Shown: positions 1 to 64,000, counted from the first letter of the stretch. The stretch is 64,000 nucleotides of DNA from Candidatus Krumholzibacteriia bacterium (GCA_041484665.1 JBGPIA010000012.1:32001-96000); one strand, 5' to 3'. Notes: generated from the sequence alone by a model not told the origin. A program made the numbers and translations.

Positions 1-724
1 TGGTGGGCCAGAACCCGTCGCAGTCGTAGACGGAGCAGTTCCACTCGACGATGTCGCCCTGCAACTTCGTGACGTCATAGCCCATGGGGGTGAGGTTGAA
101 CTTCATCTCGACGGTGTACCCCTGATCGGGAACAGCGTCGGAGTTCGAGATCCCCTGCACGACGGTGACGGCGTCCCAGGCGTCGATCTGCGCGGGCGTG
201 CGCGGCGAGCCGATTGGCAGGGTGATCCAGGCCCCGCCTGCGAAGAGCGGCAGCTGGCCCACGGGCTGCGGGTCGGCGTGGAGGAGATTCCACCACGCGT
301 AGAAGTATTCTATAGGCCCTTTGGGGAAGCCCGAGGCCAGGTGGTCCTTGATGGACATCAACAAGCCGTCGAAGCGGTTGAACTCCTGCGAGCCGCCGAC
401 CGATGTGTCTTTCATACGCGCGCCGAGGTACATCTGGTTGCCGTAGACCAGCAGCTTCAGCGTCGCGTCGGTGGGATCGGGGACGGGGATAACTCCCCCT
501 TCGTTCTTGAATCCGCTGCCTGGGATGCCCGAGTCCTGGGCCCATTGGACCCGCACGGACTCCGCGACCGCCCAGGCGGGCTCATTCAGCACGCCGTCGA
601 GGGTGATGGGCGTCGAGGAGCGGCGCGCCCACATGACATCCAGTCGCGGTGGCTGCGCGAACGCCGGCAGCGCCGCGCAGAGGATCGCGATCACGAGCAG
701 AACGATTGCCGGTGCCGTTCTCAT
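1..724 (-). CDS. Secreted CBM9/DOMON-like sugar-binding protein (runs off left edge)
   Basis: Not in ORF track. Manual translation from ATG 724 (GGAGG RBS) gives MRTAPAIVLLVIAILCAALPAFAQ signal peptide, then PITLDGVLNEPAW and GYTVEMKF, motifs typical of CBM9-like domains. Frame is open to position 1. Confidence 0.65.
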   Translation of the reverse strand, partial: MRTAPAIVLLVIAILCAALPAFAQPPRLDVMWARRSSTPITLDGVLNEPAWAVAESVRVQWAQDSGIPGSGFKNEGGVIPVPDPTDATLKLLVYGNQMYLGARMKDTSVGGSQEFNRFDGLLMSIKDHLASGFPKGPIEYFYAWWNLLHADPQPVGQLPLFAGGAWITLPIGSPRTPAQIDAWDAVTVVQGISNSDAVPDQGYTVEMKFNLTPMGYDVTKLQGDIVEWNCSVYDCDGFWPT

Positions 725-778
725 GGTTGGGGCCTCCTGATGGGTCTTCGTAAAACCGGGGTGTCGTCGTCGTTGGGA

Positions 779-1831
779 TTAGGTCGCTGCCGACGTCCGT
801 CTGCGCTCCGACCGAGCGTCGGCAGCAGAGGGGTGCGTGGATCCGCACGAGCTCCGCACCACCAGGGTCGTGGGAAGCACCTCGTGATGGGACGCTTGCG
901 GCTGCGGGGACGCCGCTGCGGCCGCCCACAGCCGAATGGCCCGTGCTCCGAGCTCGTACGCGTCCACGTGGACCGTGGTGAGCGGCGGGCTCAGGTATTG
1001 GGAGATCGCGATGTCGTCGAATCCGGTCACTGCCATGTCCTGCGGCACGCGCACCGAGGCGTCGCGCAGGGCGCTCAGCAGGCCGATGGCCATGTAGTCG
1101 TTGGCGGCAAACACCGCGCGCGGACGCGGTTCCATCGCGAGGATGGCGACGGCGGCCCGGTAACCCGATGCCTCGGAGAAATCGCCCTGGATCTCCTGAC
1201 CGGGGGCCGGCAGCAGCCCGGCCTCATGCAGCGCCTCGCGGTAACCGCGCAGGCGCTCCTCGGCGTCGGCGTTGCCCGCGGGGCCCTTGATCATTGCGAT
1301 CTCGCGGCGGCCGAGGCTCAGCAGGTGGGCGACCATCGCGTGTGCGCCCTCGAAATTCGCAATCGAGACCGCGCAGCACCCATCGGACCCCAAGCGAGGG
1401 TTGAGGAGCACGATGGGGAACCTCCGCGCGAGCTGTTGGATCGCGGCGGCAGACCCCTCGTCCGGCGCCATCACGATCAAGCCGTCGATGCGCCCGCGCA
1501 TCGAGCGCGCGGCCGCAGCCAGGGCGTCCGTGTCCGCGTGGGAGCTCGACACCAGGACCAGCAGGTGCTCGCGGCGCGCCCCGTGGTCGATGCCGCGGAT
1601 GACTTCCGAGAAGAACTCCCCGAACAGGTCGGGGAGCAGCAGGCCGATGGCGTGCGTGCGGGCAGTGATGAGACTGCGCGCTGCCAGATTGGGCCAGTAG
1701 TCCAGGCCACTCGCCACCGTGCGCACGCGCTGGACGGTCTCCTCACTCACCCGGGAGCTGTCGTTGAAGACGCGCGAAACGGTCGCGATCGACACACCCG
1801 CCGCTCGCGCTACGTCCCGGATGGTTGACAC
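779..1831 (-). CDS. LacI-family transcriptional regulator
   Basis: TIRDVARAAGVSIATVSRV HTH; ANDYMAIG, GFDDI, PPLTTV. Confidence 0.97.
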   Translation of the reverse strand: MSTIRDVARAAGVSIATVSRVFNDSSRVSEETVQRVRTVASGLDYWPNLAARSLITARTHAIGLLLPDLFGEFFSEVIRGIDHGARREHLLVLVSSSHADTDALAAAARSMRGRIDGLIVMAPDEGSAAAIQQLARRFPIVLLNPRLGSDGCCAVSIANFEGAHAMVAHLLSLGRREIAMIKGPAGNADAEERLRGYREALHEAGLLPAPGQEIQGDFSEASGYRAAVAILAMEPRPRAVFAANDYMAIGLLSALRDASVRVPQDMAVTGFDDIAISQYLSPPLTTVHVDAYELGARAIRLWAAAAASPQPQASHHEVLPTTLVVRSSCGSTHPSAADARSERRRTSAAT

Positions 1832-1920
1832 CGCCGTCTCCTGGGCGAAACCGAGGATTCACGGGAGGGCCGCGTCCGCGACGGCCACCGAGGCTCGCGG
1901 AGCGGGTTCTCGGTTCGGCG

Positions 1921-1934
1921 TGTAAACGGTTTCA
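1921..1934. promoter_or_regulatory. LacI-family operator TGTAAACGGTTTCA
   Basis: Matches the TGWAANCGNTTWCA consensus; lies between lacI and the divergent GH94 operon; TTGACA on the minus strand at 1950-1955. Confidence 0.75.
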
Positions 1935-2158
1935 TAGATGCGTGTGCCGTGTCAAGCCCGCTGCTACATTGCGACCGGGCGGCGGCCGCCAGGCGACGGA
2001 AGGCGGCGGCCGCGACCAGGGACCGTACGGAGGATGATCTTGTAACATATTGTGTTAGAGATAGTTATGCTCTCCGACTGGGCCAGGGCAGCCTGCGAGC
2101 TCCCCCGCGCCCCGCAAGAGATCTTCCCCGCGGCGGAGCTTCAGGTCTAGAGTGCCCC

Positions 2159-2205
2159 CGCGGCGGGGCATCGCGGCGGGGCATCGCGGCGGGGCATCGC
2201 GGCGG
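2159..2205 (+). repeat. 13-bp tandem repeat CGCGGCGGGGCAT x3.6
   Basis: Read directly, upstream of the GH94 start. Confidence 0.9.
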
Positions 2206-2355
2206 CGGCGCTGCGCCGGCGCCCTGGGTCGGCTCGGTGCGGCGCCCGCACGGCCCCGCGCGCGGCCGGAGGCGACGGCGGGGTGGCTCCTGGACTCCGG
2301 CGGGCGCCAACCGGCGGCCGGCTCGCGGGCGACCTCCCAGAACCGCGGCATCCCC

Positions 2356-5300
2356 ATGCACAGCGCACCCCAGTCCACGCCGCTGCACCCCCTGTTGGGC
2401 CCGGTGCCGTCCGCGCGCTTCCTGTCCAGCGAGAGCTACGCGGTGCTGATCACCGCCGCGGGCACGGGTGTCTCGGCCACGCCGACCCACGCGCTCACAC
2501 CCTGGCGCGCCGACCGGACCGAGGATCGTGATGGCCTCTTCGTCTATCTGCGCGATCTGGACAGCCGCGCCTTCTGGTCGGCCGGCTTGCGGCCCGTGCC
2601 TCGCCCGGACTGCGGTGCGAGCGCTCGCTGGCAGCCCGGGCGCTTCGTCCTGTCGCGGCTGGACGACGGGATCGAAGCCACGCTGGAGGTTTGCGTTGCG
2701 CCGGACGCCGCGGCGGAGATCCGGCGCCTCGTGCTCGTCAATCGCTCCGGCCGGCCACGGCGTATCGAGGTCACGACCTTCGCCGAGGTCGCGCTCGACG
2801 ACCCGGCGGCGCATGCCGCGCACCCGAGTTTCTCGAAGCTCTTCGTGCAGACCGAGCGCGTGGAGGCGCAGCAGGCCCTGCTGGCGACGCGCCGGCCGCG
2901 CTCGCCGAGCGAACGCCAGCCGTGGATGATCCACGCGCTGCTCGCGACGGGCGAGGGGCGAGCTGAAGCGCAGAGCGGGGGGCGAGGCGCCGCAGCGGAC
3001 GGACTCGCCGCGCGCGAGCAGGGGCACGAAACCGATCGCGGTCGCTTCCTGGGGCGTTGCGCGCCTGTGGATGCTCCCCGCGCGCTGACAACCGACCTCC
3101 CGCTGTCCGGCACGACCGGCAACGTGCTCGATCCGTGCGTGAGCCTGCGCCGCGTCCTGCGGCTGGAGCCCGGCGCCCGTGCGGAGCTGGCGTTCCTGCT
3201 CGGCGCCGCGCCCGACCGGTCGGCAGCGCTGGCCCTGGTCGAGCGCTTCGAGCACCGCGGCGCGATCGCGGCCGCGTTCGAGGGAGCGCAGGCCCGCGAG
3301 CGGGAGCTGTTGGGTCGCTTGGACGTCACGGAAGCGCAAGCCGAGTCGTTTCAGGAGCTTGCCGGAGCCATGCTCTACGGCCATCCGGGCCTGCGCGCCT
3401 CGCCGGCGGTGCTGGCGCGCGCCCGCGGCAGCACGGCCGATCTCGCGCGCTATGGCATCTCCCCGCGGCGCGCGCTGGCGGTGGTCCACGCCGAGCGGCC
3501 CGCCGGCGCGGCCCGCCTGCGCGAGCTGGTGAATGCCCATCGCTATTGGCAAGCGCACCGCCTCCCGATCGACCTGCTGGTGCTCTCCGATGGCGAGCCG
3601 CCGCGCATCTCCAGCGCCGCAGCGGATCAGGTCACGCCGCCGTTGGTCGTGCGCGCCGCCGATCTCCCGCCCGCGGATCTCGACCTGATCGATACCTTCG
3701 CGCGGCTCGTCGTCGCCGACACCGCATGGGACCTCGGGGCGTGCGATGCGCTGCCAGCGACGGCGGTGCCGCGGGCAGGGGGCGCCACTGCAGGGGCCGC
3801 CATCGCATCGCGCGCCACCGTGGGACCCGCCACTGCAAAGCCCGCCACCGCAGCGGCTGCGACAGCACCGCTGGAGGAGCTGCGCTTCGCCAACGGCCTC
3901 GGAGGCTTCACGGCCGGCGGCGAGGAGTACGTCATCCGCCTACGACGGGACGCGTCGGGGAGCTTCGCGTACCCGCCCCGGCCATGGACCAACGTCATCG
4001 CCAACGAGACGTTCGGGTTCATCGTGAGCGAGACGGGCGCCGGCACCACGTGGAGCCGCAACAGCCGCGAGCATCGCCTGACTCCCTGGTCGAACGATCC
4101 CCTGCTCGATCCGCACGGCGAGGCCTTCTACGTGCGCGACGAGGAGACCGGGGCGTTCTGGTCGCCCTTGCCCGGCCCCGCGCCCGCGGCAGGCGACTAC
4201 GAGATGCGCCATGGCCTCGGCGCGAGCTGCTGCCGCCACGAAAGCGCCGGGCTCGAGCAGGAGACGGTCCTCTTCGTGCTGCACGACGCCCCGGTGCGGG
4301 TCACGCGGCTGCGCTTGACCGATCGCAGCGGGCACGCGCGCCGGCTGTCGTTGTTCGCGTACTACCGGCTCGCGCTCGGCGGGCTGCCGCAGGAGAGCGG
4401 GCGCTTCGTCGTCACCGAGCTCGACCTGGCCTCGCAGGCGGTCCTGGCCCGCAATCGGCTGGCCGGAGAGTTCGCCGACGGGATCACCTTCGCCGCCGTC
4501 GTGGGGCCGGGCCCCGCGCAGCGAGCGGGCGGGCTGGAGGCGCCGGAGGGCGCCAGCGGTACGGCCCGGCTGCAGTCCGTCCACGCCAGCGGCGACCGTT
4601 ACGCGTTCCTGGGCGGGGGCGGAAGCCCGGCCGACCCCGCCGCGCTGCGCGCTGGCGCGACGCTCGACGGTCACGTGGGGGCCGGCCTGGATCCCTGCGT
4701 CGCACAGCAGGCCGTGCTCGAGCTGCCCGCCGGCGGCAGCGTGGAGGTCTGCTTCCTGCTAGGCGAGGCGCGCGAGCTCGACGAGGCGCGCGCGCTGATC
4801 GCGCGCCTGCGCGCCCCCGGGGCGGCGGCTGCGGCGCTGGAGGAGGCGCGAGCTTTCTGGCAACGCGGCGTCTCCGGCGTGCGCATCGAGACCCCCTCGC
4901 CTGCCCTCGACGTGATGGTCAACGGCTGGCTCCCGTACCAGGTGCTCAGCTGCCGCATCTGGGGACGCTCGGCGCTCTATCAATCCGGCGGAGCCTTTGG
5001 CTTCCGCGACCAGCTCCAGGACGCCGGCGCGCTGGTGTACCTGTGGCCGCAGCGCGTGCGCACGCAGCTGTTGCTGCACGCGGCGCACCAGTTCGCCGAA
5101 GGCGACGTCCTGCATTGGTGGCACCCGCCGGCTGGCCGCGGACTGCGCACCCGCTTCGCCGACGATCTGCTCTGGCTCCCCTCGTTGACCGCCTTCTACG
5201 TGCGCACGACCGGCGACTGGAGCGTGCTGGAAGAGCGCGTACGCTTTCTCGCCGCCAGGGCGCTGCGCGACGGCGAGGACGAGGCGTTCCTGCAGCCGGA

Positions 5301-6492
5301 GGACTCCGGCACGTCGGCCGATCTCTACGAGCACTGTTGCCGCGCTATCGACCGCTCGCTGCGCACGGGGCACCACGGTCTGCCGCTGTTCGGGACCGGG
5401 GATTGGAACGACGGCATGAATCGCGTCGGGCGCGAGGGCAAAGGCGAGAGCGTGTGGATGGGCTTCTTCTTGTGCTCGATCCTCGAGGAGTTCATGCCCT
5501 TGTGCGAGCGCCGCGGGGACCGCGGCCGGATCGCCGCGTACCGTACGCACCGCGAGCGCCTGCAGGTCGCCCTCAACGACGGTGGCTGGGACGGCGAGTG
5601 GTACCGCCGGGGCTATTACGACAACGGCGCGCCTCTGGGGTCGCACCAGAGCGATGAGTGCCGCATCGACGCCTTGGCGCAGGCCTGGGCGGTGCTGTCG
5701 GGCGTCGCACCCCCAAAGCGGGCGCGCCAGGCGATGGACGCGGTGGAGCGCCATCTGATCGCCGAGCCGGACGGGTTGATCCGGCTGCTCACGCCGCCGT
5801 TCTCCCATACGCGCAACGACCCCGGTTACATCAAGGGCTACGTGGCCGGCGTGCGCGAGAACGGCGGGCAGTACACCCACGCCGCGCTGTGGGTCGTGCG
5901 CGCCCTGGCCGAGATCGGGCGCCACGACCAGGCGGCGCGCCTGCTGGAGATGCTCACTCCGATCCACCACGCGCAGACGGCACAGCAGGTCGCGGTCTAT
6001 CAAGTCGAGCCCTACGTCGTCGCCGCCGACGTCTACGGGGAGCCTCCCCACGTCGGGCGCGGGGGCTGGACCTGGTACACCGGATCGGCGGGCTGGATGT
6101 ACCGCGTCGCGCTCGAGACGCTTCTGGGGCTCACGCTCGCGGGCGGCGACGCGTTGCGGGTGCGGCCCCGCATCCCGCGGGATTGGCCGCAATTCACGCT
6201 CGGCTACCGCGTACCTGGCGGGCTCGGCGTGCCGGACCGCCTCGACGCGCGGCGCGAGCCGGGCGGACCCGCAGCGCCCGGCGGGTCGCGCGTGCCGGGC
6301 AGCGGCGGCGACACGGTCTACGACATCCGCGTCACCAACCCGCAGCGTGCTCCGGAGCGGGTGGTCGCGGTGACCCTCGACAAAGCGATCGGACGCATCG
6401 AGGGCGGCGCGGCACACATCCCGCTCGTGCACGACGGGCGCACGCACCAGGTGGAGATCGTCCTCGGTCGCAGCGAAAGCGGGCCCGCGTGA
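2356..6492 (+). CDS. GH94 glycoside phosphorylase resembling the C-terminal region of cyclic beta-1,2-glucan synthase (two N-terminal beta-sandwich repeats)
   Basis: Duplicated N-terminal domains (FLSSESYAVLITAAGTG / NVIANETFGFIVSETGAG); YQSGGAFGFRDQLQD, GTGDWNDGMN, RENGGQYTH, WYTGSAGW. Start placed at ATG 2356. Confidence 0.9.
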   Translation: MHSAPQSTPLHPLLGPVPSARFLSSESYAVLITAAGTGVSATPTHALTPWRADRTEDRDGLFVYLRDLDSRAFWSAGLRPVPRPDCGASARWQPGRFVLSRLDDGIEATLEVCVAPDAAAEIRRLVLVNRSGRPRRIEVTTFAEVALDDPAAHAAHPSFSKLFVQTERVEAQQALLATRRPRSPSERQPWMIHALLATGEGRAEAQSGGRGAAADGLAAREQGHETDRGRFLGRCAPVDAPRALTTDLPLSGTTGNVLDPCVSLRRVLRLEPGARAELAFLLGAAPDRSAALALVERFEHRGAIAAAFEGAQARERELLGRLDVTEAQAESFQELAGAMLYGHPGLRASPAVLARARGSTADLARYGISPRRALAVVHAERPAGAARLRELVNAHRYWQAHRLPIDLLVLSDGEPPRISSAAADQVTPPLVVRAADLPPADLDLIDTFARLVVADTAWDLGACDALPATAVPRAGGATAGAAIASRATVGPATAKPATAAAATAPLEELRFANGLGGFTAGGEEYVIRLRRDASGSFAYPPRPWTNVIANETFGFIVSETGAGTTWSRNSREHRLTPWSNDPLLDPHGEAFYVRDEETGAFWSPLPGPAPAAGDYEMRHGLGASCCRHESAGLEQETVLFVLHDAPVRVTRLRLTDRSGHARRLSLFAYYRLALGGLPQESGRFVVTELDLASQAVLARNRLAGEFADGITFAAVVGPGPAQRAGGLEAPEGASGTARLQSVHASGDRYAFLGGGGSPADPAALRAGATLDGHVGAGLDPCVAQQAVLELPAGGSVEVCFLLGEARELDEARALIARLRAPGAAAAALEEARAFWQRGVSGVRIETPSPALDVMVNGWLPYQVLSCRIWGRSALYQSGGAFGFRDQLQDAGALVYLWPQRVRTQLLLHAAHQFAEGDVLHWWHPPAGRGLRTRFADDLLWLPSLTAFYVRTTGDWSVLEERVRFLAARALRDGEDEAFLQPEDSGTSADLYEHCCRAIDRSLRTGHHGLPLFGTGDWNDGMNRVGREGKGESVWMGFFLCSILEEFMPLCERRGDRGRIAAYRTHRERLQVALNDGGWDGEWYRRGYYDNGAPLGSHQSDECRIDALAQAWAVLSGVAPPKRARQAMDAVERHLIAEPDGLIRLLTPPFSHTRNDPGYIKGYVAGVRENGGQYTHAALWVVRALAEIGRHDQAARLLEMLTPIHHAQTAQQVAVYQVEPYVVAADVYGEPPHVGRGGWTWYTGSAGWMYRVALETLLGLTLAGGDALRVRPRIPRDWPQFTLGYRVPGGLGVPDRLDARREPGGPAAPGGSRVPGSGGDTVYDIRVTNPQRAPERVVAVTLDKAIGRIEGGAAHIPLVHDGRTHQVEIVLGRSESGPA

Positions 6493-7907
6493 GCGCGCAC
6501 CGCCGTGTCCGCTCCGCCGCCCCCGATCCCGCGGGCGGGCGCGTGCAGTTCCCCGAGCAGTTCCTGTGGGGCGCGGCCACCTCCGCGTATCAGATCGAGG
6601 GCTCGCCGCTGGCGGACGGAGCCGGTCCCAGCAACTGGCACCGGTTCGCCCACTCGCCGGGGCGCACCGCCGACGGAGAGACCGGCGACATCGCCTGCGA
6701 CCACTACCACCGCTACCGGGACGACGTCGCGGTCATGGGCGAGCTGGGCCTCTCGGCCTACCGCTTCAGCCTGTCGTGGAGCCGCATCCTGCCCGCCGGG
6801 CGTGGGGCCGTGAACCCGGCCGGGCTCGACTTCTACGCGCGCCTGATCGATCTGCTGCTGGCGCGCGGGATCCAGCCGTGCGTCACGCTCTTTCACTGGG
6901 ATCTTCCGGCGGCGCTCGACGACTGCGGTGGCTGGCTGAATCCAGACAGCGCGGAGTGGTTCGCCGAGTACGCGCGGGTGGCATTTCGCGCCTTTGGCGA
7001 CCGCGTGCCGCTGTGGGCGACGATCAACGAGCCCTGGGTGGTGGCCGACGCCGGGTATCTGCACGGCGTGAATGCTCCCGGGCACCAGAGCGTCTTCGAG
7101 ACGCCGATCGCAGCGCACCGCCTGCTGTGTGCCCATGGCGCCGCCGTGCGGGCCTACCGGGCGGAGGCGCGCTCGAAGACCGGCCAGATCGGCCTTGTGG
7201 TGAACCTCGAGCCGAAGGACCCGGCCTCGCAGTCGCCCGCCGACCTCGCCGCCACACAGCGGTCGGACGCGTACATGAACCGTCAGTACCTCGACCCCGT
7301 ATTGCTGGGGAGCTACCCCGAGGAGTTGCAGAGCGTCTTTGGCGAGGCGTGGCCGGCGCATCCCGAGCAGGAGATGCGCCTCATCGCCGAGCCGATCGAC
7401 TTCCTGGGGATCAACTACTACACGCGCGCCGTCATGCGCCACGACGACCTGGCGCCGCCGGTGCGGGCGAGCGCCGTGCCGCAGCCCCACGCGATCCGCA
7501 CCGAAACCGGCTGGGAGGTGCACCCGCAGAGCCTCACGCGGGTGCTGCTGTGGGTGAAGGAGCGCTACGGCAACGTTCCGCTGTACATCACCGAGAATGG
7601 CGCCGCCTTCTACGACCCGCCCAGCGCAATCCACGGTGAAGTCCAGGACCCGCTGCGGGTGGAGTACTACCGCGAGCACCTGCGGGCTGCCCACGCCGCG
7701 CTGCGCCAGGGCGTGGACCTGCGCGGCTATTTCGCCTGGTCGCTGCTGGACGACTACGAGTGGGCGAGCGGCTACTCCAAGCGCTTCGGCCTGGTGCACG
7801 TGGACTTTGCGACGCAGCGGCGGACGCCCAAGGCGAGCGCGCACTTCTACCGCGAGGTCATCCGCACACGCGGCGAGGCGCTCAGCGACGCGCCGGGGAC
7901 CGCGTGA
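6489..7907 (+). CDS. GH1 beta-glucosidase
   Basis: FLWGAATSAYQIEG, TINEP, YITENG; GTG start overlaps the GH94 stop (GTGA). Confidence 0.95.
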   Translation: MSAHRRVRSAAPDPAGGRVQFPEQFLWGAATSAYQIEGSPLADGAGPSNWHRFAHSPGRTADGETGDIACDHYHRYRDDVAVMGELGLSAYRFSLSWSRILPAGRGAVNPAGLDFYARLIDLLLARGIQPCVTLFHWDLPAALDDCGGWLNPDSAEWFAEYARVAFRAFGDRVPLWATINEPWVVADAGYLHGVNAPGHQSVFETPIAAHRLLCAHGAAVRAYRAEARSKTGQIGLVVNLEPKDPASQSPADLAATQRSDAYMNRQYLDPVLLGSYPEELQSVFGEAWPAHPEQEMRLIAEPIDFLGINYYTRAVMRHDDLAPPVRASAVPQPHAIRTETGWEVHPQSLTRVLLWVKERYGNVPLYITENGAAFYDPPSAIHGEVQDPLRVEYYREHLRAAHAALRQGVDLRGYFAWSLLDDYEWASGYSKRFGLVHVDFATQRRTPKASAHFYREVIRTRGEALSDAPGTA

Positions 7908-7927
7908 GGCGGGCCAGCCCTTTCCCG

Positions 7928-7957
7928 TTGACCGGCGCTGACCGTATCCCGTAGCTT
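7928..7957 (+). promoter_or_regulatory. Putative sigma70 promoter for the APC permease pair
   Basis: TTGACC-18 nt-TAGCTT. Confidence 0.5.
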
Positions 7958-8034
7958 TTCCAGCACTTAGCATCTGCGTGCTCGCCCGTGCCGCGCCCTG
8001 GCACGCAGCCCGTTCCCAGCAGAGGCAGCCCATC

Positions 8035-9582
8035 ATGTCCAACCCGCTGTTCGCCAAGAAGCCCTTGAGCTTGCTGCTCGAGGAGATGAAGGGGGACAAC
8101 CGGCTCCGGCGGGTGCTCGGGCCGGTCACCCTCACCAGCCTGGGCGTCGGCGCCATCATCGGCACCGGCATCTTCGTGCTCACCGGCGTCGCCGCCCACG
8201 ACCGGACGGGCCCCGGCCTGATCCTGTCGTTCTGCGTGTCCGGCGTCGCGTGCATCTTCGCCGCGCTCTGCTACGCCGAGTTCGCCTCGATGGCGCCCGT
8301 CGCCGGCTCGGCCTACACGTACGCGTACGCGACCTTGGGCGAGCTGTTCGCCTGGATCATCGGTTGGGACCTCGTGCTGGAGTACGCGGTCGGATCGTCC
8401 ACGGTCGCCCACGGCTGGTCGGCGCACTTCCAGGACCTGATCAAGAGCTTCGGCTTCAGCATCCCCCATGCGTTCGCCTCGGCGCCCTTCGACTTCAACC
8501 CGGCGACGGGCCAGTTCTTCTCCACCGGGTCGTACTTCGACGTGCCGGCGATCGTCATCACCGCGATCATCACCACCATCCTGGTCATTGGCATCCGCGA
8601 GAGCGCCGGGCTCAACGCGGTGATGGTCGGGGTGAAGCTCTTGATCGTGCTGTTCGTGATCGCGGTCGGGTCCTTCTACGTCGACCCGGCCAACTGGCAT
8701 CCGTTCGCTCCGTTCGGCTACACGGGGGTGAGCTTCTTCGGGCACATGCTGTTCGGACAAGCGGGGGCCGGGGGCACACCGTTGGGAGTGCTGGCGGGAG
8801 CCGCCATCATCTTCTTCGCGTACATCGGCTTCGACTCGGTGTCTACCCACGCCGAGGAAGCGCGCAACCCACAGCGCGACGTCCCCATCGGGATCATCGC
8901 ATCGCTGGTCATCTGCACGATCCTCTACATCGCAGTCTCGGCGGTGCTGACCGGGATGGTCCGCTACGACCAGATCGACATCAACGCGCCGGTGGCCCGC
9001 GCGTTCGCCAGCCGCGGGCTGCCTTGGGCGCAGCGGCTGATCGACGTGGGCGCCATCACGGGCATCACCTCCGTGCTGCTGGTCATGATGCTCAGCCAGC
9101 CGCGCGTGCTGCTGGCGATGGCCCGCGACGGACTGGTCCCGCCGAGCATCTTCGGGGCGGTGCACCCGAAGTTCCGCACCCCGTGGAAGTCCACCATCGT
9201 GACCGGCCTGTTCGTCGGCACCATGTCGGCGCTGCTGCCCCTGCGCATCCTGGCCGAGCTGACCAACATCGGCACGCTGCTCGCATTCGTGATCGTCTGC
9301 ACCGCAGTGCTGATCATGCGGCGTACGAACCCGCACGCCGAGCGGCCGTTCCGCGCGCCGTTCGTGCCCTTCGTGCCCATCGCGGGAATCGTGACCTGTG
9401 TCGTGCTGATGTTCTCGCTGCCGGTGGAGAATTGGTGGCGGCTGATCATCTGGCTCGGCCTGGGCTTCGTGATCTATTTCAGCTATGGCCGCCGCCACAG
9501 CGTGATGTCGCGGGTACGGGCCGCGGAGGCGCTCAACGGCAAGGGGACTGTGACCCCGCCGGTGCGTCCCGAGGAGGCATGA
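8035..9582 (+). CDS. APC-family amino acid permease (cationic amino acid transporter-like)
   Basis: LGVGAIIGTGIFVLTG, CYAEFASMAPVAGSAY, FAYIGFDSVSTHAEEARNP. Confidence 0.95.
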   Translation: MSNPLFAKKPLSLLLEEMKGDNRLRRVLGPVTLTSLGVGAIIGTGIFVLTGVAAHDRTGPGLILSFCVSGVACIFAALCYAEFASMAPVAGSAYTYAYATLGELFAWIIGWDLVLEYAVGSSTVAHGWSAHFQDLIKSFGFSIPHAFASAPFDFNPATGQFFSTGSYFDVPAIVITAIITTILVIGIRESAGLNAVMVGVKLLIVLFVIAVGSFYVDPANWHPFAPFGYTGVSFFGHMLFGQAGAGGTPLGVLAGAAIIFFAYIGFDSVSTHAEEARNPQRDVPIGIIASLVICTILYIAVSAVLTGMVRYDQIDINAPVARAFASRGLPWAQRLIDVGAITGITSVLLVMMLSQPRVLLAMARDGLVPPSIFGAVHPKFRTPWKSTIVTGLFVGTMSALLPLRILAELTNIGTLLAFVIVCTAVLIMRRTNPHAERPFRAPFVPFVPIAGIVTCVVLMFSLPVENWWRLIIWLGLGFVIYFSYGRRHSVMSRVRAAEALNGKGTVTPPVRPEEA

Positions 9583-11084
9583 GGACTCCGGGGGAAGCCC
9601 GGGGGGAGGCTCCCGCACCCGGCTTCAAACGCGAGCTGAAGCTGCTCGACTCGACGATGATCGTCATCGGGTCGATGATCGGCTCGGGGATCTTCATCGT
9701 CAGCGCCGACATCGCGCGCACCGTCGGCTCGCCCGGCCACCTGCTGCTGGTGTGGTTGGTCACGGGCGTCATCACCGTCATCGCGGCGCTGAGCTACGGC
9801 GAGCTCGCCGGCATGATGCCCAACGCCGGCGGCCAGTACGTCTACCTGCGCGAGGCCTACAACCCGCTGGTCGGCTTCCTGTACGGCTGGACGCTCTTCC
9901 TGGTGATCCAGACCGGAACGATCGCGGCCGTGGCGGTGGCGTTCGCCAAGTTCACGGGCATCCTGGTCCCCTGGTTCGCCGAGACCCACGTGCTGGGGGC
10001 CGTGCTGGGGCGCAAGATCTCAGCGGCGCAGCTGCTGGCCATCGCCAGCATCGTGGTGCTCACCGGCGTCAACCTGCGGGGCCTGCGCACCGGCAAGATC
10101 GTGCAGGACGTCTTCACGATCACCAAGACGATCGCGGTATTCGGGCTGATCCTGCTGGGCATCTTCGTGGGCCGCAACGCGCATGCGGTGGCGGCCAATA
10201 CCGCGAGCTTCTGGAACGCGGCTTGGACGCACGTGACTGCGGGCCGCGTCGCCAGCGTCGAGCCGCTGTCGGGCCTGATGCTGCTGGCCGCCATTGGCGT
10301 GGCGATGGTGGGATCGCTGTTCTCGGCCGACGCCTGGAACAACATCACGTTCACGGCGGGCGAGGTGGTCAATCCGCGGCGCAACATCCCCCTCAGCCTG
10401 GTGCTGGGGACGGGCACCGTGATCGTGCTCTACCTGCTGGCGAACGTCGCCTACATCCTCGTGCTGCCAGTCGCCGGCTCGCCGGAGGGGGCGACGGTGT
10501 TGGAGCGCGGGATCCAGTTCGCCCAGAACGACCGGGTGGGGACGGCGGCAGCCGCGATGATCTTCGGCGGACCGGCCGCGGCCATCATGGCTGTATTGAT
10601 CATGGTGTCGACCTTTGGGTGCAACAACGGGCTGATCCTGGCCGGAGCCCGCGTCACCTACGCAATGGCGCAGGACGGGCTGTTCTTCCGCCGCACAGGA
10701 GCCCTGAACAGCAAGGCCGTGCCCGGCTTCGCCTTGGTAGCGCAGGCGATCTGGGCGAGCCTGCTGTGCCTGTCGGGAAGCTACGGCAATCTGCTCGATT
10801 ACGTGATCTTCGCCGTGCTCATCTTCTACGTGCTCACCATCGCCGGGATCTTCCGCCTGCGCCGCCTGCGCCCCGATGCGGAGCGCCCCTACCGCGCGCT
10901 GGGCTATCCGGTGCTGCCGGCCTTGTACATCGTGGCGGCCGCGGCCATCTCGCTCGATCTGCTGATCTTCAAGAAGCAGTACACCTGGCCAGGCCTGGTG
11001 ATCGTGCTCACCGGGATCCCGGTGTACTTCCTGTGGAGAGCGCTGGCGGGCAGGCAACGCACGGCGGGCGACAGCGGCGCATAG
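9579..11084 (+). CDS. APC-family amino acid permease
   Basis: GSMIGSGIFIVSADIAR, GGQYVYLREAY; ATGA coupling to the upstream gene. Confidence 0.93.
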   Translation: MRTPGEARGEAPAPGFKRELKLLDSTMIVIGSMIGSGIFIVSADIARTVGSPGHLLLVWLVTGVITVIAALSYGELAGMMPNAGGQYVYLREAYNPLVGFLYGWTLFLVIQTGTIAAVAVAFAKFTGILVPWFAETHVLGAVLGRKISAAQLLAIASIVVLTGVNLRGLRTGKIVQDVFTITKTIAVFGLILLGIFVGRNAHAVAANTASFWNAAWTHVTAGRVASVEPLSGLMLLAAIGVAMVGSLFSADAWNNITFTAGEVVNPRRNIPLSLVLGTGTVIVLYLLANVAYILVLPVAGSPEGATVLERGIQFAQNDRVGTAAAAMIFGGPAAAIMAVLIMVSTFGCNNGLILAGARVTYAMAQDGLFFRRTGALNSKAVPGFALVAQAIWASLLCLSGSYGNLLDYVIFAVLIFYVLTIAGIFRLRRLRPDAERPYRALGYPVLPALYIVAAAAISLDLLIFKKQYTWPGLVIVLTGIPVYFLWRALAGRQRTAGDSGA

Positions 11085-11116
11085 GACGCGTGCCCCGCCT
11101 GCCACGGCCCGGCCGG

Positions 11117-14100
11117 TCAGTGCCGCAGCAACACCGTCGCCGGCACGGCGCTCACGACGATCTCCCCCGCTGTTGAGGGCTTCACCGACTTGCCATTGAC
11201 GAGCGCCGCGCGGACGGGCCAGGGCAGCGGCGGGCGTACTATGATGCCGCCGGCGGGGACCCTCAGGCCGCCCTCGATGCGCACCTGCACCACCGTGTCC
11301 GCGCTCTGCATCGTGTAACTCAGCGTCCCGTAGCGGGTACCCAGGCCGCGCACCACCAGGCCCGGCGCCGGGTGCAGCCAGGCCAGGGGAACACCTGCGC
11401 CGATCACCAGCGCGTCGTCCTCCTCGCGCTCGTAGGCGAGCATGTCCAGCACCGACCGGATGTAATCGGACCCGACCCAGGTGTGCGGCAGGTCGCCCAG
11501 GAAGTGCGGCGCGCGCGCGTCGTGCCACACGACCTCCGGCCACTGCCTCCAGCCGGTCGGGCGCTGGTACCCCAGGAAGAAATCGAGCGCCTCGTTCGCG
11601 CGCTCGCGCCACCCCAGACGCACGAAGGCGCCGATGGTGCGGATCTCATAGGGGGTGAACGCCTCCCACGCAGTACCGGCGCGCCGGTCGCGAAAGAACT
11701 CGTAGTACTTCTGGAATGTCCGCTCGACGGCCGCGCGCGGTAGTACGCCACCGGCCCCCGCCGGCGCGAGCGCGATGGTCGTGGAGGTCGCGTCGAAATC
11801 ACCCAGGTCGGCGCAGCCCGGCACGTAGTCGATGGCGTGACGCTTCATCGCAGCGTCCACCGACGCAGCGAGGTCGTGCTCGAACTGCTTGCAAATCGCC
11901 TCGAGCCGCGCGCGGTCACCTTTGCGCCCCAGCTCGCCGGCGAGGAATGCGGCGTCCTTGAAGCCACGCAGCGCCCAGAAGTCGTCCCAGTACGAGTGCA
12001 TCGGCTTGGCCGAGTATCCCTCGTGGCTGATGGACGGCGGCAGCAGCCCGAAGAACTCCCGCTTGTCTGCCGTGCGGTACTCGTCGCTGCGCCGCGTCTG
12101 GCGCAGCGAGTCGAGGTAGGCTGCAGCCTTGCGCACGCGCGGGAACATCGTCGCCATGAGCGTACGGTCGCCCGTGTACCGGTAAAGCTCGGCGACGAGG
12201 TAGATGAACTCCCCACTGCTGTCGTGCTCGGGCACCGGATCGGCGCCACGGGCGTCTACCACGCAGGGGATCTTGCCGTTGGGGTACTGATTCGGCGCGT
12301 ACCACTCCAGGAACGCGCGCACGGGCTCGCTCTCCCCCAGCCGCAGCAACGCCGAGCAGGTGAGCGCGCCATCGCGGATCCACGAACGCGCGTACGAGCG
12401 CGTGCCGGGCTGCAGCGCCGGCCCCACGCGGCCCGCCAGGATCCAGGCGAGCTGGGCGCGCAGCGACTGCACAACCGCTGCCGAGGAATCAGGGAGCTGG
12501 ATCGTGACGCGGGACAGCCGTGATTGCCACTCGGCGTGGCAGCGCTGCAGTTGCTCCTCGGATTCCGTCAGGGCGGTCCTCACTGCCTGGTCGCCGTCCC
12601 CGGGTTCGGGAATCGGCACAGCCGCCACGCCGGGCCGGGGGATCTGCACGTCCACGTCGTGCTGCGCTCCGGGCGCCAGGTCGAGCGGGAATGCCAGGGC
12701 CCCGGAAGCAGCCTCGAAGGGGTCGTCCACGCTGCCGTTGGGCGGAAGGCGGCCGGCGCGCAGATAGTCGGTGACGATGTCCCCCGCATCGAACGGCACC
12801 GCTCCGAAAGCCGCCGAGCACGCGGCGGCTTCGAACAGAAGCGTGCCGTCGAGCGTCGCGCGCCAGATCCTGCCGCCAGCGTACGCGCGGGACGAGATCG
12901 AGCGCACGCGGGCCGTCCCACCCGGCATGTTGAGGAATTGGGCGGGCGGATTCACCTGAAACGGCCGCAGCGCGAGGTAGAGCGTCACCAAGGCCGAGAC
13001 CTGGCCGTGATTGGCGATCCGGTAGCGCGCGCTCAAGCGCGAGAGCGAGGGGTCTCCCGCGGCAAACGCCGTGATCGTCAGGCTCAGATCGCCCACCGAC
13101 CACCGCACCGAGGGCACCGGCAGGAATCCAGAGTCCAGCGACGGCTCGATCTGCGCATCGCCCCAGGTCACCAGACGACCGCCGACGTATAAAAACGGCT
13201 CGATGGAGAGCGCGCCCTTGCCGGTCTCCAGCATGCCATCCTCGCTGAGCAGCCCCTGCGGCGCGCCGCTTTCGGTCCCCACGATCGTCCAGTAGACCTG
13301 TTCGCCCGACATGCCGCGCGGGTAGCTGCCACGCAAAGCGTCTTGGGCAATGGCCTGGAAGAAGGCCTCGCGCGTCGCCGACCATGCGAGCGGTTGCAGG
13401 CGCAGCTCGCGCATCGCGATGGCGGGCTGCCCCGCGCCTTCCGCTGCAACTCTGCGCGCCCGCACGCGCACGTAGCGCGATTCGGACTCGGGCGCGTAGA
13501 CATAATCGCGCCCGCCGTTGCTCCCGCGCACCTCACGCAGCGTGCGCCAGGCCGTACCATCGCCGGAGGCCTCGACATCGTAGTCGGGGGGGTGGCGGCC
13601 CGCGGCCCAATCGACCACGAGCCCGCCATACTCGCGCTCGCCGCCGAGGTCCAGGGTCAGGGACGGCGTCGCATCGGCCGTCGCGCACTGCCAGGCGGTC
13701 GCCGTATCGCCGTCGGCCGCCGCTGCCGCAGGATAACCGGGCGCTTGCGAGGAGGCGCTGGCCAGCGGTGGCGGAAACGTGGATCCGGGCGGCGGGAGTG
13801 GCCGCAGTTGCAGGTCGTCGATCCAGACGCTGCCGGTTCCGCCCTTGCCGGCCGTGACGGCGAACTCGAGCGCGGCCACGTGCTTGATCTCTCCGCCGCC
13901 CGCCGGCCCCCACGCGAAGCTGATCTGGCGCTTCTTGATCGTGAACGTCTCCCACTGTGCGGGGAAACTCACGTCGCGCCGCACCGACCACCAGACGTTC
14001 TCGCTGCTGTCGTCGATCAGCTTGAACTCGAGGTGGTTGGACGGCGCTTCCCCGCGGATGCGAAACGAGAAGGCGTAGTTGTCCGGCAGATCGAGCGAGA

Positions 14101-14341
14101 GCGCGCGGTGCGCCACCGCGTACCCGCCGCCATGGAGGAACTTGAAATCGAGCCGCATGGCGTGTCCGTGGTCGCCGGCATCGGAGCGGATGGCGAGCTC
14201 CACGCCGTCGGCCGGGTGCGCCGACCAGGCGCTGACGCTCTCGAAGTCGTCGACGACGACCGGCGCCATCTGCGCGGCGGCCCGCCCGGCCGGCGTCACA
14301 GCGCCAGCCAGCAGAAGCGCGCACCCCAGAGACCGTATCAC
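11117..14341 (-). CDS. Secreted multidomain protein: CBM-like + discoidin (F5/8C) + six-hairpin glycosidase-like domain
   Basis: Signal peptide; AADGDTATAW discoidin motif; RSYARSWIRDGA, EHDSSG, SISHEGY, HSYWDDFW, GDLPHTWVGS. Confidence 0.8.
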   Translation of the reverse strand: MIRSLGCALLLAGAVTPAGRAAAQMAPVVVDDFESVSAWSAHPADGVELAIRSDAGDHGHAMRLDFKFLHGGGYAVAHRALSLDLPDNYAFSFRIRGEAPSNHLEFKLIDDSSENVWWSVRRDVSFPAQWETFTIKKRQISFAWGPAGGGEIKHVAALEFAVTAGKGGTGSVWIDDLQLRPLPPPGSTFPPPLASASSQAPGYPAAAAADGDTATAWQCATADATPSLTLDLGGEREYGGLVVDWAAGRHPPDYDVEASGDGTAWRTLREVRGSNGGRDYVYAPESESRYVRVRARRVAAEGAGQPAIAMRELRLQPLAWSATREAFFQAIAQDALRGSYPRGMSGEQVYWTIVGTESGAPQGLLSEDGMLETGKGALSIEPFLYVGGRLVTWGDAQIEPSLDSGFLPVPSVRWSVGDLSLTITAFAAGDPSLSRLSARYRIANHGQVSALVTLYLALRPFQVNPPAQFLNMPGGTARVRSISSRAYAGGRIWRATLDGTLLFEAAACSAAFGAVPFDAGDIVTDYLRAGRLPPNGSVDDPFEAASGALAFPLDLAPGAQHDVDVQIPRPGVAAVPIPEPGDGDQAVRTALTESEEQLQRCHAEWQSRLSRVTIQLPDSSAAVVQSLRAQLAWILAGRVGPALQPGTRSYARSWIRDGALTCSALLRLGESEPVRAFLEWYAPNQYPNGKIPCVVDARGADPVPEHDSSGEFIYLVAELYRYTGDRTLMATMFPRVRKAAAYLDSLRQTRRSDEYRTADKREFFGLLPPSISHEGYSAKPMHSYWDDFWALRGFKDAAFLAGELGRKGDRARLEAICKQFEHDLAASVDAAMKRHAIDYVPGCADLGDFDATSTTIALAPAGAGGVLPRAAVERTFQKYYEFFRDRRAGTAWEAFTPYEIRTIGAFVRLGWRERANEALDFFLGYQRPTGWRQWPEVVWHDARAPHFLGDLPHTWVGSDYIRSVLDMLAYEREEDDALVIGAGVPLAWLHPAPGLVVRGLGTRYGTLSYTMQSADTVVQVRIEGGLRVPAGGIIVRPPLPWPVRAALVNGKSVKPSTAGEIVVSAVPATVLLRH

Positions 14342-14348
14342 GGACGCC

Positions 14349-15290
14349 TCAGCCCTTGACGCTGCCGGCCAGGATGCCGCGCACGTAAGCCCGTTGGAAC
14401 AGCAGAAAGACCACCAGCGCCGGCAAGGTGGTGAGCACAGAGCCCGCCATCATGAGCTCGGTGTCCTGGACGTGCTCGCCCGACAGATTCGCCAGGGCGA
14501 CCGGCAGCGTGTAGTTGTGGTTGTCGCTGAGGATGATCAGCGGCCACATGAAGTCGTTCCACGCATTCAGGAACGTGAACGCCGCCAGGGTCACCAGAAT
14601 CGGCCGGATGACTGGCACCACGACCGTCCAGAAGACGCGCAGCTCCCCGGCGCCGTCGACGCGCGCCGCGTTGAGCAGATCGTCGGGCACGCTCAGCACG
14701 TACTGGCGGATCATGAAGATCCCCAGCACGTTGGCGAAGTACGGGATCATCACCCCCAGGTAGGTGTTGACCAGGCCCATCTGGCGCAGCAGCAAGAACA
14801 GCGGCAGCATCCCCACCTGCGCCGGAATCACCAGCGCCAGGGTCAGCCCACGGAAGAGCCCGTCGCGCCCCCGGAATGGCAACTTGGCGAACGCGTATCC
14901 GGCAAACGCATTCACCACCAGCGAGACGAGCATCGCCCCCGATGTGACCACTGCGCTGTTGAGGAAGTGGCGGGCCAGATCCAGACGCGTGAACAGCGCG
15001 ATGTAGTGCTCGAAGGTGACCCGGCGGGGAATGAAGCGCGGCGGGAGCACGTTCGCGTCGCCGGTCGGCATCAGCGATGCCGCCACCATCCACCCCAGCG
15101 GCGCCAGCGTGAGGATCGCCCCGAGCACCAGCACCACGTGCAGCAGAACCGGGCGCAGCGGCGCCGGACGCGGCGGGGCCGGGCGTGAACCGGCCGCGCG
15201 CGGCGCGGGCGGACGCGGGTCGGGCGGCGGCAACCCGGCCGGGGCCGGGTCGGCCGGGCGCGGCTCCCCAGGGCGGGGCAGCTGCGCCAT
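14349..15290 (-). CDS. Carbohydrate ABC transporter permease (MalG-like)
   Basis: DLLNAARVDGAGE EAA loop, WNDFMWPLI; Pro-rich N-terminus. Confidence 0.93.
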   Translation of the reverse strand: MAQLPRPGEPRPADPAPAGLPPPDPRPPAPRAAGSRPAPPRPAPLRPVLLHVVLVLGAILTLAPLGWMVAASLMPTGDANVLPPRFIPRRVTFEHYIALFTRLDLARHFLNSAVVTSGAMLVSLVVNAFAGYAFAKLPFRGRDGLFRGLTLALVIPAQVGMLPLFLLLRQMGLVNTYLGVMIPYFANVLGIFMIRQYVLSVPDDLLNAARVDGAGELRVFWTVVVPVIRPILVTLAAFTFLNAWNDFMWPLIILSDNHNYTLPVALANLSGEHVQDTELMMAGSVLTTLPALVVFLLFQRAYVRGILAGSVKG

Positions 15291-16180
15291 CACCGCTGCC
15301 CCTTCTGCAAGCGCATCTGTACCAGCGTGCCGATCAGCGTGATCAAGAGCAGCAGGAACGCTAGAGCCGAGGCCACCCCCATCCGCCACCAGCGGAAGCC
15401 CTCCTCGTACATGAGCAGCACGAGTGACGTGGTGCTGCGCAACGGGCCTCCTTGCGTCATCACATAGGGCTCCGAGAACAGCTGGAAGAAACCGATCATC
15501 GTGGTGACGCCCACGAACAGGAACGTCGGGGCGAGGCCGGGCAGGGTGACGTGGACGAAGCGCCGCCAGGCGCTGGCGCCGTCGATGGCGGCCGCCTCGT
15601 AGAGCTCCTCGGGGATACTCTGCAGGCCGGCGACGAAGATCAGCATGTTGTAGCCGAAGTTTTTCCACACCGCGAGCAGGATGATCGCCGGCATCGCCCA
15701 ATGCGGATTCCCCAGCCAGTCGATCGGGTGGATCCCCAGCCGGCCCAGCATGTGATCCAGCAGCCCGTAGCGCGGGTGGTACAGGTACCGCCATACGATG
15801 GCGACCGCGACCAGCGTGGTTACGACCGGGGCGAAGTAGATCGTGCGGAACAGTCCGCGCCAGCGCACCAACTTCGCGCTCAGCAGCAGGGCGGCGACCA
15901 GCGACACGATCACCGAGAGCGGCCCCCCCGCCACCACGAAATACAACGTGTTGCGCAGCGCGCGCCAGAATTCCGGGTTGGACAGCGCCTGGGTGTAGTT
16001 GCGCAGCCCCACGAAGCGCGCTGCCTCGGGCGTGCCGATGGCGTACAGGTCGAAGTCGGTCAAGCTCAGCAGCAGGCCGGCCACCACCGGCACGACGAAG
16101 AAGACTGCGATCAGCGCGAGCGCGGGCGCGACGAACAGCCACGCGGTGCGGGCTTGCTGGCGCTCCAACGTCGCGCTCAC
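15290..16180 (-). CDS. Carbohydrate ABC transporter permease (MalF-like)
   Basis: FVGLRNY, ELYEAAAIDGAS; GTG start overlaps the binding-protein stop. Confidence 0.93.
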   Translation of the reverse strand: MSATLERQQARTAWLFVAPALALIAVFFVVPVVAGLLLSLTDFDLYAIGTPEAARFVGLRNYTQALSNPEFWRALRNTLYFVVAGGPLSVIVSLVAALLLSAKLVRWRGLFRTIYFAPVVTTLVAVAIVWRYLYHPRYGLLDHMLGRLGIHPIDWLGNPHWAMPAIILLAVWKNFGYNMLIFVAGLQSIPEELYEAAAIDGASAWRRFVHVTLPGLAPTFLFVGVTTMIGFFQLFSEPYVMTQGGPLRSTTSLVLLMYEEGFRWWRMGVASALAFLLLLITLIGTLVQMRLQKGQR

Positions 16181-17619
16181 GGCGCGTCCTTGCGCGCGAG
16201 CCCGCCGGACGCGCGGCGGCGCTCGCGCTCGATCAGCCAGCGCCGCTTCGCCAGGATGCGGTCCACGTCGCGATCGAGCAGCGCCAGCGCCGAATCGGCC
16301 GGCGCCGCTCCGCGCACCGCCAACTCGGCGCGCTCCTGGAGCTTGGTCGTGATCAGCTCCCACTCGGGGATCTTGGGCGTGGGCACGACGTATTGCAGCT
16401 GCTGGAAGAACACCCGCGTGTCGGGGTCGCGCGCCAGCGACGTGTCAGCCCAGGCCTCCGTGCGCGCGGGCAGATCACCGGTCAGCCGATAGAAGGCCAG
16501 CTGAGTCTGGGGCTGCGAGAGGTACTCCACCAGGCGCCACGCAGCCTGCTTGTGGCGCGACGCGCGGAACAGCACGAGGCTGGAGCCGCCAGCGAGCGAG
16601 ACGCCCGGCGACGGCGACGCTGGCATTCCCGCGTCGTGCAGCTGCGTTGCTGGCCCCGCGGCCCCCGGCGCCAACCCACCCGACCGCGACGCGTCCGGAC
16701 CCGCCACGTCCGGCGCCGGCAACGTCGACGTGCCCCATGCGTCCTGCAGCTCCGGTGGCAGGCGCCGCCGGAACTCGCCCAAGTTCCAGGGCCCGCTTAT
16801 GTACATGGAGAAGTAACCGCGCGCGAACTCCTGGTACAGGTTCGCGATCTCGTTGTTGCGCACGGGCGGCGCGAGGCCATCGCGGAAGAGGTCGAGGAAG
16901 AACGCAAATGCGCGCCGGAAGGGCGGCTCGCTGAAGGCGCCTCGGGTGTCGTCGTCTTGCAGCAGCGGCGAGCCCGCCTGCAGGCCCAGGATCACCTCGG
17001 GCGGCCACTCGTTCACCGGCAGGAAGATCGCGAACTTGTCCGGCCCGACCAGCTTCTTGATTGCCACCATCGCCGCGTGCCACTCGCTCCACGTTGCCGG
17101 GACGGCGTCGTACCCGGCGCGCGCGAGGAGATCCTTGCGGTAGAACAGCACGCGTGTGTCCACATACCAGGGCACGCCATAGAGCACGCGGTCGATGCGG
17201 TTGGTGTCCCAGATCCCGCGGAAGTAGGCGCTGGAGTCCACGGCTGTCGAGCCGGCGAGCCACGGCGAGAGGGGCTCCAGGGCGCGCAGCGCCGCAAACT
17301 CCGACACCCAGGTATTGCCCAGCTGCGCCAGGTCGGGCGTCGAGCGCCCCACAAAGGCGGTGAGCAGCTTCTCGTGCGCCGCCGTCCACGGGATCTGCTG
17401 GATCTCGACGTGGATCTCGGGATGCTGGCGCTCGAAATCGCGCACCAACTCCGACACGACCTCGCCCTCGCGGCCCATGGCCCAGAAGCGCAACGTGGTG
17501 GGCGCATCGCCCGCCGCGCGGCCGCAGCCTGCGACGAGCGTGCAGGCCGGCCCTGCGGCGAGCGCGCAGACGAGTGCAGCGCGCACTGCCCTAGCCCGCG
17601 CCGCGCGCGCGCCCGTCAC
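16177..17619 (-). CDS. Sugar ABC transporter substrate-binding lipoprotein
   Basis: LVAGC lipobox, LRFWAMGREGE, VPWYVDTRVLFYRKD. Confidence 0.92.
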   Translation of the reverse strand: MTGARAARARAVRAALVCALAAGPACTLVAGCGRAAGDAPTTLRFWAMGREGEVVSELVRDFERQHPEIHVEIQQIPWTAAHEKLLTAFVGRSTPDLAQLGNTWVSEFAALRALEPLSPWLAGSTAVDSSAYFRGIWDTNRIDRVLYGVPWYVDTRVLFYRKDLLARAGYDAVPATWSEWHAAMVAIKKLVGPDKFAIFLPVNEWPPEVILGLQAGSPLLQDDDTRGAFSEPPFRRAFAFFLDLFRDGLAPPVRNNEIANLYQEFARGYFSMYISGPWNLGEFRRRLPPELQDAWGTSTLPAPDVAGPDASRSGGLAPGAAGPATQLHDAGMPASPSPGVSLAGGSSLVLFRASRHKQAAWRLVEYLSQPQTQLAFYRLTGDLPARTEAWADTSLARDPDTRVFFQQLQYVVPTPKIPEWELITTKLQERAELAVRGAAPADSALALLDRDVDRILAKRRWLIERERRRASGGLARKDAP

Positions 17620-19124
17620 GGCGCCACCGCAGCCGAGTCCAGCCAGCCGCCCGTGAAGCCCGCCGCGCGCAGTCCGCGGATCAGGTGGGGGTTGCGCCGC
17701 ATCGTCCGCCACACCAGGCCGCTGCGGTAGTTCTCCACCATGGCCAGAATCGGTCCCTGATCGATCCCCAGGTAGTCGGTGTCGAACCAGCCGAGCTGGG
17801 GGTCTACCTGACCATGATGCGCGTCGACCGGCAGTTTCAGCGTCGGGTTATAGGCATCCAGGAACCCGTACTCCGAGAAGAGGTGCTTGCCGTAGGTCTC
17901 GCGGATGTTGATCAGCGCAGGCAGGACGATCTGTGGCGTGAAGGCGATCGAGCCCGCGACGGCGGACGGCGACAGCGTGCCGTCGTCGTTGACGCCGGTG
18001 AACGACGCCCCGCGCGCCCAGTACGTGTGGAACTCGCGGGAGCGCCCGTCAATCGCAAGCGTGCCGTCGAGCGGTCCATCGCTGGCCGACAGCCCGAAGC
18101 AGCGCGGGCCGTAGCCCGCCCAGCCCATGGGATTGGCCACCGCATAGGCCTGCTGCGCGTAGACCGCGCGCCGCGAGTTCTCGAAATAGTCCAGGTCCTG
18201 CTGGCGCATGTAGGCGTCACGGATGCCGCGGAAGTCGATCCAGACGTGGGAGTACTGGTGCCCGAACAGCGGCGCGAAACCCACGTGTGGCGCGCCGTGG
18301 AAGGCACCCCACTTGTAGCCGCTGATCCAGGCAGACCACAAGTCACCCGTGACCGGATGGCTGGTGGATCCCAGGGCCAGGATATGCAGCACCATGGCCT
18401 CGTCGTACCCGCGCCAGTCGTAGGGCAGGAAGCCCTTCTCCGGCGACCAGCCCAGCACGAGCGTGGGCGGGCGTACCTGCGCCCAGCGCCAGTCCGCGCG
18501 CTGGTAGAGCGCCTCGGCCAGCGTGCGGATGCTGTCCTCGGTCGCGTCGGCAGCGTCGAAGTACGACTGGCAGAACAGCGCCCCCGCCAGAAGCAGCGCG
18601 GTGTCGACCGTGGAGAGCTCGACGTCGGCGAAGCGGTGCCCCGTCTGCGGCTCGAGAAAATGGTAGAAGAACCCGCGGTAGCCCGTGGCTCCGTGAAGCG
18701 TGGAATCTTGCGGGGCGGCCAGCATGGTGTGCAGCGTGCGCAGCACGCGCTCGCGGGCCTGCGCGCGCGTCACGTATCCACGCTGCGCGCCGATCGGGTA
18801 GGCCGTGAGTGCGAACCCCATCGCGCCCACGCTCACGAATGACCGGGTCGGCGCTCGATCGGGGGTCAGTCCCGTGCGCGCATCGCTGAGCTGCCAGAAG
18901 AACTGAAACGTACGCTGCTGCAGCGTGTCGAGGAAAGCCGTCTCGCGCGGCGTTGGCGTGTAGGCAGGCGCTGCGGCGGGGACCACAGGCCGCGGCAGCG
19001 CGGGCGGCGTGGCTGCCGTAGGCGGCGCAGGCGGCGCGGGCGTCGCATGGACGCCGGCGTCGGTCCGGCAGCCGGTGGCCGCCAGCGCGAGCAAGAGCGC
19101 AACGATGCGAAGCCCAGAGCGCAT
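17616..19124 (-). CDS. GH144-like endo-beta-1,2-glucanase ('glucoamylase-family') lipoprotein
   Basis: LAATGC lipobox; GFFYHFL, ELSTVDTALL, PLFGHQYSHVWIDFRG, YFENSR, LGIDQGPIL. Confidence 0.85.
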   Translation of the reverse strand: MRSGLRIVALLLALAATGCRTDAGVHATPAPPAPPTAATPPALPRPVVPAAAPAYTPTPRETAFLDTLQQRTFQFFWQLSDARTGLTPDRAPTRSFVSVGAMGFALTAYPIGAQRGYVTRAQARERVLRTLHTMLAAPQDSTLHGATGYRGFFYHFLEPQTGHRFADVELSTVDTALLLAGALFCQSYFDAADATEDSIRTLAEALYQRADWRWAQVRPPTLVLGWSPEKGFLPYDWRGYDEAMVLHILALGSTSHPVTGDLWSAWISGYKWGAFHGAPHVGFAPLFGHQYSHVWIDFRGIRDAYMRQQDLDYFENSRRAVYAQQAYAVANPMGWAGYGPRCFGLSASDGPLDGTLAIDGRSREFHTYWARGASFTGVNDDGTLSPSAVAGSIAFTPQIVLPALINIRETYGKHLFSEYGFLDAYNPTLKLPVDAHHGQVDPQLGWFDTDYLGIDQGPILAMVENYRSGLVWRTMRRNPHLIRGLRAAGFTGGWLDSAAVAP

Positions 19125-19414
19125 GGCCGCTCCATTCTTGGGCCAGCGGTCGGCGCGCGCAACCCCATTCGGGCCGGCGCCTGATCGCGGGTTCGTCGCG
19201 GCGCGGGCGCGGTGCGGCCAGCGCGACAAGCGCGCCATCGTCGCGCGGTTGCCCCGCCATTGTCGCGCGGTCGCCCCTGCCTTCACCCCACGCCCCGCCG
19301 TCCCTCCTTTGAGCATCCCGACTTGCGTTCGCACTCCGCCGGAAGGAAGATGATGCGTCGCGCCCGACGGCGGCCGCCGCACGGCCACCGCACCGCGACC
19401 GAAAGGACTGCGGC

Positions 19415-20677
19415 ATGCCTGCTCTGCGTCTGGAAGGCATTGCGAAGACCTTCGCCACAGGCCACGCGGCGATCTCGGGCGTCGACCTCGAGATCTCCGA
19501 GGGAGAGCTGGTGGTGCTGCTCGGTCCGTCCGGCTGCGGCAAGAGCACGCTGCTGCGTATCGTCGCCGGGGTCGAGGTGCCGACCGCGGGCCGCGTTCTC
19601 ATCGACGGCGACGACGTTACCCAGCTGCCGCCCCAGAAACGCGACGTGGCGATGGTCTTCCAGAACTACGCCCTCTATCCTCATATGAGCGTGCGCGACA
19701 ACCTGGCGTTCGGGCTGCGGATGCGGGGCACTCCCCGCGACGTCATCGGGAGGCGCGTGGCGGAGGTCGCCGAGATCCTCGGGATCGCCAACTTCCTGGA
19801 CCGCAAGCCAGCGCAGCTCTCCGGAGGCCAGCGGCAGCGCGTCGCGCTGGGCCGCGCGATCGCGCGGCAGGCGAAGGTCTTCCTGCTCGACGAGCCGCTC
19901 TCGAATCTCGACGCGCAGTTGCGCGCCCACACCCGCACGGAGCTGGCGCGCCTGCACCACTCCCTGCACGTTCCCATGCTGTACGTCACGCACGACCAGG
20001 AGGAGGCGATGACGCTGGGCGACCGCGTCGTCGTGATGCGCTCCGGCCGGTTCCTGCAGATCGGCCCGCCCATGGAGATCTATGGCCGCCCCGCCACGCG
20101 GTTTGTCGGCGAGTTCGTGGGCTCGCCGCGGATGAACCTCCTGCCCGGCCGGCTCACTCCCCTGGGCGGGGGTGGTGTTCAGATCGACGGGCTGGGGGGC
20201 GGGCTGCAGCTCGCGCCCGGAATGGTGGGCGGCGGGCGGGCAGCCGGGGGCGCCCCGGCAGCAGGCAGCGGGCAGGTTCAAGACGTTGGCCGCGCCGGCG
20301 GCAGCGGCGAAGCTGCGGGCGGCGGCCAGCCCGTCATCGTTGGACGTGACGTCGACAACGTGCGGGCTCTGGACGGCGGGCGCGCGCGCGAGCCGCGCGC
20401 TGTCGTCGTGGGCATCCGCCCCGAGGACATCGAGGTCGTCGAGCCGGCCGACGGCGATCTGCTTGCTCGCGCGGACGTGGTGGAGCCGCTGGGCAGGGAA
20501 TCGCTCCTGCATCTGGTGACCGGCGAGCGGGCCGGCGATCCACAAGCCGAGCTACGGGTGCTGGCCGCGGCCCCGACGCCGGTGCGGCCGGGTGCGCGGA
20601 TCGGCCTGCGGCTGCGGCGTGAACGTATCCATCTGTTCGATCCTTCCACCGAGGAGCGGCTCACGGGCTTCGCATGA
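19415..20677 (+). CDS. Sugar ABC transporter ATP-binding protein (MalK-like)
   Basis: GPSGCGKST, LSGGQRQR, LLDEPLSNLD; Gly-rich insertion in the C-terminal domain. Confidence 0.96.
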   Translation: MPALRLEGIAKTFATGHAAISGVDLEISEGELVVLLGPSGCGKSTLLRIVAGVEVPTAGRVLIDGDDVTQLPPQKRDVAMVFQNYALYPHMSVRDNLAFGLRMRGTPRDVIGRRVAEVAEILGIANFLDRKPAQLSGGQRQRVALGRAIARQAKVFLLDEPLSNLDAQLRAHTRTELARLHHSLHVPMLYVTHDQEEAMTLGDRVVVMRSGRFLQIGPPMEIYGRPATRFVGEFVGSPRMNLLPGRLTPLGGGGVQIDGLGGGLQLAPGMVGGGRAAGGAPAAGSGQVQDVGRAGGSGEAAGGGQPVIVGRDVDNVRALDGGRAREPRAVVVGIRPEDIEVVEPADGDLLARADVVEPLGRESLLHLVTGERAGDPQAELRVLAAAPTPVRPGARIGLRLRRERIHLFDPSTEERLTGFA

Positions 20678-20807
20678 GTCGCCTGGGCGAGCGCGCCCGT
20701 CCACGCCCGCGCTCTGCCGGCAAGCGCGGCTTGAGGCGGCCGGGCCGACGGGATACCTTGTGAGTGGCAGGGGGCGGATCCCCACACCCAGACGACGGGC
20801 GCTCCCC

Positions 20808-22742
20808 ATGGCCGGACGGCGTGGACGCGGGCGGCTCAACCAGTGCGGCTCGCAGGGGCATCGGCTGCGCGTCGGCTTGGGCGTCTGCCTCGCCACCCTG
20901 ACCATCGCCACGAGCATTCTCCCAATTGTCTCCGCGATCCTGCCCGCGATCCTCCCCGCGTCCGCTGCCGCAGCGCCCGCCCCCAAGCGCACCTATACCT
21001 TCGACCAGGACCCGATCCGGCTGGGGACGAAGGCGCTCGATGAGGGCCGCCTCGACGAGGCGAAGTCCCGCTTCGAGGAGGCCCTCGCCAACGGGTATCA
21101 GGTCTCCAGAGCGCGGTTCGGCCTGGCGGAGGTCGCCGTCGACGAGGGCCGCCTCGCCGACGCGGAGACGCTTTACCACGAAGCGCTGCTGGCGCGCGTG
21201 CAGGAGAGCAAGAAGCCCGACTTTCCGCAAGCGCACGCCGGCCTGGGGCTCTTGATGCTGCGCACGGGGCGCGCTGCCGAGGCAGCGCAGGAGTTCCAGG
21301 TTGCCCTCACCGAGAAGCCCGGGCTGTGGGGCGCGGTCTTCGGACAGGCGGCGCTGCTGCTGCAACAGGAGAAATGGGACGAGGCCAAGCCCCTGCTCGA
21401 CCAGGGCGCGACCCGCAAGGGCCGCGCGGACGGCGAGGACCAGTACCATTTCGGGATCGGCCTCTATCTAGCGGGGAAGGGGGACTTGAAGGGCGCGGAG
21501 AAAGAGGCCCTGCTCGCCCTCAGCCTCAACCCGTACGATCCCCAGTACGGCACGCTGGTGGCGCGCATCTACGAACGGCGCAACGTCCCGACGCTTGCCA
21601 TCGACGCCTACGAGAGGGTGCTCGGCGCTCCCGGTACGATGCCCACAGCACCGATGCTGCGCGATCTCGGAGCGCTGTACCAGAAGGTGGGGCGCTACAA
21701 CGACGCACGGGACCGCTATCAGCAGGCGGTGGCGGCGGACTCGACGTACGCCCCCGCGCTCAAGGACCTGGCCAATCTGCTCCGCCTCGCGAAGCAGCCC
21801 GACCACGCGGCCAAGGTCTACCTGCGCTACGTCCAGTTGCAGCCCAAGGACCCAGATGCCCAGGTGTGGCTGGCCGAATCCTGCAACGAGCTCCGCCAGT
21901 ACAGCCAGGCGCTCGAGGCCGCGCGCGCGGCGCTGGCCATCGACAGCACGCGGATCGATGCGCGAGTGGCCTTCACCCGCGCGGGCATCCAGAGTCGCGA
22001 CGCGCAGGCCCGCGCCGCAGCGGTCCGCGTCTACGCCTCGCTTCCCGATACCCTCCACTGGAAGCCGGCGGACTACCTGGCGCTGGCGACCGATCAGATC
22101 GACGCCAAGCAGTATCCATTGGCAGCGAAAATATTGAAATGCTCGCTCGAGCTGGACCCAGCGCAGCCCGAGGCCTGGTTTCAGCAGGGAATGCTCGAGC
22201 TCAATACCGCGCTGCCGGACTCTGCGATCGTCCATTTTCAGCGCGCGATCCGCCTGAACCCCAACTCGGCTCTATATTACTTGAACCTCGGCATCGCGAG
22301 TTTCCAGGCGAAGCACATCAAGGATGCGATCGCGCCGTTCCGCAAGACCCTCGAGCTGAATCCTGATCTTACCGTAGGACGCGTGCTGCTGGGGCAGGCG
22401 CTGGTCGCATGCGACTCGCTGTCCGCCGCGGAGGCGCAGTACCGCCATGTGCTGCAGACAGAGCCGGCCAATGCCAAGGCGCTGCGGGGCCTGGGCTTCT
22501 GCCTGATCCGCAAGGCGGACTACGGTGGCGCGGCCAGGATCTACAAGGCGGCCAGCGAGGCGGAGCCGGCCAATGCGGACGCATGGGCTGGGCTGGGAAA
22601 CGCCAACCTGGGGCTGCAGGACTGGGCGGCGGCGGAGGCGGCGTTCAAGAAGGCCGCGGCCATCGATCCCAATAACTCCAGCGTCAAGAAGGGCTTCGAG
22701 CTGCTGAGCAAGGCGAAGAAGGCACCCGCGGGGAACAAGTAG
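20808..22742 (+). CDS. Exported tetratricopeptide repeat protein
   Basis: Hydrophobic leader followed by many TPR units; start uncertain. Confidence 0.85.
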   Translation: MAGRRGRGRLNQCGSQGHRLRVGLGVCLATLTIATSILPIVSAILPAILPASAAAAPAPKRTYTFDQDPIRLGTKALDEGRLDEAKSRFEEALANGYQVSRARFGLAEVAVDEGRLADAETLYHEALLARVQESKKPDFPQAHAGLGLLMLRTGRAAEAAQEFQVALTEKPGLWGAVFGQAALLLQQEKWDEAKPLLDQGATRKGRADGEDQYHFGIGLYLAGKGDLKGAEKEALLALSLNPYDPQYGTLVARIYERRNVPTLAIDAYERVLGAPGTMPTAPMLRDLGALYQKVGRYNDARDRYQQAVAADSTYAPALKDLANLLRLAKQPDHAAKVYLRYVQLQPKDPDAQVWLAESCNELRQYSQALEAARAALAIDSTRIDARVAFTRAGIQSRDAQARAAAVRVYASLPDTLHWKPADYLALATDQIDAKQYPLAAKILKCSLELDPAQPEAWFQQGMLELNTALPDSAIVHFQRAIRLNPNSALYYLNLGIASFQAKHIKDAIAPFRKTLELNPDLTVGRVLLGQALVACDSLSAAEAQYRHVLQTEPANAKALRGLGFCLIRKADYGGAARIYKAASEAEPANADAWAGLGNANLGLQDWAAAEAAFKKAAAIDPNNSSVKKGFELLSKAKKAPAGNK

Positions 22743-22861
22743 GGTCGGGGCACGAACGCTCGTTGCGCGCGGATCCTCTGCAACGGGATACACGATCGGC
22801 GGGATCGGTGGGGGCGGGTTCGTTGCGAGCAGCTCTTGTGCAGGAGGCAAGGCGCTGGGTG

Positions 22862-24061
22862 ATGCGCACGCTGCCCGGATCGATCGTCGGCACGGCCACG
22901 CCGGGGGCGGCACGCGCCGTGGTGGGCGCGGCCGCGCGCTGGGTGGCAATCGCCGCGATCGCGGCAGCCATCGTCGCGGCGCCGCCACGACTGCACGCAC
23001 AGCAGGCCAAAGCGTCCGGATCGCCCTCGGGCGCCGTGGTGTCCGCTCCGACCCCCGACGCCAGCAGCGATCCCGCCGCGGGTGATTCCCTGTCGTTCTC
23101 ACCGTCCCGGGCGCAGGACGAGGTCGTCAGCACGCCGGACGAGGGACGCGGGCTCATCCGCAGGATCATGGGATCACGCTTCGGCGCGAGTAAGGTCGCC
23201 GACCTGCTGTTCCGCCACAGCGGCATCATGTGGCTGTTGCTGCTCTTCGCCGTCGCGACGATTGGCGTGCTGTACCGCGTTGGAACTCCTGCGATCACCG
23301 ACCTTCCGGGCCCGGCCGCCCCGGTGCTGGCCGGTTTCCAGACGCTGCCGATCGTGGGCGAGGCGCACCCCGTCGGGAGCCTCGCGATGCGCCTCTCGCG
23401 GCAGGCGGCCGCGCTCGCGATCCTCGGCCACCTGATGGTGTTCGGAGCCTGGTTCGTGCAGCGCAGCCTCCCGCATGCGACGCCGCCGCGCCGGATGGTG
23501 CGCTTCGTTACGGTCAAGGAGCTCGCGCCGCCGCCATCCATCGGCGGGGCATCCCCGCCACCCGTGATCAACATCGCCGAAGAGGTCGCTCCGCCGCCGA
23601 TCGGCGTCCCCGAGCCGGTCCCCGCGGTCCAGGCCCAGGCGCCCACCATCGCCACGCAGCAGGAGATGTCCGAGGCCATTGCCCCGGTCAGCATGAGCGG
23701 GCTGGGATCCGGCAGCGCCGGCGACTCCATCGTCATCGGGACGCCGGGGCCCGGCGAGGTCGAGCACAGCCCCACCCCCGACGAGTTCGTCTCGGTCGAG
23801 GAGGAGCCCGTCCGCCTCAAGATCGATCCGCCGGTCTATCCCGACGTGGCGAAGGCAGCGTCGGTCGAGGGGACCGTACTGGTGCGCGCGCTGGTCGGCA
23901 AGGACGGCAAGGTGAAGGATTGCATCGTGATCGAGGGGAGCCCGATGCTCACCGAGGCTGCCGTGGCCTGCGCCAAGACCGCGGTCTTCAAGCCCGCCCT
24001 CGCGCAGCACAAAGCGGTCGAGGTGTGGGTGATGATGCCGATCACGTTCCAGCTGCGCTGA
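22862..24061 (+). CDS. tonB: Energy transducer TonB with N-terminal extension
   Basis: PVYPDVAKAASVEGTVLVRALVGKDGKV C-terminal domain, Pro-rich linker, His-containing TM. Confidence 0.85.
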   Translation: MRTLPGSIVGTATPGAARAVVGAAARWVAIAAIAAAIVAAPPRLHAQQAKASGSPSGAVVSAPTPDASSDPAAGDSLSFSPSRAQDEVVSTPDEGRGLIRRIMGSRFGASKVADLLFRHSGIMWLLLLFAVATIGVLYRVGTPAITDLPGPAAPVLAGFQTLPIVGEAHPVGSLAMRLSRQAAALAILGHLMVFGAWFVQRSLPHATPPRRMVRFVTVKELAPPPSIGGASPPPVINIAEEVAPPPIGVPEPVPAVQAQAPTIATQQEMSEAIAPVSMSGLGSGSAGDSIVIGTPGPGEVEHSPTPDEFVSVEEEPVRLKIDPPVYPDVAKAASVEGTVLVRALVGKDGKVKDCIVIEGSPMLTEAAVACAKTAVFKPALAQHKAVEVWVMMPITFQLR

Positions 24062-24133
24062 GCTGTTCCAGCTACCACCCGACACTCGACCCGCAGCGGG
24101 GTACCCGTACGATCGGGCCCTGGCGATACCACG

Positions 24134-24295
24134 TCAGCCGAGATAGCTGCGGCTCACACGGTTCGCGAAGTACAGGCCGAAGCCGGTCCCGATCGTGCTG
24201 AGCGTGAACGCGGCCATCAGGCCTAGTCGCTCGCCGAGCACCCAGCCGAGCCAGCCGCCGAGCGTGGCGCCGAGCAACGCCATTAGCTTTCTCAC
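24134..24295 (-). CDS. Small Gly-zipper two-TM protein
   Basis: LLGATLGGWLGWVLG; GTG start with purine-rich RBS. Confidence 0.65.
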   Translation of the reverse strand: MRKLMALLGATLGGWLGWVLGERLGLMAAFTLSTIGTGFGLYFANRVSRSYLG

Positions 24296-24434
24296 GACTC
24301 GTGCCCCTTTCCGCGCGGCCGATCCATCGCGTCGCCGCCGCTGTGGGTCATGGTCTGCGTCATTGCGTCCTACCTTCGATCTCCGATTCGGGATGCGAGT
24401 GGTCGGCATTCGGCGCGTCTGCGCCCTTGAGGGA

Positions 24435-25457
24435 CTATGGGTGGCCCCATCCCAGCGCAACGACGTCGAAGTCGCCGGTGTGGAGGCTCGCGAATGCGGG
24501 GTTGAGCTGGTCGTTGTCCCAGCGCGCGTCCATCGTGCCGGTGATGTACATGCTGCTGCCGTTGTCGGCCACGATCAGACCGTAGGTCTTCATCGACTGG
24601 AAGATGCGTTGGATCGCCGGCGCGTAACCCGAGAGATCGACCGTAGCCTTCAGCCGCAGACGCGCGCCCATCGGTGGGGCGCCCGCGGCCGAGCCCGCGC
24701 TGTGGGAGGCTGGCCAGACGTAGCCGTGCGTGTCGCTCACGGTGACGCGGAGCGCGTGCCGGATCGCCTGGGAGCCCGCCGCGTCGTCGTAGCGCACGAG
24801 ACCGGGGAAGATCGCGCACCCCGCCGCGTCGGCGGAGGTCCACGTGTCGGGCCTTCGCGCGTTCGAGGCGAGATCGAAGACCGCGCCTGAGGCGGCTTCC
24901 CAACGGGAGAGACTGCCGTTCCAGTGCGTCGCGTAGGTCTCGAACAACAGCCAATGGTCGCGATCGATCACCAGCAGATGCCGGTCGCCGCTGCTCCCGC
25001 CCCCCGCCAGGCCACCCTCGATGTAATTGGGTTGGGTACGCGCCGCGTCGGGCACCGGGTAGCCGGGCGTCTGGCCCGCGGCGCCCGGGTCGCTTTCGTT
25101 GCCGTACGGGCTGAACGTGAACGGGAGGCGCGGCTGCGTCCCTGAAACGGTCACGTAGGGAATGCCGAAGGGTGGTGGCCCGAAGTCGGGGTGCAGCGGC
25201 TGGCCCGCGCCGATGAAGGCAATGTAGCCATCCGAGCCTGGATCGACCGGGGCCGCGCCGATGTCGAGGTTCCACCAGTTGTTGGTGGGGAATACCTGAC
25301 GGCTGGCAAGGTCCTCCTGTAGGAGCGCGCCTACTTCGGGCGGAGACCCGCCGCCGGGTCCACTCGGAGACTTCGACCCGCAGCCCGAAAGTGCCGCGAG
25401 CGCGGCCGCCACGGCGAGGTGGGGCAGGACGCCCAGGGCGTCTCGAACCGTGCGCAT
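24435..25457 (-). CDS. Uncharacterised lipoprotein
   Basis: AGGAGG RBS, LSGC lipobox; WWNLDI, LHPDFG, GDRHLL, SADAAG, YGLIVADNG. Confidence 0.8.
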   Translation of the reverse strand: MRTVRDALGVLPHLAVAAALAALSGCGSKSPSGPGGGSPPEVGALLQEDLASRQVFPTNNWWNLDIGAAPVDPGSDGYIAFIGAGQPLHPDFGPPPFGIPYVTVSGTQPRLPFTFSPYGNESDPGAAGQTPGYPVPDAARTQPNYIEGGLAGGGSSGDRHLLVIDRDHWLLFETYATHWNGSLSRWEAASGAVFDLASNARRPDTWTSADAAGCAIFPGLVRYDDAAGSQAIRHALRVTVSDTHGYVWPASHSAGSAAGAPPMGARLRLKATVDLSGYAPAIQRIFQSMKTYGLIVADNGSSMYITGTMDARWDNDQLNPAFASLHTGDFDVVALGWGHP

Positions 25458-25805
25458 GGCAGAGCCTCCTGACCGACAACGCGGCTCCCGTTGGAGGCGC
25501 GTCGTTTCCGGCTGCGCCGCGACGAACACGCCGCCGCTGCCTCCCCCAGTGCACAGATCGAGCCGAAAACCCTTCTTTGCCTGTTGACCTCGGGCGCGTG
25601 TGCATCAGGCGCGTGGCCCATCGATCCGATGTCCGAGTGGAAGGGACGGTCACCGAAGGCGCGCGCAACACTGATTCGGGGCGCGCGGACGCACCCCCTT
25701 GATTTCACGCGCGCGTCTCCTGATCTTGAGTCCGAGGTGAGCTGTCGACCGAGAAACTCCAGTCACCCCGTGTGACGAGGACTGCCCACGAGGCGAGGCG
25801 GAAGC

Positions 25806-26951
25806 GTGGCTCGCAAGCTTCTCATCCGATTCTTAGGTCTGTGCTTCACCGTGGCCGTCTCGGGTCTGGCGACGACCGCCGTGTCCGCAGAGGTGCCGAG
25901 GCAGGCTCCCGTGGGCTCCACGGCCGCCGCACCGGTCTTCTCCGTTTCGGGCCCGGAGTTGGACGTCGAACCGATCGTCAACACCGACGATTCGCTCCCG
26001 TTCTCTGCCTCACGGATGGCGGCCGAGACGGTCGCCGAGCCGGAGAATGGCCGAGGGATAGTCCGCTCGATCCTGCTGTCCGGATTCGGTGACACCCAAC
26101 TCGCCGATTTCCTCTTCCGCCGCCATGCGATCATCTACCTGCTGCTGGGAGCGGGACTGCTCGCCATTGGAATGCTCTACCAGTATGGCGGGCGTGGCGT
26201 GATCGAGCTTCCAGCTCCCACATTGGCTCTCAGCACCGGCCACACGCTCCCCATTGTCGGCGAGGCGCACCCACTCGGGCGCATGTCGGTGCGCATGTCG
26301 GAGCGGGCCGCGGTCATCGCCGTGCTCTTCCATATCCTGATCTTCGGAGCATGGATGGTCGGGCGCGACCTGCCGTACTCAGCCGCGGCGCGTCCTGAAC
26401 TACACAACATCTTCAGACTCATGCCCGTACCTCCACCCATCAGGTTGACGGGGCCGCCGCAGGTTGTGATCGCCGAGGATCCGGTCAGGAAGGTCGTGGA
26501 CGGTGTGCCGGATCCCGTGCCCGACCCGCTGGCACCCGACGTTGAGCTCGCCAGCCCTGGAGAGCTGCTGGGTCTCAACAACGCAGGTCCCGCTGGCTTC
26601 GGCACTGGCGGGGAAGTCGAGATCCAGCCAAGCCCGCGCGAAGTGCCGACTGAGTTCCAGACTCAGATCACATGCCCAATCGACATGGGAGAGGTACCGA
26701 TCCCGCTCAACATGCCCAGGCCCGTCTACCCTGAGATCGCGCGCACCGCTGAGATCGAGGGCGTCGTGATGTTGCAGATCCTCGTCGGAGAGGATGGCAA
26801 GGTGAAGGACGTGCGGGTCACCAGGGGCCACCCTATGCTGAACGACGCGGCGATCGCCGCGGCCCGCAGGGCGACTTTCACGCCGGCCATGCAGCAGAAA
26901 CGTCCGGTGTCAGTGTGGGTCGAGCTCCCGGTGCACTTCACGCTCTACTGA
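25806..26951 (+). CDS. tonB: Energy transducer TonB paralogue with N-terminal extension
   Basis: PVYPEIARTAEIEGVVMLQILVGEDGKV; shares LPIVGEAHP and ADxLFR with 22862..24061. Confidence 0.85.
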   Translation: MARKLLIRFLGLCFTVAVSGLATTAVSAEVPRQAPVGSTAAAPVFSVSGPELDVEPIVNTDDSLPFSASRMAAETVAEPENGRGIVRSILLSGFGDTQLADFLFRRHAIIYLLLGAGLLAIGMLYQYGGRGVIELPAPTLALSTGHTLPIVGEAHPLGRMSVRMSERAAVIAVLFHILIFGAWMVGRDLPYSAAARPELHNIFRLMPVPPPIRLTGPPQVVIAEDPVRKVVDGVPDPVPDPLAPDVELASPGELLGLNNAGPAGFGTGGEVEIQPSPREVPTEFQTQITCPIDMGEVPIPLNMPRPVYPEIARTAEIEGVVMLQILVGEDGKVKDVRVTRGHPMLNDAAIAAARRATFTPAMQQKRPVSVWVELPVHFTLY

Positions 26952-26982
26952 CCGTCGCGCGCTCGCCCGCCCCTCGTCCCCC

Positions 26983-29460
26983 CTACCGGATGATGACCTT
27001 CCCGTTGGTTGCGCGCACCGTTCCCCGCTTCCCGATGGTGATGGCCGCCTCGGTGTACGTCGCCATCTTGATCGAGACCAGCGCACCTGGACCGTAGGTG
27101 GCAACCGCCTCCGTCACCGTATTGTAGGGCCGGAACTCCGACCCGTCTTCCAGCCCCACGTAGGATTGGTCCACGTAGACGATCGGCAGGGGTTTACAGC
27201 GGTACATGCCTCGCCCGTGGGTCGCCGCCATGAGATAGCTCGTCCCCTGCCAGAACAGCTCGTCCACCTCGGCGTTGTTGGGGCCATCGTTGCCTCCGTA
27301 CGCAGGCGTGATCCTCCAGCTGACGCCCTTGTCCTCGGATGCAAACACGCCGATGTCCGTCCCGACGTAGATCCAGTTGGGCTGCAGCGGGTGGTAGCGC
27401 ACCGTATTGACCTGGATCGCCGGCAGATCGTGCGGAGCGGCCCCCGTGCGCTGGAACCACGATGCTCCGCTGGTGTTGGTGAGCCATACGGTGTCCGTCG
27501 AATAGCCTCCGACCGTGACGATGACTTCGTTGTAGGCGTAGGGATTGATGGCGATATCGGTGATGAACCTGTTTCCTACGGGGAGCGTCCGGGGCGTCCA
27601 GGTTGTTCCGCCATTGATGCTGTAGAACAAGAGCCCGTTGTCGAATCCCACCCAGATCGCCAAGGTAGAGGACTGCGCGACGTCGATTGCCGTGCAAACG
27701 CCGCTCGGTGGGTCGAGGCCCGGCAGCTGAGCCCAGAGATCACCCGCGTTGGCCGTTCGCCAGATGTGCCGACCACCTGCGTACAAGACCGCCGGATTAT
27801 TGGGGTCCATCACGAGGGGGGCAAGGAACCCAGCCAGGGCCTTGTCTCCGGTTTCCGTGAGGCCTGCAGTCTTCTGAACGAAGGACTGTCCGCCATTGTC
27901 ACTGCGCGCGATGTTCAGCCATGGTCCGGCACAGAAGATTCGCGCCGGATTGGAAGGGTCGACCGCCGCATAACCTGCGTCCCCCCACACGGGGTTGGTC
28001 CAGCCCTCCGTTCCTGCTCCAGAGTGAAGCACCAGCATCCCGTTGTCCTGCGTTCCACCCAGGATGACGCTTCCGTCGGGGGCTGCCGCTCCCCCGAAGA
28101 ACTGTGTGATGCCCAAGCCGTGCGCGAGGTTGGTCCAGCCGGAGTTCGGGCTGGCGGTCGTGATGTCGGTCGCCTTCTGGATGCCGCCGTCGTTTCCAAC
28201 GAACACCGTCTTGTTGGTCGTGCCGTTGTAGCCCAGGGCGGGGACGACCACGTGCTCATCGCCGTGCGCCGATGTGCCGGCGGTGTAGCCCTGCCATGCG
28301 CTGATCCAGGCAGAGGACAGTCCGCCATCGATCGTGCGGCGCAGGTCGCCGAATCCGCCCCAGACCACGACGTTCGCGTTGGTGGGCGAGATCCACAGCG
28401 CGTTGGACCATGGATCGGCGTTCGTGAGCAGCCAGGGGCTCCAGGTCGTGCCTCCGTCCATCGAGCGCCAGATGACGTCGGAGAGATCGTTCCCGTCGTC
28501 GACGAGGCCGGCGGAGACCGCAATCATATTGGAGTTGGTGCGCGCGAAGGCGATCTCGCAGCGGCCAGCGTGCAGCGGCATCTTGTTCAGCGCGCCCGTG
28601 GTCTGTCGGTGCCACGTCGTCCCGCTATCGACGGACAGGTAGAAGTCGCTCGTGGTCCCCGCGGCGATGACGCTGGGGTTGGAGGGGTTGTACTTCACGT
28701 CGCGTACGGGCTCACCGAAATCCGGGATGAGGATGGGCGTCCAGGTGTTCGCGCCATTCACGGACCGGTACACGCCCGTTCTCGTCCCGGCCAGCAGCTC
28801 GTTCGCTTGCGTAGGGTGATGGTCCAGCCGGCTGACGAAGTCGAAGTCAGGCGTGGCCGTGAAGGGCATCTGGGTCCAGGTCACGCCGCCGTCGATGCTC
28901 TTGAAGACGCCCGCGCCCGCGATGCTCGCATTGCTCCCCTCCAGCTCGCCCGTTCCGGCGTACATCCGTTGAGGGTTCGTGGGGTCCATGGCGAGGGTGA
29001 CCACCGCCAGCGCCGGCAGGAAGTCGCTGACCGGAGTCCAACCAGGGCCTCCGATGCCGGTACCTCCGTTGGTGGTGCGCCAGATGCCACCGCCAGCGGT
29101 GCCCACCCACATGACGCTGGGGTTCGTCGGATCGACCAGGATCGCGCGCAGGCGGCCGCCGATATTGCCCGGCCCCAGCCACTGCCAGCTCCAGATGCCG
29201 GCATCCTGGGGCTCGACCACAATGGACCCCTTGGCCTTCGCCTGCAGCTGCTCCTTCGCGCGCAGGAGAGCGCCGTAGGGGATCTGGCCGTCGGAATCCA
29301 GCCGCTGCCGTCTGCGGAGCTCGGCCCGTGCCTGGATCTCCTCTGCTTCCTCCGCGTTCTCGAGCTCGTTCTCGAGCGAGCGGCTCGGCTGGGCGTGAAC
29401 GGGCGCGACGGACAACAGGATCAGCACCGCCATCGCGAAACGAGAATGCCGCGAGCGCAT
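26983..29460 (-). CDS. Secreted BNR/Asp-box (VPS10-like) beta-propeller protein
   Basis: GGAGG RBS, signal peptide, WLGPGNIGGR, repeated SxDGGxTW Asp boxes; ends in a short beta-helix-cap-like module. Confidence 0.88.
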   Translation of the reverse strand: MRSRHSRFAMAVLILLSVAPVHAQPSRSLENELENAEEAEEIQARAELRRRQRLDSDGQIPYGALLRAKEQLQAKAKGSIVVEPQDAGIWSWQWLGPGNIGGRLRAILVDPTNPSVMWVGTAGGGIWRTTNGGTGIGGPGWTPVSDFLPALAVVTLAMDPTNPQRMYAGTGELEGSNASIAGAGVFKSIDGGVTWTQMPFTATPDFDFVSRLDHHPTQANELLAGTRTGVYRSVNGANTWTPILIPDFGEPVRDVKYNPSNPSVIAAGTTSDFYLSVDSGTTWHRQTTGALNKMPLHAGRCEIAFARTNSNMIAVSAGLVDDGNDLSDVIWRSMDGGTTWSPWLLTNADPWSNALWISPTNANVVVWGGFGDLRRTIDGGLSSAWISAWQGYTAGTSAHGDEHVVVPALGYNGTTNKTVFVGNDGGIQKATDITTASPNSGWTNLAHGLGITQFFGGAAAPDGSVILGGTQDNGMLVLHSGAGTEGWTNPVWGDAGYAAVDPSNPARIFCAGPWLNIARSDNGGQSFVQKTAGLTETGDKALAGFLAPLVMDPNNPAVLYAGGRHIWRTANAGDLWAQLPGLDPPSGVCTAIDVAQSSTLAIWVGFDNGLLFYSINGGTTWTPRTLPVGNRFITDIAINPYAYNEVIVTVGGYSTDTVWLTNTSGASWFQRTGAAPHDLPAIQVNTVRYHPLQPNWIYVGTDIGVFASEDKGVSWRITPAYGGNDGPNNAEVDELFWQGTSYLMAATHGRGMYRCKPLPIVYVDQSYVGLEDGSEFRPYNTVTEAVATYGPGALVSIKMATYTEAAITIGKRGTVRATNGKVIIR

Positions 29461-29529
29461 GGTTGCCTCCCTAGGGCGCACGACGGATCGAGGACTGCGA
29501 ACGATCACCAAGCACCAGGAGCCCGGCCA

Positions 29530-30999
29530 TCACTGCAACCCCACCAGCACGAGCACCAGCCCCTCGCCGTGCTTCAACGAGCCCATGGCCTTCCCCAGGA
29601 CAGCCCCCTGGGCCCGCGCGTGATCGTCGACCCTCATCGCATGCCCGGGCAACGACGAGGTCGTCAACAGATCCCCCGGCTCGATCGGCCCATTGTTCGC
29701 GGTCGCGAGGCAGTACACGCGGCCCGTCAACGCGACGGGCGAAGCGCCGCTGGCGGCCGTGCCGTCCTGCCCCATGAGCATTCCCGGCTTCACGCCCCCC
29801 GCGCCGCTGATGACCCCGGCCACGCGCCGGTCGTAGGTCGTTCGGCTGACCACCAGCTTGCCTTCGCGATCGGGGTCGATGCTGACGACCATTCCAGGCG
29901 CGACGCCCGATACCGGCTCCGACATCCCCGCCGGCGCCGCATGGCTGCCGACCGCGCCACGTCGGTCGTCGCGCGCGTCGCGGGTGGCCTGGTTCTTTTC
30001 GGTATCCCAACCCACGTTGCCCGTCCCGACGTCGAAGCGCTCGGAGAGGTCCGATCCGCCGAGGATCTCCAGCACCTTGGTGTGGGTCACCCCGGCGTTG
30101 TCGACCCAGAACTTCCAGTCGCTCCCATTGGTGGCCACGATGTAGTTCCCCGTCCCCGGGCGCTGCAGCCACAGGATCTCACCGCTGCCGTCGTTCTCCA
30201 TGTGGGTGGTGGCCCAGGTGCTGTTGTTCTGGAAGTAGCCCGCCATTCCCCCGGTGGGCTGCGTGTTCACGGCGTGCACCGTCGCGTTCTCGCGGAACTG
30301 GCCATCGCCCTCGGCCTGCAGGCTGTTCGGCGTGAGCTTGATCGGTTGCTGCCCCTCGACCCGGAAGCGCATCTCGCCGCTGGTGGCGTAGGAGATCTGT
30401 CCCGGATATGATGACGCGCTGTTGTTGAAGTTGATCGCGCCCAGCAAGGTGGGGGGATTGCCCAGGAAACTGTCGCCACGCAGCTCGAGCACCGACCCGT
30501 TGCTCGACAGCATGGACTCGAGGCGAAGCACGGACTGTAGCGCGCGGACATCCAGGGGCCACTGGGGAGTGGTCGTGCCGATCCCGACGCGCTTCTGGTC
30601 GTCGACGAACAGCCCGCGCGTCTGCAGGCTGTACGGGGTGGCCGCAACCCGCTGGCGGGGGGAGAGCGGCTGACCCGCCACGATGACTTCGAGCCATCGC
30701 TCGTTGCCGTCGAAGCCACTGACCCCGAAGTCGAGGTCGACGGTGAACAGCCCGTCGGCGACCGCGACTGCGGGAAGAATCACGGCTCCCACCGTGTTGC
30801 TTCCGGCGGGGTCGTCGTACAGCAGGAACCGCATGCTGAACTGTCCGTTGGCCGGCGTGCCGTTCTGCGTCAGCTTCCCCTGATAGGTGAACGCCGACCC
30901 CAGGGTCTGCGCAGCGAGCGCCGGGGCCGCCAGGAAGGCGAGCATGGCCACCATGGCCGTGGCCGCCCGCAGCAGCGTCTGGGAACTCTGGTTGGACAT
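29530..30999 (-). CDS. Secreted fibre-like protein (AFTYQG N-domain, C-terminal intramolecular-chaperone-like domain)
   Basis: Signal peptide, SAFTYQGKL...LSPRQRVAATPYS, VGIGTTTP repeat, GSDLSERF...VAGVISGAGG...PGDLLTTS...GKAM. Confidence 0.75.
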   Translation of the reverse strand: MSNQSSQTLLRAATAMVAMLAFLAAPALAAQTLGSAFTYQGKLTQNGTPANGQFSMRFLLYDDPAGSNTVGAVILPAVAVADGLFTVDLDFGVSGFDGNERWLEVIVAGQPLSPRQRVAATPYSLQTRGLFVDDQKRVGIGTTTPQWPLDVRALQSVLRLESMLSSNGSVLELRGDSFLGNPPTLLGAINFNNSASSYPGQISYATSGEMRFRVEGQQPIKLTPNSLQAEGDGQFRENATVHAVNTQPTGGMAGYFQNNSTWATTHMENDGSGEILWLQRPGTGNYIVATNGSDWKFWVDNAGVTHTKVLEILGGSDLSERFDVGTGNVGWDTEKNQATRDARDDRRGAVGSHAAPAGMSEPVSGVAPGMVVSIDPDREGKLVVSRTTYDRRVAGVISGAGGVKPGMLMGQDGTAASGASPVALTGRVYCLATANNGPIEPGDLLTTSSLPGHAMRVDDHARAQGAVLGKAMGSLKHGEGLVLVLVGLQ

Positions 31000-31072
31000 G
31001 GCTTGGACTCCTCGGTCGGATCGGTGTGGGGAATGGGGGGCATCCGTGCTGCGTGCGCGTTTCGCGCGACTC

Positions 31073-31708
31073 CTACCGGACCAGCGCGATCTTCTGGCGT
31101 GCATGGTGGTCACCCGCCTCGATGGTGACCACGTAGACCCCGCTGGCCACCTGGGCGCCGCTGGCGTCCGCGCCTCGCCACTGCAACGATGTGCGGCCCG
31201 CCGGGCGCCGCTCGTCCAGCAGGGTGCAGACGCGCTGGCCGCGAACGTCGAAGATGCGCAGAACCACATGCGCGGCTTGCGGGAGGTCGAACGCCAGCGT
31301 CGTCGACGGGTTGAACGGGTTGGGATGGACCGGATGGAGCTGGAATGGCAGCGGCGGAGTACCGGCGGTCGGGTCGCCTTCGCCGCCACCGACGCCGGTG
31401 GAGATCGCGCCGCCCTGCCAGAATCCTCCCGCCAGTGTGAAGGCGCCGCCGCTCATGATGCCTCCAGCGTCGGGCTGGCCTGCCGTGCACGCGATCGCGT
31501 AGGTGGCGCTCGAGCCGGCTCCGCCGCCGCCGTCGATGGTCGACCACGAGATGCCATCGAAGGTGGTTGGGGCAGCGGCGAGCGTCAGCCCCACCGCCAC
31601 CAGCAGGCCCGCGCCGGCGACCAGCGACGCCGAACGTCCTCGTTGGCGCAGCGGGAGGAGCCAGGGGCGCTTGATGGGGCGCATGACGAGGAGCATGACG
31701 GGGAGCAT
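31073..31708 (-). CDS. Secreted WSTIDGGGG/GGFW protein with FlgD-Ig (T9SS-like) C-terminal domain
   Basis: AGGAGG RBS before ATG 31708; WSTIDGGGG...GQPDAG...LAGGFW; PNPFNPSTT...VASGVY. Confidence 0.8.
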   Translation of the reverse strand: MLPVMLLVMRPIKRPWLLPLRQRGRSASLVAGAGLLVAVGLTLAAAPTTFDGISWSTIDGGGGAGSSATYAIACTAGQPDAGGIMSGGAFTLAGGFWQGGAISTGVGGGEGDPTAGTPPLPFQLHPVHPNPFNPSTTLAFDLPQAAHVVLRIFDVRGQRVCTLLDERRPAGRTSLQWRGADASGAQVASGVYVVTIEAGDHHARQKIALVR

Positions 31709-31979
31709 GACGGACCTCCTGGGCCTGATGGCGCCGGCGACCCCGTGAGGGGGTGCCCCGGTCCCGGCGGCTTCGTGCCGCGTCCCTGGACCTGACACGC
31801 CGGCTGCTGAGAGGGGAAACGCAATCCGGGTCCAGCAGGCGACATCGAATTCGCGGGGGTGGCCTGGCCCCACAGGCTTAAGCCGCCGGAACGGGCAGGG
31901 GCGTGTCGGGGTTCGCGCCCGCTTTGCGTTTCTCGGGATGCAGGCGGTCTCTGCCGACCGCCGCGAAGGGAGATCGCCC

Positions 31980-33287
31980 GTGGGGTGCATCCATGCGCTC
32001 GTTGCCGGGACGCTGAGCGTGTCGCAGCGGGGCCTCGTCCTCGCTTTGACCCTCATGCTCGTCCTCGGCCTGGCCGCCGCCTCCCGCGGCGCGCGCGCGG
32101 CCACCTTCCGCATCGAGATCGACTACATGGTGGGGAGCCACTCCCATCGGCCGCAGTCGGCGGAGATCCAGGCCGTCCAGCAGATGTTCGCGTGCCATGG
32201 GCACACGCTGGTCGTCGACGTGAGCGACGCCATCCCCCACTACGACGTGCTGAAGCTGGATCCGGGCAACTCGAACAACTTCTTCAACTACTCGGGGGTG
32301 CCCAACAGCTTCAAGGCGATCAAGAACCAGTACTACGACCACGCGGGACAGCCCGGTTGGCACTACTGCATCTTCGGGCACAACTATGAGACCGTGGACA
32401 ACTTCGGCGTATACTTCGTCACCACCAGCTCGGGGCTCGGAGCGGTCTCGGGAGACGATTTCGTCGTCACCCTGGGAAGCTTCACCGGTCAGATCGGGAC
32501 AGCGTTCGATCGCGCCGCCACGCTGGCGCACGAGTTCAGCCACAATCTGGGCCTCACCCATTGCACGCTCAGCAGCTGCCTCGTGATCGGCCCCTATGGG
32601 CCGAATCATGCGAGCATCATGAGCTACGCGTACCAGCTGCGCGGGGTGCGCACCGCCCTGCTGTGCGACGGGCTGATCCCGCCGCAGACCGCCTACCTGT
32701 TCAAGGATGTCGACTACTCGAACGGGACCATGTGCTCGCTCAACGAGAACGCCCTCGACGAGACCCTGGGAACCACCATGCAGCCGGTGGACTGGAACTG
32801 CAGCAACACGTTCAGTACGCCGGTCGCCGTGGACCTCAGCAGCGACCAGGATCTGTCGGGGCCCCGACCGGGCTGGTGCCTCAACCACGGCTCGCGCGAG
32901 ACTATCCAGGACGCAGACGAGTGGGCCTCCATCGTCGACGTGACCGCCACGAAGGCTCCGGTACAGCTCGACGATCTGCCGACCGTCTCATGCATCACTG
33001 CCGAGGAGGTCGCCAGGCAATCCGACAAGTGGTCGTGCCCGGCACCGGCGTTGGTGACGGAGGCCTGCGTGGGCGGACGCATGTTGTACGCGAGCGTCGG
33101 CGCGGGGGGCATCCCCACGGGAGACTGCGATGCGCCCTACGGATTCGTGAAAGCGGCTATGGCCGCGGCGGCGCCGAACAGTGCTCTGTTCCTGCGGCCG
33201 GGGATCTACAGTGAGACGGGGATGGGGCCGGTGGTCATGAGCCAGCCGATGTGGCTCCTCGCAGTGAAGGGCGCGCGGGTGCAGTAG
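31980..33287 (+). CDS. Secreted metzincin-type zinc metallopeptidase
   Basis: HEFSHNLGLTH, Met-turn SIMSY, signal peptide, Cys-rich. Confidence 0.8.
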   Translation: MGCIHALVAGTLSVSQRGLVLALTLMLVLGLAAASRGARAATFRIEIDYMVGSHSHRPQSAEIQAVQQMFACHGHTLVVDVSDAIPHYDVLKLDPGNSNNFFNYSGVPNSFKAIKNQYYDHAGQPGWHYCIFGHNYETVDNFGVYFVTTSSGLGAVSGDDFVVTLGSFTGQIGTAFDRAATLAHEFSHNLGLTHCTLSSCLVIGPYGPNHASIMSYAYQLRGVRTALLCDGLIPPQTAYLFKDVDYSNGTMCSLNENALDETLGTTMQPVDWNCSNTFSTPVAVDLSSDQDLSGPRPGWCLNHGSRETIQDADEWASIVDVTATKAPVQLDDLPTVSCITAEEVARQSDKWSCPAPALVTEACVGGRMLYASVGAGGIPTGDCDAPYGFVKAAMAAAAPNSALFLRPGIYSETGMGPVVMSQPMWLLAVKGARVQ

Positions 33288-33366
33288 AGGTGGCTCGCCT
33301 CTCGGCCACCCTCGCCCCGACGCGGCGGCGGCGGCAATCGTGGTAGGATTGCCGCGAGAGCCGACC

Positions 33367-36300
33367 ATGGAGCCGATGCCGCCAGAGCGCCGCTTCAGTC
33401 CTGACCGCTGGGCGCGGATCGAGCAGCTGCTCGATCGTTGCCTGGAGCTGCCTGCAGCCGACCGTGCCGCCCTGCTGGAGCGTGCGCGCGCGGACGACGC
33501 GCAGCTTTGCCGGGACGTCGAGGAGCTCCTTGCCGCGGACACCCGCGCGCAGGGGCCGCTGGACGCGGCGGCGGATGAGTTGTTCTCGGATTTGGTCGCC
33601 GCGGGCAGACGGGGATCGAACGGCTCGCCGGCCACGGCGGACGAGGCGGACGAGACAGCTCCCGGCCAGATCGGACCGTACAGAATCGTCGAGGAGATCG
33701 GCCACGGCGGCATGGGCGTCGTGTTCCTCGCCGAGCGGGCGGACGGCCAGTTCGAGCAACGCGTGGCCCTCAAGCTCGTCCGCGGCGGGCTGGACTCTCC
33801 CGAGAGCAAGCGCCGCTTCCTCCAGGAGCGCCAGATCCTGGCCCGCTTGCAGCACCCCAACATCGCCGTGCTGCTGGATGGCGGCGTCACGCCGGACGGC
33901 TTGCCGTACTTCGCCATGGAGTACGTCGCGGGCGAGCCCCTCACCCGGTACTGCGACGAGCGGCGCATGGACTTGCGCCGCAGGATCGAGCTCTTTCTTT
34001 CCGTCTGCGACGCGGTGCAGCACGCCCACCAGAGCCTGGTGGTCCACCGCGATCTAAAGCCCGCCAACATCCTGGTCACCGCGACGGGCGAGGTGAAGCT
34101 TCTGGACTTCGGCATCGCGGCGCTGCTGGAGCACGATGACGCATTCGCGCAGCAGACGCAGCAGATGCTGCGCCTGACTCCGGAGTACGCGTCACCCGAG
34201 CAGCTGCGCGCCGAGCCGGTCACGACCGCCACCGATGTCTATAACCTGGGGCTGATCCTCTACGATCTGCTGACAGGGTGCCGTCCCCATGCAGCGCGGA
34301 GCTCCTCCCTGCTGGCCCTGCAGCATGCGATCCTCGAGCAGGATCCGTTGCCGCCCAGCCGGACCGTTCGTGCGGCCGCAGCCCGCGGACACGCGGAGGG
34401 CGCGCGCCCGGCTGAATCCGGTGAGGAGATCGCGGCGCGGCGCGCAACGACCCCCCTCGCGCTGGAGCGCCACCTGCGCGGAGACCTGGACAATATCCTG
34501 CTCATGACCCTGCGGCGGGAGCCTCGAGAGCGTTATGCCTCCGCAGAGGCGCTGCGGCACGACCTGGACCGCTACCTCACGCACCAGCCGGTGACGGCCA
34601 GCGGTGGCTCCACTGCCTATCGGCTTCGCAAGTACTACCGTCGCCATCGCGCCTCGATGGTGGCGCTCGCGGCGGTCTTCGCCTCGCTCGTGGCCGGTCT
34701 GCTCGGCATGAACTGGCAGGCCCGCCGCGCTGCCCGTGAGCGCGACCGCGCCCGCCAGGCCGAAGCGCGGGCCGTCGCCATCAACGAGTTCCTCGTCGAC
34801 GAGATGCTCGAAGGCGCGTCGCCCGAGCAGGCGCGCGGGCGCGAGCTCACCGTGCACGAGGTGCTGGGCACGGCGGCGCGACGCGTCGAGCAGGCGTTCG
34901 CCGGGGACCCCGCGCTGGAGGCGTCGCTGCGCGAAACGATCGGGCAGACCTACTCGGCCCTGGGGGACTACGAGGCGGCGCAGGCGCATCTGGAGCGATC
35001 CGTCGCCATCCTGACCGCGACCCGCGGCGAAGAGGATCCGCAAACCCTGGCAGCGGCCGCGCTGCTGGGCCAGGTGCTGGCGCGGCGTGGAGATTACGTC
35101 CGGGCCAGCGCGATCCTCACCACCACACTCGAGCGGCAGCGGCGCCTTCTGGGAGGAGAGCATCTCGACACGCTCGGCAGCGAGGGGATGCTGGCCGGGT
35201 TGCTCATCAGCCAGGGTGAGTATCTCGCCGCGGAGCGACGCCTCAGGCCGCTGATCGAGCAGCTGCGACGGCTGCATCCAGAGGAATGGCACCTGATCAC
35301 CACCAACGGGAGGCGCCTCGCCGGCGCGCTGGACATGCAGCGCAAGAGCGCGGAGGCGGAGGCGGTCTGTCGCGAGACCCTCGCGCTGCAGCGGGAGAAG
35401 CTCGGTGCGGATCATCCCGACGTCTCGGGCACGATGGAGCTGCTCGCCAGCATCCTGATGCGCCTCGACCGGTTCGCGGAGAGCGTCCGGCTGGAAGAGG
35501 AGGTGTTCGCGCGCAACCAACGCGTGCTGGGCGAGGAGCACCCGGGGACGCTGCGCTCCGCTCGCGTGCTGTCCAACGGCTATTGGCAACAGGGAAAGCC
35601 CGCCCGCGCCGAGTCGTTGGCACGGCGGACGGTGGAGGTCAGTACGCGCGTCCTGGGACCGGAGCACCCCGAGACCGTCTCGGTCATGACGAACCTGGGG
35701 ATCTTTCTCCGCTACGAGAACCGCCTCGGGGAGGCGGAGCGCATCTACCGGCAGGTCCTGGACATCAACCGCCGCACGTTGGGCGAGGAGCATCCTTCGG
35801 CCATCAAGGCGCTGAAGAACCTCAATATCCTCCTCCTCCGCGCCGGACGCGAACGGGAGGCCGCGCAGGTCACCGAACAGATCATCGCGGTCAGCAGCCG
35901 GGTCGTAGCGCGGCCCGACTGCGACGCGACTGCCCTCAACGACTTTGCGTGGTTCCTGCTGGAGGGCGACTTGCCGCAGTACCGCGACCCCGCCCGGGCT
36001 CTGCAGCTTGCCGAGCGGGCGGTCACGCTCAGCGAGCACAAGCAGATCGAGTTCCTCGACACGCTGTCGCATGCCTGTCAACGCACCGGCGACCTGGCGC
36101 GCGCCATCGCCATCCAGCGGGAGGCCATGGCGCTCCCGGATGCCGTCCATCGCAATGGGCTGGAGGCGTGGATGATCCAGCTCCTCGAGCAGGCGGGGGA
36201 CCCTGCGGCGGTGGAGGATTTCCTGCGCGAGAATCTGAAGAGGCGCAGGGAGCTGCGCTCGCCCGACGATCTGCTCATCGCGATGTCGCTGCGCCTGCTG

Positions 36301-36627
36301 GGCAGGCACGAACTGCAGCAGCGCCGTTTCGAGGAGGCGCGGCGGCAGTTCGCCGCAGCCATGGAGCAGTTCCGCAAGACGCTGCCCGAGGCGCACTGGC
36401 AGGTGGCCCGCGCGCGCAACGAGCTGGGCGCCGCGTTGCTGGGCCTGGGCCGCACCGCCGAAGCGGAAACGCTATTGGTACGATCCTGCGAGACGCTGAC
36501 TGCCAATCCGGCCGCGGTCCAAAGCGCCGGGGAGGAAGCCATCGAGCGCGTCATCGGCTTGTACGAGCTGCTGCAGCGCCCGGAGCGGGTCGCCTTCTGG
36601 CAGTCCCGCCGCGGGCGGCCACGCTGA
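33367..36627 (+). CDS. Ser/Thr protein kinase with TM and TPR repeats
   Basis: IGHGGMGVV, VALK, HRDLKPAN, DFG; LGxEHPxT TPR repeats. Confidence 0.95.
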   Translation: MEPMPPERRFSPDRWARIEQLLDRCLELPAADRAALLERARADDAQLCRDVEELLAADTRAQGPLDAAADELFSDLVAAGRRGSNGSPATADEADETAPGQIGPYRIVEEIGHGGMGVVFLAERADGQFEQRVALKLVRGGLDSPESKRRFLQERQILARLQHPNIAVLLDGGVTPDGLPYFAMEYVAGEPLTRYCDERRMDLRRRIELFLSVCDAVQHAHQSLVVHRDLKPANILVTATGEVKLLDFGIAALLEHDDAFAQQTQQMLRLTPEYASPEQLRAEPVTTATDVYNLGLILYDLLTGCRPHAARSSSLLALQHAILEQDPLPPSRTVRAAAARGHAEGARPAESGEEIAARRATTPLALERHLRGDLDNILLMTLRREPRERYASAEALRHDLDRYLTHQPVTASGGSTAYRLRKYYRRHRASMVALAAVFASLVAGLLGMNWQARRAARERDRARQAEARAVAINEFLVDEMLEGASPEQARGRELTVHEVLGTAARRVEQAFAGDPALEASLRETIGQTYSALGDYEAAQAHLERSVAILTATRGEEDPQTLAAAALLGQVLARRGDYVRASAILTTTLERQRRLLGGEHLDTLGSEGMLAGLLISQGEYLAAERRLRPLIEQLRRLHPEEWHLITTNGRRLAGALDMQRKSAEAEAVCRETLALQREKLGADHPDVSGTMELLASILMRLDRFAESVRLEEEVFARNQRVLGEEHPGTLRSARVLSNGYWQQGKPARAESLARRTVEVSTRVLGPEHPETVSVMTNLGIFLRYENRLGEAERIYRQVLDINRRTLGEEHPSAIKALKNLNILLLRAGREREAAQVTEQIIAVSSRVVARPDCDATALNDFAWFLLEGDLPQYRDPARALQLAERAVTLSEHKQIEFLDTLSHACQRTGDLARAIAIQREAMALPDAVHRNGLEAWMIQLLEQAGDPAAVEDFLRENLKRRRELRSPDDLLIAMSLRLLGRHELQQRRFEEARRQFAAAMEQFRKTLPEAHWQVARARNELGAALLGLGRTAEAETLLVRSCETLTANPAAVQSAGEEAIERVIGLYELLQRPERVAFWQSRRGRPR

Positions 36628-36710
36628 TCGATCGCGGGCGCCGGCACAGTCGTGCGCGACCGGGGCAGTGGACTTGCGAGTTCGATCGGTCGTCCGCAGC
36701 CGCCGCCCGG

Positions 36711-37283
36711 TCACGCCACATCGCGATCGTTCAGCTCGCGGTAAAGGAACATGCGCGCCTTGCGCCAGTCGCGCTCGACGGTACGGCTGTCGACGCCGAG
36801 CGCTTCGGCGGTCTCCTCCACGGACAATCCGCCGAAGAAGCGCAGCTCCACGACCTGGTTGAGCCGCTCGCTCACGGCACGCAGGCGCCGCATCGCCTGG
36901 TCGAGCTCGATGATCTCGGCGGCGCGCGCTTCGACGCGCAGCTCGTTGTCGTCGATGGCCGTCTCGTGGACGCCACCGCCCCGCTTCAGCGCGAGCTGCC
37001 GGCGCGCGTAGTCGATGAGGATCTGCCGCATGGCCGTTGCCGCGACGGCGTAGAAGTGGCCGCGGTCCTTCCAGGTCGTCTGCGCGTGATTGACCAGCTT
37101 GAGGTAGGCCTCGTGCACCACAGCCGTCGGGCTCAGGGTGTGACCGCTGGCGCGCGGCCCGAGCTGGCGGCGCGCGATGGCGCGCAACTCGGCGTAGACG
37201 TGGGGAAGGAGCTGATCGAGCGCCTGCGCATCCCCCTCGCGGGAAGCGATCAGCAGCTGCGTGATGTCGTGGCTTGTTTCCAT
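36711..37283 (-). CDS. Kinase-associated ECF sigma factor (ECF43/TIGR02999-like)
   Basis: HDITQLL, HTLSPTAVVHEAYLKL, VELRFFGGLSVEETAEAL, RTVERDW. Confidence 0.92.
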   Translation of the reverse strand: METSHDITQLLIASREGDAQALDQLLPHVYAELRAIARRQLGPRASGHTLSPTAVVHEAYLKLVNHAQTTWKDRGHFYAVAATAMRQILIDYARRQLALKRGGGVHETAIDDNELRVEARAAEIIELDQAMRRLRAVSERLNQVVELRFFGGLSVEETAEALGVDSRTVERDWRKARMFLYRELNDRDVA

Positions 37284-37301
37284 CGGGATGCGCCTGGATC
37301 G

Positions 37302-37823
37302 TCACGCAACCTCTATACAATCCCACCGTGGTTCCGGCCGCCCCATCCAAAGCCAAGCGATGAAGTCCGTCATGGGCGGCTCCCCTCCCGCGAGGCGCAA
37401 CATGGTAGCGACCTGCCCGCGGTGATGGGTCGTATGCAGCACGATCTGGAGAATCGTCTCACCCATGGTGGCTGGCCCCGCGCTACCGAAGCGCTTCACC
37501 ACCTGTGCAGCCCACGGGATCTCGACGGTCTGGCGGAGCGTCGGCTCTTGGAGCGTTCCCGCGTACGTCCGCAGCTCACGATAGTAGCCGCGTGCCCACC
37601 GGCCAAGCGAGCGCAAGTCCGAGAAACTCGACAGCTCGAGGATGGACAGCGCTTCGCCGCGCCACATCTGCAGGTAGGCCCGCTGCGTCGAATGGAAGTG
37701 ATGCAGACGCTCGCGTAGCTGCCGTTCCTGCTCCAACGAGGCGACGCCGAGAGCCGCCTTCCAGATGAGCGCGTCTGCCCACTCCATGTGATGGATCAGG
37801 CTCGCAACCTCGCCCGGCGTCAT
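37302..37823 (-). CDS. DinB-family protein
   Basis: HMEWAD, LHHF, LHTTHHRGQV. Confidence 0.85.
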   Translation of the reverse strand: MTPGEVASLIHHMEWADALIWKAALGVASLEQERQLRERLHHFHSTQRAYLQMWRGEALSILELSSFSDLRSLGRWARGYYRELRTYAGTLQEPTLRQTVEIPWAAQVVKRFGSAGPATMGETILQIVLHTTHHRGQVATMLRLAGGEPPMTDFIAWLWMGRPEPRWDCIEVA

Positions 37824-37917
37824 TGCAGCCCCCTCGAATGCTGCGTCCAGCCCTGTGGCCAGCCCTGTGGCCAGCCTAGCGGGCCGCTGAAACCGCACAT
37901 GTCGGTGAGCGATGCGC

Positions 37918-38124
37918 TCACCTGTGCTTCTCGCCGGCGAATAACAGCCACGCGGCCCAGACGCAGTAGCCGGTCGCAGCGGGGAGGCCGACGAAGGACA
38001 AGGCAACGGGGATCGTCGTCGTGCCGACTACGATACGCCAATGGTACAGCAGCCTCAAGAGATGGAAGATCCCCACCAGAAGGAAGATCGTGCCGGAGAG
38101 CGCCAGATACAGCTTCTTGCTCAT
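37918..38124 (-). CDS. Small two-TM membrane protein
   Basis: MSKKLYLALSGTIFLLVGIFHLLRL; GGAG RBS. Confidence 0.7.
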   Translation of the reverse strand: MSKKLYLALSGTIFLLVGIFHLLRLLYHWRIVVGTTTIPVALSFVGLPAATGYCVWAAWLLFAGEKHR

Positions 38125-38541
38125 CTCATCGCTCCAAACCGTCGTTTGACACGCGGTCCAGGGGGGAACGCTCCGCGATGCACGCCCGGCTGCGCTGCGC
38201 AGGCTCTTCGGGGCGACGCCGAAGCCCGCCGGGAAAGATAGGGCGCTCGAGCGCGCGGGTCGAGCGCAGCTGTTCAAATGTCGCCGACCGCAGCCGGGAA
38301 AGGATCGGTGCGCTCATCGCCTGCGCGACCGCGCCGAGAAGGAAGTTAGTGAAATAGCTCGTTTTGTAGTCGAGGGGGCGGCCTCTGCCGGCCAAATCGC
38401 CGCAGGGCACCGTCCTGGGCGTGGCACTTTCTCCCAGCTGGTGCGACAGACCAAGGTGTACACTTCGCAGGGGCGCGAGCCTTCTGCTCCCAGACGTCCG
38501 CCCCGGGCGCGCTTTGCTCCTGCATAAAGGAGTTCTCGAGC

Positions 38542-39972
38542 ATGATTCCTCAGGCACCCGGCCGGCGCGATCCAATCGCTCGGCTCCTCCTAAGCGCTTC
38601 CCTCTTGGCGCTCGCGCTCGCGCTCGGCCTAGCCAGCGCCACCGGGCCGGCCTCAGCGCAGGTCTTGCCGCTGATCCAGTTCGCATCGCCTGGCTTTCCG
38701 ATCCTCGAGGGCAGTACAGGCGTGGAGATCAACGTCACCGTTGTCGGCCCGCGTGCGGGATCGGTAAGCGTCACCTACACGATGGTCGATCGCTCCGCCC
38801 AGGCCTATGTGGACTATTCGCCGGAATCCGGCACGCTTGTCTGGGGCAGCGGGGATCCCGATTTGAAGCTCATCCACACCGGGGCGCTCAGCGATGCCGT
38901 CCCCGAGTCGACCGAGTCCTTCCAAGTCCTCCTGTCGTCGCCCATCGGAGCCACGATCGGCACGCCCAACCCCATTACGATGCAGATCGTGGATGTTCCT
39001 CCTCCGCCCGTGACGGCGGCGATCGTGATCCCCCCAAATATGCCTCTCGATGTCAATGGGCAGTATGTCCTGTTCGGCAACGCGAGCACCGGCATGGACA
39101 TTCCCGTCCACGTCGCCAACGCCACGTCTTGGCCGCTCACGGTGCCCTACTCGCTCGACGGATCACCCCCGTCCCACTCGCTCATCTTCCAGCAGGGCGA
39201 AACCGACCTGCCCATCACCCTGCCCGCGGAGGTGGTTCCGCCGGGCGCGACCCAGGTGTCCCACCTGGTGGCGCTGAGCACGCCGGCGGCGGGGAAGACA
39301 GACGTCACCGCGGCCGTCGCGTCAGAGCAGGGCCTTGCCCAGATCCAACAAGAGACCGGAGCGTCCGGAGCTGGCTGCGCCTGGACGGTTGTCTGCTTCA
39401 TAGATAAGATTTTTCACCTGTGTCCCTGCACTTCTTTGACGATCAATTGCCATTCTTTAACCAAAGCGCTCGCGTCGGGGACGTCATCGTCTCGGCCGGC
39501 ACAGCCGACCGTGGATCCGATCACTACCCTTCAGCAGTATCGCGACCAGATCCTGACGCCCACGGCGGTGGGCAGGTACTACGTCAACCTGTACCAGCAG
39601 CTCAGCCCCGACGCCGAAGTCGCCCTCCTTCGCCAGCCGTTTTTCCTCTACGAGTTCTTCAGCGCTTCGCAGCCCTGGGTCGACGGGATCTCAGCCCTCC
39701 TGGCCGGAACGGGGGACTCTTTCGTCATTTCGACCGACATGGTGCAGGGACTCGAGGCTCTGCTCGCGGATTTCGTGACCTACGGGAGCCCGGGGTTGGG
39801 CGCAGCCCTGCAGCAGGAGTGGAGCCGCTTGGACGTGGCGAATCTCCCGGGCCAGAACATGACCCAGTTCCAGCAACAGGTGCAGGCGCTGGGTGGGCGC
39901 GTCCCGGACCCCGCCCGGAGCTGGGGTTCGGTCAAGGCGACATTCGGTAGTACATCGGTCACGAAGCACTAG
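38542..39972 (+). CDS. Secreted Calx-beta-like protein with CFI-box-like domain and SWGxVK tail
   Basis: AAGGAG RBS, signal peptide; IQFAS...DYSPESGTLVW...ESTESFQVLLSSP; LQQYRDQILTPTAVGRYYVNLY; RSWGSVKATF. Confidence 0.75.
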   Translation: MIPQAPGRRDPIARLLLSASLLALALALGLASATGPASAQVLPLIQFASPGFPILEGSTGVEINVTVVGPRAGSVSVTYTMVDRSAQAYVDYSPESGTLVWGSGDPDLKLIHTGALSDAVPESTESFQVLLSSPIGATIGTPNPITMQIVDVPPPPVTAAIVIPPNMPLDVNGQYVLFGNASTGMDIPVHVANATSWPLTVPYSLDGSPPSHSLIFQQGETDLPITLPAEVVPPGATQVSHLVALSTPAAGKTDVTAAVASEQGLAQIQQETGASGAGCAWTVVCFIDKIFHLCPCTSLTINCHSLTKALASGTSSSRPAQPTVDPITTLQQYRDQILTPTAVGRYYVNLYQQLSPDAEVALLRQPFFLYEFFSASQPWVDGISALLAGTGDSFVISTDMVQGLEALLADFVTYGSPGLGAALQQEWSRLDVANLPGQNMTQFQQQVQALGGRVPDPARSWGSVKATFGSTSVTKH

Positions 39973-40056
39973 CGCGTCGCGGGACGCCCAGCCCCTCTCG
40001 GGGGGGCTCAGCTCAATGCGATCGCGCTGTCTCCCACGCCGCCCGATTCCCCTACC

Positions 40057-42270
40057 GTAGAGTGGGCGCCCGGCGCGGTGCCCGGCTCGTCGCCGGGTCC
40101 GTTTCCGAGCGCCCCTCACCGAACCCGGCGTGCGCCTTTCGTTACGCACCGGGCTCTCCATCCGCGATGGCGAAGCGAGGTGGCCGCAGCCACCCGAGCT
40201 TGAAGTAGTGCACCGGCGTCGCCGAGAGCTCGAACGGCTGGACGTTTCCGTCGCACCATTTGAGACTTCGACAGCCAGGCTTGCGCCTGACGTAACGTCG
40301 TTTCAGCTCCTTCATCGTCGTGGTTGGGTGCTTCTTCCTGAGCCATCTGTAGATGGTCCACCACACGTAGTGATCGATTGCGTCGAAGACGTGCTTCGCC
40401 CCCCACGCATGGCGGTAGAAGTTGCACCAACCGCGAAGGATCGGGTTGAGATGTTCGAGACGGTTCTTGAGAGATTCCGTGAGCGTCGAGCGCTGGAAGA
40501 GGTCCTTGATGCGCTCCCGCAGTCGATGACTGCGGTCCTTTGGAATCACCGCCGCGCTGACGAGCCTCCCGTTCGACGGGTGCACGCGCACGCGGACGTG
40601 ATGTCCGAGGAAACGGAGGGGGCGCGTCACAGGCGTGACGAGCGTCTTCGTCTCCGACAACTCCAGGTTTATCTCCTTCAGCGCCGCCGCGATCGCGGCC
40701 TTTTCCTTGTTCGCGACCTCTTCAGCTCGGAGCAACTGCTCTTCGCCGGGAGGGACGCTCACGAGAATGATGAAGTCATCCGCGTACCGAATGGGCATGT
40801 AGATCGCGCGTCCGCATCGCCGGTCGTAATTCCGGGCGAGGAGCGCGCGCTGCGTGATCGCTGCCGGGTCGGAAAGAATCGTCGGCGTGTGGCGAGGCCA
40901 CACGTGACGTTCGTACCGTTCCTCGATCGCGGCGAGCGCGATGTTGGCCAGCAGGGGTGAAAGAATCCCGCCCTGGGGTGCGCCGGCGTCCGTGCGGAAG
41001 AACTGCTCCTCCGCGAGAACCCCGGATTTCAAGAAGGCGAGCACAAGGTCATTGACCTTGGCGTCGCCAATGCGACGGCGAACGCGGACCATCAACACGT
41101 GATGGTCGATGTTGTCGAAGCATCCCTTGATGTCCCCTTCGATCGCCCACTGATACGGGAGCCGACGCTCCCCCCGGACCTCCCGCGGACGCAGAAGCAT
41201 CCGAAGATGCTCCAGCGCGCCGTGGGCGGATTTCCCCGGGCGGAAGCCATACGAGACGGGATAGAAGTCCGCCTCGAAGATCGGCTCCAGAATGTTCTTC
41301 GTCGCCGCTTGCGCGACCCGATCTGCGACAGTGGGGATTCCCAGGGGGCGAAACTTCCCCGGGCTGCCGACCTTCGGGATGAGTACGCGCCTCGCCGGAC
41401 TCGGCCCGTACGCTCGGGATCGCAGCGCACTTCGCAGTCCATCGAGGAACGCCTCTGGCCCTGGGTCGGACAGCAGGTCCCTCACCGTCTTTCCGTCTAC
41501 GCCCGGTGTGCGTCGTCCCTTGTTGCGGGCGACGCGCGCCAGTGCGATCCGCAGGTTTCGGGGATCGGTGACCAACCCCCAAAGCTTGCGGAACACGTAG
41601 TCGGAGCTCTCGTGACTTCGCTCGTACAGCTTCCGTTGCTCGGTCAGGAGCCACGCCTTATCGAGGGTGGATGCCGCATACACGGCTTTCCCCTGCGGCC
41701 CGGACGCCGCACGCGCAGACTGCCCCCCTTCGCCATGTGCACGGCTCTCCCGTGCTCCGACTACTACGGAGGCTCCGCCCCCCGTCCGAGACATCACCGG
41801 ACTTGGCGGCTTGCCGGGCTTCGCGATGCCCGGCGCTCGGATCGGGGTTCCTGTGTTCAAGAGTGGATCCCTTGGTGCTGTAGGCGGTCGGCTGTATCCC
41901 TGGCTGCACGGGCACGCTCCCGATTCGGGGCGGGGGAGCAGCGCGCCCATGACGGGCGTACCCAGTCGCTAGACCCAACGACCAGGCTCTGGCAGCAGTC
42001 CCCGCCGCGAACGACGGGGTTGGCTATTCATACAGAGACGTCCAACACCGACTTCAACATGCTGGACCTTCATCCACGCGGTTTCGCCATGGCACCTGCG
42101 GTAGCCCGCCTCGGACGCACGCGCGTCGTCGCGGACATTTCAGGCCGTTCGGCTCTTGCAGGTCGCCGTTCCAATCTCGGCGACGTTCACGGCCCCCTTC
42201 TCTACCCGGCCCGACCCGGGCAAGGATGACGTTCTCAGGTCATCGGATCCTCCCTTGCTTCACAGCGCAC
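40057..42270 (-). mobile_element. Group II intron (IIB-like), apparently full length, about 2.2 kb
   Basis: 5' end GTGCG at 42270; domain V GAGCCCGGTGCGTAACGAAAGGCGCACGCCGGGTTC; domain VI ending CTCTAC at 40057; loop GGGTCTA (41970-41976) can pair with 5' exon TAGATCC. Confidence 0.9.
40142..41683 (-). CDS. ltrA: Group II intron reverse transcriptase/maturase (no endonuclease domain)
   Basis: NKGRRTPGVDG, RPLGIPTVADR, SYGFRPG, PQGGILSPLLAN, RYADD, LNPILRGWCNFY; GTG start at 41683. Confidence 0.95.
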   Translation of the reverse strand: MYAASTLDKAWLLTEQRKLYERSHESSDYVFRKLWGLVTDPRNLRIALARVARNKGRRTPGVDGKTVRDLLSDPGPEAFLDGLRSALRSRAYGPSPARRVLIPKVGSPGKFRPLGIPTVADRVAQAATKNILEPIFEADFYPVSYGFRPGKSAHGALEHLRMLLRPREVRGERRLPYQWAIEGDIKGCFDNIDHHVLMVRVRRRIGDAKVNDLVLAFLKSGVLAEEQFFRTDAGAPQGGILSPLLANIALAAIEERYERHVWPRHTPTILSDPAAITQRALLARNYDRRCGRAIYMPIRYADDFIILVSVPPGEEQLLRAEEVANKEKAAIAAALKEINLELSETKTLVTPVTRPLRFLGHHVRVRVHPSNGRLVSAAVIPKDRSHRLRERIKDLFQRSTLTESLKNRLEHLNPILRGWCNFYRHAWGAKHVFDAIDHYVWWTIYRWLRKKHPTTTMKELKRRYVRRKPGCRSLKWCDGNVQPFELSATPVHYFKLGWLRPPRFAIADGEPGA

Positions 42271-42376
42271 GGATCTACTTGCCCTCGATGATCAATACGC
42301 CGGTGACCGGGAGGCGCGCCTCGCGTGCTTCCCAACGAGCACGGCCGCTGGGTACTGCGGCTTGCGGGTCGGCGCC
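42271..42376. repeat. Copy 1 (right part) of a ~150-bp diverged direct repeat; left part at 40011-40056, split by the intron
   Basis: 26-nt core CGCGCCTCGCGTGCTTCCCAACGAGC at 42315-42340 is identical to 44546-44571; flanks align. Confidence 0.8.
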
Positions 42377-42568
42377 GGCAGCGCACTCGGTGGAGTCGCG
42401 ACGCTCGCAAACGCCGGTGACGGGCGGCCCGAAGGATACGTGGTAGGGACGCCGAGGGTCAGGAAGGCCGTCGAGTGCCTGTCCAACGGTAAGACCTTCA
42501 CGGTGACCGTGGCGGGCGTGTCGCAGCAGAAGGTGTACGTGAAGCCGGCGCGGGAACGGGCGATCGGC

Positions 42569-44248
42569 TCAGCGCGAGCGGATTACCTTGATTGACCTCG
42601 GGTCGCCCCCGGCAACCAGCCGAACCAGATACGTTCCTTCGGGCACCGTGCTCCCTTCGTCGTCCTTTCCGTCCCAGAGCGCGCTGTGCGGCCCTGCGTC
42701 CTGGTCCGACTCCATCAGCGAGCGCACCAGCCGGCCGCGCATGTCGAACACCTTGAGCGTCACCGGAGTCGCGGCCGGGAGCGAGTAGCTCAGAGCCGTC
42801 GAGCTGTTGAACGGGTTGGGTCGATTGGGAAGCAGAAGCAGCCCGCGCTCCATCCCGGGTGGGGCATTGGTCGAGATCGGAACCGTGCTCGTGTTGCCGG
42901 CGTCGTCCACCAGCATGACCTCCAATGTCGGGGGTGGGACCGTCCCCGGCGGAAAAGTCACCCGGAAATTGGTGATGTCCCCGTCAGCGGACGGAGCGTC
43001 GTACGGCATGGGCAGCTCGACCACCTGCGTGCCGACCGTGTAGCGCACGGTCGCTCCGATCGCCATGGAGGTCGCGTCTGTCGCCCGGACCGCTAGCTCG
43101 TAGAGGCCCGACGCCGCGTTCTGGGTCAGCGCTTGCGACACCAGGTAGGGCGCGTCTCCATCGGAGCCCTCCTGCACGTGGATTCCGTACATGAAGTCCC
43201 CCGGCGCGTACATCACCGCGCCGCTCGGAAAGTAGACATAATCCCGCGCTACGACCTGCCCGAGAAACTCCATCACCTGGCCCTGCGGCAGCGCGGAACA
43301 CTCGCGTTGCGTGAAGCTCCAACGCAAGAACGTGTGCTCGTTGGGGTCGTCCTCGCCCAGCAGCGGGGTGATCTGGAAGGGGATCTGGACCACGAGTGGA
43401 TCCCCGACGCAACCTTGCCCGGGAACGACGAACTGCTGGCTTCCGGCGCCGGTGGAGGGAGGGAAGTCGAATTGGACGACCGCGCCGCCGGGCGCGTCGC
43501 GCAATTGACCCAGCAGCATCGCGGGAAAGGTCAGCTGGTTGAAGCCCATCGAGTACCAGTTACCGGTGCTCCACCCGGCCACCCCGGATTGTAGGGGTCC
43601 CGAAGGACAGCAGCCGCCGGTCACGACCCACCAGCTCGAGGTCCCCGTCGGTCCAACACCATCCCCTGGGGTCAGGAACTTGTCCGTGTGATTGAACACC
43701 GCATCGCAGCCCACGAAGCCCCCCGGGCAGTCTATCGCCAGATCGAGATAGGGCGCCATGAGATCGGCGTCGGTGAACGCCACGCTCAGGTTGACAGTCG
43801 CATCGAAGCTGATGTTGTCGTGCCAGTTGTTGCCGGCGTGCAGATGGATCCGCTTGCAGCCGAAATGGTAGTTGGGATACCACGAAACCTGACCGCTGGG
43901 GGTGCACGTCCACTGTCCTGCCGCGACGTTGGCGTGGTATGCGTCCATCAGGACCTTGGGCTTGTTGACATTGATCATGGCACAGACGACCAGCCTTACG
44001 TCGTCGCCGGGCAGCGGATTCTTGAGGGACATGTCGTACCAGAAGTGCACCGATGTCCCCGCTCCAGGACTCTTCTGGTAGCCAGCCCGCCATTTGAGGG
44101 TCTTCCCGGGGGCCCCCGGGATGGCCGACTCGCCATTCTTGAAGATGTCCGCTCTCGAGCGGGCAGGCAGCAGCAGGAAGAGGAACACGAGCAGAGCGAG
44201 CGGCCGGCCCAGCTCGTGGAGCTGCCCGGCAAGAGCGCGGCGCGTCAT
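42569..44248 (-). CDS. Secreted Cys-containing protein with FlgD-Ig (T9SS-like) C-terminal domain
   Basis: ATG 44248 with GAGG RBS, signal peptide; PNPFNSST...WDGKDDEG...GTYLVRL. Confidence 0.82.
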   Translation of the reverse strand: MTRRALAGQLHELGRPLALLVFLFLLLPARSRADIFKNGESAIPGAPGKTLKWRAGYQKSPGAGTSVHFWYDMSLKNPLPGDDVRLVVCAMINVNKPKVLMDAYHANVAAGQWTCTPSGQVSWYPNYHFGCKRIHLHAGNNWHDNISFDATVNLSVAFTDADLMAPYLDLAIDCPGGFVGCDAVFNHTDKFLTPGDGVGPTGTSSWWVVTGGCCPSGPLQSGVAGWSTGNWYSMGFNQLTFPAMLLGQLRDAPGGAVVQFDFPPSTGAGSQQFVVPGQGCVGDPLVVQIPFQITPLLGEDDPNEHTFLRWSFTQRECSALPQGQVMEFLGQVVARDYVYFPSGAVMYAPGDFMYGIHVQEGSDGDAPYLVSQALTQNAASGLYELAVRATDATSMAIGATVRYTVGTQVVELPMPYDAPSADGDITNFRVTFPPGTVPPPTLEVMLVDDAGNTSTVPISTNAPPGMERGLLLLPNRPNPFNSSTALSYSLPAATPVTLKVFDMRGRLVRSLMESDQDAGPHSALWDGKDDEGSTVPEGTYLVRLVAGGDPRSIKVIRSR

Positions 44249-44283
44249 GGTGGGGACCTCGTGGCGTCGAGGGGGTTGCCCAT

Positions 44284-44313
44284 AGGCTATTCCTCCTCGC
44301 TCGTGAATGTCAA
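44284..44313 (-). promoter_or_regulatory. Putative sigma70 promoter
   Basis: TTGACA-18 nt-TAGCCT about 35 nt upstream of ATG 44248. Confidence 0.6.
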
Positions 44314-44457
44314 TCTCGCCGGGCTGCCGATGCGCTGACGGTGACTCGAGGCTAATGTGGCAGGCCGCCCGCCCCACTACCACTCGTCCTTTCACCTCAT
44401 CGCCCAATTGCTCCGTCTGCGGATTCGGGTTAGTCGCCGGGGCGCGGGCCGCCCATG

Positions 44458-44607
44458 GCTCAGTTCCGCACGGTTTCCCACGCCGCCTTGGTCGCGTACA
44501 CGCATGTGCTGGCCCTCGAGGATGACCACGTCGTTGGCGGGCCGCCGCGCCTCGCGTGCTTCCCAACGAGCCCGGCCGGTGGGGGGCGCGACGTTCGGGT
44601 CGGAGCC
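44458..44607. repeat. Copy 2 (uninterrupted) of the diverged direct repeat
   Basis: Aligns with the joined 40011-40056 + 42271-42376. Confidence 0.8.
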
Positions 44608-44647
44608 AGGTTCGCGCGATGACCTTCTCCGCCGGCCGGGCCGGACT

Positions 44648-44776
44648 GAGCTGGTCCATGATCTCGCGCAGCAGGCGCGGATCGGTGATGGACGCCAGCT
44701 CGGCGGCCAGCCGGTCCGCGATGGAGAGAATCCGATCGCGCACCAGACGGAACTGGTGGAATGCCGCAGCCTTTGC
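44648..44776 (-). pseudogene. Fragment resembling phage terminase small subunit (Nu1-like) C-terminus
   Basis: AAFHQFRLVRDRILSIADRLAAELASITDPRLLREIMDQ. Confidence 0.5.
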
Positions 44777-44899
44777 GGTCGCGGGAGCCGCTCGGGCGGA
44801 GCGCTTGGCTCCAGCTGCAGGGTGCTCGCGCCGCGTCGCGCGCAATGACTTGCTCAAGGCGTGCCCGCGGGTTGCCCCGCGACGTGAGGCCGCTGCAGA

Positions 44900-45520
44900 T
44901 CAACGGACAATCGCCATCGAGCGCGATACTTCCGCGTCCAGCGTCGTCAGGCGTGCTTCGTAGACGCCCGAGGCGACCCGTGGGCCATCCACATCCCGCC
45001 CATCCCAAGTCACCACGAGCGTGCCTGCCAGCGCTGGTCCATCCAGCAGCGTCGTCACCAGCCGCCCGCGCGCGTCGTAGATGCGCACGTTCACACCGCC
45101 GGCGGCCGGGAGCGTACACACGATCTTGGTCGAGGGATTGAACGGGTTAGGAGCAATCGACACGATCGCCAGGCGCGCGGGCAGTGGGGTGGGCGGGGCA
45201 CCCCAGCGCGCTGTCACCGTCTCGGATTGGAGGATCTGGTCATTGCCCTGCATTTCGATCTGGTTCTGGTAGCTTACGCCTGCCGTGGCCGTGCTGTCGG
45301 TCCAGGAAGTTAGCGATGCCGCCTGCTGCTCCGTCCAGCGGATGCGCTCCGCCAGCGGATTATCCCCCGATCCTCGAAGCAGGATCAGACGCCGCAGCCC
45401 TTCCGTCCAGGGGAGCTGCCACGAGAGCGCAATCGCCTGCTGAACCGCCTGCACGGTCAGCTGCGGGCGCACCACAGGTTCTGCCCGAAATCGTCGACCG
45501 GAATCGGATGCGATCTGCAC
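44900..45520 (-). pseudogene. N-terminally truncated FlgD-Ig C-terminal-domain protein
   Basis: PNPFNPSTKI...WDGRD...VASGVY; no signal peptide or RBS; begins right after a hairpin. Confidence 0.6.
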
Positions 45521-45525
45521 GGCGC

Positions 45526-45556
45526 GGGCCTCCGCCGGCGATTCCGGCGGAGGCCC
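45526..45556 (-). terminator. 13-bp perfect inverted repeat downstream of 45572..48064
   Basis: GGGCCTCCGCCGG-CGATT-CCGGCGGAGGCCC; no U-tract. Confidence 0.5.
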
Positions 45557-45571
45557 TGCGGAGCTCGAAGA

Positions 45572-48064
45572 TCAGTGCACGAAGACGGCCCTGGCCGAGC
45601 GCACGGTCGTACGGCCTCCCGATTCGATCACCGCACGTGCGTAGTACGCGCCGCTCGACAGGTGGCCGGCGCCGTGCCCTTGGAGCTCGAGGCGATGCCG
45701 ACCTGCCCCGAGTGTTCCGTTGTAGAGCGTCGCTGTTTCCCGTCCCGCGACGTCGTACAGCTTCACCTGCACAGTGGCCGCCTCGGGCAGATCGAGGGCG
45801 AATGCCAGGGTTGAGAGCCCGCCGGCCGGTGCGAAACGGAGTTGGGTCGACGCCGCGGTATCCGCGCCGGGATCCACGCCGGTCGCGGCGTTGACCACAA
45901 CGCGCACGCGTCTGGGCGTGTAGATCACGCTCGCTTGGCTGCCCAGCGGGCTGCCGTTCCAGGTTACGGCGCTGAAGGTGCCGGTGCGCGACGTACACGA
46001 GAGGACCGTGAACGTGTCGGTCGGCGAGTGGACGAAGCCGGCCTCGAGCCGCAGGTCGAGCGTACCGGTGAGGGTGGCTGGACCGTTCACGACCAAGCTA
46101 TCGCAGTGCGCGCCTCCAAGCGTGCCGAGGTCCGACGCGTAGTGGCCCTGGGCGTACTGCGTGTAGTTGCCCGGCACGTGCAGCGCTCCGCCGGGGCCGC
46201 TGGCGGAGTACGGATCGATGCGGCCGGTGTTCTGGAGCATGGTCACCAGCCGACCCCAGCCGGCAAGACTGCCGGAGATCGGCATGTTGAGGGCATCGAT
46301 CTCTCCGCCCTGGATGTTGACGGCTCCAGCGTTCAATACGGTACCGGTGGTGGTGAGGCGCCCGCCACTCGCGAGCGTGAGCGATCCACCCGGTGAGTAG
46401 ATAGTCGTGAACGCTGGATTGATGCCGGTGACATGCAGGACGTTGATCGTGGCGCTCGAGTCGGCGACCACCGATCCGGTGCCGCCCGCCGTCAACCCGC
46501 CTCCCAACCAGAAATTGTCGCGGCATTGAAGCAGCGAGCCCGCGCCACGGACCAGCACGTTGCCAACTCCGGTCGCGCCGGCGCCGAGCGACAGCGCACC
46601 CATATCCGCGAACGACCCGCGCAGCACGTCCAATTCGCCGCCGCCACGGACTGCCAGGTTCATGCCCCCGCCACTCGAGAACGTAGCCATGGAGTCCACG
46701 AGGATCTTGCCGAAGCCGCCCAGGGAGTCCCCCAAGGTGGTCGAGCCGGGGCCCATAGCGAATACCGTGCCTGGCTGGCTGAGGTGCAGGGTCCCGGATC
46801 CGCCGCGGCCGACGAAGAGCTGGGCGTTGCCGTTGAGCGTGTTCGGGCCCGTGCTGGTGACCCCGTCGCTGATCGCAAGCTCCGGTGTACCGACCTGGCT
46901 GTTGATCGGGAGGTACTTCCCCGCCGGCCACAAGAACGCTCCGCCGCGGACGTGCAACAAGCCGCCGCGAAGATCCAGCCCCGGTCCAGCTGTGGGCCAG
47001 ATCTTGATCCCGCCATTGACGCGGAATAGCCCGCCCTGCGTGATCCGCAGCACGCTGCTGGCGTCGTTGTCCGGGTCCCCGACGTCGCAGCGGCCGCCCA
47101 CGCGGACCGCGGCACGATCGCGCACCGTGAGCTCTCCATGCCCCGCGACCACGGTGTCGTAGAAATTGAATCCGATCCACAGGTGGTTGTGGACATTCAT
47201 GGAGGAGTTGCGGGAGATCCCGGTAGAGGGTCCGATCGTGACCCATCCCCCAGAGCCCGCATCCTGACCGAGCACGGTGGTGCCCGCGATATCCAGGTAC
47301 CCGCCGTTGTAGGCGAACAAATTCGCCGCCCCAGCGCCGCCGATGATCATCCCCTCCCCCAGCTCGGAGCCTGTTACGTGGAGCCCGCTAGGGAGGCGGG
47401 CGGGGCCAACGTCGGCGCCGGCCACCCTCAGCGTGGTCGCAGAGGACGCAAGGGGGGCCATCTCGAAGGGCCACGAGGCGACATCCGTGCGCTCGCAGTA
47501 GTATTGCGCTCCCCCAAACACATCCAACTCCGAGATGCCGCCATAGCCGATGACGTCTCCGCCAGAGCCGCTGAAGTAGGGGTTGCCCATCGACTTGGAG
47601 TGGAACTGGGCCGGCGGCAAGAAGAGACCCCCATTGGTCAACGTCATCGTGGTCAAGCTGCCGGGATATCCGAGGTTCAGACAGGTGACGTTCATCGTGC
47701 CCGTGTTGACGGTGAGCTGCGGCGCTCCCGAGCCCGCCCCTACTTCGAGGATGTACGTCGTATGGGGGCTGGACAGGCTGAAGGTCACGTTTCCGCCGCC
47801 GCAGCTAAGCGAGTTCGTAATGGGGACGGTTGCTGGGAACGTGACGGTGTAGGTCCCGCTCACGTCGAAAAAGCCAGTGTCGAGGTAGCCGGGCGTGCCG
47901 GCGGGGTTCCACTTGGTCGGGTCATCCGCCGAGCCGCTCACGGGCGATTTCCAGAAGAAGTAGATGAACGCCCCTGCCGGGGCCGGCAGGGTCGCAGGGA
48001 GCATGAGAATCAACGACAGGCCGCAGAGCGTTCTCGCGGCCGGCAGGAATCGGGCGCGTTTCAT
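45572..48064 (-). CDS. Secreted beta-helix/passenger-like protein with T9SS-like C-terminal domain
   Basis: GGAGG RBS, signal peptide, repeated Gly-rich GxGxLxV strands, DSLVVNGPATLTGTL; VKLYDVAGR...LSSGAYYAR. Confidence 0.8.
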   Translation of the reverse strand: MKRARFLPAARTLCGLSLILMLPATLPAPAGAFIYFFWKSPVSGSADDPTKWNPAGTPGYLDTGFFDVSGTYTVTFPATVPITNSLSCGGGNVTFSLSSPHTTYILEVGAGSGAPQLTVNTGTMNVTCLNLGYPGSLTTMTLTNGGLFLPPAQFHSKSMGNPYFSGSGGDVIGYGGISELDVFGGAQYYCERTDVASWPFEMAPLASSATTLRVAGADVGPARLPSGLHVTGSELGEGMIIGGAGAANLFAYNGGYLDIAGTTVLGQDAGSGGWVTIGPSTGISRNSSMNVHNHLWIGFNFYDTVVAGHGELTVRDRAAVRVGGRCDVGDPDNDASSVLRITQGGLFRVNGGIKIWPTAGPGLDLRGGLLHVRGGAFLWPAGKYLPINSQVGTPELAISDGVTSTGPNTLNGNAQLFVGRGGSGTLHLSQPGTVFAMGPGSTTLGDSLGGFGKILVDSMATFSSGGGMNLAVRGGGELDVLRGSFADMGALSLGAGATGVGNVLVRGAGSLLQCRDNFWLGGGLTAGGTGSVVADSSATINVLHVTGINPAFTTIYSPGGSLTLASGGRLTTTGTVLNAGAVNIQGGEIDALNMPISGSLAGWGRLVTMLQNTGRIDPYSASGPGGALHVPGNYTQYAQGHYASDLGTLGGAHCDSLVVNGPATLTGTLDLRLEAGFVHSPTDTFTVLSCTSRTGTFSAVTWNGSPLGSQASVIYTPRRVRVVVNAATGVDPGADTAASTQLRFAPAGGLSTLAFALDLPEAATVQVKLYDVAGRETATLYNGTLGAGRHRLELQGHGAGHLSSGAYYARAVIESGGRTTVRSARAVFVH

Positions 48065-48419
48065 GGTGGCCTCCGGAAGGGCGTGGAAGGGCCGACACCC
48101 TTCTCTACGTCCGAAGGCTGCGAACTGAACCGCCGAAAGCGCTGGGCCGGTGGCCGCGCGTCCTGCGGTGATCACAAACGATTGGCGAACAAGGAGTTCT
48201 ATCTGTCCGGGCCCCGCAAACCGCGCCGTTGCGCTGCCTGAGGCACGTGCTGCGACCTGGCCCCACGCGTGACCAAGTGGTGAGGATCCTCGCGTGGCGT
48301 GCGGGGCCGCAGGACCGGGTGGACGAGGCGTCGCTCGACAAGGCGCCGGCCAAGCAGCTCACGTGGCTGCGGGTCCAGTGTTCTTCCGAGCGACGCCGCG
48401 CAGGGTCGCTGCCGAGAAA

Positions 48420-49010
48420 CTAGCAGTGGTGCCCGATATGTGCGCTGAACACGCCGACGTCTGCCAGGTTTACGAAGCCATCCGAGTTGAAGTCCGCACA
48501 GGCATTATAGGCGCCATTGAGGGCAGCCGAAAACACGCCGACATCCGCCAGATTGACGAACAGGTCGCCCGTCATGTCCACACTGACGACCGTGATGGGG
48601 AGCGGCGATCCGGCAATGGCGGGCGGGCTGGTCCATATAAAGACGCTGACGGCCCCGCCGCAACCTCCTGCTGCCAACGAGCCGCTGATGGTCGTCTTAC
48701 CGAACAGATCGGTCGGCGCATCAGCGATCAGCGGGTTGGCAGGGCACGCGGTCGGAGCCGCGGCCCAGATACCGGCCGCTGGCTCCCCAACATCCGGCCC
48801 GAGAAACGCACCGAAAAGCCCGACGGAGATCCTGAGCCCCCTACTCGCGAGCGTCGGGCCGTCGCCCGCGGGGCAGACGAAGATCCTGCCCGCGGCAGAT
48901 ATGCAGGTGCTGAACACCGGGACTGGGGGCCACTGAGCGTCGGCGGGAGTGCTCAGGCACAACCAGGCGAGCGCAGCGAGGATCAGAGCGACGTGTGGCT
49001 TCACATTCAT
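48420..49010 (-). CDS. Secreted protein with dockerin-like tandem Ca-binding repeats
   Basis: AGGAGG RBS, signal peptide, CPAGDG; DMTGDLFVNLADV / DFNSDGFVNLADV. Confidence 0.8.
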   Translation of the reverse strand: MNVKPHVALILAALAWLCLSTPADAQWPPVPVFSTCISAAGRIFVCPAGDGPTLASRGLRISVGLFGAFLGPDVGEPAAGIWAAAPTACPANPLIADAPTDLFGKTTISGSLAAGGCGGAVSVFIWTSPPAIAGSPLPITVVSVDMTGDLFVNLADVGVFSAALNGAYNACADFNSDGFVNLADVGVFSAHIGHHC

Positions 49011-49362
49011 AGTTGCCACCTCCTGGCGTTTGGGACCGCGGTAACGCGCTCTTGCGTGGCGAGGACAGTGGGCGCGTACCGTGTCGGGGATCATAGGTCA
49101 CGCATCGCCAGCGGAGCAAGCCTTGCGCGACGGCGCAGCTCGGTGCCTGTGGCGAAGGGCCGCCGGGCGGGACTCCCGAGCTTGGGTCTCAGCCACTCAG
49201 ATTTCATGGTCGCCGGCAGGCAGAAGCGTCGGCGGGCACGGATGCAAACAGGTCGGGAGCCCACCTCGCCTCTCGACGCCCGCCCCGTCGTCTCCTCCCC
49301 GACCCACTCCGCTGCGCCCACCGCGCGCCACCGCGCGCCACCGCGCAACTCGCGGCCACGGA

Positions 49363-49947
49363 TCAGCGCGCCGGCGTTTCTCCCGATCGCGCTTCTCGCT
49401 TCGCCAGCGCTCGAAGGTAGTCGACGATGTTGCGGATCTTCCGCTCGTTGAGCGTGCGGCCCCACGGTGGCATTGCGGTCGAGAGCCCGACGCTGCCGCC
49501 GCCGGCGCGAATGGCCGCGGCCAGGTCGTCATCGGAGTGGGTGGCCTGGAAAGTGGAGTCGGCCAGCGCGCGCGGACGCGGGTCGAGGTTGTAGGCGTTG
49601 AAGCCGTCCCCCTTGCCCTCCTCACCGTGGCAGTTCATGCAGTAATGGTGAAATAGGGCGCGCCCTTCGCGGGCGTTGTAGCCCAGGTCTGGGATCGGCA
49701 ACGTCGGCACTGCGTAACCCTGGGCTGTGGAGTCGGCGGCCGTTGGAGCAGTGGTGACCGGCGAAGCGGTCGTAGCAGCAGACGCGCTTTGCATTGTCGA
49801 GTCGGCCGGAGCGCCCATTCCCGTGTTGATCGTCGCAAGAACCGCGGCCAACACCAGGGCACCGCCGATCAGCCCGCCCCGGATCGCTGCGCTGCGATTC
49901 CTTGCGCCGATCGCGAGCCCCGCCCAGACCATCCGCACCCGCCTCAC
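49363..49947 (-). CDS. Monoheme cytochrome c
   Basis: CMNCH, distal MPPW, N-terminal hydrophobic segment; GTGA-coupled. Confidence 0.9.
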   Translation of the reverse strand: MRRVRMVWAGLAIGARNRSAAIRGGLIGGALVLAAVLATINTGMGAPADSTMQSASAATTASPVTTAPTAADSTAQGYAVPTLPIPDLGYNAREGRALFHHYCMNCHGEEGKGDGFNAYNLDPRPRALADSTFQATHSDDDLAAAIRAGGGSVGLSTAMPPWGRTLNERKIRNIVDYLRALAKREARSGETPAR

Positions 49948-52142
49948 GGCTTGCGCCCCTTTCCCCGCTTCGTGCCCGTGGCCGCCTTCCCGGAGTTTCC
50001 GGCGCTCCCCGCGCTTCCCGCATCCCGCCCTAATCCCGAGCCCTCCGGCGGCGGGATCGACGCCACGTAGGCGGTCAGATCGCGGGCATCGGTATCATCC
50101 AGGCCGTAGTCGGGCTCGCGCACGTCGGCGCGCCACCGCTGCGGGCCCTTGAGCCACCAGTAGATCCACCCCGTCTTCAGGCGGGCCGCGGCTCCGTCGA
50201 GCAGGGGTCCATAGTAGCCACCCCTGCCCCCCACCATGTGGCAGGCCTGGCATCCATATCTCTCATAGAAGAGCTTGCGGCCGCGCTCGATCTGCTCGTA
50301 CGCCGCCCCGGCGGGAAAGATCTCCTCTGGAATCCGGTCGTCTCGCAGGACGTTCTCGACGAAGTTGGCCATGAAGGCCGCTTGGTCGTCGGGAATCTGC
50401 AGCGGGATCATCCTCTCCTCGAGGATCGGGCGCAGGGTGGTGGGCAGCTTCAGGTAGCTCGCGAGCCAGGCCTCCTTGACCTTGCTTCCCTCGGCGCCCA
50501 GGGGCGCCGTCGAGATGTCACCGCCGGCGCCGTTGATCTGATGGCATGACAGACACCGATACTCGCCAGCCAGCTGCCCGAAATGTCCGGGAGGCGTGTA
50601 GTCGTGCTGCGGCGCCTCCATGACATAGGCAGCGGGCAGGGGATCGCGGCCCAACGACAGCAGCGCCGTCACCAGCGCCTCGACCTGGTGTTCGGTGAGA
50701 TTGAACTGCGGCATCCGCAGGCCTTGGCGGAACGAGCGTGGGTCGGAGACCTTGGCGGCCAGCCAGTCGGGCAGCCGGCGCGGCAGATCCTCGCGCATTC
50801 CGAAATCCAGCTGCGCAGCCGGCTTGTCGGCGATGCCGGTGAGCTCGGGGCCGATCGGCACCGCGATCCCCTCGCCGTTGATGCGGTGGCAGCTGCCGCA
50901 GCCGAGTCTCTTGTAGATCTCCTTGCCTGCCTCGATCGCTTTCTCCGCCGGCCGCACGCCGGGCGAGGGGGTCGCAACCGACGGCTCCGGAATCGACGGA
51001 TCGGTGAGCTCTTCCATCATATAGGCGCTGAGATCGGCAAGATCATGGGGGCTGAAGTGGTAGCGCGGCATGCGGATCCCTGGGTAGAACCGCTGGGGGT
51101 CGCCCAGGAACGCCACCAGCCAGCGACGGTTGACCTCGGAGGCGATTCCGGACAGCTCGGGCGCACTGCCGTTGCCTCGGCCCTCGACCGTATGGCAGGA
51201 GATGCAACGCGAGGCCGAAAACAAGACCTTCCCATGGTCAACGTCCCCGCCCTGGCTCGCGGTCCGCGACTGGTCAGCGTCTTCGCCCTGGCTGGCGACT
51301 TGCGCATGCTCGGCGTGCGCGCCGTGATCGACCTCTCTGCTCGCGGTCCCGCCCGCTGTTTCTGCGCCCAGCTCCACGATCGGCGGTCGCGTCCACAGGA
51401 ACGCCGTGAGCGAGTCGATCTCGCCGTCGCTCAGCGCGAAGTTGGGCATCCAGGTTGCCGGTCGCAGCGAGCGTGGCGCATGCAGCCACGCCTTGAGCCA
51501 GGCCGGGTTGGTCTTCTGCGCCAAACCGGCCAGATCCGGCGCCTCGGTCTTCCATCCTTCCTGCCCGGCCACCTTGTGACATCCGTAGCAACCCACGCGC
51601 GTCATCAGAGCCCGGCCCTCCGACAGCAGCGAAGCTTCCGGCACCTCATCACCCCGGTGACACCGTCCGCAGGCCGCCTCGGTGTAGCGCAGCGGCAGCA
51701 GCGGCGAGCTCCAGTCGGGGACGCTTCCGTGCGCCTCGGCAACGGTCGTGGCACGCCCCTGCCCCTGGTGGCAGATCACGCAGCCGAAGCGTGGAATGTC
51801 GCCGGGCGTGTGCGGGGTGCGTGGGTGCTGGCGGAATGGCTCGGTTACCTTCGCCATCCGCGGATCCTCGAGCCCCAAATGACACGTGACGCAGCGGTCC
51901 ACACGGCCGTCGAAACCCGGAAGCCAGATCTGGTGGATCCCGATGTGCTGGGCCCGCGCCTGCTTCAGCTCCTTGAGCGATCCCGCGCTGCGCGTAAGCA
52001 GGCTGCGATACTGCGTCTGGTAGCGACGATAGCCGCGGAAGTAGTCCTTCACTGGCGAGATCGCCAGCACGATCAGGAAGGCGACGCTCGATACGGCGAA
52101 CCAGAACCACAAGCGGTCGGAGGATGGCTCTTTCGGACTCAT
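49944..52142 (-). CDS. Membrane-anchored octaheme cytochrome c
   Basis: Eight CxxCH: CVTCH, CVICH, CGRCH, CYGCH, CISCH, CGSCH, CLSCH, CQACH; N-terminal TM. Confidence 0.92.
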   Translation of the reverse strand: MSPKEPSSDRLWFWFAVSSVAFLIVLAISPVKDYFRGYRRYQTQYRSLLTRSAGSLKELKQARAQHIGIHQIWLPGFDGRVDRCVTCHLGLEDPRMAKVTEPFRQHPRTPHTPGDIPRFGCVICHQGQGRATTVAEAHGSVPDWSSPLLPLRYTEAACGRCHRGDEVPEASLLSEGRALMTRVGCYGCHKVAGQEGWKTEAPDLAGLAQKTNPAWLKAWLHAPRSLRPATWMPNFALSDGEIDSLTAFLWTRPPIVELGAETAGGTASREVDHGAHAEHAQVASQGEDADQSRTASQGGDVDHGKVLFSASRCISCHTVEGRGNGSAPELSGIASEVNRRWLVAFLGDPQRFYPGIRMPRYHFSPHDLADLSAYMMEELTDPSIPEPSVATPSPGVRPAEKAIEAGKEIYKRLGCGSCHRINGEGIAVPIGPELTGIADKPAAQLDFGMREDLPRRLPDWLAAKVSDPRSFRQGLRMPQFNLTEHQVEALVTALLSLGRDPLPAAYVMEAPQHDYTPPGHFGQLAGEYRCLSCHQINGAGGDISTAPLGAEGSKVKEAWLASYLKLPTTLRPILEERMIPLQIPDDQAAFMANFVENVLRDDRIPEEIFPAGAAYEQIERGRKLFYERYGCQACHMVGGRGGYYGPLLDGAAARLKTGWIYWWLKGPQRWRADVREPDYGLDDTDARDLTAYVASIPPPEGSGLGRDAGSAGSAGNSGKAATGTKRGKGRKP

Positions 52143-52840
52143 CAGTGTGCACCAGGATGCCAGGGCCAGACCCATTTCCAACCGGGGCCGCGGAACAGCA
52201 CCCCGATCAGGGTGAGGACGACGGTGACCGACACGAACCAGGTCATGATCCAGTTGGAGAGCGGCACCTTCGCAAGGCGCCCGCGCCAGTCCGGTGGGCA
52301 GGCCGGTATGGCCGGTAGAGCCATCGCCAGGGTCACCAGTAGCGTGGGCACCAGCACCGCCCACACTCGGAAACCCACCAGGAGCGCCGCGAGCGCCGCG
52401 CTCACGACCAAGAGCGTCGCGAGCTTCTTGCGCCGCGGCTCCGCGAGGAAGCCGGCGTTGTCCAGGTTCACCCTGAAGTAGGGGATCGCGACCATCGCAA
52501 TGACAACCAGCCCCGGGATGAGGACGCCGGCGACGATCGGCGGAAAATAGTGGAGCAACTCCTGCAGGCCCAGGAAGTACCAGGGGGCCTTGGTCGGGTT
52601 GGGCGTATTGGAGGGGTCGGCGATTCCCTCCAGCGGGGCGTCGAAGAACAGCGAGATGAGCGACAGGACGACGACGCACACCTGGATGAGAATGATCTCG
52701 CGCAGCAACAGGTGCGGCGCCGTCATCACCAGTTCTTCTTGATCGACGAGCACCCGCGCCGGGGTATCCCGCCGGATCAGCGCCACCCGCTTGGGCGTAG
52801 CTTTGGCATCGCTGTCGCGCCCGACCTCGAACTCGGTCAC
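52142..52840 (-). CDS. Cytochrome b6/f-type subunit IV
   Basis: [38 protein letters not shown]. Confidence 0.88.
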
Positions 52841-53583
52841 GGCTGGCCTCCTCGGCTGCGACCCGATCCCGCAGAGCCCGCCAGTCCTCCGTCCTTGCGC
52901 ACTCGCCACAGGTGCAGCGCCACGCCCAGCACCAGTCCCACGGGCAGCAACGCGCAGTGGAGCACGTAGAACCTCAGCAGCGCGTTCTCACCGACGATGG
53001 TTCCACCCAGCAGCAGGTACCGCATCGGACCTCCCAGCACCGGCACGGCCCGTACCATATTCGTCCCCACCGAGACACCCCAGAGCGCCAACTGATCCCA
53101 AGGCAACAGATAGCCGGTGTAGCTCAGCAGAAGCGTCATCAGCAGCAGGACCACACCCACGACCCAGTTGAACTCGCGCGGGGGGCGGTAAGCCTTGTGG
53201 TAGAAGACCCGCAGCATGTGGAGGAACACCACCAGGACCATCATGTGCGCGGCCCAGCGGTGCAGATTGCGCAGGAACAGCCCGTTGCCCACCACGAACT
53301 GCAGCTCCTTCATGTCGTGGTAGGCCTGTGGTACCGAGGGGTGGTAGTAGAGCATGAGCATGAGGCCGGTGGCGGTCAGGAGCGCGAAAAGGATGAGGCT
53401 GATCGCTCCGAGAAAGTAGGTGCTGGAGGCCTCGAGGCTGCGCCGGCGCACCTTGGCCGAGTGGAGATGGAGGATCACGCTCTCCATAACCAGCATGACG
53501 CGGTTGCGATTGGTGGGCCGCACGCCGTGCCGCACGATCGAGCGCCAGACCCGATTGTCCGTGGCTGTCTGCAAGAAGCTCAT
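52837..53583 (-). CDS. Cytochrome b6-like (split cytochrome b N-terminal part)
   Basis: LHRWAAH...[22 protein letters not shown]...ALHLW. Confidence 0.93.
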
Positions 53584-53622
53584 GCTCGCGCCTCGATTGC
53601 GGTTGGTGGGCCGCACGTTGCG

Positions 53623-54102
53623 TCAGAACCGGTAGACCGTCCCGGCCGGCACCTCGATCGATGTGTCCACGATCAGCTCGCCTTTGTCCGAGAGGCTCAT
53701 CTGCACCCAGCGCAGCGGCCGCGGCGCTGGCCCTGCCATGACGTCACCCTCCAGCGAGAAGCGGCTGCCGTGGCAGGGGCATGCGATGAGGTTCTTGTCG
53801 GGCTGGAAGCGGGCGATGCAGCCCAGATGGGTGCACACCGACGAGAGAGCCCGGAAGCCGTCGGCCAACCGGATGACGAACACCCGGTGCGCGGCGTCCT
53901 CGAGCACCGCGCCGACACCAATGGCCTCGGGCTGGCCGGCCGAGAATGACGTGGCCGGCTCGAACAGCACCCGGGGACGAAGGAAATCGGCCATCACCGC
54001 GCTGGCTCCGCCGCCGGCGAGCCCGCAGGCGATCAGGCCGGTTGCCTGACAGAAGAGCCGGCGGGTCAGGACCGGCTTTCCCGCGTCGCCGGTCTCAGAC
54101 AT
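53623..54102 (-). CDS. Rieske 2Fe-2S protein
   Basis: TRRLF Tat-like motif, CTHLGC, CPCHGSRF. Confidence 0.95.
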   Translation of the reverse strand: MSETGDAGKPVLTRRLFCQATGLIACGLAGGGASAVMADFLRPRVLFEPATSFSAGQPEAIGVGAVLEDAAHRVFVIRLADGFRALSSVCTHLGCIARFQPDKNLIACPCHGSRFSLEGDVMAGPAPRPLRWVQMSLSDKGELIVDTSIEVPAGTVYRF

Positions 54103-56095
54103 GGCTCGCCTCCAATGCGCTCGGCTGCGGTCGGCCGTGGTCCAGTCCGCTCGGCTGCGGTCGGCCTTGTTCCAGTCGGCTCGGCTCCAATGGGCTCGAC
54201 TCCAATTGGCTCGGCTCCAATTGGCTCGGTTCCGTGAGGAAGAACTGCTCCATGGTGATGGTGCCGGCGGGGCAGCGCAGTGCGCACAGTCCGCATCGGA
54301 TGCAGATCGTCTCGTCCTTGATCAGCGCGGTTCCGCTGGGAACGTCCTGCTCGACGAGCGCGGCGGCAGCTGCGCCACATTCGGCCACCAGGTCGTCACG
54401 CAGCGCTCCATCGGCTGAGAGCGCCGACAGCGGCACGAACTCGATGCATTTCTCAGGACAGACGTCGGCGCAGCCGCCGCACAGGATGCACTCGGTGCCT
54501 CGCTGCGGGTCCTCGTGGAACACCGTGTTCACCCAGCAATGCAGGCAGCGCGACGCCTCGAGCTTGGCCGATGTCTCGGACAGACACTGCTCGATCTCGG
54601 CGATGCCGATACGGCGCTCGATGGGCAGCGCCGGCAGCTTCTGCCGCGGCACCCCCTCGTAATCCAGCGTCCGGCGGTAACCCGGGAGCGGCTGGATCAC
54701 GATCTCCACCGTCTCCAGAGCGGCCTGCGCACCGCGCAGGTGGGCGTGGATGGAGGACGCCGCGCGGCGGCCGTCCGCGATGGCGTTGATGGCGATGCGC
54801 GGGCCGAACGCCACATCCCCGCCGGCGTAGACTCCCGGCGCGGTGGTGGCCAGCGTGTCGGCATCGATGCGGATCGTCCCGCGGGGGGTGGTCTCGACGC
54901 CATCCTCGGGCCGCAGGAACGACAGGTCGCAGGCCTGGCCGATGGCCAGGATGACCGTATCGGCCGCCAGCGCCAGCTCGCTGCCCGGCACGAACGTCGG
55001 ATTGAAGCGGTGCTGTGCGTCGAAGACCGCGGAGCAGTCGATAGTCTCCAGCCCCGTCACGCGGCCGTTCTCGCCGAGGATGCGCTGGGGTCCCTTGCCG
55101 GCATGGATCACGATCCCTTCGTGCTGCGCCTCGAGGATCTCGCTGCGGTCGGCCGGCATCTCATCGAAGCCCTCCAGGCAGACGATGTGGACCTCCTTGG
55201 CGCCGAAACGGATGGCCGACCGCGCCACATCCAGGGCGGTCACGATGTTGAGACTGGGATTCACCACGTCGTCACGCACCGCAGTGCGCAGCGCCGTGCG
55301 CGCCACGTCGAGCGCCACGTTTCCGCCACCGACCACGAGCACCCGCTTGCCGAGCTCCAGGCGGTAGCCCATGTTCATATTGAGCAGGAAGTCGACGCCC
55401 TTCAGCACACCGTCCAGATCGGTGCCCGGGATCTGAAGATCGCGGCTCTTGTGCGCACCCGTGGCCACGAACACGGCCCGGTATCCCTGGCTGCGCAGGT
55501 CGGCCAGCAGGAAATCGCGACCCAGCCTCGCTCCCAGCTTCAGCTCCACGCCCAGGCTGAGAATGGCGTTGATCTCCAGCTTGATCAGCTCGCGCGGGAG
55601 TCGGTACTCCGGGATGCCCAAGCGCAGCATGCCGCCCGCGACCGGCTGGGCCTCGAAGATCGTGACCGGGTAACCGAGCAACGCCAGATCGTGCGCCGCC
55701 GCCAGGCCCGCGGGCCCGGCGCCCACGATCGCCACACGGTCCTGGGGATGGCGCACCGGCCTGTCGCCGTAGATCTCCCGCAGCGCGTCGAGGTCGATCA
55801 TGCTCTCGACGCCAAAGCGCTCGGTGATGAAGCGCTTCAACGCCCGGATGGCGATCGGCTGGTCGAGCGCGCCCCGCCGGCAGGCGGGCTCGCATGGCGC
55901 GGCGCAGATCCGTCCGCAAATCGACGCGAGCGGATTCGGCCGGCGGGCCACCGCGTAGGCCTCGCGGAAGCGCCCCTCGGCGATGAGCGCTACGTAGCGT
56001 CCGGCTTCGGTGCCGACCGGGCAGGCCTTGAAGCAAGGGAAATTGCTCTCCAGCCACACCCGGTCCACCAGGGTCGTCTCGGCCACGGTCGCCAA
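54095..56095 (-). CDS. NAD(P)-dependent Fe-S flavoprotein (GltD/NfnB/DsrL-like) with C-terminal ferredoxin domain
   Basis: CFKACP, CGRICAAPCEPAC, GAGPAG, GGGNVALD, EASRCLHC, CILCGGCADVCP, CIRCGLCALRCP. Confidence 0.92.
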   Translation of the reverse strand: MATVAETTLVDRVWLESNFPCFKACPVGTEAGRYVALIAEGRFREAYAVARRPNPLASICGRICAAPCEPACRRGALDQPIAIRALKRFITERFGVESMIDLDALREIYGDRPVRHPQDRVAIVGAGPAGLAAAHDLALLGYPVTIFEAQPVAGGMLRLGIPEYRLPRELIKLEINAILSLGVELKLGARLGRDFLLADLRSQGYRAVFVATGAHKSRDLQIPGTDLDGVLKGVDFLLNMNMGYRLELGKRVLVVGGGNVALDVARTALRTAVRDDVVNPSLNIVTALDVARSAIRFGAKEVHIVCLEGFDEMPADRSEILEAQHEGIVIHAGKGPQRILGENGRVTGLETIDCSAVFDAQHRFNPTFVPGSELALAADTVILAIGQACDLSFLRPEDGVETTPRGTIRIDADTLATTAPGVYAGGDVAFGPRIAINAIADGRRAASSIHAHLRGAQAALETVEIVIQPLPGYRRTLDYEGVPRQKLPALPIERRIGIAEIEQCLSETSAKLEASRCLHCWVNTVFHEDPQRGTECILCGGCADVCPEKCIEFVPLSALSADGALRDDLVAECGAAAAALVEQDVPSGTALIKDETICIRCGLCALRCPAGTITMEQFFLTEPSQLEPSQLESSPLEPSRLEQGRPQPSGLDHGRPQPSALEASHV
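54111..54232 (-). repeat. Degenerate 15-bp tandem repeats encoding EPSQL-type pentapeptides
   Basis: EPSQL EPSQL ESSPL EPSRL EQGRP QPSGL DHGRP QPSAL. Confidence 0.85.
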
Positions 56096-56200
56096 CCTGC
56101 TTCCGGTTCCTGCTTCGTGCGCCTACGACTTGTGCCCGTTTCGCGCGCCTGCTTCGTGGTGCTGAGTCGTGTTCTTGCCTCTCGCGACCGCGTCTGCTTC

Positions 56201-56800
56201 CTACTTCTTGAGCTCGAGATCGGCGGTGGTCGACCCGGCAACCGTCACAGCTTTGCTCGCCTCCGTCTTGAACTTGGGATGCCACACCTTCACGGTGTAC
56301 GCGCCGTCGGGCAGATCCTTGATCACGTACGCACCCGTCTTGTCGGTCACGGCAAACCACGGAGTCGGCAAGGCCAGGACGAAGCCTTCCATCTCCGGAT
56401 GCACCTTGCACAGGAGGGTGGCCGCGCAGCGCGCCTTGAACGTGTAGCCACGAGTCTGCCCCTTGGGCCAACTGCCGAGATTGAACGTCTCGCAACACTT
56501 GTCCGGCGAGAAGACGTTGTGGAGTACGGCGTCGCTGTTGAGGAAGTCCACCGTCGTCCCCACCAACACCGGCAGGACGTGGGGGACGAACACCAGGTTC
56601 TTTTGATCGATCTGGGCGTGGGCCGTCGGCGGCGGGAAGGTTTTCCCAGCGATCGCGTCGACGTAGACGACCGCATCGGCATTCGTCTTGACTCCGGGCA
56701 CCTTGACGACGCCCTTCAGCTCGCCCGCCGGCGCCACGGCTGGGACGATCAGCACGACCGAGAGCAATGTGACAGCGCAGAAGAGCTTCACGAGCTTCAT
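56201..56800 (-). CDS. Periplasmic cupredoxin-like protein with carboxypeptidase-regulatory-like beta-sandwich
   Basis: Signal peptide; FLNSDAVLHNVFS and CKVHPEM give a His/Cys/His/Met type-1 Cu ligand set. Confidence 0.8.
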   Translation of the reverse strand: MKLVKLFCAVTLLSVVLIVPAVAPAGELKGVVKVPGVKTNADAVVYVDAIAGKTFPPPTAHAQIDQKNLVFVPHVLPVLVGTTVDFLNSDAVLHNVFSPDKCCETFNLGSWPKGQTRGYTFKARCAATLLCKVHPEMEGFVLALPTPWFAVTDKTGAYVIKDLPDGAYTVKVWHPKFKTEASKAVTVAGSTTADLELKK

Positions 56801-56905
56801 ACGTTCGACCTTTCTTGCTTGCTCGAGCCGGCGCGCGCGGGTGTTGTCGGGGCCTTCTGCAGGGCCCGCTCCAGCACCCTCTTGCGGGCCTGCTCGAGGC
56901 CCTTC

Positions 56906-58297
56906 TCAAAATCCAATGACCACGCCGCCCGAGACTTCCTCGTACTGGAACTTGCCGCCCGTTGCCTTGAGCCAGTCGGTGGCGATGAAGGACTTGATGT
57001 TGGCGCGGACCAGGCAATCAATCGTCAGCGAGACGCGGTCGACCTTCTCGTCCCCGAACTTGAAGGACTCCCAGCGACCGGCGGGGATCAGCCACGGGTA
57101 GGCCACCCAGGCGACCTCGGCAAACTGGCTGTTGGTGGAGATGTCGGTGGGCTCGGTGTCATCCAGGAAGGGGCGGTCGTCCTTGCGCGCGATCAATCCG
57201 GCATGGGCCAGCAGGTCGAGGTAGTTGACCGCCACGTCGCCGCCCACAACGTGGAATGGATCCTCGGGGCCGGGATCTCCATTGGGCAGCGCGCCGATGC
57301 GCCCGGGGTTGTGGATCGGCCCGCCAACCTTAGGCAGCACAGCGTCTGGAAGCGGGATCGATCCCTTGCCCGTGTACGCGAACGCCGACACAGCGACCGA
57401 CTTCTCACTCCACGGCTTGGGATTCGCCGGCAGACCTTCCGCTGCGCCACTGCGGGGGACGCCGTCGGACTCCAGACCGCCGACCTTGTAGGAAGCCCGG
57501 GCGTAGACGTCCTTCGACTTGTCGCCGACGCTGCCCGCTCCTTCCACGACGCCGGCGTTGTACGAAAGCCGGTGCGCCACGACGCCATAGGCCTCGATCC
57601 CCTGCTGGAATGGCTCGGCGGACCAGGTGTTGTCACCCACCGGCTCGGTGAGCGCGAAGTACTCCTGGTCCATCAGCGACCGGTGCGTGCTCACCAGCAT
57701 CAGGCCTGGCTCGAACGAGCCGACCTTGAACTGCAGCTCGGGAGTATCGAGCGGGCGCACCAGCAGATTGAGGCGCTCCATTTCCGTGGCAATGCTGCCG
57801 CCATCGCGGGCAAAGACCACCGAGCCCCAGAAGGAGAAATGTTCGCCGAGCGTGCCAGCGCCCAGAATCTCGAATTCTCCACCCATTCCGCCGAAGGAGA
57901 ACGTCTCCCCTGCGCGGTCGTACGCCATCGTGCTTGTGATGAGCACGGCGACCGGGGGAAGCCCGGAGATCTCTCCCGGCCAGACGGACTTGGGCCAGAG
58001 CTTCTTGTAGCCCTCGGCGCCCAGCGACACTGGTTGATCCTTGGAGATGCTCGCATCCGTACCGGCCGGGAATCGGTAACCGTTCGCGCGGAACGCTTCG
58101 CCGAACGGAGTGAGGCCCGGAAACGCCACGTGGCACGTCTGGCAGCTCGTCTGGTACTTCCGGGCGAACGCCGGAATGGCTCCAGCCTCATTCGGCCAGA
58201 TCGCCACGCAGGCCAGGACGACGAGCACCAGCGCGCCCGCCGAGCGGAGCTGACTCCACGCATCTCGCCACATTCTATTGGTTCTGTCGCGCCGCAT
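56906..58297 (-). CDS. Cyc2-like fused monoheme cytochrome-porin
   Basis: Signal peptide, then IPAFARKYQTSCQTCHVAFPGLTPFGEAFRANGY; amphipathic beta-strands; terminal Phe. Confidence 0.8.
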   Translation of the reverse strand: MRRDRTNRMWRDAWSQLRSAGALVLVVLACVAIWPNEAGAIPAFARKYQTSCQTCHVAFPGLTPFGEAFRANGYRFPAGTDASISKDQPVSLGAEGYKKLWPKSVWPGEISGLPPVAVLITSTMAYDRAGETFSFGGMGGEFEILGAGTLGEHFSFWGSVVFARDGGSIATEMERLNLLVRPLDTPELQFKVGSFEPGLMLVSTHRSLMDQEYFALTEPVGDNTWSAEPFQQGIEAYGVVAHRLSYNAGVVEGAGSVGDKSKDVYARASYKVGGLESDGVPRSGAAEGLPANPKPWSEKSVAVSAFAYTGKGSIPLPDAVLPKVGGPIHNPGRIGALPNGDPGPEDPFHVVGGDVAVNYLDLLAHAGLIARKDDRPFLDDTEPTDISTNSQFAEVAWVAYPWLIPAGRWESFKFGDEKVDRVSLTIDCLVRANIKSFIATDWLKATGGKFQYEEVSGGVVIGF

Positions 58298-58386
58298 GAC
58301 ACCTCCCGATGGTTCCGAGGAAATGCCGAACGGGCCCAGAGTGCGCGAGCGCGCCCCGCTCTACAATCCACGGAACGGATCATTTT

Positions 58387-58406
58387 CCTGATTCAATTGC
58401 ATCAGG
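58387..58406. promoter_or_regulatory. 20-bp palindrome CCTGATTCAATTGCATCAGG (lux-box-like)
   Basis: 18 of 20 positions are self-complementary; about 90 nt upstream of the porin start, downstream of the LuxR gene. Confidence 0.65.
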
Positions 58407-58566
58407 GGCTGCGCAGGCCATCGGGCTGACGTCGCGGGATTCCCGGCGGGAATCGCGGGGGTTCAGGCAGGAAATGCGGAGGCTCAGGCAGGAAATGCAG
58501 ATGCGCAGGTGGGAGCTGCGGGGGCTGCGGGGGCTCTGACTGGAAGTGCGAGAGCTCGGACGGCGA

Positions 58567-59217
58567 TCAGAGCAGATGCTGGCGCAAGGCCAGCGAGACG
58601 GCCTCCAGCTTGCTGTGGACGTCGAGTTTGCGCAGGATGTTCTGGATGTGATTGCGCGTGGTGGTCACGCTGATGAAGAGCGAGTCGGCAATCTCGCGGG
58701 TGCTGGTGCCGTCGGCGAGCATGCGCAGGACCTGCACCTCGCGCACCGTGAGCGGCACCGGCGGCCCCGGCGCGGGATCTCCCTGGCCCTGCCGATCCAC
58801 GACCGGCGCGGGCGAATCGGCCAAGATCCGGCGGATGAGCTCGGTGACATCCCGCCGGCGATCGACCGGCTGCAGAAAGTGGATCACGGAGTACTGCGAC
58901 GCTCGCGGACCCGGAACCACGACGATGGAGAAGCTGGCCGCCATCGTCTCGCCCGATTCCTTGCGAACCTCCAGCTCGAAGTGCCGCACCGTCTCATGAC
59001 GGCGGACCATGTTGATGAGAGCGCACTGCTGGTCGCAGTAGCGATTGCCGAACACGTCAACCCCGCACAGGATATCGTGGCATGGTTTGCCTAGGACGCC
59101 GGCCGCGGAGTAGCCCAGCAGCTCTTCGGCGCTCCTGTTCCAGATGACGACGCGCCCCTGCTCGTCGCTGGCGAATGCGGCGGCGCCGGTGCGGGCGATC
59201 AGGTCGAGGGGATCCAC
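58567..59217 (-). CDS. PAS domain-LuxR HTH transcriptional regulator
   Basis: WNRSAEELLGYS PAS; LTVREVQVLRMLADG...IADSLFISVTTTRNHI. Confidence 0.93.
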   Translation of the reverse strand: MDPLDLIARTGAAAFASDEQGRVVIWNRSAEELLGYSAAGVLGKPCHDILCGVDVFGNRYCDQQCALINMVRRHETVRHFELEVRKESGETMAASFSIVVVPGPRASQYSVIHFLQPVDRRRDVTELIRRILADSPAPVVDRQGQGDPAPGPPVPLTVREVQVLRMLADGTSTREIADSLFISVTTTRNHIQNILRKLDVHSKLEAVSLALRQHLL

Positions 59218-59443
59218 GGGGCCACCTTCTGCCGACCTGCGGCAAGACAGCTTCTTGGCGGGCCCGCACGTCCCAGAGCATCACCCTGGGCAGACTGGCG
59301 GGCGAGCTGAAGACGGGTCGAACCAGGGGATGCAGATTCGAAGCGAACGGGCCTGGGTCGAAGCCGCCGCAAACCGGCGCCCCGACGCTTGAGATCGTAT
59401 CCCCGTGGCGGGATCTTGAACAGGGGTCACTCGGTGCCTGCCT

Positions 59444-61156
59444 CTACCTGGTGGCGGCCAGAATCGTATCGCCAATCGCCGCGATCCCCCTCCAGACCAG
59501 GTGCCCACCGTGCAGTCTCACGACATGCGCCAGTCCGGGCGGGAGGTCGGGGCAGAGCGTGTCCTTCTCCGAGGCGCCGTAGATGCACAGCAGCTTGCGT
59601 CCGCGCAGCTTCTCCACCTCGGGTAGAACGGGCAGCGCGGTGGGGCGCGGGTGGGTGCCCAGCCACTCGGAGATGTGGAACTCGAAGTCCGCCATGTGCG
59701 CGGGGCCAAGCAGGACGATCGAGCGCACGCGGTCGAGCAGGTCGGGTGGAAGCCGGTTGGCCATGAACGCCAGCACATCCGCCCCCAGCGAATAGCCGAT
59801 GAGGATGGCGTGGTCCTTGTTCCAGGCCGTCATGTAGCTGCGCAGGATGCGCTCGAGGTCCTTGGACGCCTCGTCGGGTGTGCGGCGCTTCCAGAAGTAG
59901 TGCAGCGAGCTGAGTCCCACCACGGGGATGCCCTGCCGCACGAAGGCCTTGCTGAGCCCGCGCTCGGTGATGCTCCAGCCTCCGTCGCCGGTGACGATCA
60001 CTGCCAGCTCGTCACTCGCGGCGTGGCCAGCACCAGCGAGTCCCCGCGTGCCTGCTGTGTCCGCCGCGCCTGTCGCGCCTGCGGCGGCCGCCGCGTTCCC
60101 CGCGCCCCCGTCTGCGGTCTCCGGCTCGACCTCCGTCAACGGCAAGTCGCTCAGGTCGTTCGCGCTCGGCGACGGCTGCCCGCCTGCCTGTTGCTCGCCG
60201 GACGGCTGCTGGCCTGAAGGCTGCTCACCCGACCGCTGCTCACCTGACCGCTGCTCAACAGACTGCTCGCCGCTGCTTTGTTGCCCGCCCGACTGCCCGC
60301 CCGACCGCTCCCCGCCCTCGTGCTGGGACGGCGGTTGCCGCACGCCCAGCTGCTCCGCCCCCGGCTCCTGCGCGCCTGACCGGCCGTGGGCCAGCCGATC
60401 GAACGCCTGCTTGAACTGTGGCTCCCAGTTGCGTGGCACGGAGAACCCGTGGCCGACCTTGGGCAACGACACGACCTCGCCGTGGGGAACCTGCGACACA
60501 TACGCCCCGACGGCGGCTGGATCGCACACCTGATCGATCGTGCCCTGCAGCGCGATCCAGGGAACCTCGAGCGACTTGGCTGGCAGGAAGCTGACCCCTT
60601 TGCCCTGCGGTCCGGGGCCCCACTCCAAGCCGCTCCCCTTGCACATCGGCTTGGTCAACGGCAGATCCGGGCAGAAGCCCATGCTGATCGCCCCGCCGAA
60701 GGTATTCGACGGTGCCTGCACGAGTGCCGCGTAGACGAGCGTCGCCCCCGACGAGTACCCCACCAGGATCGGCGTGATGTAGTCGGGGAACCCCATCTCC
60801 TTCTGCGCGAACTTGCTGAGCAGCTCGAAGTCCGACGCCGGATACGAGCATGGCTCGTCGCTTGACTCCAACGCATGCAGGTAGTGGGTGATGTTGACGC
60901 CGACGACGAGCGCGTCCAGGCCGGCCAGCGTGCGTGCCATGTCGACCACGCCGAGGTTCCAGCCGCCGTCACCCGAGACGAACAAGACGACGGCGCTGGG
61001 CTGGGGGACCTGCGAGTAGAGCGTCACCGTCCCGAAGCGCCCGAACTCCAGCGTCTTCTCCGTTGCGCGGGCACGCGACGGGCCGCACAGCGCGATCGGC
61101 GCAGTCAGCAGCAACGCACCCAGCAGCCCCCACCAGCGCCTACGCGTCGGTTCCAC
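59444..61156 (-). CDS. AcvB/VirJ-family hydrolase (tandem alpha/beta domains)
   Basis: SGDGGW / TGDGGW, GYSSGA, GYSLGADV, GGH; SGEQ repeat linker. Confidence 0.88.
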   Translation of the reverse strand: MEPTRRRWWGLLGALLLTAPIALCGPSRARATEKTLEFGRFGTVTLYSQVPQPSAVVLFVSGDGGWNLGVVDMARTLAGLDALVVGVNITHYLHALESSDEPCSYPASDFELLSKFAQKEMGFPDYITPILVGYSSGATLVYAALVQAPSNTFGGAISMGFCPDLPLTKPMCKGSGLEWGPGPQGKGVSFLPAKSLEVPWIALQGTIDQVCDPAAVGAYVSQVPHGEVVSLPKVGHGFSVPRNWEPQFKQAFDRLAHGRSGAQEPGAEQLGVRQPPSQHEGGERSGGQSGGQQSSGEQSVEQRSGEQRSGEQPSGQQPSGEQQAGGQPSPSANDLSDLPLTEVEPETADGGAGNAAAAAGATGAADTAGTRGLAGAGHAASDELAVIVTGDGGWSITERGLSKAFVRQGIPVVGLSSLHYFWKRRTPDEASKDLERILRSYMTAWNKDHAILIGYSLGADVLAFMANRLPPDLLDRVRSIVLLGPAHMADFEFHISEWLGTHPRPTALPVLPEVEKLRGRKLLCIYGASEKDTLCPDLPPGLAHVVRLHGGHLVWRGIAAIGDTILAATR

Positions 61157-61477
61157 GAGTCCCCCTCCTTGCCGTACCGCCCGTCATCCCGGGTCCCGGT
61201 CGCGGGTGTACCAGCGTGCTCGGGTCACGCCGCAGACCGTGCCCGGAACACCCTGCCGACCCGCGTCCATGCCGCGCCGTCGGTCACGCCCCAGCCCCCC
61301 ACGCTAGCACGCCAGCGGCTCGTGCGCCGCCTCGGGCTTGAAGGGGTTGAACGACTTCCTGCGCGGATCGTTCCCCCCGCGGATTCGCCGACCCACGCCG
61401 GGACGACCGACGGGGCACGACCGACGGGGCTCCTGGCAGAGGTGGCTCTCCTGGGGTAGTCTCGCCCCTGCAGGAGG

Positions 61478-64000
61478 ATGGCCTTGGAGAAGACTCTCGC
61501 CCACTACACGGTTTTCGAGCAGATCGGTGCCGGTGGCATGGGCGCTGTGTACCGTGCGCGTGACACGCGCCTGGGACGCGACGTCGCCCTCAAGCTCCTG
61601 CCTCCCGAGATGTTCGCTGACGAGCGAGCCCGCGCGCGCCTGCTGCAGGAGGCCCGCCTCGCTTCGGCGCTGAACCACCCCCACATCTGCACGATCTACG
61701 AGGTCGGCGAGGCGGACGGTCAGACCTACATCGCGATGGAACTGGTACGGGGCCGCCCGTTGAGCGAGCAGATCCCTCCGGAGGGGCTGGCCGCCGAGTC
61801 GGTGCTGCGCTACGGCGCGCAGGTCGCCGATGCGCTGGCGCACGCGCACGACCACGGCATCGTGCACCGCGATCTCAAGGGCGCCAACGTCGTGATCACG
61901 GCGGACGGGCGCGCCAAGGTGCTCGATTTCGGCCTCGCCAAACGCACGGTCGCCGAGTCCGGTGACGAGCCGCTCGGACCCCAGCGCACCGCGCCACCGC
62001 CGTGGCCCAGCTCGCCGGAGCCGCAGCCTACCTCGCCACAGCCGCGGCCCGTGTTCACAGGATCGCCGCCCAATCCCACCGACAGCGGCCTGGTGGTGGG
62101 CACGCCGCAGTACTGGGCGCCCGAGACTTTGCGCGGCGAGGGGGCAAGCGAGCGCAGCGATATCTGGGCGTTGGGTGTCCTGCTCCACCGGATGGCGACG
62201 GGCGGGATGCCGTTCCAGGGGCGCACCCCGTACGACCTCAGCGCCGCGATCCTGCACGAGCAGCTGCCTGCGTTGCCCGCGCGCGTTCCGGCCGGGTTGC
62301 GGGCTGTCATCCAACGCTGCCTGGAGAAGGAGCCCGCGCAGCGTTTCCAGCGCGCGAGCGAGGTCAGAGCGACGCTCGAGATCCTGCAGCACGATCTGCG
62401 GGTGCCGGCGCAGGAGGTGCCTTCGGCGGGGAGGCCGGCGGCGGGGAGGCCCGTTGCCGAGCAGCCAGCCGCGGACCGCCGCTCTCGGATGCGAAGGGGG
62501 GTGCCACTTTTCGCCGCGGCCGTGCTGTTGGTAGTGGTGGCCACGGGCGCGGGCTGGCTCGTTTGGCGGCAGTCTGGGCGGCCGCGGGAGCTCAAGCAAC
62601 GCCAGCTGACCACCGACAGCTCGGACCCGTCCAGCCTCGCGTTCATCTCACCCGATGGCAAGTATCTCGCGGCCGTCGGTCACGCCGGCCTTTCCCTGCG
62701 CGCGATCGACTCTGGCGAGAGCCATCCCCTGACGCTGCCCGAAGGGTTCTCGTTCTCGGGCCTGTTTCCCTTCGCAAGCTGGTTTCCGGACGGGAGCCAG
62801 CTGCTGGTCAGCGGCCACATGGCGGACGAGACGCCCTGCATCTGGGCCATCCCCGTGCTCGGCGGGCGAGCACGCAAGATCCGCGGCGATGGCAGCTTCG
62901 CCACGCTTTCCCGCGATGGCTCGCGCATCGCCTACATGCGCCAGGGGAAGAACGGCGCCGAAATCTGGTGTGCGCGCGTAAGCGGCGAGGACCCGCGGCG
63001 TGTCATCGCCAGCGACTCGACCGGAATGATCCCCGCCTGCCCGGTGTGGTCGCCCAGCGGACAGCGCCTGGCCTATGCCAGGGCCGTGACGGGGCCGCAA
63101 GGCCTCGAGATGCAACTCGAGAGCTGCGACCTCGAGGGGCACCGCCGCCACATCTTCTCGGCCCCGCCCGGGCAGCGGATGCACTACTTCACGGTTCCAG
63201 CCTGGTTGCCCGATGGTCGCCTCGTCTTCGGCCTCTCCGACCCGCCTCCCAGCCAGGGGGATATGAACCTCTGGTCGATGCGGGTGGATCCGCGCTCCGG
63301 CGCTCCTTCTGGCAAGCCGCGCCGCGTCACGCAGTGGCTTAGACTCTCGCTGGTCTGCCCAACCGGGTTCTCGGCAGACGGAAAGCGGCTCACGGTCGGT
63401 ATCGTTGCGTATCAGAGCGACTGCTACATCGGCAGGATCGCGGGCGGCGACTCGCTCTTGCAGGACATCAAGCGATTGACCCGCAGCGATCGGATGGACT
63501 GGCAGCCAGCCTGGACGCCGGACAGCAAGGCGATCCTGTTCGCCTCCAACCGCAACGGCAGCTCGGACATCTTCAGGCAGGCGCTGGACGCGAGTGAGGC
63601 CGAGCCGCTGGTGACGGGACCGGGGGACCAGAGCTGGCCGTGCATCAGCCCCGATGGGAGGTGGATCCTCTACGAGGACTTGGGAAGCGCCAGTGCCGGT
63701 AATCCTGCGCCCACGGCGCGCCTGATGCGCTTGCCGGTCGCCGGGGGTCCACCGGAAGCCGTACTCGACATGCAGCCCACCGCAGGGTATTGCTGCGCGG
63801 CGCACCCGGCTCCGGGCGCCACGCGGGCTTCGCTCTGCGTGCTGAGCGAGATGCAGGGCGCAGACATGGTCTTCATGGCCTTCGATCCGCTGCTCGGCCG
63901 GGGACGGGAGCTGACGCGCGTCCGTGCGGAGGTCGGCTCACCCTGGGATCTCTCGCCGGATGGGGCCGCCCTGGCGATCGTGGTGCAGGACTCGGTGGCA
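61478..64000 (+). CDS. Ser/Thr kinase with TM and TolB/PD40-like propeller (runs off right edge)
   Basis: Manual translation: IGAGGMGAVYRARDTRLGRDVALK, HRDLKGAN, DFGLAK; SPDG/WSP repeats. Confidence 0.9.
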   Translation, partial: MALEKTLAHYTVFEQIGAGGMGAVYRARDTRLGRDVALKLLPPEMFADERARARLLQEARLASALNHPHICTIYEVGEADGQTYIAMELVRGRPLSEQIPPEGLAAESVLRYGAQVADALAHAHDHGIVHRDLKGANVVITADGRAKVLDFGLAKRTVAESGDEPLGPQRTAPPPWPSSPEPQPTSPQPRPVFTGSPPNPTDSGLVVGTPQYWAPETLRGEGASERSDIWALGVLLHRMATGGMPFQGRTPYDLSAAILHEQLPALPARVPAGLRAVIQRCLEKEPAQRFQRASEVRATLEILQHDLRVPAQEVPSAGRPAAGRPVAEQPAADRRSRMRRGVPLFAAAVLLVVVATGAGWLVWRQSGRPRELKQRQLTTDSSDPSSLAFISPDGKYLAAVGHAGLSLRAIDSGESHPLTLPEGFSFSGLFPFASWFPDGSQLLVSGHMADETPCIWAIPVLGGRARKIRGDGSFATLSRDGSRIAYMRQGKNGAEIWCARVSGEDPRRVIASDSTGMIPACPVWSPSGQRLAYARAVTGPQGLEMQLESCDLEGHRRHIFSAPPGQRMHYFTVPAWLPDGRLVFGLSDPPPSQGDMNLWSMRVDPRSGAPSGKPRRVTQWLRLSLVCPTGFSADGKRLTVGIVAYQSDCYIGRIAGGDSLLQDIKRLTRSDRMDWQPAWTPDSKAILFASNRNGSSDIFRQALDASEAEPLVTGPGDQSWPCISPDGRWILYEDLGSASAGNPAPTARLMRLPVAGGPPEAVLDMQPTAGYCCAAHPAPGATRASLCVLSEMQGADMVFMAFDPLLGRGRELTRVRAEVGSPWDLSPDGAALAIVVQDSVA

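What the first reader, a model, noticed from the sequence alone, without database searches (positions are those of the whole stretch)
49363..59217. Cyc2-like cytochrome-porin, cupredoxin, Rieske/cyt b complex and NAD(P) flavoprotein in one cluster: candidate outer-membrane-to-NAD(P) electron conduit
Seen: nine co-oriented genes, several overlap-coupled. In order: PAS-LuxR, heme-porin (PAFARK..C..CH...P.L..FG..F..NGY), type-1 Cu protein, GltD-like Fe-S flavoprotein, Rieske, cyt b6, subunit IV, octaheme and monoheme cyt c. Known: this N-terminal motif characterises Cyc2/Cyt572 outer-membrane iron oxidases. In Acidithiobacillus, Cyc2 passes electrons via the cupredoxin rusticyanin and cyt c to a separately encoded bc1 complex running in reverse. 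Inference: one locus here supplies a carrier for every compartment from cell surface to cytoplasmic NAD(P)(H), in an apparent polysaccharide-using heterotroph. Direction and substrate are unknown, and I do not know of a description of this combination.
Basis: partly seen in the sequence, partly recalled or inferred. Interest (0 to 1): 0.92.

Follow-up and report, generated by a model that had tools for sequence, protein, structure and literature searches.

The report
Cyc2 as exit of bifurcating complex
A gene cluster conserved across several uncultured bacterial phyla joins an outer-membrane haem porin of the iron-oxidase (Cyc2) family and a copper protein to an anammox-like membrane complex with its own flavoprotein; related complexes end in respiratory reductases such as N2O reductase, so this 'iron-oxidation marker' likely lets electrons out of the cell rather than in, which is untested.

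Summary
The nine co-oriented genes are real. The porin is a Cyc2-family protein: it has the defining motif, one haem, a predicted 16-strand barrel and homology to Cyt572 into the barrel. The Rieske/b6/subunit IV/octahaem/flavoprotein block is a relative of the Kuenenia complexes. It differs from them by lacking the haem cN cysteine (0 of 48) and the NADP motif (Glu in 38 of 38), which points to NAD(H). All seven downstream genes follow the porin in 27 of 46 informative loci from several phyla. Added here: among 40 hand-picked loci of this cytochrome b clade, 24 carry the flavoprotein. Their partner is N2O reductase (14), cbb3 oxidase (4), Cyc2 (3), an NXR-like enzyme (2) or unknown (1). A paralogue in this genome ends in a type II DMSO-family molybdoenzyme. 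A Qo site makes the path Y-shaped, so a straight outside-to-NAD(P)H wire is unlikely. Best reading (0.42): menaquinol bifurcation, one electron to NAD+, one out through Cyc2 to a dissolved high-potential oxidant. Inward Fe(II) use remains possible. Nothing was tested at the bench. I did not find the combination in print. The scan noted this operon before on other DNA.

The parts
58567..59217 (-). PAS-LuxR regulator (216 aa); three Cys in the PAS domain (C46, C61, C65) are invariant; likely a redox or metal sensor (inference)
   Evidence: Pfam PAS_9 and GerE; homologues in 12 of 80 loci, 9 upstream of the porin and 3 after the operon; alignment of 13 rows
56906..58297 (-). Cyc2-family cytochrome-porin (463 aa): hydrophobic leader, Cyc2 motif from residue 40, one CxxCH, PxL, predicted 16-strand barrel, C-terminal Phe
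   Evidence: Motif as defined by Keffer 2021; AlphaFold model pLDDT 78, pTM 0.77, 16 long strands, haem domain low confidence; Foldseek hits are 16-strand porins, highest TMq 0.53 to OprP among listed hits; homology to Cyt572
56201..56800 (-). Exported type-1 copper protein (199 aa) with a CarboxypepD_reg-like second domain
   Evidence: Pfam Copper-bind below cut-off, CarboxypepD_reg above; all four ligands in 66 of 72 rows; weak PDB hits are amicyanin/plastocyanin-type, no rusticyanin among 21 hits at E<=1
54095..56095 (-). Cytoplasmic Fe-S flavoprotein (666 aa) with DsrL/NfnB-like layout: N-terminal Fe-S, FAD, nucleotide-binding, C-terminal 2x[4Fe-4S] domain; acidic residue where anammox homologues have YRR
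   Evidence: Pfam/NCBIfam; PDB hits Bfu/Nfn family; no hydrophobic segment; 39% and 35% identity to the two anammox-type flavoproteins; E308 in 38 of 38
53623..54102 (-). Rieske [2Fe-2S] protein (159 aa), twin-arginine leader, Ser/Phe at the two potential-tuning positions
   Evidence: Best PDB hit 9rk4 = Kuste4569, E 1e-30, next best 4e-17; Ser in 50 of 50 rows, Ser/Phe in 34 of 36 flavoprotein operons
52837..53583 (-). Cytochrome b6-like subunit (248 aa): four haem-b His, H39 and R229 equivalent to Kuste4571 H43 and R247, no haem cN Cys
   Evidence: 53.5% and 51.9% identity to the two anammox-type cyt b; H39 48 of 48, R229 45 of 48 (3 gaps), Cys 0 of 48 versus 4 of 4 anammox-type
52142..52840 (-). 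Subunit IV (232 aa), five hydrophobic segments, Qo motif APWY
   Evidence: Pfam Cytochrom_B_C; 5 segments by hydropathy, APWY 39 of 40; five helices also in the Kuenenia models
49944..52142 (-). Membrane-anchored octahaem cytochrome c (732 aa): c7-like N-terminal haems followed by class I domains
   Evidence: 8 CxxCH, kept in 42 of 43 homologues; 27.7% identity over 694 aa to the anammox-type octahaem of L101
49363..49947 (-). Exported or anchored monohaem class I cytochrome c (194 aa)
   Evidence: Pfam Cytochrome_CBB3 and Cytochrom_C; one hydrophobic segment; last gene of the conserved string

Best explanation
The operon encodes a Cyc2-family haem porin, a copper protein and a Kuenenia-type Rieske/cytochrome b complex that likely oxidises menaquinol, sending one electron to NAD+ and the other out through Cyc2 to a dissolved oxidant outside the cell. 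Inferred steps: (1) menaquinol binds the APWY Qo site. (2) The high-potential electron would pass Rieske > octahaem > monohaem c > type-1 Cu > Cyc2 haem > a soluble high-potential acceptor reaching the pore, such as organically chelated Fe(III) or Mn(III); the acceptor is unknown. (3) The low-potential electron would pass bP > bN > a predicted dimer-interface haem (H39) > [4Fe-4S] chain > FAD > NAD+, bypassing the quinone-reducing site, which lacks haem cN. (4) The NADH could be re-oxidised by the genome's complex I. Shown here: gene content, order, conservation, motifs, fold class, homology, and the partner genes of sister operons. Not shown: assembly, direction, nucleotide, acceptor.
For: Module swap: of 40 hand-picked loci of the same cyt b clade (from 13 + 80 listed hits), 24 carry the flavoprotein in the operon. 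Their partner is clade II NosZ in 14 (7 checked over the TIGR04246 cut-off, 7 by BLAST to one of these), cbb3 CcoN-like in 4, Cyc2-cupredoxin in 3, NXR-like in 2 and unknown in 1. In 6 of the 16 without flavoprotein, homologues of the same octahaem and cupredoxin lead straight into an aa3-type oxidase subunit I. The C7 paralogue in this genome has the same no-cN, acidic-motif core and ends in a type II DMSO-reductase-family enzyme. Its best PDB match is 5e7o/4ydd (892 bits; recalled as perchlorate reductase), above NarG 529, EbdA 383 and NXR 211. The Kuenenia Rieske with the same Ser/Phe pair measures +335 mV, and bifurcation to NAD(P)+ is the published proposal (PMC12954380). A quinol > bc1 > cyt c > rusticyanin > Cyc2 outward route is proposed for anaerobic A. 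ferrooxidans (PMC8790237). The host has futalosine menaquinone genes and complex I, and no RuBisCO or CdhC match. No oxidase gene lies in this operon, unlike the rus operon.
Against: All three characterised Cyc2 proteins oxidise Fe(II). APWY-clade complexes were proposed to run in reverse (PMC4122944). Two sister operons end in an NXR-like enzyme that can run either way. Bifurcation to NAD+ needs an acceptor above about +180 mV before the cost of the membrane potential, so ferrihydrite-type Fe(III) (0 +/- 100 mV) would not do. 11 of 38 bc-bearing loci, mostly Myxococcota, lack the flavoprotein yet also lack cN. The interface His occurs in 40 of 40 loci with or without flavoprotein, so it does not diagnose the NAD link. 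The Kuste4570 Arg511 contact is Gly here. The 40 loci are mostly one class and not independent. In the sister operons the reductase lies downstream, whereas Cyc2 lies upstream. The Kuenenia mechanism itself is unproven.
Confidence: 0.42

Rival explanations
1. Inward confurcation: Cyc2 oxidises dissolved Fe(II). That electron climbs Cu > cyt c > Rieske, is paired at Qo with a low-potential electron from NADH via the flavoprotein, and reduces menaquinone. This would be mixotrophic iron oxidation that needs an organic co-substrate.
For: Cyc2 family function; APWY clade proposed to run in reverse; an NAD(H)-type motif fits an NADH donor in a heterotroph; loss of cN fits equally; Cyc2 cluster III homologues in such heterotrophs are read as iron oxidisers in PMC9769843.
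Against: 18 of 21 non-Cyc2 flavoprotein operons end in NosZ or a cbb3-type oxidase, which can only take electrons. With two haem-copper oxidases in the genome, sending Fe(II) electrons straight to O2 would yield more (inference).
Confidence: 0.22
2. Outward flow, but the flavoprotein is an NADH dehydrogenase input: NADH reduces the b haems and quinone on the cytoplasmic side, and quinol oxidation at Qo feeds the Cyc2 branch.
For: Same partner survey as the best explanation; the acidic motif suggests NADH, abundant in heterotrophs; Myxococcota copies do without the flavoprotein, as an optional input would.
Against: The quinone-reducing side lacks the cN Cys (0 of 48) and has Arg where bc1 complexes have His (the bc1 residue is recalled). 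Hauser et al. argue this route wastes energy when complex I is present, and complex I is present.
Confidence: 0.16
3. Classical Fe(II) oxidation: Cyc2 and the cupredoxin feed the genome's aa3-type oxidases in trans; the Rieske/b block is co-regulated and handles only a side branch.
For: The cupredoxin accompanies the porin in 71 of 80 loci, more often than the bc block, and 8 of 46 informative loci have no bc block; two haem-copper oxidases and an ACIII-like cluster exist in the genome.
Against: Tight order and co-varying divergence of porin with cyt b (rho 0.74, 47 rows) and flavoprotein (0.83, 38 rows, kinship not removed). In L003 a 65%-identical porin keeps cupredoxin, octahaem and monohaem around a different quinone-reactive core, so the link to the quinone pool is what is conserved.
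Confidence: 0.12
4. The porin is not an energy conduit; it serves metal or oxyanion uptake, sensing or detoxification using the bc block as a redox source, as suggested for Geobacter ExtI.
For: The Geobacter ext cluster joins an OprP-like porin to Rieske/cyt b and is implicated in selenite/tellurite reduction (PMC5877670); near-hits to ExtP, ExtQ, ExtS; cluster 3 Cyc2 function is called most uncertain.
Against: All three Ext hits are below cut-off (253.6/290, 57/150, 82.6/100); the porin carries an invariant haem motif (80 of 80 loci, loose pattern) and a dedicated Cu carrier.
Confidence: 0.08

Closest known systems
Kuenenia stuttgartiensis Rieske/cytochrome b complexes Kuste4569-4574 and Kustd1480-1485 (PMC12954380; clade with oxidoreductase subunits noted in PMC5600118)
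   Same: Rieske, four-helix cyt b, five-helix subunit IV with APWY, multihaem c instead of cyt f/c1, co-encoded Fe-S flavoprotein, interface His and Arg; 52-54% cyt b identity; full-length octahaem homology.
   Different: No haem cN Cys; acidic motif instead of YRR; Arg511 contact absent; extra monohaem c, cupredoxin and Cyc2; no HAO-like octahaem. The porin profile found nothing in 5 of 5 anammox-type genomes.
Cyc2 fused cytochrome-porins (A. ferrooxidans Cyc2, Leptospirillum Cyt572, Mariprofundus Cyc2PV-1; PMC8406198, PMC7029218)
   Same: Leader, defining motif, single haem, PxL, 16-strand OprP-like barrel; detectable homology to Cyt572 beyond the haem domain.
   Different: Distant from Cyt572 (45-49 bits to a wide family profile); neighbours are a Rieske/b-flavoprotein block rather than an oxidase; host looks heterotrophic; activity untested.
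A. ferrooxidans rus and pet operons
   Same: Cyc2 plus blue-copper carrier plus cyt c plus a bc complex with Pro at Qo position 2; an outward Fe(III)-reducing mode has been proposed (PMC8790237).
   Different: There the bc1 complex is encoded apart and the aa3 oxidase is with cyc2; here the Cu protein is not rusticyanin, the complex is b6-type and has its own flavoprotein.
Geobacter extHIJKLMNOPQS (PMC5877670)
   Same: One cluster with outer-membrane porin, multihaem c, Rieske, cyt b and a subunit IV-like protein.
   Different: ExtI is described as a porin, not a cytochrome; no cupredoxin or flavoprotein is listed; our subunits score below the Ext cut-offs.
DsrL / NfnB-type Fe-S flavoproteins (PMC7596348)
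   Same: Domain layout with N- and C-terminal ferredoxin domains; the YRR rule for NADP versus NAD.
   Different: No dsr context; the partner is a membrane Rieske/b complex; our acidic motif was not itself assayed in that paper.

Membership tests
Cyc2 family | AXPXFAR[Q/K][T/Y] motif just upstream of a single CxxCH, PxL downstream | tested here: met
   Exact match from residue 40 to the definition read in PMC8406198; strict pattern in 35 of 80 loci, loose pattern in 80 of 80
Cyc2 family | N-terminal export signal | tested here: met
   One hydrophobic stretch at 17-35 before an A-x-A site; hydropathy only, no SignalP
Cyc2 family | 16-strand outer-membrane beta-barrel like OprP/OprO | tested here: met
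   16 long strands in the model; Foldseek porins, OprP TMq 0.53, OprO 0.50
Cyc2 family | Homology to a characterised member | tested here: met
   The 50-row profile matched Cyt572 only at the haem motif (22-24 bits). A 145-row profile matched residues 2 to about 170-220 (45-49 bits); the haem-less part alone scored 14-19 bits against at most 6.1 for 126 shuffled or reversed controls
Cyc2 family | Placement in cluster 1, 2 or 3 | not testable with these tools
   No FeGenie HMMs or cluster 1/2 references available; cluster 3 is only suggested by the Cyt572-like motif and by PMC9769843
Cyc2 family | Fe(II) oxidase activity | not testable with these tools
   Needs an assay
Kuenenia-type Rieske/cyt b-NAD(P) oxidoreductase complex | Rieske, split cyt b6 and five-helix subunit IV of this clade (APWY) | tested here: met
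Kuenenia-type Rieske/cyt b-NAD(P) oxidoreductase complex | Hexa- or octahaem c in place of cyt f/c1, and a co-encoded Fe-S flavoprotein | tested here: met
   27.7% over 694 aa to the L101 octahaem; flavoprotein 39% and 35%
Kuenenia-type Rieske/cyt b-NAD(P) oxidoreductase complex | Dimer-interface haem His and Arg (Kuste4571 H43, R247) | tested here: met
   H39 48 of 48, R229 45 of 48; also present without flavoprotein
Kuenenia-type Rieske/cyt b-NAD(P) oxidoreductase complex | Haem cN-binding Cys (WCMGG) | tested here: not met
   0 of 48 porin-linked versus 4 of 4 anammox-type
Kuenenia-type Rieske/cyt b-NAD(P) oxidoreductase complex | YRR phosphate-binding motif (NADP type) | tested here: not met
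   YRR in 4 of 4 anammox-type rows, Glu in 38 of 38 porin-linked rows
Kuenenia-type Rieske/cyt b-NAD(P) oxidoreductase complex | Subunits co-purify; NAD(P)+ reduction by bifurcation | not testable with these tools
   Needs biochemistry; the activity is unproven in Kuenenia too
Rusticyanin | Type-1 Cu ligand set | tested here: met
   H94, C131, H134, M137; 66 of 72 rows
Rusticyanin | Sequence kinship to rusticyanin, single domain | tested here: not met
   No rusticyanin among 21 PDB hits at E<=1; extra CarboxypepD_reg domain
Geobacter Ext cluster | ExtP, ExtQ, ExtS equivalogs | tested here: not met
   All below cut-off
rus-type iron-oxidation operon | Terminal oxidase encoded with cyc2 | tested here: not met
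   None among the nine genes; oxidases lie on C1 and C8

The most novel reading that the evidence does not exclude
A widespread family of NAD-reducing, quinol-bifurcating Rieske/cytochrome b complexes takes plug-in terminal modules (N2O reductase, cbb3 oxidase, Mo-oxyanion reductases). Cyc2 plus a cupredoxin is its extracellular plug-in: a one-haem route for breathing dissolved high-potential metals. Many cyc2 hits counted as iron oxidisers in soil, peat and groundwater heterotrophs would then be metal reducers.
Probability: 0.33. Interest if true: 0.88.

Novelty: new variant of a known kind. Interest (0 to 1): 0.72.

Why it matters
cyc2 is used as a marker for iron oxidation, and the function of its divergent homologues in heterotrophs is an open question. 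This operon gives such a Cyc2 a defined partner chain and two opposite, testable predictions. It also shows the anammox-type complex, whose NAD(P)-reducing bifurcation is still unproven, in front of N2O reductase and oxidases in many other bacteria. That gives more routes to test the mechanism and bears on how N2O-reducing bacteria conserve energy.

Tried and rejected
Complex prediction of the cyt b dimer with the flavoprotein C-terminal domain and four haems: no answer, score 0.00, controls not folded; not used as evidence. RNA runs: none was listed, so no reads were laid. Promoter scan: 0 sigma-70-like sites, and the one terminator-like site is on the opposite strand and below shuffle expectation. 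Pfam and NCBIfam have no match for the porin at E<=0.01. The ESM Atlas gave unnamed clusters and one with Porin_O_P on 12% of members. The ATP-citrate lyase family rang in no control genome, so its blank shows nothing. My own motif scan missed NuoF; family searches then found complex I on C21. The first neighbour clustering was swamped by wrong-frame ORFs. The cyt b tree does not show porin-linked sequences as one clade; several forks are open and L066 falls near the anammox rows. RpoA identity (61% versus 58%) does not settle the host's phylum; I dropped my first guess of Eisenbacteria. Rfam: no match in the window. Dibrova 2013 could not be read; its figures or supplements may show such operons. 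Rejected readings: rusticyanin, Ext orthologue, glutamate synthase small subunit (no large-subunit gene beside it and an extra ferredoxin domain), NADP-type enzyme, straight outside-to-NAD(P)H wire.

Full report
OBSERVATION. The nine ORFs exist on the minus strand in the stated order. The last six are nearly all overlap-coupled, and the first gaps are 269, 105 and 105 nt. The window is G000:C12:32001-96000 of a 5.45 Mb, 69.5% GC genome, 93.65% complete. It is in the same class as the genome holding L002, a record titled Candidatus Krumholzibacteriia. The close porin is rare there: 4 of 208 genomes of the phylum match at E<=1e-20, only one other closely, and 0 of 9 of its own family. The nearest cyt b is from an Eisenbacteria record (86%). 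The distribution is patchy, which suggests transfer (inference).

THE PORIN. It has no Pfam or NCBIfam match, but 1372 of 8000 scored candidates are homologues and 4225 cluster representatives match its profile. It carries the motif that Keffer et al. call unique to Cyc2, plus PxL (PMC8406198, passages). The AlphaFold model has 16 long strands (pLDDT 78; haem domain about 45-60, so the plug position is not resolved). It resembles 16-strand porins, most fully OprP (TMq 0.53), and the sister porin OprO (0.50) is the one a recent review superimposes on Cyc2 (PMC13741234, passages). I fetched Cyt572 genes by their published N-terminal motif. The narrow profile matched only the haem motif. A 145-row profile reached 45-49 bits over the N-terminal 170-220 residues, and 14-19 bits without the haem domain, against at most 6.1 for 126 controls. 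Family membership holds; cluster and activity are untested. Cyc2 homologues in Eisenbacteria, Krumholzibacteriota and similar heterotrophs are already reported, without this gene context in the passages I read (PMC9769843 passages and section 9; PMC7914226 passages).

THE INNER-MEMBRANE BLOCK. The Rieske protein's best solved relative is Kuste4569. From an anammox-type genome I took two loci whose gene sets match Kustd1480-85 (L101) and Kuste4569-74 (L102; residue numbers H43, R247 and R511 agree with the paper). Our cyt b is 53.5% and 51.9% identical to theirs, the flavoprotein 39% and 35%, and the octahaem aligns over 694 aa with the L101 octahaem. Shared: APWY (39 of 40), five-helix subunit IV, interface His (48 of 48) and Arg. 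Different: the haem cN Cys is absent in 48 of 48, and YRR is replaced by a Glu motif in 38 of 38. In DsrL, YRR marks NADP use and its absence NAD use (PMC7596348, passages), so NAD(H) is likely. The Arg511 contact is not kept. No porin match was found in 5 of 5 anammox-type genomes.

SYNTENY FROM THE PORIN. I examined the best 80 of 485 loci. Of these, 71 have the cupredoxin. Of 46 with at least 8 kb downstream, 38 have Rieske plus cyt b, 27 have all seven downstream genes, 11 lack the flavoprotein (mostly Myxococcota) and 8 lack the bc block. Two pairs of loci share a genome. Full operons occur in records titled Eisenbacteria, Acidobacteriota, Ignavibacteriota/Bacteroidota and Calditrichaceae. 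Divergence of the porin tracks cyt b (rho 0.74, 47 rows) and the flavoprotein (0.83, 38 rows), with kinship not removed. In L003 a 65%-identical porin keeps cupredoxin, octahaem and monohaem, but the core is a pentahaem/molybdopterin-family/Fe-S/NrfD set. The link to the quinone pool survives replacement of the core.

SYNTENY FROM THE CORE. I searched 208 genomes of the phylum and 251 of the class of G003 with the cyt b alignment. I picked 40 of the 93 listed places by hand, across score bands and favouring long contigs. Twenty-four have the flavoprotein in the operon: NosZ follows in 14, CcoN-like in 4, an NXR-like enzyme in 2, an unknown protein in 1, and Cyc2-cupredoxin precedes in 3, which are the three top-scoring cyt b fetched. 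Of the 16 without it, 6 run octahaem-cupredoxin-CoxA. The interface His is in 40 of 40 and the cN Cys in 2 of 40, so neither marks the flavoprotein. This genome has four cyt b genes. The C7 copy has flavoprotein, Rieske, fused b/IV, a hexahaem and a type II DMSO-family enzyme closest to PDB 5e7o/4ydd; that these entries are perchlorate reductase is recalled.

MECHANISM. From established Qo chemistry, the Rieske and haem-b branches meet at a two-electron quinone. Electrons either both leave quinol or both enter quinone, so an outside electron cannot run straight to NAD(P)+ through this complex: the path is Y-shaped (inference). With menaquinone at -70 mV and NAD(P) at -320 mV (PMC12954380, passages and sections 13 and 14 part 1), outward bifurcation needs an acceptor above about +180 mV plus the membrane-potential cost. 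N2O, O2 and oxyanions meet this in the sister operons. For Cyc2 it demands chelated Fe(III), Mn(III) or the like (potentials recalled), not ferrihydrite (0 +/- 100 mV). The partner survey, the missing oxidase gene, the Kustd1480-like Ser/Phe Rieske (+335 mV there) and the outward model for A. ferrooxidans (PMC8790237, passages) favour outward flow. The known Cyc2 activities, the reverse-mode proposal for APWY complexes (PMC4122944, passages and sections 13, 14) and the NXR-like partners favour inward flow. The host has futalosine genes, complex I, two haem-copper oxidases and many multihaems, and no RuBisCO or CdhC match. I give outward bifurcation 0.42, inward confurcation 0.22, outward with NADH input 0.16, oxidase-in-trans 0.12, non-energetic 0.08.

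NOVELTY. Both halves are known kinds. A porin beside a Rieske/cyt b is known in Geobacter (PMC5877670, passages), and cyt b genes beside large oxidoreductases are known (PMC5600118, passages). I did not find Cyc2 joined to such a complex in searches, nor the NosZ-linked flavoprotein complex in one search (0 papers with all six terms, a narrow test). Also seen as passages without this link: PMC10654088, PMC7029218, PMC5317091 and the Tenderiales preprint. Subscription papers, Dibrova 2013 and all supplements were not seen and may bear on this. The scan noted the operon earlier in other genomes; one of those notes is marked as partly fallen, without detail. What this report adds is the NAD(H) and cN differences, the partner survey and the direction argument. 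Verdict: new variant of a known kind, interest 0.72.

Noticed in passing
L126, L131-L136, L144-L149, L115 (other genomes): Flavoprotein-Rieske-cyt b/IV-pentahaem genes directly upstream of clade II nosZ and nosD in 14 loci (in L145 the genes are in pieces): a candidate NAD-linked quinol:N2O module, not found in my one narrow paper search.
   Followed up: partly
L123, L139, L140, L143; L113, L114: The same core in front of cbb3 oxidase genes (4 loci) and of an anammox-NXR-like molybdoenzyme (2 loci).
   Followed up: partly
G000:C7:134400-146000 (L099): Paralogous flavoprotein-Rieske/b operon ending in a periplasmic type II DMSO-family alpha/beta/gamma/chaperone set.
   Followed up: partly
G000:C4:130300-138300 (L098): Third APWY complex with polyferredoxin, HEAT-repeat protein, octahaem and cupredoxin; it keeps the haem cN Cys.
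   Followed up: partly
G000:C2:704600-738300 (L096, L097): Multihaem island with a 42-haem cytochrome (1063 aa), several 6-12-haem proteins, Hmc/Hyb-like membrane subunits and a fourth Rieske/cyt b.
   Followed up: no
G000:C1:692076-693383 and C1:767035-768114: A second Cyc2-like porin among heavy-metal efflux and P-type ATPase genes, and a third, more divergent one-haem protein with a similar N-terminal motif.
   Followed up: partly
L003:11944-20410: Porin-cupredoxin operon whose core is a pentahaem/molybdopterin-family (best PDB match ArrA)/Fe-S/NrfD set instead of Rieske/cyt b.
   Followed up: partly
window 40142-41950 (-): Group II intron-type reverse transcriptase/maturase (RVT_1 + GIIM); no Rfam intron match in the window.
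   Followed up: partly
window 779-20677: Glucan-use cluster: LacI, GH94, GH1, glucoamylase-like enzyme, ABC transporter.
   Followed up: partly
window 54103-54233, 58445-58509, 60170-60257: Tandem repeats: 15-nt units lengthening the flavoprotein C-terminus, 21-nt units between LuxR and the porin, 15-nt units in the linker of a two-domain VirJ-family protein (59444-61156).
   Followed up: no
L015, L019, L020, L035, L058, L060: A conserved 120-aa ORF of no checked family beside the Rieske gene in some Bacteroidota copies; two-component-like genes stand upstream of many copies instead of PAS-LuxR (by eye only).
   Followed up: no
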